Shown one piece after another: positions 1-64,000 of a stretch of DNA of 64,000 nt. The notes under the pieces were generated by a model. The model worked only from the letters and a program-made list of their open reading frames with translations. It ran no database searches and was not told the DNA's origin. How positions within the stretch are numbered: position 1 is the first letter of the stretch; each line of letters starts with the position of its first letter. Both the position numbers and the translations under genes were made by a program. This DNA comes from Vermamoeba vermiformis (lineage: Eukaryota): contig JBEWZL010000123.1 in the NCBI GenBank assembly GCA_045837725.1, positions 310,001 through 374,000 on the forward strand. The letters run 5' to 3'.

Positions 1-949
1 CTTTCTGATTCTGGTTGGTTTGATCGATGTCAAGTTTGGACGAGATAACGAGATGTCGACCCTCTGTTGTTTAATCTTGCATAATCTATTAGCCAGAGGT
101 GAGACAGACACCACTATATGTAAATTTATAATATTAAAAATTGATCAGGTTGTCCGCCATCGGATGTAATTCCAGATCTGCTGTCCCTCCTAAGCAATTT
201 GGCTAAGAAGACGTCATCAGACCCAATGTTGAAAGTACTCGCCATGCAAGCCGTTGGGATGCTGAATACGTACAGTAAGCGCTCAAAACATAATTAGAAA
301 AATTAACACAAATCCAACGCACGGAAGCCAAATTTCTTTCCCCGGAAATGAGAATCCCCAGAAAATTTAAAAGTAATCAATAGCCGCTAATAACCGCTGC
401 TTTATAGATCCTTCGCCCGACATCTGCAGTCTAGTTTCCGACTTTTGCATCAATTTCAAGTGGGACTTCGCAGTCGATCCGGCGTTTTCCGTTTCACCCC
501 AAGACTTGATCCGATTACTTGACTCGCATGTGCCTGAGCTGAATCACCTAGGATTATGGCTATTGGCGCACGGAGAGGCTAATTCACTCTTCGACTGGAA
601 ATTTGTGGCATTGCAATTAGAGTCGATGTCTTGCCTCGATTGGGAAAAAACACACGTGCAGTATTTCCACTTCTATCATCTTGCAATATCAAACGTTAAT
701 AACGTAACACCTGGCATCTGGAACAAAATTTTCAACTCACCCACTATCAAAGTACGAAGGCGATGCGAGTGTTTAAAATTGGTACCGCGTGGCTTTGCCG
801 ATCAATTTATTATCATCGAGAAGCCTAAACCGATCGAAGACATCGAGAATAGGATTTTTGGCAATTATCCGCCCCTAAACAATAACAATGCCAACACGAA
901 CGAAGAACATTCTACGAGTGAGACGACAGCGAGTGTGGAAGAAAGGTAG
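1..949 (+). CDS. 3' part of a multi-exon gene, unknown helical protein (5' end outside window)
   Basis: Exons ~1-98, ~149-270 and ~408-949 are joined by GT-AG introns. The last exon is in frame with ORF 506..949 and ends in TAG. No recognisable family. Confidence 0.5.
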
Positions 950-1649
950 TGTTCGATCATCGGATCATCTCAAAATACATCGTGTACATCTTGTAATATA
1001 GAATTGAGCAAAGACTCAATCGCGAATAAACCGTGATAAATAATTGTGATCGAACCAATAATCTCTTGCGTTTATGCATTGGTCATTCTCTTTTCGATAG
1101 ATCATCGAAGTGTTTACTGCTTTTGGGAAGGGTTTCTCGTCGTGCGGAGCTTAACTTTTAGAAATCGAGTTTTCGGGTTGCGGAAGGGTTTGATGTGTGC
1201 CGTTCGCTTTCTAATGAGCTCTAATAACAATAATGAGATTGATTTATTGCATACTAGGAGAGGGAGTTTCCGACTTTCGGTTTTCTATAATAGGAATGAA
1301 AATATTATAATAACGCGTGCCAGCAATCTTCCAAAATCCTGTCACGCATCAAGCAGGCGTAGATTTAGATCTGATGGCATAGATCTATTATGGCTATTAT
1401 GCATCCTGAAACAGCGGACTTGCCTTGGATCACGATACTGAAACTACCCGTTGACGACCTTCATTAGAATCGTTCATTCACTTGTTTACGCTATAGACGC
1501 GCTTGACGTATAACATGCATTAGCTGAGTCATTCTTTTTTGAAGCTTAAGCGAATTGTTGACGACGGATCGTGCCTCTTCGTCAAAAATCTTTTGCGCGA
1601 ACGATCGAGTTGTTTCCATTTGACCAAGGGTGAGAGACCACATATAATA

Positions 1650-4336
1650 ATGTTTGCAGTCAAGAATATCGCAAAGAAATTGGTGTCTGCCAAAAAAGTG
1701 GCACATCTGGTAAGATTAGGCTGGAATGGATCCTCCTGTTGATTTTACGGTTTAAAAAATTAATTTAAGTGCACAATTATTTATTGTATTGAATGCCCCG
1801 ATGGAATATTAGAAGGGCGTGGCTGTTAATTTAATAGTTGTAATTGCAATCTGAATCTAGAAGCACCAGTTTAGAAAATTACTACGAATATCTCCAATGC
1901 AACGAAAAATATTTATTTGTAATATATACAATTTCTAACGTATATTACCTAATTTTTGTAGGCTAAATTACAAACAGCCGGATTCATGACCTCAAAGAAG
2001 ACACAAGGAACTCCTGAAGGCATTAAAGTTCAACCTTATGCATTTAAAGACCCCGGAGGTCCTAAACAAGAAATGAACTTATTTACAGCCATTAACAACG
2101 CTTTGCAAATTGCCCTTGAAACTGATCCTAAAGCCGTAAGTAAATGTCAATCGAATTATGGCTTAAATCTGCTCTAAAACAGTACAATAATCACACCAAA
2201 CTGTATTTTTACTAATTTGCTGCACCGAAATAGTTCTGTGTATTTGACCGGTTGATCGGCAGTACTATTTTACTAATTTGGCTTATTACTATTGTTAACT
2301 TATTACCGTTGCAAAGCTTCATATGAAGTAATTATTTAATGCGTATAATTGGCTCCGTCTCATTGTTTGTTGTCACGCGATCTGATCCATTTGTAATAAC
2401 AGGTCATTTTTGGTGAAGACGTAGCTTTCGGTGGAGTTTTCCGATGTTCAGTGAATTTGAAGGAGAAGTTTGGCAAAGATAGAGTGTTCAATACACCTCT
2501 TAGTGAGCAAGGTATGGCGCATTCCAGATCTAGTTTAACAGCGTTATCGATAAATAGTGAAAAGCAAACGATAGAAATTTACTTAATTTTGCAATTTCAA
2601 TTTCCGCGTTCTATTTCCGACACTTTTCCATTTTAGGTATCGCTGGTTTTGCTGTGGGTATGGCTGCAGCGGGTGCCACTCCAATTGCTGAGATTCAATT
2701 TGCCGATTACATCTTCCCTGCTTTCGATCAGGTACCATTTATGGCATTAACATTTATTTATTTGGTTCGAATTTTTTTCGCGTGCTGGAAATCCTTCCCT
2801 AAATCGTAGTTACGTAATTACGATTGCACGGGGTGGCAATAAGGCAATCCCCAATTTCGAAATTCCCTTTTTGGTCGATCAAAATCATAAACGTAATCAA
2901 GGTATATTAACGTATTATTTAAGATTGTGAATGAAGCTGCCAAATACCGATACAGATCCGGTGGTCAATTTGACGTCGGAGGCTTGACTTTCAGATCCCC
3001 TTATGGTGCTGTCGGGTACGTCCATATCCAATAGCTTTACTATATACCATCGAATAATACTCCGATCTACGCGATCGAAAGCAAAATAACCGATGAAAAG
3101 TGTCATTACAAAGTGTCAATTTTTGGATGTCGTCCCCGAGTTGGTTATCATTTTTATTAACTATGACTTATCGAACAGTCACGGAGGTCACTACCACTCT
3201 CAATCACCCGAAGCTTACTTTGTACACACTCCTGGTCTCAAAGTAGTCGTCCCCTCAACACCCGCTGAAGCCAAGGGTCTTTTGTTGGCCTCTATTCGTG
3301 ACAAGAACCCCGTCCTGTTCTTTGAGCCCAAATGGCTGTACAGAACTGCCCGTGAAGAGGTTCCTCTCGCGGACTACGAGATTCCTTTAGGCAAGGCACG
3401 CATTGTTCAAGGTACGTACTTTGACACGTGTCAAATGAGTTAGATCCTCACACACGGATCTACTTGACTAGTCATTTTGATTAACCCGACGGCTTTATTA
3501 ATATCTATTGTTATTTACAGAGGGCAAGGATATTACAATTGTTGGCTGGGGTGCTCAGATCCACGTCCTTCAAAATGCCGTTGATATGGCTAAAGAAAAG
3601 GTACGCATTAATTAATTATTGCCACTCTATAAGAATGTATATATGCTGTAATTTCGAAAGATTCTTTTACCAAATTTTGCGATGAGACCCTGTCTCAGTC
3701 ACGAAATTGGCCCTTCGTTCAGTGAAAGCACAATGCAGTTGTGCAAACCAAATCTATTACGACAGATTAATTAATCTGATTCAATACTATAGTTGGGCAT
3801 TTCATGCGAGTTGATCGACTTGCGAACACTGTCGCCGTGGGATGTCGAGTGTGTCGAACAATCAGTGAAGAAGACTGGTCGATTAGTCGTCAGTCATGAG
3901 GCCCCTAAGACTTGCGGTTTGGGTGCTGAAATCTCTGCCACTATCCAGGTAAGCACGTGCATACAATTTATTGAAACCGGATTCGTTCCGTTATTCATTT
4001 TTGTTTCCTCCATCCGACGGATCTGGGATCTAGCTTGTAAACAAAGTTAAATATTAATATGACCATTTAGTATTAATTTACAGCTGTCTAATTATTTTTG
4101 TCTAAATTTGGATATTAACTTGATTGTATTTGCTACGATTGTGTATCTCCCTTGTACTTCTTTCTAATAAGAAAATTTTATTATAGGAACGTTGCTTCCC
4201 ATACTTAGAAGCCCCTATTCAACGAATTTGCGGCTATGACACTCCTTTCCCTCTGATCTTCGAGCCGTTCTACAATCCCGACAAGTTCAAGAATTTGGAC
4301 GCAATTGAAAAGAGCGTTAAATACGATTTTGAATAA
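1650..4336 (+). CDS. BCKDHB: 2-oxoisovalerate dehydrogenase E1 beta subunit, mitochondrial (multi-exon)
   Basis: Exons give [93 protein letters not shown] and [15 protein letters not shown]. Exon 1 is basic and presequence-like. Stop TAA 4334-4336. Confidence 0.95.
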
Positions 4337-4915
4337 TAATAATAATACTATTGATCATGATATTGCGTTAATTTTTGTCATATATTATTAGTATCCACCT
4401 ATAAAACTTCGTTGCTGCCTCTGACGCGACAGTTCTCATTAGAAAAAAAATGCCATAGCCATGAGCGGATACTAACTCCGTTACGATACAATAGCGGATT
4501 TAGCTTGGGATCTCATTTGTATTGTTGTCAATTCCGGTGACACGTTTGGTTGACTGCAGTCAGGGTTGGACTTGTGTCATGCAGATACCGAAATCTAACA
4601 GTGTGCTTACTAAGCAATCAGGCCTGCTGTTGTAGGAACTTGCTTGCTGGTACCAAAAATCAACTTGTAGTATTGATAGCCACTCACGGGCAAAGACCGA
4701 TAATTTTTATCAAACCCTAACCCTAAAAATTTTGACATACAACATATTAAATTGTGCGTATAAACGGTATTTTATTTACAAAAGTTCGCGGTTCTTTATC
4801 CATGCACCACCAGATTCTAACTTGCCACTTCTAGCGCTCTTTTTGTCATAACAGAATCGCACATTTTGCGCAGAAGTTGAATTCGGCTAAGTACTAACAA
4901 GGGCCAATGATAACA

Positions 4916-6716
4916 TTAAGGCTGCGGAGCATCACTTGAACCACCTGCTTGTCGTGGTGAAGCCAATTCAGTGCTCTTTTGACCACCGCTGCCGGATGAG
5001 GACTTCGGTTTCGAGCGAACGTTGAAAAACGAGATTTGAATGGTGAGTGCGGCAGAAGCATATACATAGTTGCCTAGTCTCGTCATTTGGTACGCGTATA
5101 TCATCGCTACTGTTTCATAATTCAAGAAACCAGTGGCCACGTAGCATATCGCGTTGCAAAGTAGAATAATCAACATAATTGCGCATGCCATAATACGTTT
5201 TTGTAGCTGTACATAAAAATTGATTAATATTTTGAATAAATTTTCGAGCGAGATCAGATCCAGTACAAAAGTTTTAAGACTTACCAATTGAGTCGATTTT
5301 GATGCCCGCTCGCTCTTAGTGACATTCAAGTTCTTGTTATAAAGCTGTTTGAAGAGCTTAACCGACACTACGTTATAAAGTATAAGAATAGCGAGCAACA
5401 CTAGGCAAAATACTGCTAAGACTACGTAATGCGCTATACTGCTGAATGCACCGCCAATATTCACGGCCAATAGTGCCTAATAAAAGAGTTAATAATGTAA
5501 TAAAACTTTAAATTCTGGTTACGTACTAGTAAAAGGATCGGCAAGACCTTCAGCGACATCTTCAACCAAGCGGCCGGCTTCTTATTGGAGAATACTAGAC
5601 CGTACCAATATAGTACTACGAATGTTGTTACAGCGCCCATGACGATCATTCCCATGACGGATGTGTATCGAAGACCCTCTAGGGAAATTGTATTCTCCAA
5701 TACATAATGATTGGTCTCGACGATCATAAACATTACTATTACTATATTAATATGATATTAGTATGACTATAAAGCAGCTTATAAGGAAGTTTAAGGTGAC
5801 TTACAAGAGCTCGCAATAAAATATAGTACAAGACACCAATGAGGAACGCTCTTAAATACGCAGGACTGCGCTTTAACGAATAATATGAACTTATATAAAG
5901 AGAAGCCCATATTAAATAGCGATAGTGTTCCTGCAACGCCAATTAAGATCGAATTTGGCGCCGAATGATACATTTCAGCCCAAGGGTTATATCCTGTCGT
6001 AATATAATCATAATTAGACTTAATGAATGTTGTTGTGTATCGGTTTAATTCTGAGCGTTATAATAATTCGAAGGGATTGCAAATCCAAACTGAAAATTAT
6101 CCGAATAATTCGCAACTAAAGTTGCAAATTACCTAAAGAATCGATCGTCGCAGTCACTACAGACGTTGAATTAACAATACTAATCAGATCTTCGAAGTCC
6201 TAATGAATAACAAGGTGAGATACTTTCCGAGACAAAAATAGATCTTCATACGTTTGAGAGAATGGAAAGTGTCGGGATAGTATATTCGTATGCTTGGGCT
6301 GCTGCAGGCACTCCATAAATATCTCCAATAATATAAGTCGTTGGTGACGCTTGAAACACTCCCGCCTGCGGAGATCCGAAATTAATTTATTTTATTAACG
6401 GATGTATTTGTTTACTTACCAAAGCTTTGGCATTCTGGACATTTAATATCCTTTCGTATAATAAGCAGGAGCTATTGTATCGCACTAAAGCGATTAGACC
6501 CTCCACATCCGCTGTTATCGGAGCGCATCCGTTGTCAACGATAACGAGCTGGCCAGTGAGAGAAAAGTCTCTAACTGATATTAAAAAGCGAGCAGTATTA
6601 TAACTAACTCCTTTATATGCATCTGGAGACTCTATCGTAGGTGCTGCCAAACATCGAAACAGCGCGAAGTAAATCCAGCATTGAAGAAACGTCGCTTTAA
6701 ACAAATGCGATTTCAT
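4916..6716 (-). CDS. signal peptide + PA (protease-associated) domain + 7-TM GPCR-like membrane protein
   Basis: N-terminal signal peptide, then GCAP..VEGLIALVRYNSSC..YERILNVQNAKAL (PA-like). Spliced downstream exons give seven hydrophobic helices and a Ser/Gly-rich tail. Confidence 0.6.
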
Positions 6717-7096
6717 ATCCGCGAATTTGTTGTAGTCGTGTTGGGGTAAAAAGGCAATAAACTAACCCCAACAACAATTTTAAGTCGTGTCACCCGTTCA
6801 CAAATTTGTATTTTTCGTTGAACGCGCTTAATTTCGAAAAAAGAATAAAACTTATTGCTCCATTAATACGAGTATCCCGATATATCGGCACGGAACTATA
6901 ATCAGGAAGATCGACCATTACTTAAGATTAAACTCGAAAATATCCGCGGTTGAAAACTTGCCGGATTTGCGATCCTCCAATTTAAGCTAATTCTATAAAT
7001 GTAATACTTCTAGAATATTGCATTAATAAATTTAAAAATACGAAAACTACGCATTTGGAAGCCTTAATTTTGAAAAATATATTTGTTTTGGAGGTT

Positions 7097-8880
7097 TTAT
7101 ACACGTAGAATTTGCATCTTACTGCCGAAAGCGATAGCGATCCAATCAGGCTGATTAATCGACCATTGAAGCTGATTCACTTCTGCTTCTGCGCTGTAAG
7201 CTAAAATCGGATCTGCAACAAAAATTAATTAGTCCCGACTTTCTACTCTACTAGCATTATAACTGATTATATCGTCCATCAATAATTATAATTCTTATAT
7301 TCAGATATAATAGTGCAACTGAGCTAAGCGTGACTGGTAATTGAAAAGAAATTTTGCTCGTGTTTGGGATCGGATCTTTTACGTACCTTGGATGGGTTTA
7401 GGTAATGGTGACAAGTCCCAAATCAATGCCTGTGCATCATCACCGGCAGTGCAAATATGGCACGATGAGTGCGGGGCCCATGCAAGTGAGTTTAAGCACG
7501 CTGTGTGGCCTGAAAGTTCTGCAGCCGGGATCGACGGTACTCTGAAAAAGAAGTCATTTGTTAAGCGATGCAAATACGAATATACTCTTAATATACTATA
7601 ATATATCATAATTGCCCTTTGCGAATCGAATTTAAGATTATCTAAGTATACCGCAAAATACATTTCCATAAAAGGAAATGGTGAGAGCGTTCAATTTGCT
7701 GGATCCGCTCTAAATTAATAAAATAACATGGTAGTATATATCTAAGTACCTGATATCAATAATAATAGCTTTAGAGTTGTCCATCATCATCGTGGCCAAG
7801 TAGTTCGGATCTTGTTTGTTCCACGCCAATCGTAACAAAGGCACAGAGCCTTCAGGTGTTTCATAAATAATTGTCGAGTGTTCTAAGCTCCTAAAAATTA
7901 CCAAATTTATTGTTAGAATTGCCATATTAAGAAGCACAGGTAATAAACTTTTGCAAATAAATGAACTTGCCAGCGGAAAAAAATTTAAGCTTCAGCTTCG
8001 TGCGAATTATGAATAAATATTATTTATACATTTATATTAATATTACTGTACTATATTCGTATGAAAAAGTTGTTGGGACGTACCTGAGATCGAACATACG
8101 AACTGAGCCATCTGCGCCGACGGATGCGAAAACGTCAGTGCCGCGAGCAAATGCAATATCATATACATCTCTATCGTGTGCAATTAATTGTGTAACGGCT
8201 TGTTCAGTCTAAATATTGTTAAATTAATAAAGTTTGATTCTTTTTCGATATTTAGGCAGATGCAGCTTTTTTGAATTAATTCCTACCTTAATATTCCAAA
8301 TAGTGCACGTTGTGTCAATGCTTGAAGTACCAATATAATCCGGATTCGTTTCGTTCCAGTCAAAAGACGTCAATGGAGCACAAAATTCAGAGTGCTTGTT
8401 CTAAAAACGTTCAACAGCGTTAAAAAATTATATAAAAATTCTTAAATATTATTAATTATATTGGATAATTTTTAGACCAATAAATAACGATTTTGCGTCG
8501 CATTCACTTACATTATTTAATAAACTCTTCATTGTAATTTTGTTGTCATCCCCAACTTGCCAAATTCTTAAATAATCTCCCGTCGTGGCCAATAAATCAG
8601 GCTTATTAGCAGCCTTATCAGGAATCCACATAATTTTGGTGGGCGGGTAAGGATGATCGAATTCGCCAACTTGTTCAAAGTCGCCCGACTTATCATTGAG
8701 TTGCACGACCGATACTTTGTTCGTGTAGTCTTCTCTGAAACTGCCCAATGCAAGTCTAAATGGCTTGTCAGGACGAGTAGACCAGCTCATCCCGTAAATC
8801 AGCCAAGGTGCCTGATAGGTATAGATCTCCTTCTTAACGGCATCTTGGTCTGTTGGTGTCGCCATATTTGCTTGTTGCAT
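7097..8880 (-). CDS. DCAF7: WD-repeat protein WDR68/DCAF7 (AN11/TTG1 family)
   Basis: [99 protein letters not shown] and C-terminal MQILRV*. Confidence 0.95.
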
Positions 8881-9044
8881 ATGTTACAGAACGACAATAA
8901 AATGAACGGACAAAAATATTCGTTTATGCCATAAATGGATCCCCGAAAATCAAAAATAAAAGCTGCGCTTGAGGCAGGAGAAAGAACAATTAAATTGAGC
9001 GGAATCAAAATGTTACAGAAGTTCCAAGCTGCCAGTAGCGAAGT

Positions 9045-9262
9045 AAAAAAACAAAAAAGAAATGAGGGCGACGTGATTCGAACACGCAACCATCGGACCT
9101 GGAATCCGCCGCTCTACCGTTGGAGCTACGCCCCCTCAACTTGTTCGTCGTTTGAAGACTCTTTTTCACCACATCACCTGACACGACTCAAGTGAAGCTC
9201 GTGTGATTTGTCCAAAACAAAAACACCTCTTTCCTTGTCGGGCTCACTTTTTCCGTTGTCAA
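9045..9262 (-). repeat. left arm of ~210-bp inverted repeat (tRNA-Trp + ~125 bp 5' flank + T-tract)
   Basis: Reverse complement aligns to 13129-13335. The tRNA is identical and the flank carries several substitutions and indels. Confidence 0.9.
9063..9135 (-). tRNA. trnW: tRNA-Trp(CCA), intronless, copy 1
   Basis: Exact reverse complement of 13255-13327. Cloverleaf has acceptor GGGGGCG/CGCCCTC, D arm GCTC/GAGC, anticodon loop TTCCAGG and T arm GCGTG-TTCGAAT-CACGT, followed by a T-tract. Confidence 0.92.
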
Positions 9263-9294
9263 AAACATAAATAAATTTACCTACTATTGTACAA

Positions 9295-12200
9295 TTACTT
9301 GGGTCTATTCAACTTGGGAGCACCAGCAAGCAGCATGCCTATGCCGCCCATTGGTCCCGCTGCCTTGCCACCTGCGTTATCTCCTCCTTTCGACAGTAAA
9401 GGTCCAGATCTGTCGTTGGTAACGGCTTTCTTCAAACCACCTTTGCAAGTGGGTTAGCCTCGTTAATTGGACGCGTGAATGGACTTAGGACTTACCTTTC
9501 TTGAAGTTGGCAATCGAGGACAAGAGTGCATTGCGTTCACCACTGCTCTCTGGCGGATCATCGTACTCGGGCTGTGGCGCTGCTTTAACAGCAGGAGGTG
9601 GTGGCGGGGGCGGTGTAGAAGCGCCGATGTCCGATTTAATAGGGTGATAGTGGCCTCCCACTGGTGGTGGGGGAGGTGGTGCGTAAGAAGCGTCAATGGA
9701 TGAGTACGCGCCGCTCTTTGGCGGACTGACGGGTGGAGGAGGTGGTGGAGGACTAGTAGCCTTTGGCGATGGAGCGGTGTTCTTGACCACTGGTGGTGGA
9801 GGTGGCGGCACGGACTCGGATCGAGTGTTGTTGTTATTGACGGGCGATGGTTTTGGAGATGAAGACATTGGTGGTGGAGGTGGAGGCGTGGAAGCACCAA
9901 TATCACCCATGCGTGCAACTGCTGCTGGAATGGGAGGTGGTGGCGTTGAAGGATTGTGGTTGTAGATTGAGTTACGAGAGGCAGGTCCGCTTGGAGGTGG
10001 AGGCGGCGAGTAGCTGTTCTGTGGCGGCTGATAAGGATTGATTGGTGGTGGTCCGCTGTAGACAGTCGCTTGTGGCGGAGGAGGAATTGACGAGACTGGA
10101 GGAGGCGGTGCAACTGTCGGTTGAGGAGGAGGTGGCGGCATCTGTAGTGGATTAGTGAAGTCTTTAAGAAGATATATCGCGCTTACATAAGTCGGTGAAT
10201 CATCCATAGTCATGCTTCGCGGTCGCATAGTTGGTGCGGCCTCAGTTGGTTGTTCGCTCAAGCGAGGTGCATCAGCATCAGCAGCAGTGATTTCAAGTGG
10301 CATGGGTGGAGGTCCTTGGCCTTTGAGCTCATCGGGCACGGTCACTAATGAGGCTGCTGGCTTGCTTGGTGTCGGCCATTCGAGCTCGAACACGAACGGG
10401 TCACTAGTGACACGTTAGCTATAATTATACTCGTACACCAAGAATACTTACGCTGCAATAAGTGGTTCACCGTGACTGGGCAGAATGCGCATGATTTGAT
10501 TGACTAACTCGCGCAGACGGTCTCTGTCGCTCGAAGCAACACGATCGATATCAACGAACGGGTAAGAGATGTAGCAGAGTGATTTGTTGTAGTTCAACAT
10601 TTGTCTGATAGCTTGATAGCCTGTGAGTGTCACACGGTTCTTGTCGCAGCTGCAATCAAAGTTAGCTTGAGTAGATTTAGTTGTTGTCTTGTTACGTACT
10701 TGACAGATGTTAACGTGGAGTTTTCACGCAAGGCTGATGCGAGAGCGGACATGCCCATATCGAGGAAACTGTTGTTCGTGACATCGAGCTCGGTCAATGT
10801 TCTGTTGGTCTTCAAAGATCTGAAGAACTGTCCCAATTCCTCGCGCAACTTGTTCTTCTCACCACCGACAAGACTTAACGAGCGCAACGCTGCATTTCGC
10901 TCAACTAACTTTGACAGCGCACCGGCTACTGCAGGCGTGTCACTGTGGGTGAAGTTGTCACCGATGATAAGACGTGTTACGGTAGGTGGCAACGAGTCCA
11001 AAATTTCAACGGCACCTGTCATTTGTTATTGGTTAGGGTTGCACTAAGTCTCGCGAGACGTACTCTTGCGGAGGTTGTTGGAGCTCAAGTTGAGCACGTG
11101 CAAGCCGTTGCCGCGGCGCAATGATTCAGCCAAGAAGGCACCAGCTTTAGGGCCGAAGTTGTTGCCGCTGAAATCGACTGACAAATCGGTCAAAGATTCG
11201 TTTCTGAACAGTCCATCGAGCAGCTTTTGCGCGTTGTCAGAAGGCAAGTTGCAGTTAGCCACTTTGAGCACGCGAAGTGCTTGCATTCCAGTGGCAAATC
11301 GACTCCAAACATCGGGCAGAACTTTGTCGCACCTGTTATTCGACAAGTCCAAATATTCCAGTGATTTCTAGACACGAGTTAGTCTCGGTATTGTAGGCTT
11401 GTTTGTGACTTACGATCCAACGAGCACTTTCGAGCAACTTGAATGTATCAATGAGCGTGTCAGCAACTGCTAATCTACGCAAAGTTGAATAAGCTTTCAT
11501 CGAATTCAACCAATTGCACAGTTCGTCAGTAGCCTCCTCATCGAGCTTGTTGCCGCTGACGCTGAACTCTTCCAATGCCAGGGACATGCCCCAATTCGCT
11601 TTGAATGCGTGCACGATGGCCGTAATACCACGTGGAGGCAACGAACAGTTTGCCAAGTTCAATACTTTGATCACGTGAGGGAAGGCACGAAGGCTCTTTG
11701 CGAATGAAACAATTGCTGAGACTTTGAATACGTTGCCCGACACATCAATGATTTGAATTTGATTGTCAGCGTTGCAGGAAAGCCACTGTAGATTATCGTT
11801 AGCGATTTATAAATACTATAGAATATGGTTACCTCGCCAAATTCAACTGGACAATCAGATCCGGTATTTCTCACAACAATTTTCGTAATCTCGCGTGAGA
11901 ATCGACTCAAATACGCGACGCAACTCATTGCCTCCTTATTTGAAATGTCTTTCATAATCAACGAGCTGGAATTTTGCAAAATTAGCAATTCACTTCTAAT
12001 TCGCCAGTTTTGAATTTTAATACATACTGAAAATAGGGATTATTTTGAAGAGAGCTGCCCAAGCAAGTCATATCAATAGCCAGGTCTGATTTACCATCAA
12101 CACCAGGACAAACCGTCAGATCCAAGTCCTTTCGATTTTGCTGGTCCATGTCAGCCAAAAATTGAATAAAATCCTCGCGTGGAGGCACTTTGCGCTTGTT

Positions 12201-13094
12201 GCAGTAAGCTTTGTAAGTCCACGCAAAGCCTGAGCAAGGTCCAGCCTCTTTTAAGACGGTAAGTACGCAACATCAATCATAATATAAGTCCTCAATAATA
12301 TAATGGTCGATCAACTTACCGAAATGAACATCGAGCTCTTCGCAACTAAAAAAGGAATAAAATTAGTTACGGCATTGTTTCGCCCGTAATGATTCGAAAC
12401 GTGAAAATTTAAAGTAAATAGTCAAATACATAATATGATATTAATTAGCGCGCAATTACGAATCGCTGGTGGCAACTTACTCGTCATCTGGAATTGATAA
12501 TTTGTACATATTTTTCGCTGGCCAACCGACCGATAATTGTCTATAGCTGTTTCTTACGGTCCTCACAATTAATCCAGATTTATCATCGCGAATGTAATAG
12601 AACACGTCGGGAAACTCCAGCGTGATCTGAAATAAAAATTGTGAGATGGCTTTAGAAAGAACAAATTTTGTAACATACCACATTACGCTCATTAGTTTTT
12701 CCTATTTCCTTTAATTCAAGCAAAGCGTGATCTTTTTGAAACTAAGAGAAACTCGTCAGTTAAAAAATATTTACAGCGAATTAATAATTAATATTACCGA
12801 TAATTTGTTGAACATTCCCTTTTTAAAAACAGCAATTCGATATTTGGATATCACAATAACTCTTTTGCTAAATTTTGGAGGCTTTTTCAGATTCGACTTG
12901 TCAGCCTCTACTTTGATTCCACAAGCCTCCACGAAGCCCTTAAAGAGTATTTCATCTTGAGTATTGGTGAACAAGTTAATATACTCCTGCAAAGTTGCTA
13001 AAAGCGAGTCAGTTAGGTTTCGATCACGCATCTTGTAGGTCTTACCATTATGTCCCTCAGACAATGTATTATCCGATGACTTCTTCTTCGACAT
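9295..13094 (-). CDS. CARMIL/Acan125-like protein: PH-like N-terminus, LRRs, proline-rich region, C-terminal WH2
   Basis: KRVIVISKYRIAVF (CARMIL N-terminus), multiple RI-like LRRs (LKTNRTLTELDVTNNSF), polyproline tract and WH2 ERNALLSSIANFKK|GGLKKAVTNDRS. ATG 13094, TAA 9295. Confidence 0.8.
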
Positions 13095-13128
13095 CACGAG
13101 GCCTGGTGCTGTCGCTGGGAAACGGAAA

Positions 13129-13335
13129 TTGACTGCGGAAAGTGAGCCCGACATGGAAAGAGGTGTTTTTTTGTTTGGACAAATCACACGAGCTTCAGTT
13201 GAGTGGGTGTCAGGTGATGTGGTGAAAAAGAGTCATGGACGACGAACAAGTTGAGGGGGCGTAGCTCCAACGGTAGAGCGGCGGATTCCAGGTCCGATGG
13301 TTGCGTGTTCGAATCACGTCGCCCTCATTTCTTTT
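13129..13335 (+). repeat. right arm of the tRNA-containing inverted repeat
   Basis: AGTGAGCCCGACA.GGAAAGAGGTGTTTTT..TTTGGACAAATCACACGAGCTTCA.TTGAGT..GTGTCAGGTGATGTGGTGAAAAAGAGTC is shared with the reverse complement of 9136-9262. Confidence 0.9.
13255..13327 (+). tRNA. trnW: tRNA-Trp(CCA), intronless, copy 2
   Basis: GGGGGCGTAGCTCCAACGGTAGAGCGGCGGATTCCAGGTCCGATGGTTGCGTGTTCGAATCACGTCGCCCTCA. Anticodon CCA at 13288-13290. The T arm is of the eukaryotic Trp type and a Pol III T-tract follows. Confidence 0.92.
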
Positions 13336-13495
13336 TTGTTTTTTGAACTTTCCAAGCCCTCAACAAACGTCTTTTGCTAGTTGCACAACGAATAGCAGCC
13401 AGTGGCGGCTACAATCCTTTTGCTACAGAGCTAAGGATCTCTCTTTTCAGCACTTTGTTTTTTTCTTTTGGCGTATTTTCTTTATTTCTATCTCT

Positions 13496-14207
13496 ATGGC
13501 ACAACAACGAAAAGTAGAGATTGGTCCCGTGCACCCAATAGTTGCAAGTACGTGCTCACGAAGCAGAAATTGCGGACCCTTTCAATCTAACTTGTTACCG
13601 TTGTGCAGCTGTTGGTGACCTCTACGTGCATTATTTTGATCACCGATATTATGTTGAAAATGAAATAAGCCATTTTATTAGGGAATTTGAGGTATGTACA
13701 AAGAAAATCTTTCGTAAATTACGATATTTCATAATTAATTATCTGCACGATTACGATTGGCTCCTTTATCAATTCTATACGCGTATTAAATTATTATAAT
13801 AATAGTCCAAACGAGGGGATCACGATGCAAACTCCTTACGCGACGCGCACTGGTTGCAAGTGGATTCCACCCAAAAAATTCAAGAGATGACAGAACAAAG
13901 CGAGCAATTGGACAATATTTTAACAAAAGGTACGTGCTCGAAACAAAATGTGTTAAAATTTGCCACTAGCTGTATTCGTCGATTTAATTTTGGGGATGCA
14001 GTGAAGCAGCTCAACACGACTTTGCAAACCCAAGTGAGCAAGGAAGAGCAGTTCAAAGCCTCACGTAAGGCTAAGCGTGACGAGAACTCCGTCAAAGAAG
14101 AGCAAGCGTTGCAAGATCTCGCAAAGAAACAAGAAGAAACGAAGCACGAGATCGACAACACGTTCAACATCGAGAAAGCACAACTAGAGCAAGAATACAA
14201 AGTATAA
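13496..14207 (+). CDS. BLOC1S5: BLOC-1 subunit 5 (Muted)-like, 4 exons
   Basis: Spliced VGDLYVHYFDHRYYVENEISHFIREFE|SKRGDHD resembles the Muted motif LGEIHSRLLDHRPVIQGETRYFVKEFEEKRG. Coiled-coil C-terminus ends AQLEQEYKV*. Confidence 0.7.
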
Positions 14208-14533
14208 GTATCAGTTCATTATACGCCCTGTAAATAGCGCTGCATCGTGCAGCTGATGTCGATAAATGTACAGTAACAAGCTTCCCTCCATAGATCCAGA
14301 TGCGAGTGTTCTCGATCGCGTATCATGTAACGAACCCAGCGATTGCGGTCAAAGATATGACAGGTACGATATTGCAATATCTAGTTAAACTCGCCCCACG
14401 TGTGAAAAATGGGATTGGGGATTATAATTAGCGTTCAAAGAACACCTTCGAATAACGGGCAAGATTTTTTCTACGGGCTCGTGGCTTTTCCGTCATTTCA
14501 ATTTTTAGCTTTTATCAATGCAACATTGCCACC

Positions 14534-17185
14534 ATGGACTATTATTACAGTGGGTATGCGGCCGTTATGGAGTCGTTGTTTATCACCATTCCTTCCGAGC
14601 TCGTTTCGGTAGTTTTTGGTTACCTGGCCGCGAAGGATCTTGTTGTTTGTAGTTCAGTTTGTCGAAAGTGGAAGCAATACTCGTCATATGAATCAGTTTG
14701 GAAGGCTCTATGCTACGTAAGTCGGCGATTCAATCGTCATTTGAATATTTATTTTTAGAATTCCGTTTATTTCATTTTTAATTCGATTGCAATTTCTTCA
14801 TTAGCCGCTCATATTACCGTAATAACGATCATCATAGATAAATTGTTAAAATAATTATTGGGTGCTAATCAGAGCTTTCCTCATCTAGCGTAACTGGGGC
14901 TGGCAAAAAGAGATCGATTGGTCGAACGAACGTACTGATAGTCCGGAGTTCTCGTGGAAGAATTTTTATAGATCATTCGTCAACGTCTATTTAAACCGCA
15001 GCCATTATTATCACAAAAATGTAACTCGTGACCAAGCGGGTAAGTAAAAAGCTCTTACGCGTCTAATAATATGACTATACTAATTACGACTATTACAGAT
15101 GCTTTGCTTAAGAACAAAGCCAAAGGCACATTTTTAGTTCGAGATAGCTCCCAGAAAGGCCATTACGTTATCTCCGCAGTAAGTTCGTTTGGCCCAGTTA
15201 TTCACCTGTTGGTTATCAAGATTGGAAAATATAAAGGTATTATAATCAGTAATAATATGAATGACAGCGTTTTTTGACCAATTTTTTTTGGATCGTAGGC
15301 TATTTCATTGAGACGGAAAACTCCATTTACAGCACCTTAAGTGAGCTCGTTAAATGTCAGCGACGTAGGTTTAAGTCAAGTATCCAAAGACCAGGACTGC
15401 CTATCCCTTCGTCAAAAGAGATCACAGATCCCGCAACTGTTGCCGCGAATATGATTGCCGAAGTTACCGACGAGAAGTTAGCGCCTGCTCACGCGATTGA
15501 CAAAGGCCTTGTCCATAAACTTTGCAAGCATGGATTGGATAAGATGTTAACCTCGTTGTTCGAGATCCATAAAAAGTTCACTTCTAGCGTGAACTCCAGA
15601 TACAAAGGCAAAACAGTACGTGAAATATCGACGCTAATTATATGACGCTATAATTAATACTTTGTTAGCCATTACATTATCTAGCCAAAGGTGCCTCGGT
15701 GTCGCTGCAAATTGAACCGTTTTTGGAAATAGCCCAACTTTTACATAAGCACGGCGCAGATTTTAACATTAAGGACTCGAAGGGATGTGCGCCTATTCAC
15801 TACTTAATTACTGACGGCAACGTTAGCTATCGAATGGTGAACAAATTTATCGAGTGCGGAGCAAATGTCGATGGGTCTGAGGGGTAAGCCGCTTACGTAT
15901 TTAAAACTTATAAATACGTGAAAACTCATTACTATCGTGTGTTAGTGCCAATCCTGAGGGATATAACGCGCTGGGGTTAGCTGTGTCACGTGCTTCAATT
16001 CAGGTTATTCAACTACTTCTCAACACTGTCAAGCTCGATAACGCAGGTTTATTCATCGGTAACGTTATCACACTAGATGTAAGTGGCGTTGACGTCAATG
16101 TGTTTAATGTCAGGGCTAACTTAGTTTTAACTAGTCATTGCTTCATCTAGCCGTAATGACCGAGAAGATTGACGTTGTGAAGGCGCTGCTAACCGCTTGC
16201 CGCAAAACTGACGTCAACGTAACGAATAGATACAAACTAACGCCATTGCATGCGGTATGTATAATAACCAATAGTATTTATCGTGTTGGAGGAATTTTAT
16301 TAATTGAAAAAAAGGTTGTTGCAATTGACCATGATTGGACCAACTTGGCCCAATTCGGCAAGCCCAGGAGGAACGCAGGCTTTTTGTACGAAATAGTCAA
16401 TCATTTAGTGGACAGATATCTTGCCGATCCGAATTTAAAAGACGAGGAAGGAAAAACACCTTTACACTACGTAAGTAATGCTCGTAATTTTAACCTGTTA
16501 TTAACGTGAGCGATATTAGGCATGTGAGAATGGACATAGAACCAGTACAGTGTTTTTACTTAACGTAAGAAGGGGTAAAGATTCAGTACGAGATCTAACA
16601 TTTACTTACCGCAGCATGGAGCAAAATCGAGTAAAGATAATTATGGGCGTATTCCTGGTAAGTTTTATTTGAATGCTAAATTTATCTTTGACGTCTGACA
16701 ACGTGGTATTTTTAGAGGATTATTGCCGAGACAGATTGAAGTCTCCATCCAGCGCTGTTCAATGGCACATGCAAGCGCTCAAAGAAAGAGTATGAGTATA
16801 TTTTATCATTTTAATAAACTGATAATCGTCTCAGATTCACGCAGGCTACAAAGTATTGACTGTTGCAATGTTGACTGACAGAGTTGAAATGCATTACAAC
16901 GAGATTCTGAAGGAGTTTGAGAAACATCGAGAGCGCGAAAGAGAAAGAAAGGAAGCAATTGATCAGGCTTGGTACGGTTGAATAAGTTTATTTTGTTTTT
17001 GATCCAAATGTGCATCCAAAAATAACTCCTTTTGATTGCGTGTCAAAATAATTCCTCCTTCGTTACCATAACAAGTTCTGCGGTTTAACGCTACGTAGTG
17101 CTGATACTATTTATTTAGGGGTATGGATAAATGGAAGGTTGGCGCTGAAGATCCCCTTCCGAACCCATCCAACGCCAAAAAGTGA
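14534..17185 (+). CDS. F-box + SH2 + ankyrin-repeat protein (Dictyostelium FbxB-like architecture)
   Basis: F-box IPSELVSVVFGYLAAKDLVVCSSVCRKW, SH2 LLKNKAKGTFLVRDSSQKGHYVIS and ankyrin repeats (GCAPIHY, LTPLHA, GKTPLHY). The last exons were reconstructed to TGA at 17183-17185. Confidence 0.8.
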
Positions 17186-17420
17186 ACGAAGGCCAAGATA
17201 TTAACTAAGATACTTCTCGCTTCATCTTCGGCATAATCTCGAGTACACGCAAGAAAACTCAGCCTTTTGTTTCGTTGCCTTCTCTTAAATAGTAAAATAA
17301 CAAAAAACTACCCGAGATCTCGGCTCGTGGAATCACGCAGCCATAAAAATTGTTCCTCCGAGCCGCATTATTCCAATTTTAAATATCTAGCGAGCAACAG
17401 AAGTCAGTCTTTATATTAAA

Positions 17421-18106
17421 ATGTTAGCAATCCAACAAGAAGCCGGCCGAACTTGCTTATGCTGCCAGATGGGCCTGAAGCGCTGCATGCAGGATGAACT
17501 TGACATGGACGACTCGTACGCTGACGACATTGAAGAAACAAATGACCAAGAGCAAGAAACTTATGGAGAATATCAGCGATTCTTAGAACGCGAACGCGCA
17601 GCGCAGGATCAAGCTCGAGTGCCAAGCGATCAAACCAATGGATTCATCACTCCATCGAGGAGGACACATATTCTGCAGCAGCTGGCGATGTCTAATATTT
17701 TCTTGCCTCTGAAAGCTAAGCTTTAAAGGTTCTAGAAGCATTTTCAACTTTTCTCAAGAATATTTCCTGAATCCGACCCTTCGTTCAATTTCGATTCACG
17801 AACAAAGTGTGACACAACCATGTAATATTATTTATTTGTACATAATCGTATTTATTCGTATCTCTTAATTGAAGATACTGTAATTTTTTGTAGATAAAAT
17901 CAATTTCAATTTAAAAATCCAAAAATGGCCAAATCCAAATTTATTTTGATCATGCACTCAAGCCAGCGGCTCTAAATGAAGGAATTGTTGATGTGAAAAT
18001 ATTGCAAGCAATAAAACGTAAGTTTGCTTCAGTCATCAGTTGACACTTGCTACTAAGCTAACGTTCTCTTCCAAATCCGTAGGTAAGATCAATCTATTAC
18101 AGTAGG
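17421..18106 (+). CDS. hypothetical protein, acidic N-terminal part; frameshifted in the consensus
   Basis: ORF 17421..17726 plus downstream exon-like segments with GT-AG introns (~17822-17893, ~18018-18082). Frames are broken. Confidence 0.3.
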
Positions 18107-18379
18107 CATAGAATAAGTATAAACCAATACTCGTGGTTGGTTAGTACGATCGTGGTCATTCGAAACTAATACTATTATTGACATCCGTGGCAACTGAGAA
18201 CACGTACATTTTCGAATAGTTATGTGTGAGCGAGGCATCGCAAGACCCAAGTCGCTCATTGACGGCAACATTTCAATTAAACAAGTTCTTCTGCCACTAG
18301 CAATGCTCGTGTGCATCGGGGCCTGTAAGTCTTCGAACACTCCGATATTAGCGCCTTGCAGTAAGCACTGCGCGACCAT

Positions 18380-21300
18380 AAAAAGAATAAATTAATAGAA
18401 AAAAAAAAAAGAAAAACGGGAAAAAAATAAAAAAAAAAAAAAAAAATTAAATAAATAAATAAGGAGAAAACAAAACCACGCCACCCACCATAAAAACCAC
18501 AAGAGCCCCCCAACTCGCGCAGAGACAAAAGCCCCCAAGCAGCCGCCATCAACCACGACCCGTCCAGCCAGAACACCCAAAAGACAGCAGAAGTCTCTGG
18601 ATCCCGGCCTCCTACCCCGGACCGCACCCCGTACGCCCCGGCGGTCCCGAGGCCGCCCTCCGACTGGACGTCGCTGTGACAACACGCCACAGATACAACC
18701 CCACTATGTAAGCATAGATCCGCTTATAATCAGTAAGAAAGCCTTAGCCCTCCCAAACATAGACAGAGCGTACATAAATGCCCCAGACCTCATCAACGTA
18801 ATTATTTTTTGTGGAAAGCTTCTGGCGAACGTTGCACTTAACCCTGCCTATCATCAGTGGACGACGGATTCTCCCTGAGATTAAGAAATGAAAAATCGCA
18901 ACGACCCGCGCTATCTCAGCGTTAATGGCACAAAAAACACTAAGCGCATACCGTCTCCACTGACCGCACTACATAACTAAAATTGACACTGAGACAAAAG
19001 GCTTCAGAAAGAAGAAGAGAAAAGGCACTACGAAGAAGTGGAAAGGGCGCTCATTAGGCTTGCCTGAGAAGAAATATTCGCAAAGATGTGAGAGAGTGAT
19101 ACTCCCGATTCCCTCATCGCCAACTCGTAGTTCCCGGCCACCAAACCACACTATATCAGACTCCATTCGACAGCTCACTATCCTTCAGTCCGTCTTTATT
19201 CTATGGAATGCATAAAACTATATATCTATCTCGCAGATTGATCCCTACACACTCTTCCAGCAGTCGCATTGCTTTGATCAATCCTTCGACCTTCTCTCAA
19301 TTTTGAAGCCGAATTGATCCAGTCAAACGTCAACTTCTTCTATATTATGTCGACTCTTACTCTCCCAGAGATCCCTTCCATTGACTTTGTAAGAGGGCGG
19401 AACAAGAGCAAAACACAAAAACATCCGCTTATTCTTCAACATTGCAGCCTTCCGCTTTCAACTCGATACTTGAATTCCAACGAACTACTCAGCAATTCGC
19501 CGGGGACTCACCCTCCGCCAGCCAGATATATGCAATTCCGACAACACGCTTCAGCGAAGGGAAGACTTGACGAAGAGAAGATATTATGTGCTTGTCGCAC
19601 AAGATACTAATCATCTTAATTTTGTTCCAACGACCTCGTTGCAAGCTCAGCAGCAATCGTCTTGTCATTGGACCCTTTCAGGTTCGCCTGCACGCGTCAA
19701 GCTCAAAGGGAGTTGCGTTGACTGGACAAGCAGTTTCTTGCTATTGTCAACTTCCCAACCACTCATGCCGATTGCCGTGGATACGCAGACGTTGTCGTTA
19801 TGACGCCAATCAGACAGCTCTATTGAATGCAAAGAGGAAGACAGCCTCTATTCAGCTACTTCAGCTCTCCCTCTCAGCTCGTGCGCAATGAGCCGGCCCG
19901 GTCAACTCACCACCAACATTTTGGACGCAATGTGTTTAGGACCACTGTCTTACCTCTCATTGTCGTGCCTCGAAAGTTTTGATAAGATCACCTCCTGATG
20001 GACCCAACACAGGCGGCGCAAAGGGACTAAGACCAACCGCTCAAAGAGAGGACCCTTAGACCCATATGAAAACTAGTATCGCTCAACAATTTGCTCCGTA
20101 TCAACCAACTGTTTGTCCTCCGCCGCCGACACAACCAACGCAAAACTCCTCCACTCCACCGAAAAATAAAGCAGCAGTACCTAGAACAAAAAACGGAATA
20201 AAGAACGAAAACAACACCGCCACAAAGCCCAGACCACTCCACCCAAAGCGACATACTGTGAGAAGCCTGCATTCCTTTGTTTTCACGGACTTTGCTACAA
20301 GTAGTGGGATAGAAAGTTCTTAGGACTTACGACCTGGGAGCCAAACTTAATGCTCCTCTGATGTCGAGGAAAGCGTTGAATTTCTCTGTTCCTGCTAATT
20401 CACAAGTCGTCTTGTATGACAATATGATGGCAGCAGACACACTACTTTGATCCCTCCCGGTGGCGTCTCACGTTCATCGGATACTCCTGCGTCAGTCCCT
20501 AGGATTTGCTGGCGCAGGTCCCAACTTCAATAGTCGTCAAGTTCGTCAACAGCTTCAACTTACCTCCGTCTGCTTCTCTGACCTTCGTTCAATTATTTGC
20601 CGCTGCTCAAAGTTAAAGAAACAATACTTGAAACAATATATTACCATTATGGACGCACCTCTCTCGTCTATAGCATTTTATTTGGCTGCCTTGCTCTACG
20701 TCAATAAGTCTCTATAAGAAATATACTCTAGAGGAGAGCCCTGAGCAGAAACCGAGGAAAAAAAACCATGCAACAGTCAAAAAACACAAAAAACCTCCGC
20801 AGCAACAAAGATGAAGGCCCGAAATTAAGGCCACGACAAAAGAACGGACCGAACTCTCAATGAGAGTGCCCTATTTGAAATGGTTACGCCGTGAGCAACG
20901 CGAATTAATTTTCAGTCACAAGGCAACGCGACGACTTCTCAACGCTAAGATTAGACCAAAACTGCATATCATCTCTCAGCGACAACTTTACCGCACAAGT
21001 CTTGCCACAGCCCTCTAGCTGGAGTGCGATCAAATTGCGACCTTCAGTCCATTGGGTGCTTGTCCCACGTGTCATTATGTTCAGGGTACTGGTTGTTTCC
21101 ATCAGTACCGGTCCTTCAAGACTACTGAACCAAGACACTTCTCTGCCTGTCATCTTGAACCTCGGCGATGGCAGAATAATTGATAGTTGAGAAACTCTCT
21201 GTCAATCTCGGAGCAGTTCGATGCCATATTCACTTATCCCCTGTCCGTTGTACAACTCGATGGGGAAGCGATGAGATAATGAGTGTACACTCAGCATGAA

Positions 21301-21500
21301 CCCGATGCCGAGGTGAAGGAAAATTTTGGCCCGACGAACTCACTACATGATCTATACGAAGAGGATGAAGGACATGTTCACGCTCGAGCTGGCCAAGGGC
21401 CTGTTGACCGAGAACATAATAACCAATTTAACGAAGAAAAAGGAGGGAGAGATGGATAATATGTTTATAAGTGGTTGAGCAGCACAACATACTTTCGTTG
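18380..21500. other. low-quality/garbled consensus, probably containing the 5' part of the 21506 gene
   Basis: A-rich and C/A-skewed runs alternate with short coding-like pieces (LIQSNVNFFYIMSTLTLPEIP, LNFSVPANSQVVLYDN, QDTSLPVILNLGDG) whose style matches ORF 21506. Confidence 0.55.
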
Positions 21501-21505
21501 CAAAC

Positions 21506-24050
21506 ATGACAGCATCGAACTGGGTCGTCAACGTTACCTTGCCTACAATTGAATACAGAACCTACTTGAACGTGCTCTCTGAAAAAGGAAACAATGGTGT
21601 CGTGAACATAGTGTTGCCGCCGTTCAGTGGCGTGACAGACAATCTGTTCTTAGGCTACGACGTCTTCTCGCACGCCAATGGCACGCTGAAAGCTTATGGC
21701 CTGCTGACCTATTTGCTCAACGTGGATCACATTGACCTCACGTCTCAAGAAGTGATTGGTTTGACACTTGAAGGTGCGCCGTCTGACGCAGAATGGGCCG
21801 TGCACGCACCATCAAGCTCGATCATCATTATGAAACAGCTCACCACGCCCTTCTTGGCAGTGAACACCAACACTTTCTTGTCAGCCGAACTGCTCCAAGG
21901 ACCGATGAGCTACGTCGCTTATGGACCTGAATCATTCACGTACTTGAACTGCACGTTCACTGATCAAGTCACATTTGATGGTCGTTTGATCACGAATCGA
22001 ACAGCAACAACACTGTCAACTTGGTTCAAGAACCAGCTGGACTTGCTCACCATTCCGTACGCTGTTGCAGAGCACGTGTTTGGCGCGTTTAATGCTGAAC
22101 AAGTGACCATTGCTAGTAATTTCGTAAATGTGATCGTGCCTTCCTTCGAGCCTCCTGTGCGACACATGATCATTGACAAGGGCAATCTGCACCTCAAGGA
22201 CGAATCAGAGTGGACAAACACAACTGTCTCGGGTAATGTTCTCCGTGTTGAACCTCGCTACACGATGCTGTTGACATCGACATTCAACGGCTCTATCGAC
22301 ACTCACTTTGCTGCTGGTGCCGTCGTGCTGGTGCAATGCAATGACTCACTAGCACAGTTGTCGTATTGGACTATTGGCCCGAATCAACCTTCAATGGATT
22401 GGGTTGGACCTTCATGTTTGGGCTCTATCGGGACCTTTGAGATCCCGAACGTCAACTTTACTGGCACAGGTGACACGCACGCGAACTTGAACCTGTCAGC
22501 TTTGCGCGAAGTTGTTGACAACAGCTTGGTCACGATCAGCGAGAGCATGTTCTTATTGGACTCCGACACACGCATCAAGTACTCAAAGGACTCGTTGACA
22601 ATGTCATGGAGCGTTCTCATGTCTTCATTCGACCACTTCATTCTTCTGACTGAATCAGCACCGTGGTGCGATCTTGTGGTGTCTGGCTCGGCTGTCACAA
22701 ACATCACATCAGTCTCCCAGTTCCATGCTTTGTTCCCAGACCGTGAGATCGTCTACGAATGGCAATCGAAGGATCTTTTACCAGTTAACCAGATGAACAC
22801 CAGCACGTGCGTTCAGCCCAACGTGATGTGCTCTCCGAACAGATGGGTTGATCTTGAAGCTCACGGAACTTTGTGGTGCGAACCTCAATGCACAACGTAC
22901 GACATCACGATTAACACAACTTTGCCCGTCGATTGCTTGGTGCCTCTGTTCTCTGATGGCTGGTCAGTTGTTGTCAAAGGCAATGACATTCCATCTGATC
23001 CTGTGAGCACTGGACTCGTCATGTTTGGTCTTCTCTACTTCTTGGTCATCACAGTAGCATCTGTCTCCAACGCTTTTGACGGCATCATGCTTGTTTGTGG
23101 CTGGGCCGAGTGCGTCATCACAGCCTCGCTCTTTGCTGTCAACGCACACGACAACACTTGGAGCGTTGAGATGCGTTCAATCATCATGTCCGCTGACGAG
23201 GTCGTGCATCGCTTGTTCACTGGCTGGCTCTGCGACAGTGACATGGCCTACACTGTTGCACCGTGGATCATGGTCGGTGCTGCCGTTCTCATCCTGGCTC
23301 TGTCATTGCTCGAGATCACTCGACCTGCTGCCGAGATACCACTTCCGCAAGCGCGTCTTGGTCTTTACGAAGCTCTTGGCGAGTTTGGCGTTCTTTGCAT
23401 ACGTTCCTTTCTTTGTTGCAAGAACGACGGAGATTTCAGCCCCGTTCTGCATTCCGATCGTGATCATATTTGCCAGATTTGTGTACGACACTGTCAAACC
23501 AAGGCTAGCCAGAACAAGTATGAACCACAACGTTGTTATCTTCCAATGGAACGAGGAGGAATACGAATATGGAGATGATGACATCATTAAGAACATTCTT
23601 GTCAATGTAGCTTTGCTGATAGTTGGCGTCGTTTCATCAGTCTTCTCTCGTGACGAATTTGCCTCGAGATATTACATGCCATACACATGGATCGCTGTTG
23701 CATTAGTTGCACTCTCCTCTGGCGCTGCTGCTTTGCGCATTTGGGCAATGAGAACGGAGTTAAATAACGAAAAAGAAGAGGTCATAACACGAAATAATTT
23801 GATCTTGCTCATCTTCTACCCGATCATTGGTGTCAGCATGGCTTGCGGTATTGCCTTCATCGTGTTACTGCACTACGTTCCCGATCTCTCATCAATCGGC
23901 CTTGGATTTTTGTGGGGCTTCTGGGTCTTGCCAATTGCGCTGCTGCCCGTTGGAATGATCGTTTACAAACGCTGGCGAATTGCGGAAAGTAGACCACCAA
24001 AGGTAAATGATGCTCCTCCACAAGAAATGGCTGCTCGTGCTCACAATTAA
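21506..24050 (+). CDS. large intronless membrane protein: beta-rich N-glycosylated ectodomain + ~8 TM C-terminus; one frameshift near 23340
   Basis: ORFs 21506..23578 and 23076..24050 join at ~23340 into a continuous hydrophobic C-terminus. Many NxS/T sites and a Cys cluster precede the first TM. Confidence 0.65.
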
Positions 24051-24085
24051 TTGAAGCAATAAATTTAGTTTCAAAAAAAAAAATT

Positions 24086-24997
24086 TTAATTCTCGCTGTC
24101 AATTATGCCAGAAATTACTTCATATGCTGCTAATATTCCTGCACCACCGATAGCTTGTGCAATTGAGAACACATAGCCTCGGTAAAATCCTCTAAAACCT
24201 TCTTTTCTGAAAATTTCTTTACTCGCGTGCCACGCCGAGTTGTACTTGGTGCCGAGACCTGTTGTAATCATCAATCGTTTCTGAACTAAGCTGATTGGAT
24301 ACGAGGCGGCGCCTGCTGTTAATGTAACGGCCCATCCGAGTCCAAGTGCTGCTAGCATCGAGTCGCGTGTCCTGACAAACCCCTTGAAGGAATCGTACAG
24401 GCCAAAATACAATCCTCGATAGACAATTACGCCGGTCAGAGCTAAGCCTAGTCCTTTGTATAGTCCTCTAACGCCATCTATTCTAACAATATTCTTCCAT
24501 ATATCAGTCACTCCTTTGTATTGTCTCGTCATTCCGGTTTCTGGTGAAAGTACATCCGCCGCTCGTTTGACGAAGCCGTGTTGAAATGGGTATAGCGTCA
24601 ATAATGTAGTAGCTCCTGCAAAACTACCAGCCATAACATTTGTTAATAACATCTTAATAGATCCTCGGTCTTTTGGGTTCGCGTATTTTTTCAGCAGGGA
24701 TGTGTATGTGTCTTTCAACCAAAATTGCAGTGATGTTGATAAGAAGCCCATTGGTAAATGAATTGAATTGCCTCGCCAAAATGATAATAATCCTTCTTGA
24801 TCTTTAATACGAGCAAAGCAATCAATCGCTCCTCGGTACGGATGCTGCATCCGGCCTTGTCTGACAAGTTCGTAATTTGCTTGTAATAATACACTGACTC
24901 TACTTAGCGGTGCTACTATTGTCTTGCTAATAAATGACGATACAATGGCTGCTGAAAACTGGGCAGCCGTGTTTGTTGGATCGTTGTTTCTTGCCAT
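24086..24997 (-). CDS. mitochondrial carrier, divergent ADP/ATP translocase-like, intronless
   Basis: SKTIVAP, PYRGAIDCF, EGLLSFWRGN, RQYKG, DGVRGLYKG and IVYRGLYFGLYDSFK are ANT-type blocks. Signature motifs are degenerate. Confidence 0.85.
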   Translation of the reverse strand: MARNNDPTNTAAQFSAAIVSSFISKTIVAPLSRVSVLLQANYELVRQGRMQHPYRGAIDCFARIKDQEGLLSFWRGNSIHLPMGFLSTSLQFWLKDTYTSLLKKYANPKDRGSIKMLLTNVMAGSFAGATTLLTLYPFQHGFVKRAADVLSPETGMTRQYKGVTDIWKNIVRIDGVRGLYKGLGLALTGVIVYRGLYFGLYDSFKGFVRTRDSMLAALGLGWAVTLTAGAASYPISLVQKRLMITTGLGTKYNSAWHASKEIFRKEGFRGFYRGYVFSIAQAIGGAGILAAYEVISGIIDSEN

Positions 24998-25330
24998 CAA
25001 AAAATTCTAAAAATAATTATAATTTATTAATATTATTATTCAAATACTATTAGTGTATTATATTGAGCGCTAATAATTTTACTAATTTTTTTGTAAATAA
25101 TTTTCTCTTCGCGTGAGCTCAAGCAAAGTTTTACTTCTTACCTTGTGTAACTTTTGTTTAATAGGTATTTAAAAAATGCAACTTGTTGCCCAGTGTTTGA
25201 ACTTGGCGCTAATTGACGAAAATGAAAATTTTTGCGGATTTTTTATTCCGGATCCAAACAAGGACAAAGGTTATAAGAAAGTATTCGTACGCACGTGCAC
25301 AATTTATCTTTAATTTACATTTTTTTATTG

Positions 25331-27991
25331 TTAATCGGAACTCCAATCACTATCATCCGTATCTCCGCTACTATCATCTTCACTACTAGTACTATTATCA
25401 TTATCTTTCTTCCTTTGCATTACACTGTCCACAAATTGTTTGACAGCAGTAGCGCTCAATCTGTCTTTAACGAACTGCCAATTATCGTTTGGTGTCGTTT
25501 TTATCCATGCCGTCGGAGTGCCTTTCAATTCTTCGAAAAAAATCCAAGCGGTGCCAAACGCTAAATTCTTATTGATTTTGTTAGGCTGCATAATCTTCTC
25601 GGGCTTAGTATCCACAAAAAATTGTCTAAACACTTCACATTTGTGCAATTGTGAACTTAGCGCGTCGTTTGGTCGGTGTTGCAATAACCACGTGGCCAGC
25701 TTATTTAGTGGCTTATGACCTTTAATGCAATTATTCACGATCGAATACCTAAGAAAAAACATTAGCGGATCCGACAAAAAATTTTTTCTCTGAAAGTCTT
25801 TAAGCATAAGAATGTAGTTACCTCTTCCATTTATCTGTGTGAAAAAATGTCATCGAGTAGTAAAAACACTTGGATTGACTGATCATCGAATGAAATTTCC
25901 CCATCGTAACATCAACGACCTTAGCCAAAGAAAAAGATATCAAAATAATGTAACTCAAACGGTATTATACTTACGTCTAATTTTCCGCTGTGTTTGAGTT
26001 TTAACATTTGCACTTTCTGATTGACGTCTTTATCCAAAAAGCTAATGACACTCATGTGCTCGGAGTTCATGAACGCTATTTTTCCGCTGTACAACTACAA
26101 GTTCATTTTAGTGAATTAGAACAATAGAGGATAATCTCGTAATAATAGTCTTACTGGATGAAAGTCCATGTTTTGTTGATAGGCCGTTTGTTGGCCAAAA
26201 TTAATTGTCCGTAGAATTTGTTTCGTTTTCAAGCCGACAAACACAATGAATTGATTTTTCAGCCCTATAACAGCCATATTTTGAAATATAGTCATCGTAG
26301 TTATTTTTTTCTTGTATTATACGGTTAGATATCTGGTAAATTAATAGCTCATCAAAAACGTACTCCAACGGGGCAGCAATCAGGCAGTGAAATTCTATCT
26401 AAATCTGTTTTCGTAGAAATATCTGTTTTGATAATTTGCCTTCCTGAGACTTTCCATGCCTAAAAAAGGAAATTAGAAACGTTGGGTGAAATTTCAAAAG
26501 AGAAAGGAATACGTACCACGGTTGGGCTTTCCATGTGGATGATTCCCTTATGCGCTTCATAAGTGACATTGGGGTGCAAAATATCAGGATATACATAGCC
26601 GTATCCGCTCTAATAATAAAATAAGAAACTTTTTCGGACGTAAAAAAAGTAAGTCTTACTGTTTGATGAAAAATAACTAGCGTGCTGCCGTATAGGCCGA
26701 TAGGAACGTATCTATATAAATATTAACATTGTGATGCATAATATGCTTAGGTTTGACCTACACCGAGACGTTAGAAGCGTAAACAGTTTTTTTCTGATCC
26801 AGATCAAAGACGCGGATGACGTACTGGTCAGCCCTGTCGCTGCGCCTATAGTAAAAGCAGGCATATGGTGATGTATCGTCCTTATTGTGGATAGTTTTAA
26901 GGTCCCATACGTCGCCTAAAGCGGAACCGTTAGCTTTTTCAGAGTTCAAAAAGTGATGTTCGGATCGTACATTTTTTGAAGAATGAAACAGTCTTCGATA
27001 CGCGTACAGACTGCCCTGCTAGCTTTTTTATAGCCTCCATAGTGTCATATTTGAGCGAAAATACGTCTCCACCGTTTACATTTTTAGCTGTTTTCTGTAC
27101 GATGCAAGATCAGCAAGTTAAAATTCAATTTGAAAATTACTTACGACTATTAAAAGGTATCCTGCTGCTACAATAACATGCATATTGGGGAATTTCTACA
27201 TTCGGAGTTAGTTCAGTACTGAACTAGATCCGTTTTAAAAAATTCGTACGTACTTGTAACAAGGTCCGACCGTCCAGATCCCATAAATCACCAGTCATCA
27301 TCGCCAATAATCTATCCCCGCTAATTCGAATATTATAATTAAGAATTAACGATGAGGTAGTCGTACTCCTGAGAGACTTTAAATCGCGTTATAGCGGCCC
27401 ATCTGCCCCAAGTCGTTCTAGACATCAACGCTGTTCGCTCAAACGACGAGTACCATTCCCTAGTATCAGCGTGACTAGTAGCTAGAGTATCGATCACCAT
27501 CCTATTGTTAAATTACGTTAACAATTTAATTTACAACCGGGATCGAGATCCAAAAAAGACTTACAACTTCTTTTGCATATTACGCTTCGTTTGCGCAAAG
27601 CTCTGGAAATATTCACGCCACTTCACGTCCTTCAATTTGGTTGCGCCTGAAGGCAAATATTTTTCATTTATTAAGGCATCCTACAAAATTAATTTTAAAA
27701 TTAATCTATATTTATGTTTTGGTGAACAAACTTATCGCATTGTTTTGCCAAAAGATCGGTGAAGTTCGAATTAATTTAATTTTACGAAAATTATTGTTTT
27801 AACAAACTTACTCGCCACAGCTCAGAGAAGGCACTAGCAGAATGCCATTGTGAATTTACTAACGTAGCAGATATAAGTGTTTTTATATCGAGGTCGAAAG
27901 ACAAGATGAGGCACAAAAGCTCGGTCGGCAGCAAAGACCAACCAGAATCCACCGCTGCTTCAGCTTTACCAGATTCTTTTTCACCATTCAT
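25331..27991 (-). CDS. F-box protein with beta-rich C-terminal region, many short exons
   Basis: WSLLPTELLCLILSFDLDIKTLISATLVNSQW F-box in exon 1. Numerous GT-AG introns. Acidic Ser-rich tail ends at TAA 25331. Confidence 0.7.
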
Positions 27992-28446
27992 CGGTCTGCT
28001 TCGCTCAATATAAAATACTCGTTAGTAAACAAGAGTTTGCGCGCTTTAGATAAATTCCTGGGTGGTGCATCCGACAAAATGTCTGTTCGCCTAAATAAAG
28101 TAATGTGCGTTTATTATAACAAGAGTAAGACTTGGATTAGGATATTAGAGTGAAGAGGTAGTAAGAGTTGCGAAATAAATTCGCAAAAGAAAGCACGCAC
28201 ATTACCCTTCTAAACTAAGCATCAAGGTCCTAATCCATTGACTCGCTTCAGATCTCTAATTAAATGAATGAGATGTTGCCTCTTAGTCACCACTCGGGGC
28301 CTAGAGACAACGACAGCACGAAGCGAAGGTACCACGGTGCAGCCAAGCATGGAATGACTGCAACGGATCCAGCACTGGACACGACGAGATCTCGCGTTCA
28401 GTGAACGAGATGAAAACACAACCACAGCCGTCGCCTTCAGTTACGT

Positions 28447-30908
28447 TCAAGACATTTGCTCAACCCCCAAATCGCGAGGTTGAGCGTGTCTTGCCAAGTA
28501 CCAATTGCCTTGTCTCTTTTGTTCGCGGTCTCTGAACGAGCCAGGCTTGTTGATACGAGGTCTGCCACTAGCTGCAAAGAAGGTTAGTACGAGCACTTTA
28601 ACTGAAACACGGCAATAGAACCATACTTTTGTCAGTGCGCATGGTGATGTCAAGTGTCTTCAAAAACTCTTCCAAGCTCTTTTCAACAGCGAGTGGGCTA
28701 TAAATAGGTAAGACAAAGGCGTTCCCAATAAGGAGATATCAAATACTCACGCAGTCGCTTTTGTTTGAACGCTCGGAGTACCGTTGAACAAGACAATGCG
28801 ATCGGCCAAGTACGTTGCCAAGATCAAGTCGTGCTCGACAATGAAGGCAGTTTTCTTGTGGTTGCGCATGAATCTAGAGTATTATTAGTATTGTTCAGCT
28901 ACTTGGAGTTAATATTTGCTGCGTACCTCTTGAGAACTTTGGCCACGAGAACACGTTGCTCGACATCCAAGAAGTTTGAAGGCTCATCAAGCAAGTACAA
29001 ATCTGCTTCTTGTGCGAGGCAGACAGCGATGGCCACACGTTGTAATTCACCGCCAGAGAGTTCACAAAGCTAACAGAATGTTTAGAAACTTGATGAAAAA
29101 ATCACATGACAAGCGCTACTTACGCGATGAGTGAGCAACGGTGTGAGAGACAAAGGTTTGACGACTTCATTTCCGAAGGCAACAGATTGCCAGTTAGCAC
29201 CAGCTCTCTTGGTCAAGAGCTCGGTGACAGTCATCTACATTAAGAAATGGCCATCAGTACTTGTGGTTCTTGGCTCGAATGTTCTATTTGCTTACCTTCG
29301 ATTCGGTGGCCAAGCAATTGAGGTTTGTAGCTGACAACCATCGAGAACTCAACGGCAGTCTCGTCAGGCTTGAGCTTGCCAGCCAACAACTTGATGAAAG
29401 TTGATTTGCCAGTTCCGTTTTGACCGAACAAGACAATAATCTCGGAGCCAGTGAAATTGCCTTCTTCGACTTCAAGCGTGAACGAGCCAACAGTCTTTTT
29501 CATGCTTGGATAAGGAATGTAGTGCTTCTTTTCCTCTTCGTCATGATTGACTTGCTCAACTGCATCAGCAATTTGGAAGTTCAAAGGCTCAGGTCTGAAG
29601 CGCATGTTCTCGGTGGGAATGTAGCCGTCCAAATAGATGTTGATGCCTTCACGAACTCCGCTGGGCTTAGTGACAACGCCATAGGCAGAGGGCTCACCGT
29701 AGAGCAAGCAGACTTGATTGCAAATGAAATCAAGAACGCTCAAGTCGTGCTCCACGACAACGACGTACTTGTCCATCGACACCAAGGAGCGAATGGCTTT
29801 TGCGGCGTTGAGACGTTGCTTTACGTCCAAAAAGCTGCAAGGTTCATCGAAGAAATACCTTGAAGCAGGTTAGAAAAAAATGTCACGGTTGTAAAATGTT
29901 AGACTTACAAATCGGCATTTCTCATGCAGACACAAGCAATAGTGACACGTTGCAACTCTCCACCAGCAAGAGCTTTCAAAGGATGATCGAGCAAATGACC
30001 AATTTCTACGGACAAGTTAGCGAGTGACACGTGTCAAGTAACTCCTTGTAACTTACCGAGAAGAGCAATGATCTTCTCTCTGTTATCCAATTGTGCCTTT
30101 TCGTCAATGAGCTCACGAACAGTCTTCTCAGGAGCAGTCTTGGCTAAAAGTTCGACGTGCTGAGGCTTGATCGAGGTCTATTTGACACGTGTCAAACCAA
30201 CTAAAGAAAAACTCTATAAATACACCAAAGTACTTACAACAATCTTCTCCTCAGTAAGCTTGGTCAAGTAGTTTTGAATCTCAGAGCCGCGATAGTTCTT
30301 GATAATTTCTTGCCACTCTGGCGGGTTCTCAAAATTACCCAAGTTAGGCTTGACTTTACCAGCCAAAATTTTCAAAGCAGTGGTCTTGCCAACTCCGTTC
30401 TTGCCAATCAATCCCAAGACCTTGCCGAGACGAGGGATAGGCTACGTGAATTTATTAATAAAATAATTAACGGATCGAGAAGAATCCTCGCATACCAGAC
30501 GGTGGAGCTTGAACGAGTTTGGACCGTATTGATGAGCAGTATCAACTTTGAGGGCAGTAGGAAGCTTAATAATGCGAATAGCGTCGAAAGGGCATCGCTA
30601 CAAATTGTTAGTAGGCTGACAGACAAAATCATTTTAGTACCTTGACGCATTGTCCGCATCCGTTGCATTGAACTTCGCTGATAGTTGCGATTTTAGACTC
30701 TTTCGTAACTTCAACGCATTGACGACCCATTTTTACAACAGGACCTAATTTATTAAATTTTAGTAATAGGTTTTGATTGATTTTGGATCTTGCCGTGTAC
30801 TTCGGGCATCAATAAATACATACAGATTTTTCTGCATTCTTGTGCACAGTGTTGTGGGCGACATCGCTCCGGGTTCACCGAAGCAATTCGGTATTCAGTT
30901 TTCTCCAT
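28447..30908 (-). CDS. ABCE1: ABCE1/RLI1 ribosome-recycling ATPase (divergent; two apparent 1-bp consensus errors)
   Basis: Fe-S domain [59 protein letters not shown], Walker A GKNGVGKT and [27 protein letters not shown] and RPRINKPGS. Confidence 0.93.
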
Positions 30909-31305
30909 CTAGTACAAACTTGAACTTAACAATGCTGTATTGTCAGATTTGTGTTGATTAATAGAAGGTCAGGCGTAACTTTAATATAATTTTAGCAAAT
31001 TGATAGCCAAAGCGCCCGAGAAAGAAATGAGAAAACCGAAATGCAGATCCGTAGTGGTTTGAGATCTCCACCAAAACGTCCCTTAAATGTGAAGGATGAC
31101 AGAGTGTGCACCACACTTCCGTTACATATATTTAAACTTGAGGATTGTGATAAGTAACGCAAAAGTACTTACAGTGGAAAAACGCCTGCGTGTCTAGATC
31201 CGATGCAGTGCAGGGCGGTACCACGACAACATGCAAAAATTGATGGCAATTATCTCCTTTGATAACTTGGTGTGTAGCACCAGACTATGGGATGGAAGCA
31301 GCCTC

Positions 31306-32065
31306 CTAGGAGATCGTGCAACATGCGCAACTCTGCTCCTCGTCACGCCTGCCGAGAATAGATGTGTTTTCGTTAGCGTCATATTTTCTAACGTCTTTGT
31401 GCACGGGAACTTCGTGTTTGGGAGCGACTTCTTCGCGCCAGTCATTGTCTTGTTCTTCACCGTGATCTAGCAGCGGATCTTGCTCGCTTGTAGGCTCATA
31501 GGCTTGAGGAACTAACTTATCAAGGTCCACTATTTCTTCATCTGTAAAAGCACATTAGAAATCGTGCTCAAATCGGATTTAGCTATCTGTGGAAAATCTT
31601 TTGCAATGTAGACATTTAAATACCTCGGAAAGGATCCTTATTGACAGGAGGTGCTTTTGGTTTAATTTTTCCTTCTTGGAGCAATCTCAGACGTCGCTCT
31701 GAAATAAGATCTTTAGCGTTTTTTCGGAATTTGGCATGGACCGCTTGAATAATCCAGCAAAAAATATGTTACGTTGTGCAATTACCTAGTTTTTCTACGT
31801 GTACTTCGCTGTCTGTTTTTACGACACTCCACTTTAAAAAGGCGGGATCTTTCATTATCTTGTCTTCTTGAGGCTCTGTATTTATTACAACCTCGGTACT
31901 TTCAACTTTAGCATTGAATTCATCGTTTTTATCGGAAAATAACTGGCTTGGATCGACTGGTGGCTCATCTGTTGTAGATGTCGACTGCGACGGGATTGTC
32001 ATTGCGTAAACATCAATTTCTGACGGGGTCTCGTCAAACTTTACTATGGGATCAGGTAAATTCAT
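31306..32065 (-). CDS. small acidic disordered protein with C-terminal CaaX (CACCTIS*)
   Basis: Three exons joined by GT-AG introns. Terminal EEQSCACCTIS followed by TAG. Confidence 0.55.
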
Positions 32066-32230
32066 TGTGGTGTTGCTAGAAAGCCTCACGATCTGCAATG
32101 AACAGAAGGAGAGACTGCACAAAAATTAATCATATGTCGTTTCGGCAAGCGAGAGTGTCGAAAAAATTCGATATTTTTATTATTGTCGTGTTCGCTCTTG
32201 TGAAGGCCCTCAATAGCTATTATTTAATTG

Positions 32231-35026
32231 ATGTTTGGTTCAGTTAGAAAAGTACTAAATTGGCTTTCGCCTGGATCTGACTCGAAAGGAAGAAAAAGAC
32301 CAAGAGACGAAGACGAAAAGTATGCATGGTGTTATATAAATATAAATAGCAATTATATGGAATATTCAGCAAGAGTTGTTGGATTCGGCAGACTTTAACA
32401 AGATTTGCGAACTCAGAATGCCTGTAACTTTACTGACAATTGTATTTATTTAGCGTATTGACTGACGAAGAAAGAGAAAGATTAAAGAGAAGAAAAAGCG
32501 ATTTTTCAAGCAAGCCTGTTCGACTAGGTAAATTAATTAATTTGGTCAGATCCGTAATTATTTTGCAAAACTCTCAAACCGCCTGATCGCCTTCAATTAT
32601 CGATTTGCGTTTAGATAAATAATTATTGGGCAATTTAAAATGCTCTTTGCTAAAGTTAGAAATTTTCGCGGGATCCGGCTTTGTGACGATCGAGCAGAGC
32701 ACAGACAATTTACTATTCTTTTGATAATAGCTTTAATGCGTTACATATATTTATTATAACGCAAAAATATATTTGCAGAAGACTAACGATTTATTTTTAA
32801 GAAACTTTATTCTCTCCTTTCAAATCTGTCGTGGATCGTCTCAATAATACCAACAATACCAACCACCAACATATGAACGGCACTAATCATAACGAATATT
32901 CAAATATGAACGGTCATTCCGAAAAACATAACGATAAGCAAATGAACGGATTCGTCGATCTGACTGACGAGCCTGTAGAGGAAGAAGACGAAGTTATTGT
33001 CGATGATAATATTACAATTACAAATCTGTTGCATCATAATACCAACAATAACAATAATAAGACCAATTGGCAAGACACTGAGGTGGATGTGGTCACCAAA
33101 ACAAACACGAATTCAGCGGATAACTTAACACGCCTCTCACAGCGCAATTTTACGCCAAAATCGACACGAGCATTAGTAACGCAACAAAACAGCGCTAATA
33201 AGTCGCAGAAGATTGATGCCGTTGATATTTTATCGGATCTTACACCAGTTTCATCGGTGCCTTCAAAATCCATTGAAGAACACCTTAAAGAATCATTATA
33301 CGTTACTCCCTCACGATCACGTCCTACAGTCATCGATCGAATAGTACGTGCCAAAATATACATACCCAATCGAGAAAACTAATTATAACGTTTCTATTTT
33401 AGGAAAGTATCGAGGAAGATAACGTCGAGAGTGACTTTTTGGACTCATTACTCGGTCCCAAACCAGTCAAACAACAAGTTACTCGTACCCCCACTGCACC
33501 TTCAGCACGTAAGTATTTAACATTACTCACGTGGTTCTTGAAAGTTTCGCCAACGGAGACCAGAACCGCGCCAACAAGTGATCGACGAAGATTTTGAATT
33601 TAACCGTCAAGTCCGCGATGTACGACGAAAGAGCGTCGGCGAGCTTTTGCCGCGTACTCGTGCTGCAGAATCTGTTGTTGTACAACCCACACCCGACGTC
33701 GTGACACCTGCCAAGGGCAATTTTGACTCGTTCATTAAAAATTTTGCGTCACCTATCACGAGCCGAAAGCCCACAGCCGGTTATCAAGACGTTGACTTGT
33801 GGCAGTTAGAATTAGAAAACGAACAGTTTAGACGAAAACAAGACTATGTCGCGAAGCAGATCCAATCACTGCGAGAATTGTCCGAGAAATATCGCAATAG
33901 TGAAGTTAAAATCGACGAAGAGGTACGTAAAGGACTCTCATAACATTTATTACAAGCGATATTAATGGTTGGTTTCAAAGTTCTTTAAGCGCATTCAACA
34001 AGCCAAAGAAGAAGAGCGCAAGAAAGAATTGGCAAAGAAAGCACAAGCTGACGCCGAAGAAGATTTCAGACAGCTCACGCCTGAAGACATTGAGTTGGTC
34101 CGAACAGTACGTTGCGAAATTAATTTCTATTTTTAGATCAAATTTTAATGGTTCGTCAATAGTCACTTAAAGGAGGCGATCTTGATGTTGTTGCAGCGGA
34201 CTCGAATTTGGAACTCGAAAGAAAAGATTTGCGCCGATTACAGCACACTGAATGGCTCAACGACGAAGTGGTCAATTTCTACATGAACGTCGTCTTGACC
34301 AAGCGATGCAAAGAGCTCGGCAACAAGTGTCACTTTTTCAACTCATTTTTCTATCCACTGTTGAGCTCTGGCGGTGGATACAACTACTCTCGTGTTCAAA
34401 AGTGGACTAAGACCGTAAGTACTACTTTAGAGCCTTATGAAGTTCCATTGCCTGACGGTACTTTTAGATCGATATTTTTGCCTTAGATAAAGTCCTCGTG
34501 CCTATTCACTTGGGCAATCACTGGTGCTTGGCGGTGATTAACTTCCTCGATAAACGATTCGAGTACTACGACTCATTGGGCGGTGAAAACAAAAAGTGTC
34601 TCGAGGTACGTACACGATACCAATTTTCTGACCTATTACCATAACGCGACAAAAATATTCGTTGTATTGATTACTTTTGATGAGTAGAGATTGGAACGAT
34701 ATGTCAAAGACGAGTACAAGACAAAGCACAACGGCGAGTATGACACGAGTCAATGGGAGTTCCACACGCCCCTCGACATCCCGCACCAACAGAACGGTTA
34801 CGACTGCGGTGTGTTCATGTGTAAATTTGCTGATTACTCTTCAAAGTAAGTCCAAACGAGCTCATTATACAAGTACTCTATATTAATCTTTATCTATTAA
34901 TACAAGTACTTTATATTAATGTTTCTATCTTTTAGGAATAAGCCGTTCAATTTCAACCAGAACCATATGAAATATTTCAGACAACGAATGATCCTGGAGA
35001 TTATGAAGAAACAAGCGCTGAGTTAA
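32231..35026 (+). CDS. SUMO-specific protease, Ulp1/SENP (peptidase C48)
   Basis: WLNDEVVNFYM, FFNSFFY, PIHLGNHWCLAVINF, YYDSLG and QQNGYDCGVFMCKFAD (His-Asp-Cys triad). Long Asn-rich disordered N-terminus with NLS-like RKRPR. Confidence 0.92.
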
Positions 35027-35169
35027 CGTGTAGTGTTGTTAATGTATTGTGTAATCTAAATTTTGAAAAGTAAAATCAACAGCGTCAGATCCTTCCGTTC
35101 CGTTTCCGAATTTCTGGTGAACTTTGCTGAAACGGCAAATAGACCACAGATTTTGATCAAAACAACATA

Positions 35170-36432
35170 ATGGAGAACGAGTGCATTAAATTAATTAAGA
35201 CTGGCGACGTCTACGTCTTGACTATGAGAGCTGGGGAGAACAGATTCAACCCAACTTTTGTTGCACGATTCAATGAAGCATTAGATTTTGTCGAAAGGTA
35301 TAATATTATTAGTAGTAAATACTCAGCGCAAGGAAATGGAATAATACGCGTTCCCGAGCAAGATCTTGATTTTCATTTTTGACCTTCGCTTGGAAAAATA
35401 ATTAACGAACATTAATATTGCGAATATATCAAATATACTATTGCTTAATTATTTATGCCTTTTGAAAATTCAGACGCGGTTCGCTAATGATTTATTCTAG
35501 ACAGAAAGGTGCTGCAGCTCTTGTCACAACTGGAGAAGGCAAATTTTTCTCTAATGGTAATCAATATACTCAAGAATATTATATGATCTGCTCAAGAGTG
35601 TTAAATTTCAATTAAGGTTTGGATTTGAACTGGATGGGAGCGAACAAAGCTGGTGCTATGCAAAACGTTGTTGAAGTCCAGAAATTATTCGCCCGCGTGC
35701 TCACATTCCCCGTGCCTACCGTTGCTGCTATTAATGGTCATGCTTATGCTGGTAACTATCGGGATCCTATCAGGTACCTTCCGAACTAGCTCTTCTAACG
35801 ACCTCTTAGGCGGTGCCATGCTTGCTTTGGCTCACGATTATCGTGTTATGCGCCAAGACCGAGGCTTTTTCTGCCTCCCTGGTACGTCAGTCTTGAAACA
35901 TCCCTTCATGCATCTTAATTGACTTTATTTCCTATTGTAGAAATCGATTTGGGCATTCCTTTTACTCCTGGAATGAACTCGTTGATTGTGTAAGTATAAT
36001 TGGCACCTGGCAACTATAATTTGAAGTGTTCAATTCGATCTGCCTGATCCTTCCGCTTTTGTGGACCGGTCCGGATGCAGTAGCCACGTTCTCCGGCACG
36101 TGGAATAGATATTGAAATGTACTCTAACACTCCTACCAAATAGCTCCAAGTTGAGCCACACAATCTTCGTTCGTGATATGTTGTTCTTTGGTGCAAAATT
36201 TGACGGCAGAGAAGCGCAGACGAAACAGTTCGTTGATATGTCCGTACCTGGCGACGACTCTGTCATTAAGACTGCCATGGACCTGGCTCAACAACAAGCT
36301 GGCAAAGGTGCCAAGCGATGGGTCCTTGGTGCTATTAAACAAGAGCGATACAGAGCCGAAGTGGATCAGCTGCTCAACGGTGGAATGGGCCAAGGAGGTG
36401 TTGCTCTCGAAAAGGCATTCTCGAAGATGTAG
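35170..36432 (+). CDS. enoyl-CoA delta-isomerase/hydratase (crotonase family), probably peroxisomal
   Basis: [56 protein letters not shown] and C-terminal PTS1-like SKM*. Confidence 0.9.
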
Positions 36433-36944
36433 ATATATGCTCTATATATGATATCACTGTTAATAGGAGTAAATGATCTTTCTCGTCAACTGATTGGATC
36501 GCTCAAAATGAAACCCAAAGGCCAGCGGACGTAAGATAATACTCTCCTAACCTTAAAATTATAGGACAACTCATGGCTGTAAGCTGATTACCGAAGCTTC
36601 GAGAATGATCTTCGTAGTCAGAAGAATAGTGGCTTCTCGTGGGCAGCGGCGTTTTACCTTTTATGGAAGTCCCGCCACATCGAATAACCTTAATATTTTG
36701 GTTCATCTAATCTATTCTACATTGCACGAACAATCACTACTAGTCTTCGATTCATCAGAAGCAAAACACCAGAGGTAAGCCAAGCTCGTTCGCGGCGAAA
36801 TAGATCTGTTCCGCCCTATTAATTGCAAATCTGTAATTCAATTGAACAATATTTACATTTGTTATTTTAATAATTTTTATTATTATTTACGGTGAAAATA
36901 CTGAGCTGTTATTTTTTAAGATTATTTTCAATTTGTTTGAGAAA

Positions 36945-37916
36945 ATGAAGGCAGCAGTCGTATACGAAGCCGGTGGCCCTGAAGTTCTGAAAATAGAGCA
37001 GCGACCTATCCCAAAGCCTAAAAATGGCGAAGTGCTGATCCGCGTCAAAGCTTTTGGTCTGAACAGATCCGAGCTTTTCACTCGTCAAGGTCACTCTCCT
37101 TCAGTAAAATTTCCTCGAATTCTCGGAATAGAAGCCACTGGTGTCGTGGAAGAAGCTCCTGGCGGCGAATTCCCGGTCGGTCAAGCAGTAGCGACTGTCA
37201 TGGGCGGCTTGGGTCGGCAATTTGACGGAGGGTATGCGGAGTATACCTGTGTGCCAGCCAATCAAATTAGAGCGATCCACTCTAAGCTCCCCTGGGAGAC
37301 GATTGGTGCGCTGCCAGAAATGCTACAAACAGCTTGGGGATCCCTGTTCACTTCATTGAAGATAGCACCTGGCGAGCGCTTGTTGATCCGTGGTGGCACT
37401 ACATCTGTCGGTTTAGCTGCCGCAGGCATTGCTAAGAAACATGGATTAGTCATTATATCTACTACGCGCAATCCCAGCTCAGAACAGTTGCTCAGATCTA
37501 GTGGAGCCGATCACGTGGTTATCGACAACGGATCTATCGCAGAACAAGTAAAGCAACTCTTCGTTGGTCAAGGCGTGGATAAAATCCTCGAGTTAGTTGG
37601 AGTTACAACGCTACGTGACTCGTTGAAGTGCGTTAAGAAGAGCGCCATTGTCTGCATGACTGGCATCGTTGGCAACAAATGGACTTACGAGCAGTTTTCG
37701 CCAATGGAAGTGATTCCGAGCGGTGTTTGCTTAACAACATACGCGGGTGGCGTTGAGGATTTTATGCAAACGCCGTTTGACGATTTACTGCAACAGATCG
37801 AGGATCAAACTTTGAAAATTCAGATAGGCAAAGTATTCAAACTTGACGAGATTGTAGAAGCACATCGTTGCATGGAAGAAAATCGGGCAGGTGGAAAGAT
37901 CGTCGTTATTGCTTAA
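36945..37916 (+). CDS. MDR-family NADPH:quinone oxidoreductase-like protein, intronless
   Basis: [55 protein letters not shown] and [16 protein letters not shown]. Confidence 0.92.
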
Positions 37917-38969
37917 CGCAAGATCTACGGAGTTAGAATATCGAATAAATTTATCCGGCCGTAAATCGATAACGGCGGTTGAGGCCGAATGCTTGTTAGG
38001 AGTAAGCGAAAGATGCTGTATCGTGTCATGGTTAAATTGTTTTCTTTTCGACAGATCTATTGAAATTTTCGGACCTTCCGAAGTCGACTCGAAAATCTTG
38101 ACAGCAATGGGACACAGGTACATTATTACTTTACTACAACGCAGTCGAAAGGCGACTTTGGGAGAAGTATCAAGGAACTCTTCAATTTTATGAAGGCTTC
38201 GTAGCACAGCGTGCAGCGGTTGAGGCGGACGGTAAATATAAAAAAATCCGTGATTAAATCTTAACGAATCAATCTAATTTTAACTAATTTTGAAGCTTTA
38301 CCGTTTAGCGAGCAAAATTTGAAAATACGTGAAGATCCTTTCAAGGCATTTTTAAAATTTAAATTTAGCATATTTCAGATGTATCTAATAGTTGTGATGG
38401 AATCATGCTTTGACGCATCGAGGGCGATAAGCTGAAACAGGTTTTCGGATCCCACAGCTCTATTTTTGTCAGGTTGATTTAACAATTTTGCCCAGTCGTT
38501 TCTCAGCCCTATAAAGCGTTTAGTTTGAAGGGCCAAGAATGGGCGTTGAACGAAAGCGTCAGACGCGACGAAAGCGGACTCATCCGCGGAAATATTCGTC
38601 TTCTGCAGAAAACATAAATCTCCTTTCTATAGCCAACCTCAGTCACTTTCGAGTAAATGCCGCTGGCCAGAAATTAATAATATTCAAGCTGGTTGCTTCA
38701 CAAATTTGAACCATCCGTTGTAAAAGTACAAAAATTGCTGCCGGTTGACTGGATCTGTGCTTTATCGATTGATCTTAGATATCTATCTCATAAGCAAGAT
38801 TAACATTATTAGCGCCAACGATTGGTTAAGCGATGACCTGTCAAGTTGTCATATGATTCTACGATAAATTCCTGCGGAAAAGAAAAATTTGTCCGTTGTG
38901 CGAAAACATTTAAACCTAGTTTGCTCGTTATTTTCATCACATTTTCAAATCAACAACACTTCGCTTACA

Positions 38970-39897
38970 ATGATGTTCAAGCTTGCCGTTGTCCTCTTTG
39001 CTATCTTGGCCGTTGGTTCTTGCCAATACCTCATGATCGATTCTTACGGATCTGACTCTTATTGCAACACCACCGTCATTGCCAAATTCGCTGTAAGCAA
39101 TATTTCTCGCCATCATGATTCGGAGTTCTGATTTTCTAATGTTAGACTTTGAATACCGCTCCCTGCGCCGCAAAGCGATCTGTTGAGGGCTCCGTGCCGG
39201 CTGGTTCGGTCTGCACTGGTATGACCGGATCCGTTTATTACGTCTCCTATTGCAATGCCTCAGGCTACCCTGAGCTCCCCGTTGGCTGGCAAGGAGTTCA
39301 ACTCACTGCCGACTCAACTTGCAACGCCACCGCTGATACTACTACCACCAGCTTCCTTGGCGGTAAGCAAAATTTAACGTTAACTGATTCACAAAATCTA
39401 GATAATTTATTGACAATTTCGAAACTTTACAGTTCCTACCTCCTTGTCAAACACCGACATCGCCATCTTCTACAGCTCCGCTATCATCGCTGCCAACACT
39501 TCGTTGTCTTGCGGCACTGATGGTGTTCAAGCCGTTTCTGCCTGCGTTGACATGCAAGGTACTCCTGTTTGCATCACCCTCAACATGGCCACCGGTACCT
39601 GCACTGCTGATGCCCTTGGCCAAAACCACGGTTTGCAACAGACTTGCGTTGCTGCTCCTGGTAAGTTTTAGTTTCAGCTCGTTTTAAAAATAGCTATTTT
39701 CTGTGCGCATATTTCCGTTTAACTCACAATCATAATTTTCAGTCGCTGCCCCTGTTGCTGCCCCTGTTGCTTCTGCCCCCGTCGCTGCCCCCGTTGCCGC
39801 CCCTGTCAAGGCCCCCGTCAAGGCTCCCGCCAAGGCTAGCTCCGCCTCTGTTGTTGTCGGCTCTGCTGCCCTCTTGACTCTCGTTGCTTTGTTCTAA
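38970..39897 (+). CDS. Cys-rich putative GPI-anchored surface protein, family copy 1
   Basis: Four exons: signal peptide, YCNTT, PVGWQGVQLTADSTCNATA, AANTSLSC, VAAP-repeat stalk, KASSAS + hydrophobic tail. Confidence 0.85.
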
Positions 39898-40511
39898 GCT
39901 GAATCAATAAATTGTCCTGTTACATTACGTTGCTGTCTACCTAGCGTACGCTCGGGATCCTCCCGACGATAAAAATAGCCTGATATCGATTAAATTCAGA
40001 CTTTTTCATGATCGTTTTATGAACACCACGTAGACTTACAGTATTATTACTTTCAGTAATCGAACGTTTGTTTCAATTTTTCGGTGGAATATTTGACTAT
40101 TGGATGTCGTTGCACGGGATACAGGTTCTGAAACTTGATTCACAACGTAAATCAAATTACTTGTTTTTAATTCGAAATCCATTTAATTTATATGTATCTA
40201 TTGTCAACAGAACTTGGCAATTGAAATGAAAAGCTTTTTCTGTCCTCGGCAAAATTCGTAAAATTGTCAAAAGTCTAAAAAGTAACGCTCTGTCCTAGAT
40301 CCGTATTATGAATCAATAATCAAATATTCTAACCGTAAACTGTAGGCAGAATCAAAATTTTACTGTCCTAAGTAAAGTGTCAAGTTGTCAAAATGACAGA
40401 GAAATCGTTTTGCGACAAATTCCTGCGCAAAATACAATATTCACCGTTTTCCCAAGCTTCGATTTACTAGTTCTTTCATCTATATTCTCCAACAGCAACA
40501 CCACACTTAAA

Positions 40512-41500
40512 ATGATTTTCAAGCTTGCCGTTGCTATTCTTGCTCTTGCTGCCGTAGCTCACGCTGGTTACGTTGTTTTCGACACTTATCCCGACCAATA
40601 CTGCAACACCACCGTGGTCGCTAGATTCATCGTAAGCATCATTTAATTAACTACGAGTCAATCAGGTTTAAAGGAATGGCTTAACGTTAACTTTTCTTTC
40701 TGATCAGACTTTGAGCTCTAACGCGTGCCGTACCAAGCGAGCAGTTGAACAGATTATTCCCATCCCTACTGATACGTTGTGCACTGGCGTCGTAGGACAA
40801 TCCACCTATTACATCGCTACTGACAATTGCACTTCCGTGGATGGCCCTTCGCTCCCCGAAGGCTGGCAAGGCGTTCAAATCACTGCTGACTCTAGCTGCA
40901 ATGCTACTGCTGATACGCAAAACACTAACTATCTTGGAGGTAAGCGTTGATTCCTGCGGGTCGGATCTACTTCGAGAGAAAGTTCCCCGAAATCACATAC
41001 TGACGCACGCTTCCGTAATAACTATAGCTCCCGCGCCCTTGTCCAACACTCCCATTGCCATCTTCTACGGCCAATTGGGCGTTGTTGAAGCCAACACTTC
41101 GTTTTCTTGCGGTGCTGACGGCGTTCAAGCCGTTTCAACTTGCATCAGTTTCGAGGGCAGTACTACCTGCGTGACGCTCAACATGGCCACCGGTAACTGC
41201 ACTGCTGACAACGCTAACGTAAACTACGGCTTGCAAGAGTCTTGCGTCGCTGCTCCTGGTACGTTTCGTAGTTTCGCGATTTCGTGAAAAGTTTCGTCTG
41301 AAACGGAATTCGAATCCATTTTAATACTTCTTTATTAGTGGCTGCTCCCGTTGCTGCCCCCGTCGCTGATGGCCCTGTTGCTGCCGCTCCTACCGCTCCT
41401 ACCGCCTCGTCTCCTGTCAAAGCCCCCGCCAAGACTAGCTCCGCTTCATCGCTCGTTTTTGGCTCCGCTGCTGTCTTGTCCGCTCGTTGCTTTGCTTTAA
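40512..41500 (+). CDS. surface protein family copy 2
   Basis: Same 4-exon layout and motifs (PEGWQGVQITADSSCNATA, NTSFSCGADG, KTSSAS). 1-bp shift near 41480. Confidence 0.85.
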
Positions 41501-42714
41501 AATTATTCTTGAATGAGATCTCTGATAAAGAACCGTCAGTAAATTTCAATTCTTCCTAACATGAAAACTTGCACTCATTAATACACTTTTGTTGGAGATT
41601 ATAGTTTGTGTACAATTCGAACTTGCCCGCCAAAACAGATCTCGTTTAAACTACAGTTCGCCCAGGTAATTACTATACACTCTAAAATATGATATATCTT
41701 TGATATTGCTAACTTGCGTTGACAATATGCTGCCATGATTAGTGGCTTGTTGCGGCTTTTTTGCTAGCAACTTGATCTGAATTTAATTTTTAATTTTTGT
41801 CAATTAATTTAATCTTACCAACCTAAAAACAACGTGCTTATAAGTTTGGTAGCAATGTAAATTAAGTAAAATTTTCTGCGGGCATCTAGCCGTTTTTTAA
41901 AAGCCGCATTCAGATTATCAGTCGGCCTTGTCAGTCACCAATCGACTATAAATATAATTACCTGATATATATTAATAATATATGGGCAGAATATGAGACT
42001 ATGCTTCATTTTCGTGTTTGTGCTATATGAACATTTAAAAAACTCGCAAAGTAACGAAGGGGAATACTCTTCTGACCGTTTGAAGCAAAGTTCTGAACTA
42101 ATGAAGAAACAACTTTTAATGGATTTAGCACCACCATTCAGATTAATTGCGCGGTTTTTAGGAGCGGATCTATTTATCAATTCACAAAAATCTGCCGTAC
42201 GGATGCGCTTGATTCCGTTTTATAAGCGTCGCAAATATTACAAACTTAAGATTCAATCTTCATATAATTAATTCTGATGTTCTACTATCCAACCTATTTT
42301 TGCTGCTGCTTGCTACGAATGCGAACAGCCTAAATGACCACCGTCCGAGAACGCTCGAAAGCTAAACCCACAAACCTGTAGTGGCAGACTCTTGATCGAA
42401 TCATCAGTATGACTAGCTGCTCTGAGTTATTGAACAGCTACACAGAGTTACCAGATCTATTTTTTCTTGACGCGTGTCAAAGCTTGATTTCGACAATAAT
42501 GTCGGTTGATCGTTGTTACAACGGCCGAAATAGTGCATGTAATAGTAGTTGGAGATACGAGATTGTTTTCTGATGAAATGTTGCGCGAGATATTTTGTGA
42601 TTAATTGTTTCGCAAAATAAGTAATTCGTCGTGCTTGACCAACATAAAAACGTTTTTGCCTCGTAGAATTAATTTTATTCTTGCCATCAATTTCGACACC
42701 ACAATCTTGATAAG

Positions 42715-43717
42715 ATGAATTTCAAGCTTGCCGTTGTTTCTCTTTTTGCTCTCGTCGCTGCCTGCCAAGCTGGATACGCTATTATTAACTCGTACTCCGA
42801 CTCGAGCTGCAGTGATGCCAGTCTAATCGCTTCTTTTGCTGTACGTTGCGACCAAGGACTATTATATCCGAATAGTTTCAAGTCTAACCAATCTTTTTCA
42901 GACCAACGATCCCAACGCTTGCATGCAAAAGCGTTCTATTCAACAGCAATTGACTTGCAATAACGAAACTATTCCTGGCGTCAATTTTACCTACGATTTC
43001 GCTTTTTGCTCCAACGATTCAATTGCCCAGCTTCCCCGCTGGCTGGCAAGTTCTCCAACTCGCCACCGAATCTACTTGCAACGCTACCGCGGACAAGTCC
43101 GTCACCAATTTCCTCGCAGGTACGTTCCTCATTAAATAATTTACAATTCACAACAATCTGGCCGCTGGATCTGGTTCACATACTGACATTTTGTTACGTA
43201 TCTACTAGCCCCGCAAGAGTTTACCAACACCTTGATTGCCTTCGCCTCTCAAGCTGCCGGTGGACTTACTGCTGCTAATACTAGCTTGTCTTGCAGCACT
43301 GCTTCTGGCAATCTCACCGTTTCGACTTGCGTCACTATCAAAGGTGTGGGTAACCTGTGCATTGGATTCGATCTGGAAAAGGACGTTTGCACTCTTGACG
43401 CTAGTAGCTCTTACTTCGGCTTGCAATCCACTTGTGTTGTCGCTCCTCCTGGTAAGTTTTGATTCAGTTTGCTCGCAACCGCAGCAAAATTAAAAAAAAT
43501 TAGAAATTCCATTTTGAATTTGAATTCTTCCTACTCTTGAGCTGCTTGAATTCTCTAATTATTATTCGATCCTATAGTTGCCGAACCTGTTGCCACTCCT
43601 GAAGCCGGATCTCCCGTCGCACCCACCACTACTCCAGTCAAGACTCCTGCCAAGGCTAGCTCTGCTTCGATCGTTTACAGCTCAGCTGCTCTTTTGTCCC
43701 TTGTCGCTTTGCTTTAA
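42715..43717 (+). CDS. surface protein family copy 3
   Basis: Same layout: YSDSSCS, GWQVLQLATESTCNATA, NTSLSCS, KASSAS tail. 1-bp shift near 43035. Confidence 0.85.
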
Positions 43718-44006
43718 AGATCTAACGCGATCGGATCCGATTTTTTGGATGGCACGTGTCAAACCAGATCAACAATAAACGAATACTTGTTCCACAATCA
43801 GTTGCTATTGATGAAGCATTTGGTTCAGCTAAATTGCCACAATTTTGTCTTGTGGAAAATATCAAAGACTTGACAATACATTCTACGCAGTATTCTTTCG
43901 CAAAATAATGCAATTCGGCTGTCAACTCATGCGCCAAAATTATAAATAGTTGTCAAGCTTATCTTATTCATTGCTAACCAATACTAAACGATCAGCACCT
44001 CCAGCA

Positions 44007-44937
44007 ATGCATTTTAACGTGGCTACCGTTGTTTTGCTCGTTCTCATTACGATCTCATCTTGCAACGCCAATTTCTTGGTAATAGAGACCTATTCTGACG
44101 CAAGCTGTAGTAATGAAACGTTTGTAGCTCGGTTCGTGGTAAGTTCAACACCTGCAAGAAAAGCAATGATTAATTAACTAATTTTGGCAAATCCGTTCAG
44201 ACAAGCGACAGCGCTTACTATTGCGCGATTAATCGACGAGCAACTGCAGCACCTTGTTCTGTCTACCAAAACGTACCTGGCGTTTACTATTACGTGGACT
44301 ACAGTTATTGTACGAGCTGCTTCTGAGCCAACTCTCTACTGATGCCTGGCAATCCGTTCGAGTAACGAGCGATCCGAGCTGCAATTACACTGAAGTATAT
44401 TCCAGTAAAATCGAGGGTAAGCATATGTTATAATTTCGGGGTACTTGCCTTCCATCTGAATTAATTGTAATTATTATTTTCTCGATCAGCTTATTAATTT
44501 TGTTTGTAGCCCCTAAAAGCTTGCAAAACGAAACTGTTATCATATACCACCCAGTATACAGAACTACTGTAGCATATACTAGCTTATCTTGCAGCGCTCT
44601 CGGGGTTCAATCATTTTCAACTTGCGTGGATGGAGGAGACGAGTTATATTGCTTTGATTTCACTTTAGAGAATGATATTTGCACCATAAATACTGGCAAT
44701 GCTACTTATGCCATTCAAACCACTTGTGTTGCTGCTCCAGGTACGATCGTATTTTTTTAAACATTTTTTTCTGATTGTTATTAAATAGCTGCACCAGTGG
44801 CTGATAACGAACCTATTTATGGACCCGTTGCCGCTCCTGTTGCCATGCCAGCTAAAACACCGACCGATTCAAAGACTAGCAAAGCTTCGCTCGTCCTCGG
44901 ATCCTTATCTTTGTTGTCCCTTTTAACGCTGATTTAA
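44007..44937 (+). CDS. surface protein family copy 4 (frameshift in exon 2)
   Basis: YSDASCSNET, AWQSVRVTSDPSCN, YTSLSCS, QTTCVAAP and KTSKAS tail. Confidence 0.75.
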
Positions 44938-45539
44938 TTCCTATAAAATATTAATAATATTTTTAATCGATTAAAAAGATTATGGTGAGTTGCAACAGTA
45001 ATTCTGGTCGTAGAAAAAATGGCGCCAGATCTAATTATTTTTTTACTGCTCACTCGTTAACGTTTAACATAAAAATTAACTCGCTTGTAAAGATAAATTA
45101 TTATTTTCGCAATTAATTACCAAGGAATATTGCAATTTAATCTTCGAGAGATCTTTAGTAACTCACCACCAGGAGCGGGGTGGGCCAGCACGAGCTCTGC
45201 TTCTCTTTCTCTGCCGCGTATTGACGGTTGCATCCCTACTCATTAGTGCGTTAGATCAAGCGAAGCGAGACTTTCAACAAAGGACGATTCTGTTAACAGG
45301 ATCAAACAACACGTTCCGGTTAACCAACCAAGGCATCCATGGACTTTTAAAACACGGCAGCGAATGAATTTGGATTTGTAGTTATCAATATTGATAACTA
45401 TATTAGTTCAAAGTGTGATAATATCTTGGTTGACCTGACGTGACACGAAGACATGTGTCTCGCAATTAATTTTAATTCGTCCATTTGTTTCTCCACCAGT
45501 TGAACAACAGACCACACCACATCACATCACATCATTAAC

Positions 45540-46511
45540 ATGATCAAGCTCGTCTTCATCTTGCTCACTATTGTTGCGGCTAGTCGAGCAGGCTACGCAG
45601 TCGTCGAAACTTACGCGGATGCAAATTGTAATACCACCCTCCTCGCTCGATTCATCGTAAGTAGTTGTATTTTCAAATATTATAATAATATAATAATAAT
45701 TTAATCATGCTGAAACTTTCCATTTGTGGCTATTATTGATTCATTTTTTTAGACGACGGATCCACAAGCGTGCGCGATGAACAAACGCTTTGTTGCCCAG
45801 ACTGCTGTACCTTCGTGCAACCTCAAACTTAATGTGAATGCTTATTATGATTATTCTTACTGCTCTAGTACCTCCGAGCCCGTTTTCCCGAGCGGATGGC
45901 AAGTTGTTCAACTCACCGCTGATTCCAGTTGCAATGCTACTGCTGGTACTACGAGTTGGCTTGGAGGTAAGCGAAACAAATCAATAATTTCTGAATCAAC
46001 ACACAACGGTTTTTGTGCATCCAACCCCCTGGATCGACATCCACATCCACTGACATTTTGAAACTTTACCAGTCCCTGAACCATTGAACGGCACCGAAAT
46101 TGCTATATTCAATTCGCAAGTGCAGGGTGTAGCCGCAGCAAATACCACCTTAGTTTGCTTGGAATCAGGAGATCAGGAAGTATCCACCTGCATCGATTAT
46201 CAAGGCACGCCTCTCTGCGCCAATCTCTCTCTACAAAACAACGTTTGTCACGTTGACAACACAGGAGCGAACTACGGCTTGCAAACGACGTGTGTGGCCG
46301 TTCCAGTCGGTACGTTAATTCCGCTCTGAATTCTTCGAAAAATTAAATCGATTAATTGGATTGCTTTCCTTCAGCTGTTCCGATTATCGTAATTTCTGAA
46401 GGACCGATCGCTTCGCCCGTCAAGTCTACGAATTCTCCTGCCAAGACCAGTTCCGCAACTTCGTTCTTGTACGGTTCTGCCGCTTTTGTGTCTCTTATTG
46501 CTTTGATTTAA
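45540..46511 (+). CDS. surface protein family copy 5
   Basis: YADANCNTT, FPSGWQVVQLTADSSCNATA, YGLQTTCVA and KTSSAT tail. Confidence 0.85.
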
Positions 46512-46978
46512 AGAGCCGTTTAAATCGGAATATTCTTCAATACAAATATTCAATTAACACAGTGGATTCGTGTAAGTCTCATTCCATTTGATAATGCTTC
46601 TTGACAAAAAAATATTACCCGACAATGGAAGATATATTTTGGTATTCCAGTACTCGTATATTATGCCAGCACTCCTTCGATCGTCAGCGGCTCTGCAGCA
46701 ATTTTGTTGCTTGTTGCTTTGATTAGAACGATCCATTAATTAGTATACCATTTCCTCAAGATCCAGCGGCTAGGCTAGAGACAGTCTAGATTTACTTTTG
46801 CTTACCATAATGGCCCGTTAATCTCACGTGTATCTCCGCCTCCGAGCCGTCATTGTGCCGGAGATATTTCAGCGCAAGAATCTTGCGCAGGACGACATAC
46901 CCCGATTCACAGCGGTAATACAAGTTACACAAACTGAATCATTGTTATTGTTTTCGTGATACTTGCAACTCAAACCAG

Positions 46979-47909
46979 ATGCGACTTGCCTTTTTTCTAA
47001 TACTTGCTGCGGTAGCTATCAGCAACGCTTATATAATTGTTAACACGTACAGCGATGCAAGCTGCTCCGAAGCCTCGTTGATGGCTGTGCAAGTAAGATG
47101 TTTCAGGACAAAAACTGTCGGATCTAACTTTACTTCATCAGATCACGTATGACTCTGACTTCTGTTCTGTGCAGAGTACCTACCCGGGTGGCTGCAACAG
47201 CAACGATTTATTGCCCGGAGTCACTTTTTCAATCGATTACAGCAATTGCGGCAATTCTTCTGCAGTTTATTCCTTTACGGATGGCTGGCAATATGTTGTG
47301 GCTGGTTTCAGCGATAACTACTGCAACTTTTCAAAGTATGGCATTTGGGGCGGTTTTGGAGGTATTTCATAACTATATCTATCTCGTTTGTAACGTACAT
47401 CGCTAACTCAAAAAACAAATCTAGCAGCAAAAAGTTTGGACAATACGCCGGTCGCCGTTATTGGGTTCAACCCAGAACGGAAGTGTTGGACCAACTACGG
47501 AAAATGTAACACTTATTTGTAATTCTACGGGCGTCATCTCTTTCGCCGTCTGCGTTACTTTGAACTCGATCAATCAATGCCAGGCTTACGAAGTGGAAAA
47601 CGGCGTTTGTGCATTTCAATCTCCTACTGGTGTCTTTCAACAAACGTGTTCGATAGTTCCTCCTGGTATTAAATGCGCTCTATAAATTAATTTTTGTTTG
47701 TGTTCTAATGATGAGATCTTTTAGTCGCACCAGTCGCCGAACCAATCGCTGAACCAGTCCAAGAACCTATTTCGAGCAATACTTCTGAACCGATTAATAG
47801 CCCCTATAGTCCAGTTGCAGTACCTACTAAAGTACCTACTGCAAAAACAAGCGCTTCTTCGTTCCTCTTCCGATCTCTTGCATGCTTGTCGCTTGTAATC
47901 TTGATTTAA
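46979..47909 (+). CDS. surface protein family copy 6 (most divergent)
   Basis: YSDASCS, DGWQYV, FQQTCS and KTSASS tail, with the same intron positions. Confidence 0.75.
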
Positions 47910-48555
47910 TATGACCTGCGCGTACGAATCGATAATAGGCATAAATAAAACTTGATATGCAATTCTTTTGCAACCCTATTGATATTTAAAATGAGTGCCA
48001 CAGTCTGATTTTAAACGTTTAACATAAGTTTAATTTCGTAAATTAATGTTATTTTCTTAAAATCGTATGTTATTACCATGCCGATAGTTTAAAATCGAAG
48101 CAAGTTGTTTCCCCTTTGCCTCGAGCGCGGTCGTCTCCGTTTGATCAGCCAACCAGCACTAAGCCAATGCTGAAAAGTCAACCCAATATTGGAGCAATTA
48201 ATTAGCTGGCCTTTCTTCTTCTTAAGGTATCGCTAGAGAATTCAATAGCGAGACAAGTGCCATTAAGATCCCCCATTAGTTTCTAGTCTTTGGCGCAGTT
48301 TCTAATTCATGAGTACAATAGTATTTATATCATCTAATCTTGCACTTACTTGATGCTTGTATACTCACGTAGCCTAGTGGATTGAATTACGATGACACTT
48401 CGTGACAATTTGTGACACGTGTTATTGACATGTATTTGTAACTTACTCCGCACGATTCTTGCGCAAAATGGCTGTAATCGCTCATTAAAAAAATAACTTA
48501 GCCACTAAATGATTGAATAATTATTCTTGATTAAATCGATCAACATACCAGCTCG

Positions 48556-49513
48556 ATGAAAATGACGGAACTAGTTGTATTCGTTCTTGCGCTCATTGTT
48601 GCAATGAGCCAAGCTTACGTCGTAGTGGACACTTATGCTGATGAAAACTGCAATACTACGCTGATTGCGAGATACATCGTAAGTATTCTGCAAGAGAAGA
48701 ACTTGATCTGTCTAGGTGTTAGATTTGCCATTAATTATTTTTTGTTGTTTAGTCCAATATACCTTGCAATCCACCAAAGCTTCGATCAACATTGCAGCAA
48801 CAATCAAGTTGCAACAGCAACAGCACTCTTCCCGGTGTTAATTTTATCTTCGACTACACGTACTGCAACTTCGCTGGCAACGACACGACTGAGCCAAGTT
48901 TTCCTGAAGGATGGCAGTATATTAAATATACAGATGACATTAACTGCAATTTTACTAACTCTTATTTCTATGCTTTTGGAGGTAATTATTAATATTGCGG
49001 ATGCGATCTTTTTTCGTAGCTCGATCGAGACTAACATCATGATTATTACCTTGATTAGCACCTCAAAGCTTGACCGATGTTAATATTGCCGTTTTTACGT
49101 CATTTGGTAACATGGTCCCGGCCAACACGAGCATGTCTTGCGCTGCATCCGGAGTTTTGTCCTATTCTGCGTGCCTTCCTTCCCTCGGTGGCTTATTTTG
49201 CCTTGATTATAATTTAAATAGTAATACTTGTGCAGTAAATAGCGCCAATACTGTTTACGCGCTGCAAACTTCATGCACTGCTCCTCCTGGTACGCGGAAT
49301 TATTTTCGTTACGCGGATGTAGCTCTAACTTTTTTAATTTTAGTTTCTGTGCCAAGCACTGAACCAATAACGAACGAACCTATGTCTGTACCTGTTGTTG
49401 CTTCGCCTGTCAAGACCCCACTTAAAGCTCCAACTGCCAAAGCAAGTAACGCTTCTCTAGTCTCCTTTGGATCGGCTTGCTATTTTGTCATTAATTTTAT
49501 GCTTATAAATTAA
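48556..49513 (+). CDS. surface protein family copy 7
   Basis: YADENCNTT, FPEGWQY, NTSMSC, ALQTSC and KASNAS tail. Confidence 0.8.
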
Positions 49514-49757
49514 AATATTTAAAATTCTAAAGCCATACCTTTCACTCTTATTGGCCAAGTTGATATCGAATAGAAAGATTATTCTCCGACGATCAGGATC
49601 CTGAATGATATTGAGTTAATATTTTAGTTATATTCATCTAAAATCGCCTTACTGGCAATCTCATTATTTCTGACTATTCTCTGCGACGGATCTGCGTTGT
49701 CGCGGGTAGGGTATGAATTTTCAGTTTATTGATATTGTTATACAGTCACGTGCTTCA

Positions 49758-50792
49758 TCAGTTTATTCCATGTGCTTGTTTATACTCGATGGCAAATTGC
49801 TTAATTTCAGTATTACCGTACAACGAGCACATTCCCAAAGGAGTGAGCAGATCTGATGATTCGTTAGAGGGCTATTTGACGTCAATCAAACGTACCTTTA
49901 TCTTGTGCAAGCATGTCAGACTTGTACTCGAGCAGTAGTTGTATTAATTTTTTGCTGCCACGCTGAACTGCGACATGTAAAGGCTACATCCGTTAGAAAA
50001 ATTAGCGGAAAATTTTTAAGACTTACTGTTTGTTGCCACACGTTTTCTAGTGCTTGAACGTTTGCACCCATCTCGAGTAATAATTTAGCACAATCGAATG
50101 CGTTGTAATAACAAGCTGAACGAATAAAAGTTAAGGTCTACATCCGCATCCAAAAATTAAGAAAATTTTCTTACCACTATGCAATAGCGTTCTGCCCATG
50201 CTAATGACGTAATTTGGATTATTTCCGTACGCGATGAACTCCTTTAAGCAGTTTACAGCGTCATTAGCAAATATGGCTTGAATTTCCGTCGCTGAAGTCA
50301 AGATCTTTTGTTGCCTGATCAATTTTCGCGCCAAAATTTCGAGATCGTACGTGAGGACGAATGAATACAGCGTGTTTTTAGATTTAAGCTCTTGCATGTA
50401 ATTAGATGCAGCGACATTTGTCTTAAAAGCGCCAATTTCTTCGGCGTAGGTTTGAATTATGACGTGGATTGTAGGGAGTACGGGTTCTGGTGGTAGATGC
50501 GCTGAAAAATTATTTTTATACCACGCGATTATCATATTATCTTCGTTGCAAACATTGTTGATCCATTTCGATATTTGTTTGACTCGCTGAATTTGTCCTA
50601 AAAAAATATCAAAATTACTAAATATTAGTAATATGCCCGACAAAAATGTATTATCGAGTGAATATATGAAACTGCAATATTATAGGGCTTAATAAAATAT
50701 TTACGTGGGTCTTCGATTAAATCGAGGAACTTCAAAATATTCTCGTGCATCTCGCTTGGCAGATCGTTCCAAGTAGTTTCCTTTCTCTCCAT
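49758..50792 (-). CDS. F-box-like + ankyrin-repeat protein
   Basis: Exon 1 WNDLPSEMHENILKFL. Later exons give GRTLLHSA, GANVQAL, PLHVAV and LTPL. Ends TGA TGA. Confidence 0.7.
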
Positions 50793-50952
50793 CTCGAGAT
50801 TATATTTTTCAGTCGTATGTGGTTGTGGTAAGCTGTTTTACAATTTGATGAATGAACACAATTTTGTGACGGTCAAAATAGTAAAAACGAAACATGGGAA
50901 CTGTACAAAGGAATTTTTAAAAATTACGTACTGCGAAGTTTTACTATGAAAA

Positions 50953-52613
50953 TTAGAATAAGGCCATGATTGTACACAAAGCTAAAGCAGCAGCTTTTTC
51001 AGCGACGACAGAATCGCTCGTTTTGGATGTCGGAGCCTTTGCTTGTGGCTGATTTTGCGCCTGAGGCTGGCCCTGTGCTTGAGGCTGGCTCGCCACTGGA
51101 GGCTCAATTGCAGTACATCCATCATTACCAAACCCATCCCCGGTGTATCCTTCCTGGCACGTGCACGTGACGGTCAAACCATTGGGTGCACAATCAGCGT
51201 TTGTGTTGCATGGATTCCACTCGGTAGCACATAAATTGACTGGTAGTACGAATACGGACGTGACAGGTATCGATCCACTGCTATCTTGAGTACCACCGTG
51301 AACCCACATATGACCAGGAATTGCTCCAGAAATTGCGAATTCCAATCTTGATCCGACCTCGTTGCTCGCACTTGAAATTTGCAGAGATCCGTACACAGGT
51401 GCGCTTTCAACGAGCTCTTGATTGCCACTGATGATTGCCCACTGTCCCAATGTGATATTGTAGCTCCAGACTTGACTCAAGGCCAAATTCAGAGACTTGT
51501 TGATCGCGCGTTCGCCACCATAGTAGGTAATAACGTCGTTGCCAGAATAGACCAAGGATCCTGCATAGGTCGGGGCTGGCCAGTTGTTGGCTGAATATTG
51601 TCCTGCCGTGCCAAAAACAGGTTCCGCAGATCCGACAGAACCGCCCATAAATGCCCACTCGAGCGTGGAAGGAGTAAAGCGCCAAAGCTCGCTGGTACTA
51701 ATGTAACTTCCTCCTATTCCGGCTAACCCTGAGTACACCCTGAAATTTCCATTGGATTTATGTTAGTCAACGTTTGGTCAACGGTCGGGTCAGTTAAATC
51801 GTTGCTTACCAAACATTGCCTTCTTTGTCCACAACGGCTTGACAATCCCATACATTGGGCGGATAATAGGCCTTAGAAGCTTGACCAATATCTCCTCTAT
51901 TACCTGGATCATCAGCGGCGCTTGAGCCGCTGATCCAAGTCCAAATGTTCGCCGAAATGTTGTAGCACCAAACATCGTTCAAATTGATTTTATCAGTGCC
52001 TCCAGCGAACATCCATAATGTCTTACTAGCCTTGTCGACCCACGTAGCTGATCCGGTTCGCTTGGACGGAAACGTCGAAGAATTTCCTACGCCCAAATCG
52101 CCCCAGTTGCCGGCGGGATCGTAGTCGGAGATCAGGGTCCATTCCAAGGACGAAATGTTAAAAGAATAAAAATCTGAGTAAACTGGGTTGTAGTTTGCCT
52201 CGCCTCCAAACAAATAAATGATATCGTCGAGAATCCACAAATTGTATCCACCGCGAGGCGGTTGGGATGGAGCCAGTTGTCGTTACATTTACCCAAGTAA
52301 AATTATTTTTTACATCAAGCTTCCAAACGCCAGCATCCAACGGACGGTAATCTGATTTTAAAACAATTAGATAAAAATATGAAGTCTTGGTAACGGTTTT
52401 TTTATCAAAACGAATGAATTAACTTCGTTTCTTACTTCTATCCTCGCCTCCAAAAAACCAAATATCGCCCTTCGAGTCTTGAACAAGCGTATGGTACAAT
52501 CGCTGGCCGATCGGAGACTCAGGACCGTTGATCCAGATTGGGTCGAGGTAGAAATTCGAACTTGCCGCAAAGGCAAACGGAAACAATAACGCAAGAAACA
52601 ATATGTTGGTCAT
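50953..52613 (-). CDS. secreted kelch-repeat + EGF protein with QP stalk and putative GPI signal
   Basis: Signal peptide MTNILFLALLFPFAFA, kelch motifs (IWFFGG, IYLFGG, LWMFAG, MWVHGG), EGF CNTNADC..CTCQEGYTGDG and KTSDS + hydrophobic end. 1-bp shift near 52230. Confidence 0.85.
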
Positions 52614-52831
52614 GTTGCAATCTTTTGCAAAAACTGAAAGTGGAAAATTTAAATTTTGGTTTAGAGCTTTTGCCGAAAACCGGATCTGGCACCGTATTAG
52701 CACATACGCCGTTTCCAACCGATGCTAGAGTGGTTGTTTTTAAGGTACATACGATTGGCCGACAATCATGAAGATGGCAAGCTTGAATTCCGGATGCAAA
52801 ACAGCCGTAAGTTATGCTTCAGCAAACCTGA

Positions 52832-54540
52832 TTAAAAACGATTATCATTAAGATAATGCATATATACGTATTCAGTTACGTACAATTTGTCAAATAAACC
52901 TTCGATTTGATGAGACTTAAGGACTTTCAGATCGGATGCGTCGTTGTTCCAGACCACTTGAGATAGCACTGACTGGTTCTGATGAGCTTCTTCCGCGCTC
53001 AAAACAAATGCAAAGGATTGGCTCTTGACTGCGACGATCGCTTGAGTAGCTGTTCCAATTTTCAGTGAACGGGTCAACGTCGGTTTTTTAACGTCCATCC
53101 ACATTTCTTCGTCATCACATGGAATTCTTATGCGAGCCTCTTCGATGCTATTTATAGTAAATGCTATTATCCCGCGGTGACCTGCGCCAATAAGAACGAC
53201 GTTCTCGTTCAAAAGTGCCACGGAATTGAATTCGCTCCAGGAACCTCCGGCGAGTAATTCCAGCGGCAAACCTCCAATGAAGTCTTTGTACGGATTGATT
53301 TCTAATATTGAGTGCAGGGGCCCTCGATTCACATCACCAACGATGACGCCAGTACCACTTCCACTTTGATGATGACATTCTGTAGTGACCACGAAAGTAT
53401 CTCCGAATTTGTCCGCGAATTTGCAGTGTTCGTTGGGTCCGCTAACCATTTCGGGTAAATCCAACTTGGAAATCAGCTAAATGCACAACATAAGCTCAAC
53501 TCTAGCAAGACAATAGTAAGAAAATACCTTTGGCGGATGATTCCGTAAGTCATAAGTAAAGGCGTATTTAGGCCATAGGACGTCGTCTATCGCGAGCAAA
53601 GTTTTTGACGGTGAACTGGAGTCGTAGGCAAACGCATCGACTACCAAAAAAAACCCGTAAAATAGAACTTAGTTAACTCTCACATAACAATCAATATTGT
53701 TATTGTTACGTACTTGTCTTGAGGAATCTTGCGTTTTCAGCGCGTCCCCAAGTCTGCTCTTGCCATTCATGAAACATGTGAAGTGACAACTTTGGCTCCA
53801 ACATGTCAACACAGCCTACACGACCGGGGAATCCCTAACATCAAATTGTATTAGCACTGTCGGGAACTACAAATGTACGAGTGTTTGGTGCGAATCATCG
53901 CATTGCTATATTTGGAAATCACTCAAAAAGAGACCGGTAAACACTTACCAAAAACACTCGTTCTTTGATGGCGATGATTGCAGTGGGTGGCAAAGCATTG
54001 TCCATAACGAATGAGCCGTGCAATGTGATGGCCTTGGTGTGCTCGTTCATGTCGTACAAAGCAAAGACTCGTTCGTTCTTTTCTTTCAAATACACCACGC
54101 ACAACATGTGACCACTCACTACAAGGACAAAGTAATTAGCTTATATGCGATAATATAATTTTAGAATTAATACTTACGTGCTACAAGGTAATCAGGAATG
54201 CTGATATCTTGCGAAGATCCGAATGGCTTGCCAGGAAACACGTCCAACGACAAAGATCCGATAGAAACCTAAATCAAGGCATTAATAATTAAAGGTACTG
54301 GCTAATTCGTTTAATTTTTACATTACATGGAGAAAATCTTTATTTTTATTTCGATCTTTATTTTTATTTTCCGGATTTATGTCTGTCACTTACCAAATCC
54401 TCTTTTATTCCTGCATGGAATATTTGTAATGTTACTTTTCCCTTAATTTCATTGTCTCGGTATTCATAATCACGCTCCTTCTTCATTTTCCATTCCGATC
54501 GTGCTACTGCAAGGAAATGACCGTGCAAATAATGATCCAT
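52832..54540 (-). CDS. hypothetical beta-rich (propeller-like) protein, multi-exon
   Basis: Exon 1 MDHYLHGHFLAVARSEWKMKK, several GT-AG introns and a long last exon (ORF 52832..53464). Confidence 0.6.
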
Positions 54541-54716
54541 TATAAAATATGCTTAAGATGTGTTGATTCAAACCGAATTCGATTCAATAAGTTAAGCCAG
54601 AAAATTGACAGAATTTGAGCGTAAGCAAGAAGCCTCCTAATTTCAAATATTACAGCGGTGCTAAAACCGAGATACAAATCAACTTACATTTAACATACTA
54701 TTAACTTATCGGTTAT

Positions 54717-55070
54717 TTATTGCATATTTATTATTAGGCCACTTCGTCCAAGTTGGTATTTTGACACTTGTTCCCACTTCTTAAGATCCAGTCGCTGTTG
54801 CTCGACGTGCGAACTGATTGTTTGAAACGCATCTGCACCAATAGGCAAGCGAAGCGGAGGATTATCTGATCGTAATATTTGATGGATGACGGCAGCTGCT
54901 TTCATTGGATCTCCAGGAGCGTGGTCTCGAATGAAGTCCATTCGTTGATTTATCTTCTCTACCACGGTCGCATCATTCAAATAAGCAGCGTGTCAGGTCA
55001 AAACGGATCGCAATGCTTGCCGTTCTATTGCGCGAGTAAGTTTGCCCTCGAAGAATTTTCTGAAGGCTAA
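54717..55070. pseudogene. short-chain dehydrogenase (SDR) relic in two oppositely oriented pieces
   Basis: Plus strand: GRIIQISSVSG...YCASKFALEEFSEG (catalytic S and YxxxK). Minus strand: APGDPMKAA...PPLRLPIGADA (SDR C-terminus). Confidence 0.75.
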
Positions 55071-55514
55071 TTTCATTTTTCGATCGTGCAATGGCACACT
55101 GCCTCTGAATTAATTTGCGTGCGAGAAATTTCCAGCTTATTCTGCCGCGCGCATATCAAAAGACTTGAAATCGTAAACTGGTTTAATATCGGCACGTCAG
55201 CTTTTCAAGTTCAAAATATTTTAAAGCAAAACAACGAAATTTCCAAGTAAAATTGCTTTTCGTCGGTACGAATTCCTTTAAAGAGTAATCAAACAAACAG
55301 AGACGATTGACAGGTTTACGAAAAGTCAAATAAAAACAGTAACTCTGATTTCCAAGACGTTTGTCTTATTTTGGCATGCCGATAGTTGACGAGATAAAAG
55401 CGCAACGAACTCGCTATAGTTTCATTCAATCAAGCTAACAACAACTAAAACAACAAGAGCTTCTCTAGTCATATCAATTAACCGAGCATCGAGCCTCACT
55501 CAACGACCTGTCAA

Positions 55515-56942
55515 ATGAGAATTCTTACTTCGATTTTAATTTCATCGTGCCTAATCGCACTCGTGTATGGATGTAAGTAGTGAAGTTACTTTGCGTTACC
55601 TTAATATTGACCAATGAGCTGTTAGGGTGTCAACCAGGCGAGTTCCAATGCCAAGCTGGTACGGGTATTGGTTGCCAGCAAAACGATTGTCTTTGTTTGC
55701 CGGGTTGGCGAACAACTTTCCCTCTCTCCAATAACTGCGAACCAAGTAAGTACTTTAATAAGACATTATGACATATTATATCGATAACTTACCAAATAAC
55801 TTGTGTAGTTTGTGGCGACAACATGATCGTTGGCAATGAAGAATGCGATGGTGGTGTTGGCTGCTGTAATTGCCAGTACGTTAATTAGATGAATACTATT
55901 TCAAAGGCGCTGTACTAACTTGTTGCCTAGATGCCGTCAAGGATTCGTGCCATCCAATCCTCCTTCACAGGACTGCGTGCCTTGTGAACAACCACCAGTG
56001 CCTGTCTGCCCTCCTGTCCAACCTCCCCAGAATGAACCCGAGAGCCAACCCCAAAGCGAACCCGAGAACCAACCGCAAAACGAACCCGAGAACCAACCGC
56101 AAAATGAACCCGAGAACCAGCCCCAAAATGAACCCGAGAACCAACCTCAAAATGAGCCCGAGAACCAACCCGAGAACCAACCACAAAATGAACCCGAGAA
56201 CCAACCCGAGAACCAACCCCAAAATGAACCCGAGAACCAACCTCAAAATGAACCCGAGAACCAACCTCAAAATGAACCTGAAGGCCAATGCTTGTTCCGC
56301 ACTTACACTCAAGGTGCGTACGGTGCTTCATGCCACGGCAACAATCCTGCCTGCTTCCTTGAGACCAACTTCGGAACATGCTTCCCTAACGGCGCGTTGG
56401 TTGGCAGAACCGGATGCTTAGGCTCAGCGTTATTCACCAGCGCATCTGCCATTGAAGCATTCTTGCCTGCTGGTGGTCAGCCTCGAGGCATTACGGGAAC
56501 TTGGACCAATCCTACCAATGCTCAAGTCCCGGGTGTTTTGGCTGGACAACTCTTGACCGCTCTTCTCAACGTTGGCTTCGACACCTGCGACTCCAGCTTT
56601 TCTTCGTGCACCGAGCACACTCAAGACTTGTGCTTCCTTGACGGCAATTGCGAAGGCTTCAGTGTTATTGAAGTCATCAGCGCTGCTCAGTACATTATCT
56701 CGGGTTGCACTACTACTGGCTGCAGCACCAGTCTGCCCGCTGATCTTTGCGGTTTGTCCTACTCGCAAATCAACTCTTGTTTGGACACCTTCAACAACGC
56801 GTTTGACGGAGGCAGAGCCTCTAGCTCGCATTTTGGTACATGCGACACTCTCGAGATCTCTGGCAAAGCTACTAGCGATGCTAGCACTTCTGCTTATTGC
56901 GCCAGCTTTATGCTTATTTCTGCCACCGTTGCGTTGTTCTAA
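55515..56942 (+). CDS. secreted Cys-rich mosaic protein: EGF-like, CGD..EECD repeat, QNEPEN stalk, Cys-rich domain, putative GPI signal
   Basis: Signal peptide, CLCLPGW, VCGDNMIVGNEECDGGVGC, repeat, FRTYTQGAYG domain and ATSDAS + hydrophobic tail. Confidence 0.8.
56031..56282 (+). repeat. coding minisatellite, 24-bp unit AACCAACCNCAAAATGAACCCGAG with 12-bp half units (NQPQNEPE)n
   Basis: About 10 tandem units are directly visible. Confidence 0.95.
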
Positions 56943-57189
56943 AGCAAGATCCGCCGCGTCGTCAACCTTTTTAAGGATATTTTTAGTTTTTAGTAGCTTC
57001 CGTTGCCTTTTTTCGTGGCAATATTTTGTATTAGCCTTGTATAGTTTAAATCAACAATTAAAAATTGAATTTTAAAAAATTTCAGAGTCGTAATAATTGG
57101 GTCTAAACCGGGCAAATGGTATCACCAGCTTAATACTATATTTTTGGGGTATAATCTTACATTACTCGGATTAATCAGATCTTCGATTC

Positions 57190-57340
57190 AGATCGGATCT
57201 TGATTTGCTCCACTATGCAAGATTTGAAACAATAATTTTCCTTTAATATCAAGGTCCCACGTGTCGTAGTCACCATTTTTCTTCGTCTACCATTCCGTTC
57301 GTGCTACTGCAACAAAAAGGCCGTGTAAATAATTTTCCGT
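57190..57340 (-). pseudogene. relic of exon 1 of a paralog of the 54540 gene
   Basis: Translates TENYLHGLFVAVARTEW*TKKNGDYDTWDLDIKGKLLFQILHSG versus MDHYLHGHFLAVARSEWKMKKERDYEYRDNEIKGKVTLQIFHAG. ATG has become ACG and there is an internal TAG. Confidence 0.75.
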
Positions 57341-57508
57341 TCTTGTTTTAGCTCTCTAAGTGGCCACAAACGGCCTCACGAACCACAAAATATATACAAA
57401 ATTGAAGGATCTTTCTAGCTCTGCTTATTTGCTCGGTTGACAAGGAAAGCTGACAGGAACGCTGCAGGAGAAAATTACTACCACGATAAGCTTGCAGCTA
57501 AATAATTA

Positions 57509-59338
57509 ATGGTATGTAAAACATTTTATTATAATTCAAAATTTAGTATTAATTGCAATTGATACTTATGTGGGTCGATTATCTTAATTATTTCTGATCT
57601 CTAATTTTTATTTATTTAGGAAACCTTGCAAACCGAAAACGAAGTCCTCGAAGCTCTTAAATCTAATAAGGAGTTTGCATTTACCCTACGGTCGTTGCGA
57701 TTAGACCCCATTCCGTCTTCTCCATTGGTCCGAAGATCCCTCATCCAAAATACAACCATTCGCAGCTTAAACATTACTTTTGAAGAGCGACAAGATTGGA
57801 AATTCGCTGCGGATATTATAAAAAATAAGAAGTTCCGAAAGTTGCACCTCGGGGTTGCTATAAAGAACCGGACAGATCCAGATTTCAAGTGCCTCTGCGA
57901 ATCGCTCAAAGAAAACATTAGCATAGAGAATCTACATATATTTAATGTGCTACAATCGGAAGAAGACGTTGAACAATTTTGCGATGGACTGGATTCGAAC
58001 ACATCTGTTCTAAAGTTGACATTATGTTCCATCGATGAAAATGCTTTCCATTACTTGGCAAGAAGATTTATGGACAATACGACAGTCAAACATTTAAGAG
58101 TATGGAATCGCGACATTGATCCAAAAGATATTGCGACCATCATTAAATACAACGCAACGGGAGTTTGACCTCGATCTCGTTCACCCTCGCAAATTTAGAT
58201 TCGACTGGCGAGTCATTAATAAGCGCATTAAGATTAAACAGCACGTTGAAGAAGATTTCATTGGCAGGCAGCAGAAGCGGAATTGTGTCCATTACGCAAG
58301 GTCTTAAACGAAATTTCAGCCTTCGCAAAATTACATTATCGGGATTTTGATATCGAAGATGAAAATTTAGTCAGAGAATTAATAGAACAAATGAAGAATA
58401 AGATCGAGCATCTGAGGATATTCTACAGTAATATCGGAAGAAATTTGGATCTGTTACGAGAGCTATTTTCAGTGACTTCATTTAAGACTTTGAAATTATT
58501 ATCGTGCGCTATTGCAACAGATCAAATAAGGGTTATCGCAGAGTCATTAAAGACGAACCAGAATTTGACGCATCTGGATCTAAGCTCGAATAACATTACT
58601 GCACAAGAGTTGCCTTATTTAGTAGAAGGACTCAAGGCCAACAAGACATTAATAAGACTTAATTTAACGGAGTCCGAGATGAATTCCGATGCAGCAGAAT
58701 ATTTGGCCGAAATTTTGAAGGCAAATACACCGTTGCAAGACCTCAACTTGGACAATAATTATTTCGATAGTGATGCTTTGAAAACGATTGGAGAGGCATT
58801 GAAAATGAACAGAACGCTGCTTAGACTACATATTGAACATGAAAATCTCGGCAATCCATTACCAGCGTTTATCGAGCCACTCAAAGTCAACAGGTCACTC
58901 GAGTACTTGCACCTCATGTTTGATCCAGCAGACGCTATTTCAGCTCTCAATTTCTGCGAGGTTATGAAACATAATACAAATTTGACGACTGTGATATTAA
59001 GAGAGATTCGAAATCAAACTTATTTCGCGATCGAGCCTGCACCACAACTCATCCAAGGGTTCAAAAACATTTTTCAGCATAATAGAGCCTTAACAAAGTT
59101 CAAAATTCAAAGTTGCTTAGGAAGGCATATTCAGCAGCGATTTAATGAATTTACAGATGAAAATAAGCGACTACAGATCGAGTTCATGAACGGCATGAAA
59201 ATTCTTATGCTTAACATTGTGCGCAGTTCTTATGCACGACAATTGCTTCCAATAGAAATATGGAGAATAATATTATCGCAACTTGACTACCCAGGCATTA
59301 AATCTCTGAGATCCATGGCCGAGTCAATTTGTAAATAA
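57509..59338 (+). CDS. RI-like LRR protein with C-terminal F-box-like motif (frameshifts ~58160, ~58300)
   Basis: ATG-only first exon (ATG|gtatgt..tttag|GAA), repeats LKTNQNLTHLDLSSNNI and LKANTPLQDLNLDNN, and tail LLPIEIWRIILSQL. Confidence 0.8.
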
Positions 59339-59496
59339 ACCGTTCATTATTTACGAGGCCTTTTGTGATTTTTATACCTTTGTTATCTTTAAATACCTCA
59401 ATTTTATCCTTAGAAGGTAAAGTTACGCAATAAAACTCCGGTCGTATTGACTTTGGATCTCGATCGACGAACTACTTTATCATTTAAACATTACAA

Positions 59497-60851
59497 TTAC
59501 AATTTTCTGATGGCGTTGTCTTTAAACAACTCGCTCATTATTGACCGATAGTCGTAGCTAAAAGGAGTTTGAACGAACGACAAGATCAGACACCAAACTT
59601 CTTTCGGGAACAGATCTAGTGCTTCCTTGCTTCGTGCGATGTTATATATTATTAGTATAAGATCTTCGTGCAGCTGTCTATGATATTTTCGATTTTTTTC
59701 TTGCAAACGAACGAAGAGTGCTGTAGATTTGGGGGACAAGTCTTTCCAAACATTATCAATGCTGGTCAAAGTCCAATTTTCATCATATAACGACTGCCAT
59801 AAGGTCTGAAAGTCTTCGGCCGAGTCATTGAATACTCCTCCTCGCAGACTTAAGCTCGTTAATGTCGTGCTGTCTTTCACTGCGGCAAAAAACTCTCGCA
59901 TTTGATTGAGTGGTGCCATGTAATCGATAAATAACTGAAGTTTTCTTAGTGTTTTTGTTAGCGGTGCAAATTTTGCCAGTTGAAAAGTCGCTGTTAGTGA
60001 CAGACATTTGATTCGTTTCAGCGAACTAATTGTACTTATCAATAAATTTTCATCAATAGTCCTTGCAACGCTAATGCTCAAATCAGTCAAACTAGTATTA
60101 ACTTCCAATGCGCGGCATAATTGCGCTGTGTCTATTTCTGGTAGATAAAAATTCAATTTTGTAAGTGACTTGTTGGTCTTGATAGCTTCTAGCATTGCGT
60201 TAAAAAATCTGTCATGATCGTCATTATAATTGGCAAAGCCTAACGAGGCGATATTCGGAAATTTGTTATGAGCCAGCCCATTAAATAACCAATCAATATT
60301 CCAATCAACGTCGCCCATTTCTGTTTCTTCATGGAAAATTTCAATGTTTGAAATTGTTCTATTTTCTTTGATTATTATTGATATTTCTTTGGCCAATTCG
60401 TCCGTAAGAAATTCCGCGCTGGGTTCGATCCAAAGTTTCTTCACTGAACTTTCAGGGTTGACCAATGCTTCACGTTCTAATGCCAAATTAAATGTATTCT
60501 CAATGAAGTACTCTTCTACATTAATTATTTTCTTGAACGGCTTTCGATAGGTGCGACCAGCGGCGATTGCGTGACAACATCCAACAATTAACTGTTCAAA
60601 CGGATCAGTAAGCAAAACACCGTTTAGGTCTAGAATGAAAATGTCTCATTATCGTATCAATATAGTAACGTAAGCTATTAAAGCGGCAGGACTGGAATCA
60701 TCCCATTCTTTTTCCCGGAATAATACAAAATTAAATTTAAATTTAATTGGCTTACCTTTCCATCATCCACACTAACGATCTCGGATAAAGCTTTATGCTT
60801 TGCTTGATTAAGGATCTCTTGCATAATGCTATAGTCTGCGAATGTAGTCAT
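59497..60851 (-). CDS. LRR protein paralog with C-terminal F-box-like motif
   Basis: IKTNKSLTKLNF, LEVNTSLTDLSI, ENWTLTSID and tail LFPKEVWCLILSFV. Short upstream exons. Confidence 0.75.
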
Positions 60852-60944
60852 GCAGTTGTAACTAAAATAGCGAGACTAAAAATAATAAAAATATTAATAA
60901 AACATTTGGTAGTAATTATATTAGTACTAACCAAATAATTGTCA

Positions 60945-61220
60945 TGCAATTCTACGACGCAGCTATTTTTCTCCTCGAGGAGAAAAATGGCTGGCAGATC
61001 CACACGACGGTTTTGTCCGACTTCAAAATCGCCGGTATAAGGGTTCTCAGCATAACAAGTGACATATTTATACCTACGCGTACATTAATATCATATCGGT
61101 CTATTTATAGGCCATAACTACGTACTCGATCGGGAACAACTTTCTCGGCACGTAAACGTCTATTTCCCAACTAGGATACGTGTATTTCATTGTAACTGCC
61201 CGTTGCATGGTCCCAACTAA
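60945..61220 (+). CDS. possible small two-exon hypothetical protein
   Basis: MQFYDAAIFLLEEKNGWQ..IAG|HNYVLDRE..HCNCPLHGPN* with an in-frame GT-AG intron. No homology recognised. Confidence 0.25.
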
Positions 61221-61672
61221 GTCAGTATAATACTATCGTTAGTAGTTATTTTACGGGCATGTTATATTTAGTCATTACTCTCCAAGTTGTGGACAACTAC
61301 CACTGACAGCGATCCGATAGCTCGGATGTGTTGTGCCTGCACTCACGTTGAATCGAAGCAATACTGTATCATTAGGCGGCACTATAAGTTAATTATAAGT
61401 AAGCTATTTGACTGCCAGGCATATCAGCGAATTACCCTGAAGAGAAGTCTTTGTTTCGGGAACACGTCCGAACATCCGATCCAACGTAAATATTCCTGCC
61501 GGCAGCTGTGCATGACGCGGTAAATTGTCCTGTAAACAATTAATTAAAGAACAATGGAAGAATATATATGCCACCTTTAAAAATTTGATTGGGTGACAGA
61601 TCCGGAAACTTTCTTAGTTTTTGATTTAAATTATTAATACCAAAAATAACCAAATTAATAATAATAATATAA

Positions 61673-62008
61673 CTACCATACCCTATATTGATCTTGTATT
61701 TGAACAAATTCTGAGTCTAATTGTTGGATCACTCGATTTTCTCCGTGCTCCCAATTTATCTGACCATCATTGCTTGTAATATTGACGTACTTATATTCTA
61801 TAATGTTATTTAGATTTTTAGGGATTTTTATCTCTGCTTCTAACCGTTCGTGTGAAAATAACTTCATTTTGAGACCGTTTCTTGGCTCCCAGTTCCCGAG
61901 CTTGTCGATATTGCCAACTACGTATACTTCATGAGGCTGTAGAAATATATGATGCTGTGTAATTTGTACAATGAAGCGAACAATGTTGTGTTCAGATGCG
62001 ATCTCCAT
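61673..62008 (-). CDS. stand-alone CBM20 (starch/glycogen-binding) protein
   Basis: VYVVGNIDKLGNWEP..GLKM, IEYKYV and INWEHGENRVI. Confidence 0.85.
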   Translation of the reverse strand: MEIASEHNIVRFIVQITQHHIFLQPHEVYVVGNIDKLGNWEPRNGLKMKLFSHERLEAEIKIPKNLNNIIEYKYVNITSNDGQINWEHGENRVIQQLDSEFVQIQDQYRVW

Positions 62009-62332
62009 CTTGCTTTGCACAAATGTAGAATTCCGGTGCAATCCAGCTGGTACTCAATAGTGCATAATTTATAAACCAATAATGGATTTGTGCTGTACTC
62101 TACGAGTTCCGTGAAAATAAGTGGTCTAAAAGGAAAAAAAATCCGAGCTTTGCCAATACATGGATATTCCAGCCACGAAATTTCCCACGTTACCCTGGTT
62201 GATCACGCGCGTGGATCCACCGATCTGTCTTTGTTTGCTATTGGTAAACCCTGTACCGTAACTTCCTTGGTGTACTCAGTGTACCGTAGGACAACAAGCA
62301 GCGTTGCTAAATTGTGTTATTATGCGCATTTA

Positions 62333-63297
62333 TTAATTAATATCGTTAGTCTCTTTCGATAAATACATTTTTGCAGCTTGAAAGTCAAATAAAACGCGGT
62401 GATGATGTTCGAACAAATCGTAACCAATAATGGCCGTAGCTTTGCCCGTTATTGCTGATTCCTAACATCATCTGCTCGAGCGTTTGTGGCAAATTTCCAA
62501 ATTTGGTAACAAAAGAATCGCCTATAGTCACTGGAATGGCGTACAGATCCGTCGACCAAGATCCAAAAGACGGATAAAAATCATTGCCTTGGCCTACTAC
62601 GTCATATGCGCTGGTTATAGAACGTGGATAATATGATATTTTAGCGCCAGTATCAATTAGAGCAGTGGCTGGTGAGTCGTCAATTTCAACTGAAATGGAT
62701 GGGACCGTATCTACAGATGCGAGTTAGAACTTGATCACAATATGAAATTTCGTGCATTTCTTACTAGGAGTATGCATATTAATCACGAATTCGTCGCCTT
62801 TAAGCGCAGCACTAGAGTTGTCTCGCTTGTGCAGTTTGAATTTCTTTTGCTGCAACGAGATCTCGACTAGAAATTCCTTCATGACTGAAATTCCTAATAA
62901 GCAATCAAATGTATATCCTACTAGCTGCGATAACTTCTTTACTGGAACTCCACCGTAGCTGGATGTGACTGGGAAGGTCATTGATCCGATCTTCAACGGC
63001 TCATCAGCAATCGTTGCTGGACTTCCAGTATCAATTAATATGCGCCTACTATTTGGGAATAAGGCGATCATATGGTTGTCGTGTAGTTCTAGATCGAACT
63101 CAAAACTCTGTTCTGAATTTGCGTTCTATCCATCGAAGAAAATCAGAAAAAATGCTATTATATTTTACGTGGTATTTTAGTGCTCAAATTTACAACTAGT
63201 TTTAAAGTAGAAATGATCTGATTTAAAATAAAAAAAGCACCAGTTCGCCTTCAAGACTAAATTTCATTTGTAAGGGCATTTGCGATCTTACCTCCAT
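62333..63297 (-). CDS. two-domain retropepsin-like aspartyl protease
   Basis: Two catalytic motifs, ILIDTGSP and ALIDTGAK, each followed by a hydrophobic-G motif (CLLGISVM, AIIGYDLF). Exon 1 is ME|gtaag. Confidence 0.75.
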
Positions 63298-63630
63298 GTG
63301 TATTGATTTGTGTTTGTAATCTTGAGTAATATATTAAAGATCGCGATTTTTATTCAACGTAACAAGACCGGTGTTAACAAAATTTTGACCGAGAATTCGT
63401 TAAAAACGTCTTGGTGACGATTGTAAGATTCAGGGACATTCGTTCGAGCATATTTTTAATACACATATTTTCTCATAACTATACGAACGTAAATAAGGCT
63501 TAGACGCATCAACTGGAGATCAGATTCGGACACAAAATCGAAAATCTATTTACAACTAAACAAAAATACAACGGCAAAGAAAAAATTACTCGCTAAGCTA
63601 AGTTATAAGAAACTCCTTCTATTAGCCCTC

Positions 63631-64000
63631 CTAAAGCATCTCAAAGTCATCAGCGGATCTCCTACAAAAAATTTTTGTGTTAATTATCCGCTCTAGATGA
63701 ACTATTAGCCTTTTAGATTATTACTTACTTCTTCATGCACATTACGACACCAAAAGTAGCACCGCCAGCAACCAAAACAACGGTCACTACAATAACAACC
63801 AACGCCGTAGTAGAAACGCTAAAATAAAAGTTCGGTTAGATCCGCTATTATATTTAATACTTAATATTAATAGAACATACCCAGTATCATAAGCAACGCC
63901 AATAGCAAAAGCATAAGAAATTCTATCGGCAGATCCAACAACCGTCAAATTAGCGTGGAAGTCCTTCTGACTGATAGCATTGGAGAGAATAACGAAGTCA
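63631..64000 (-). CDS. 3' end of a type I membrane protein (5' end outside window)
   Basis: Spliced ...GVSTTALVVIVVTVVLVAGGATFGVVMCMKK|RSADDFEML* gives a single TM and a short tail with a sorting-like motif. Confidence 0.65.

Follow-up and report, generated by a model that had tools for sequence, protein, structure and literature searches.

The window (the whole 64-kb stretch of DNA analyzed) carries two identical tRNA-Trp(CCA) genes in which a G.A mismatch at the top pair of the anticodon stem, 27:43, leaves a stem of 4 bp; this form of the gene is conserved, and the genes of the window contain no in-frame TGA. We consider it probable that these genes encode an ordinary cytosolic tRNA-Trp in which the mismatch is tolerated, with at most a small rise in the misreading of UGA. 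How UGA is reassigned to tryptophan without a cognate tRNA is currently explained, at the level of mechanism, by a tRNA-Trp whose anticodon stem has 4 bp, and the question at stake is whether the change in the tRNA is sufficient for leakiness or whether a change in eRF1 is needed too. A natural test case would be provided by a eukaryote that can be cultured and in which UGA terminates although the only tRNA-Trp in view is mismatched at 27:43. If read-through there is at background, then a G.A at 27:43, or a change in the tRNA alone, is insufficient; if read-through is raised, the organism is a living intermediate. As a reader of UGA, the tRNA-Trp of the window is a candidate and not a demonstrated phenomenon.

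Sequence and fold of the tRNA-Trp(CCA) genes

The window is a eukaryotic nuclear region with ~41% G+C and many very short introns, among them a 72-nt GT..AG intron at 13927-14000 that is supported by RNA reads. The sequencing runs that contain this stretch include water and aquifer metagenomes; of the two water metagenome runs listed, the one aligned to the window was X4. Exactly two tRNA genes were found in the window by ARAGORN, both of them tRNA-Trp(CCA) (Table 1). The initial annotation had described them as identical 73-nt copies with a 4-bp anticodon stem, and ARAGORN, the Rfam model RF00005, and the sequence agree on this. Both copies scored 53.4 bits with Infernal, compared to a gathering score of 29, and both matched RF00005 over its full length (1-71/71). 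A single non-standard pair was flagged in either copy, namely, the top anticodon-stem pair, which is the G27:A43 mismatch that had been reported from the sequence. Typical eukaryotic tRNA-Trp has U27-A43 at this position.

Table 1 Features of the window discussed in the text, with their coordinates, strand, and basis
Feature	Position	Strand	Basis and details
tRNA-Trp(CCA), copy 1	13255-13327	+	ARAGORN, RF00005; G27 = 13281, A43 = 13297, anticodon CCA = 13288-13290
tRNA-Trp(CCA), copy 2, identical to copy 1	9063-9135	-	ARAGORN, RF00005, alignment; G27 = 9109, A43 = 9093
3' trailer with two T6 runs (13332-13337, 13339-13344)	13328-13344	+	Sequence; identical in copy 2 (9046-9062)
Duplicated 5' flank	13139-13254	+	Inverted-repeat partner of 9136-9250; 10 differences in 117 alignment columns
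Left arm of inverted duplication (3' trailer, tRNA, 5' flank)	9046-9250	-	Alignment
ABCE1	28447-30908	-	12 exons; introns of 43-79 nt (10 located, GT..AG); stop TGA at 28449-28447, then ACG TAA
TGA TGA tandem that closes the crude kelch/EGF gene model (49758-52012)	49755-49760	-	Sequence, gene model

Read in order, the anticodon arm consists of G26, G27 followed by C-G-G-A, the loop UUCCAGG, U-C-C-G followed by A43, and then U44, with G26 opposite U44. The G.A at 27:43 therefore sits on top of four Watson-Crick pairs (C28-G42, G29-C41, G30-C40, and A31-U39), and the pair directly under it, C28:G42, satisfies the pyrimidine28:purine42 rule. Two further oddities lie near the hinge and the loop, and they count against reading this tRNA as an ordinary one. 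First, the anticodon loop (13286-13292 in copy 1) carries U32 and G38, a feature that had been pointed out before and that is read directly from the sequence. These two bases are paired in the RNAfold centroid, where a possible wobble pair leaves a 5-nt loop; the 32:38 pair is known to tune ribosome binding. Second, the D loop is 8 nt long, CAACGGUA, at 13268-13275 in copy 1 and at 9115-9122 in copy 2. Its first C falls in the usual A14 column of the Infernal alignment, which is compatible with the earlier remark that the loop starts with an extra C; by its place in the sequence, this base would be either C14 or an inserted base beside the hinge.

In other respects, the genes have the features of an intact tRNA gene. 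A cloverleaf was predicted by RNAfold, and the molecule has G1-C72 and A73. The G1-C72 pair and the discriminator A73 are identity elements for the eukaryal/archaeal TrpRS. The T arm contains a B-box-like GTTCGAATC, and two T6 runs lie no more than 17 nt downstream of the tRNA; in light of established polymerase III (Pol III) biology, this trailer resembles a Pol III terminator. The tRNA has A9 as well as G24, the latter paired with C11, and thus carries neither A9C nor G24A, the two changes that serve as the exclusion criterion of Fakih et al. 2026.

Duplication and conservation of the genes

Both copies lie within an inverted duplication of ~206 nt (9046-9250 and 13139-13344), and outside the duplicated arms, the sequences around them are unrelated. 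The differences between the arms are confined to the 5' flank, with none in the 73 nt of the tRNA and none in the 17 nt of the 3' flank. At the rate of the 5' flank, ~6 changes would be expected in the tRNA, and the probability of finding none in 73 nt is ~0.0015. The inverted copies flank ~3.9 kb that includes an expressed leucine-rich-repeat gene (crude model 9174-12273, reverse strand).

A metagenome scan in which the pattern fixed the D and T arms and left the anticodon stem free returned four loci (L001 to L004). Two of these, L002 and L004, carry exactly the 73 nt of the window, G27 and A43 included, and have T-rich trailers 3' of the tRNA. Their match to the window, and to each other, is limited to the tRNA and ~20 nt around it; therefore, they represent other loci or other strains. 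The remaining two, L001 and L003, are other tRNA-Trp genes, with C27:G43. The odd C of the D loop is common to all four loci with the window tRNA sequence, whereas L001 has an A there and L003 is 1 base shorter. Thus, the identical 73 nt, with G27 and A43, were present at 4/4 loci that have these D and T arms (the two window copies, L002, and L004), and these come from three independent assemblies. No version of the window tRNA with a paired 27:43 was found among the loci seen in the window and in the metagenome scan with fixed arms. L003 itself (295-366, reverse strand) is a tRNA-Trp(CCA) on a metagenome contig of 62% G+C, and in addition to C27:G43, it has a mismatched lowest pair in the anticodon stem, U31.U39, and a discriminator C. 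A looser tRNA-Trp pattern applied to viral contigs gave nine loci, mostly in viral tRNA arrays, and no relative.

Contigs assembled from DNA run X1 diverge from the window directly after the tRNA, at 9138, 13338, and 13344, an indication that the gene is present at additional loci. When inspected by eye, one of these loose contig ends is similar to the 3' flank of L002 apart from several differences, which is suggestive of an orthologous locus from a strain that has diverged. Overall, X1 differs from the window at 364 positions in 20 kb, and most RNA reads of runs X21 and X23 over 8601-28600 (365 of 476 and 487 of 613, respectively) are only 90-95% alike to the window. Collectively, these figures indicate that the species label spans clearly diverged strains. 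The initial annotation had proposed a check of G27 and A43 in raw reads, and X1 answers this in part: no differing letter falls inside either tRNA among the 40 rows listed, with 719 more rows beyond these, which is a weak confirmation. Another X1 contig has a loose end at 9102: it agrees with positions 1-34 of the tRNA, the 5' half, and from there runs into unlike sequence with a T-arm-like motif. Either a degenerate copy derived from a tRNA or a chimeric contig may account for it.

The same body of data bears on whether the mismatch stems from an error in sequencing or assembly or marks the two genes as decaying pseudogenes, a reading that we regard as scarcely credible. In its favor, the cDNA runs X21 and X23 reach a depth of ~0-3x in the 667-nt bins with the tRNAs, with no tRNA-specific signal; such libraries do not capture tRNAs. 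The X1 contig with the loose end at 9102, in which unrelated sequence follows the 5' half of the tRNA, also leaves room for degenerate copies. Against this stand the same 73 nt at four loci, the absence of the ~6 changes that the flank rate predicts, and an intact cloverleaf, B-box-like T arm, and T-run terminators. The conservation of the tRNA relative to its 5' flank argues that it is not a decaying pseudogene, as had been claimed from the identity of the two copies despite their diverged flanks. Judged by its sequence, the tRNA-Trp gene is real and under constraint, and neither an error nor a decaying copy. Editing of the transcript that restores the 27:43 pair was considered and set aside; the known tRNA edits, A-to-I and C-to-U, would not turn G.A into a Watson-Crick pair.

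UGA as a stop codon in the window

In this window, UGA is a stop codon with no sense use. When the stops were limited to those flanked on either side by 60 or more open codons of their own frame, 10 TAA, 4 TAG, and 5 TGA codons remained. These numbers are consistent with the six-frame totals (2875, 1429, and 2354, respectively); thus, relative to these totals, open frames are not enriched in TGA over TAA or TAG. No TGA with coding-like scores on both sides was present among the cases with at least 60 codons in the window. The most coding-like TGA at a cutoff of 40 codons, at 30034, was rejected as an in-frame sense codon; it lies inside an in-phase intron of ABCE1. We also used a simple exon-chaining gene finder that was trained on the window itself. 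When TGA was allowed as a sense codon, the summed score of the gene models fell from 1794.0 to 1748.9. Freed TGA was used in frame three times, always by overrunning or fusing terminal stops, compared with seven times for TAG and six times for TAA, which served as controls.

Homologous proteins gave the same picture. At conserved Trp positions of close homologs, TGG was found at 7/7 positions in the window (four in the carrier and three in ABCE1), in agreement with the earlier report that TGA is absent from such sites. The carrier is a mitochondrial ADP/ATP-carrier-like protein with environmental relatives at 83, 77, 66, and 59% identity and named ones at no more than 41%, among the best 120 of 149 matches. 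The ABCE1 exon has one environmental relative at 94%, and among the 120 matches listed, the named ones are at 47-61% and spread across fungi, animals, and plants. Few Pfam families were found in 27 open reading frames of the window, which is too little material for a Codetta-like profile test.

Stop usage was taken from 21 crude gene models (18 predictions and 3 long single-exon open reading frames put in by hand), and the counts of 13 TAA, 4 TAG, and 4 TGA are accordingly rough. The models missed the carrier gene; one setting fused neighbors (for example, the carrier gene with ABCE1), and stricter ones dropped low-scoring real genes. The initial annotation had counted about 3 TGA among ~31 stops; the numbers differ, and its point that UGA still ends genes stands. 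Two of the three TGA stops that it named, at 28447 and 49758, were reproduced. The third, at 17183, was not, and the crude model in that area ends at 16979-16981, also in TGA. For ABCE1, the stop is supported by RNA reads that cover the 3' end of the gene (bin 27944-28600) and by homology: the C terminus reads ...LGVEQMS-TGA, and the 615-residue homolog P0121, which is 94% identical, stops at the same residue. The last 15 residues of ABCE1 (28447-28494) form a tail after the conserved GNWYL-type end, and P0121 has this tail as well. In the kelch/EGF gene, a third in-frame TGA lies three codons past the tandem TGA TGA.

These data can be set against a different reading, one close to the leaky or programmed read-through, or early stage of reassignment, that had been put forward at the outset. 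Here, the mismatch would make the tRNA a physiologically relevant reader of UGA, with leaky or programmed read-through, in an ambiguous intermediate on the way to UGA as Trp. We judge this unlikely. The structural analogy on which the proposal was built holds up: the CCA anticodon, the 27:43 mismatch, and C28:G42 match those of tRNAs tested for read-through, and the mismatch is present at 4/4 loci seen. Mismatches at the top pair also raise the reading of UGA in reporters, by ~7-fold when the stem of yeast tRNA-Trp is shortened (bioRxiv 10.1101/2023.06.19.543857) and by ~2.5-fold when E. coli tRNA-Trp C27A is overexpressed (PMC13092985), and these reported gains count against our preferred explanation. 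The same yeast study is reported to link the pyrimidine28:purine42 rule to read-through. Within the window, TGA accounts for a minority of stops (4 of 21 crude models), and the best-supported TGA stops have a backup in-frame stop, at +2 in ABCE1 and at +1 in the kelch/EGF gene. After TGA, a median of 4.5 codons separates the stop from the next one in frame, versus 13 codons for the rest (n = 4 versus 17; one-sided P = 0.053), a trend from crude models, only four of them with TGA, that is too thin to carry weight.

The same window, however, shows no sign of read-through or reassignment: an in-frame TGA signal is absent from open frames, gene models, and Trp positions. TGA equals TAG in stop frequency, so there is no special avoidance of it, and a housekeeping gene, ABCE1, ends in TGA at a conserved end. 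Many standard-code organisms are reported to have such a tRNA alone, and the tRNA of Blastocrithidia is described as working together with an eRF1 change and UAA-only stops (PMC12153298); UAA is not the only stop here, and neither the window nor the metagenome loci retrieved contain an eRF1 gene. The window tests have power against frequent sense use of TGA and not against a leak of a few percent. A bolder form of the proposal, which we find quite improbable, is that UGA is measurably read as Trp genome-wide in a free-living protist that is rich in introns, belongs to neither the ciliates nor the trypanosomatids, and has only mismatched tRNA-Trp(CCA). Such an organism would be an ambiguous intermediate in which the leak is tolerated through minority UGA stops with backup stops nearby, and the D-loop C and U32/G38 would be part of the same loosening.

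Preferred explanation and comparison with known systems

Our preferred explanation, a tolerated mismatch in an ordinary cytosolic tRNA-Trp, would run as follows. The two genes would be functional Pol III genes for the cytosolic tRNA-Trp of the organism, which would be expressed, charged, and read UGG. A U27-to-G-type change would have produced a purine-purine G27:A43 that is stacked between G26:U44 and C28-G42, and this variant would have become fixed in the lineage and be tolerated by its translation system, with UGA remaining a stop. By analogy with tested 27:43 mismatches, it may lift the basal rate at which a near-cognate tRNA beats eRF1 at UGA; if there is such a leak, we infer that it is small and that the genes seen in the window have not been reshaped by it.

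A nuclear tRNA-Trp(CCA) could also have a second use. If it were imported into mitochondria that write Trp as UGA, a loose stem might allow it to read UGA without editing of the anticodon. Kinetoplastid mitochondria are reported to import nuclear tRNA-Trp(CCA) and to read UGA after C-to-U editing (for Leishmania, bioRxiv 10.1101/2023.10.09.561518; PMC13092985), which provides the model for this idea. Nothing in the window bears on import, and we consider such dual use, which is pure inference, very improbable.

By its sequence, the window tRNA is of the same kind as the top-mismatched tRNA-Trp(CCA) genes described from organisms with a reassigned and with a standard code alike. Two hallmarks of a UGA-decoding system are absent from the window, which has no in-frame UGA and in which UGA terminates. 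The step from structure to function is further weakened because tRNA-Trp with a 4-bp stem is reported to occur in standard-code bacteria and in Paramecium biaurelia, organisms in which UGA remains a stop.

Among recoded organisms, the closest parallels are Blastocrithidia and Condylostoma. In Blastocrithidia, a mismatch is described as loosening the top pair of tRNA-Trp(CCA) and as acting jointly with an eRF1 Ser-to-Gly substitution, with UAA as the sole stop, whereas Obscuromonas, its sister genus, is reported to have a paired stem and the standard code (PMC12153298). A similar tRNA-Trp is also reported for Condylostoma, Loxodes, and Blepharisma (bioRxiv 10.1101/2023.10.09.561518). Swart et al. 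dispute that UGA recognition has to be weakened by a change in eRF1 (Ser67/70/74 to Gly or Ala). Like the tRNAs of Blastocrithidia and Condylostoma as these papers present them, the window tRNA keeps CCA and has a mismatched top pair (27:43, numbered 26:42 in those papers) above four pairs; likewise, these are Pol III genes of the nucleus and represent the only tRNA-Trp type seen so far. The hosts differ, however, in that Blastocrithidia and Condylostoma write Trp as in-frame UGA, whereas here TGA ends genes and none is in frame. Furthermore, Blastocrithidia combines the Ser-to-Gly change in eRF1 with UAA as the sole stop, whereas the genes of the window end in TAA, TAG, and TGA. The mismatch also differs in type. 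It is given as C.U for B. nonstop and C. magnum (PMC13092985), whereas it is G.A here, a purine-purine pair that can keep hydrogen bonds and stacking.

Paramecium biaurelia, in which UGA is a stop and UAR encodes Gln, is reported to have a 4-bp stem in at least one of eight tRNA-Trp genes, and Swart et al. call for experiments on such non-pseudogene tRNAs in organisms with UGA stops (bioRxiv 10.1101/2023.10.09.561518). It resembles our case as a eukaryote in which UGA terminates even though the genome has a tRNA-Trp(CCA) gene whose stem is unpaired at the top. It differs in that the mismatched gene stands beside paired ones, whereas 4/4 loci are mismatched here, and in lineage and mismatch type.

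A second group with standard-code hosts is bacterial. A tRNA-Trp with a 4-bp stem is reported as the only one in ~6.5% of standard-code bacterial genomes, in which UGA makes up 1-88% of stops, and G:A is given as one of the three commonest unpaired top pairs in these bacteria (PMC13092985). Molecular dynamics in the same study indicate that "unpaired" top bases often retain hydrogen bonds and stacking. As in the window, the top pair of these tRNAs is unpaired without A9C or G24A, the gene is often the sole tRNA-Trp, and UGA is a stop (Fakih et al. 2026, PMC13092985); unlike in the window, the tRNAs, release factors, and ribosomes are bacterial.

Suppressor tRNAs of E. coli provide functional comparisons for the mismatch. 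A tRNA-Thr with a natural G27-A43 is reported to be a better suppressor than the same tRNA with a repaired stem (PMC13092985); thus, at the identical position and with the identical G.A pair, the mismatch raised suppressor efficiency. Similarly, in the 27:43 mutants of su7 tRNA-Trp described by Schultz and Yarus, a mismatch at the same position is reported to have raised suppression or relaxed wobble. Unlike the window tRNA, the tRNA-Thr and su7 tests used engineered suppressor anticodons in E. coli and not CCA reading UGA in a eukaryote. The Hirsh suppressor (E. coli trpT G24A) and A9C are alike in that the body of tRNA-Trp(CCA), and not its anticodon, is described as permitting the reading of UGA through flexibility of the hinge. 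The Hirsh type, however, requires A24 (U11:A24), whereas the window tRNA has A9 and C11-G24, and its own oddity in this region is the C at the start of the D loop.
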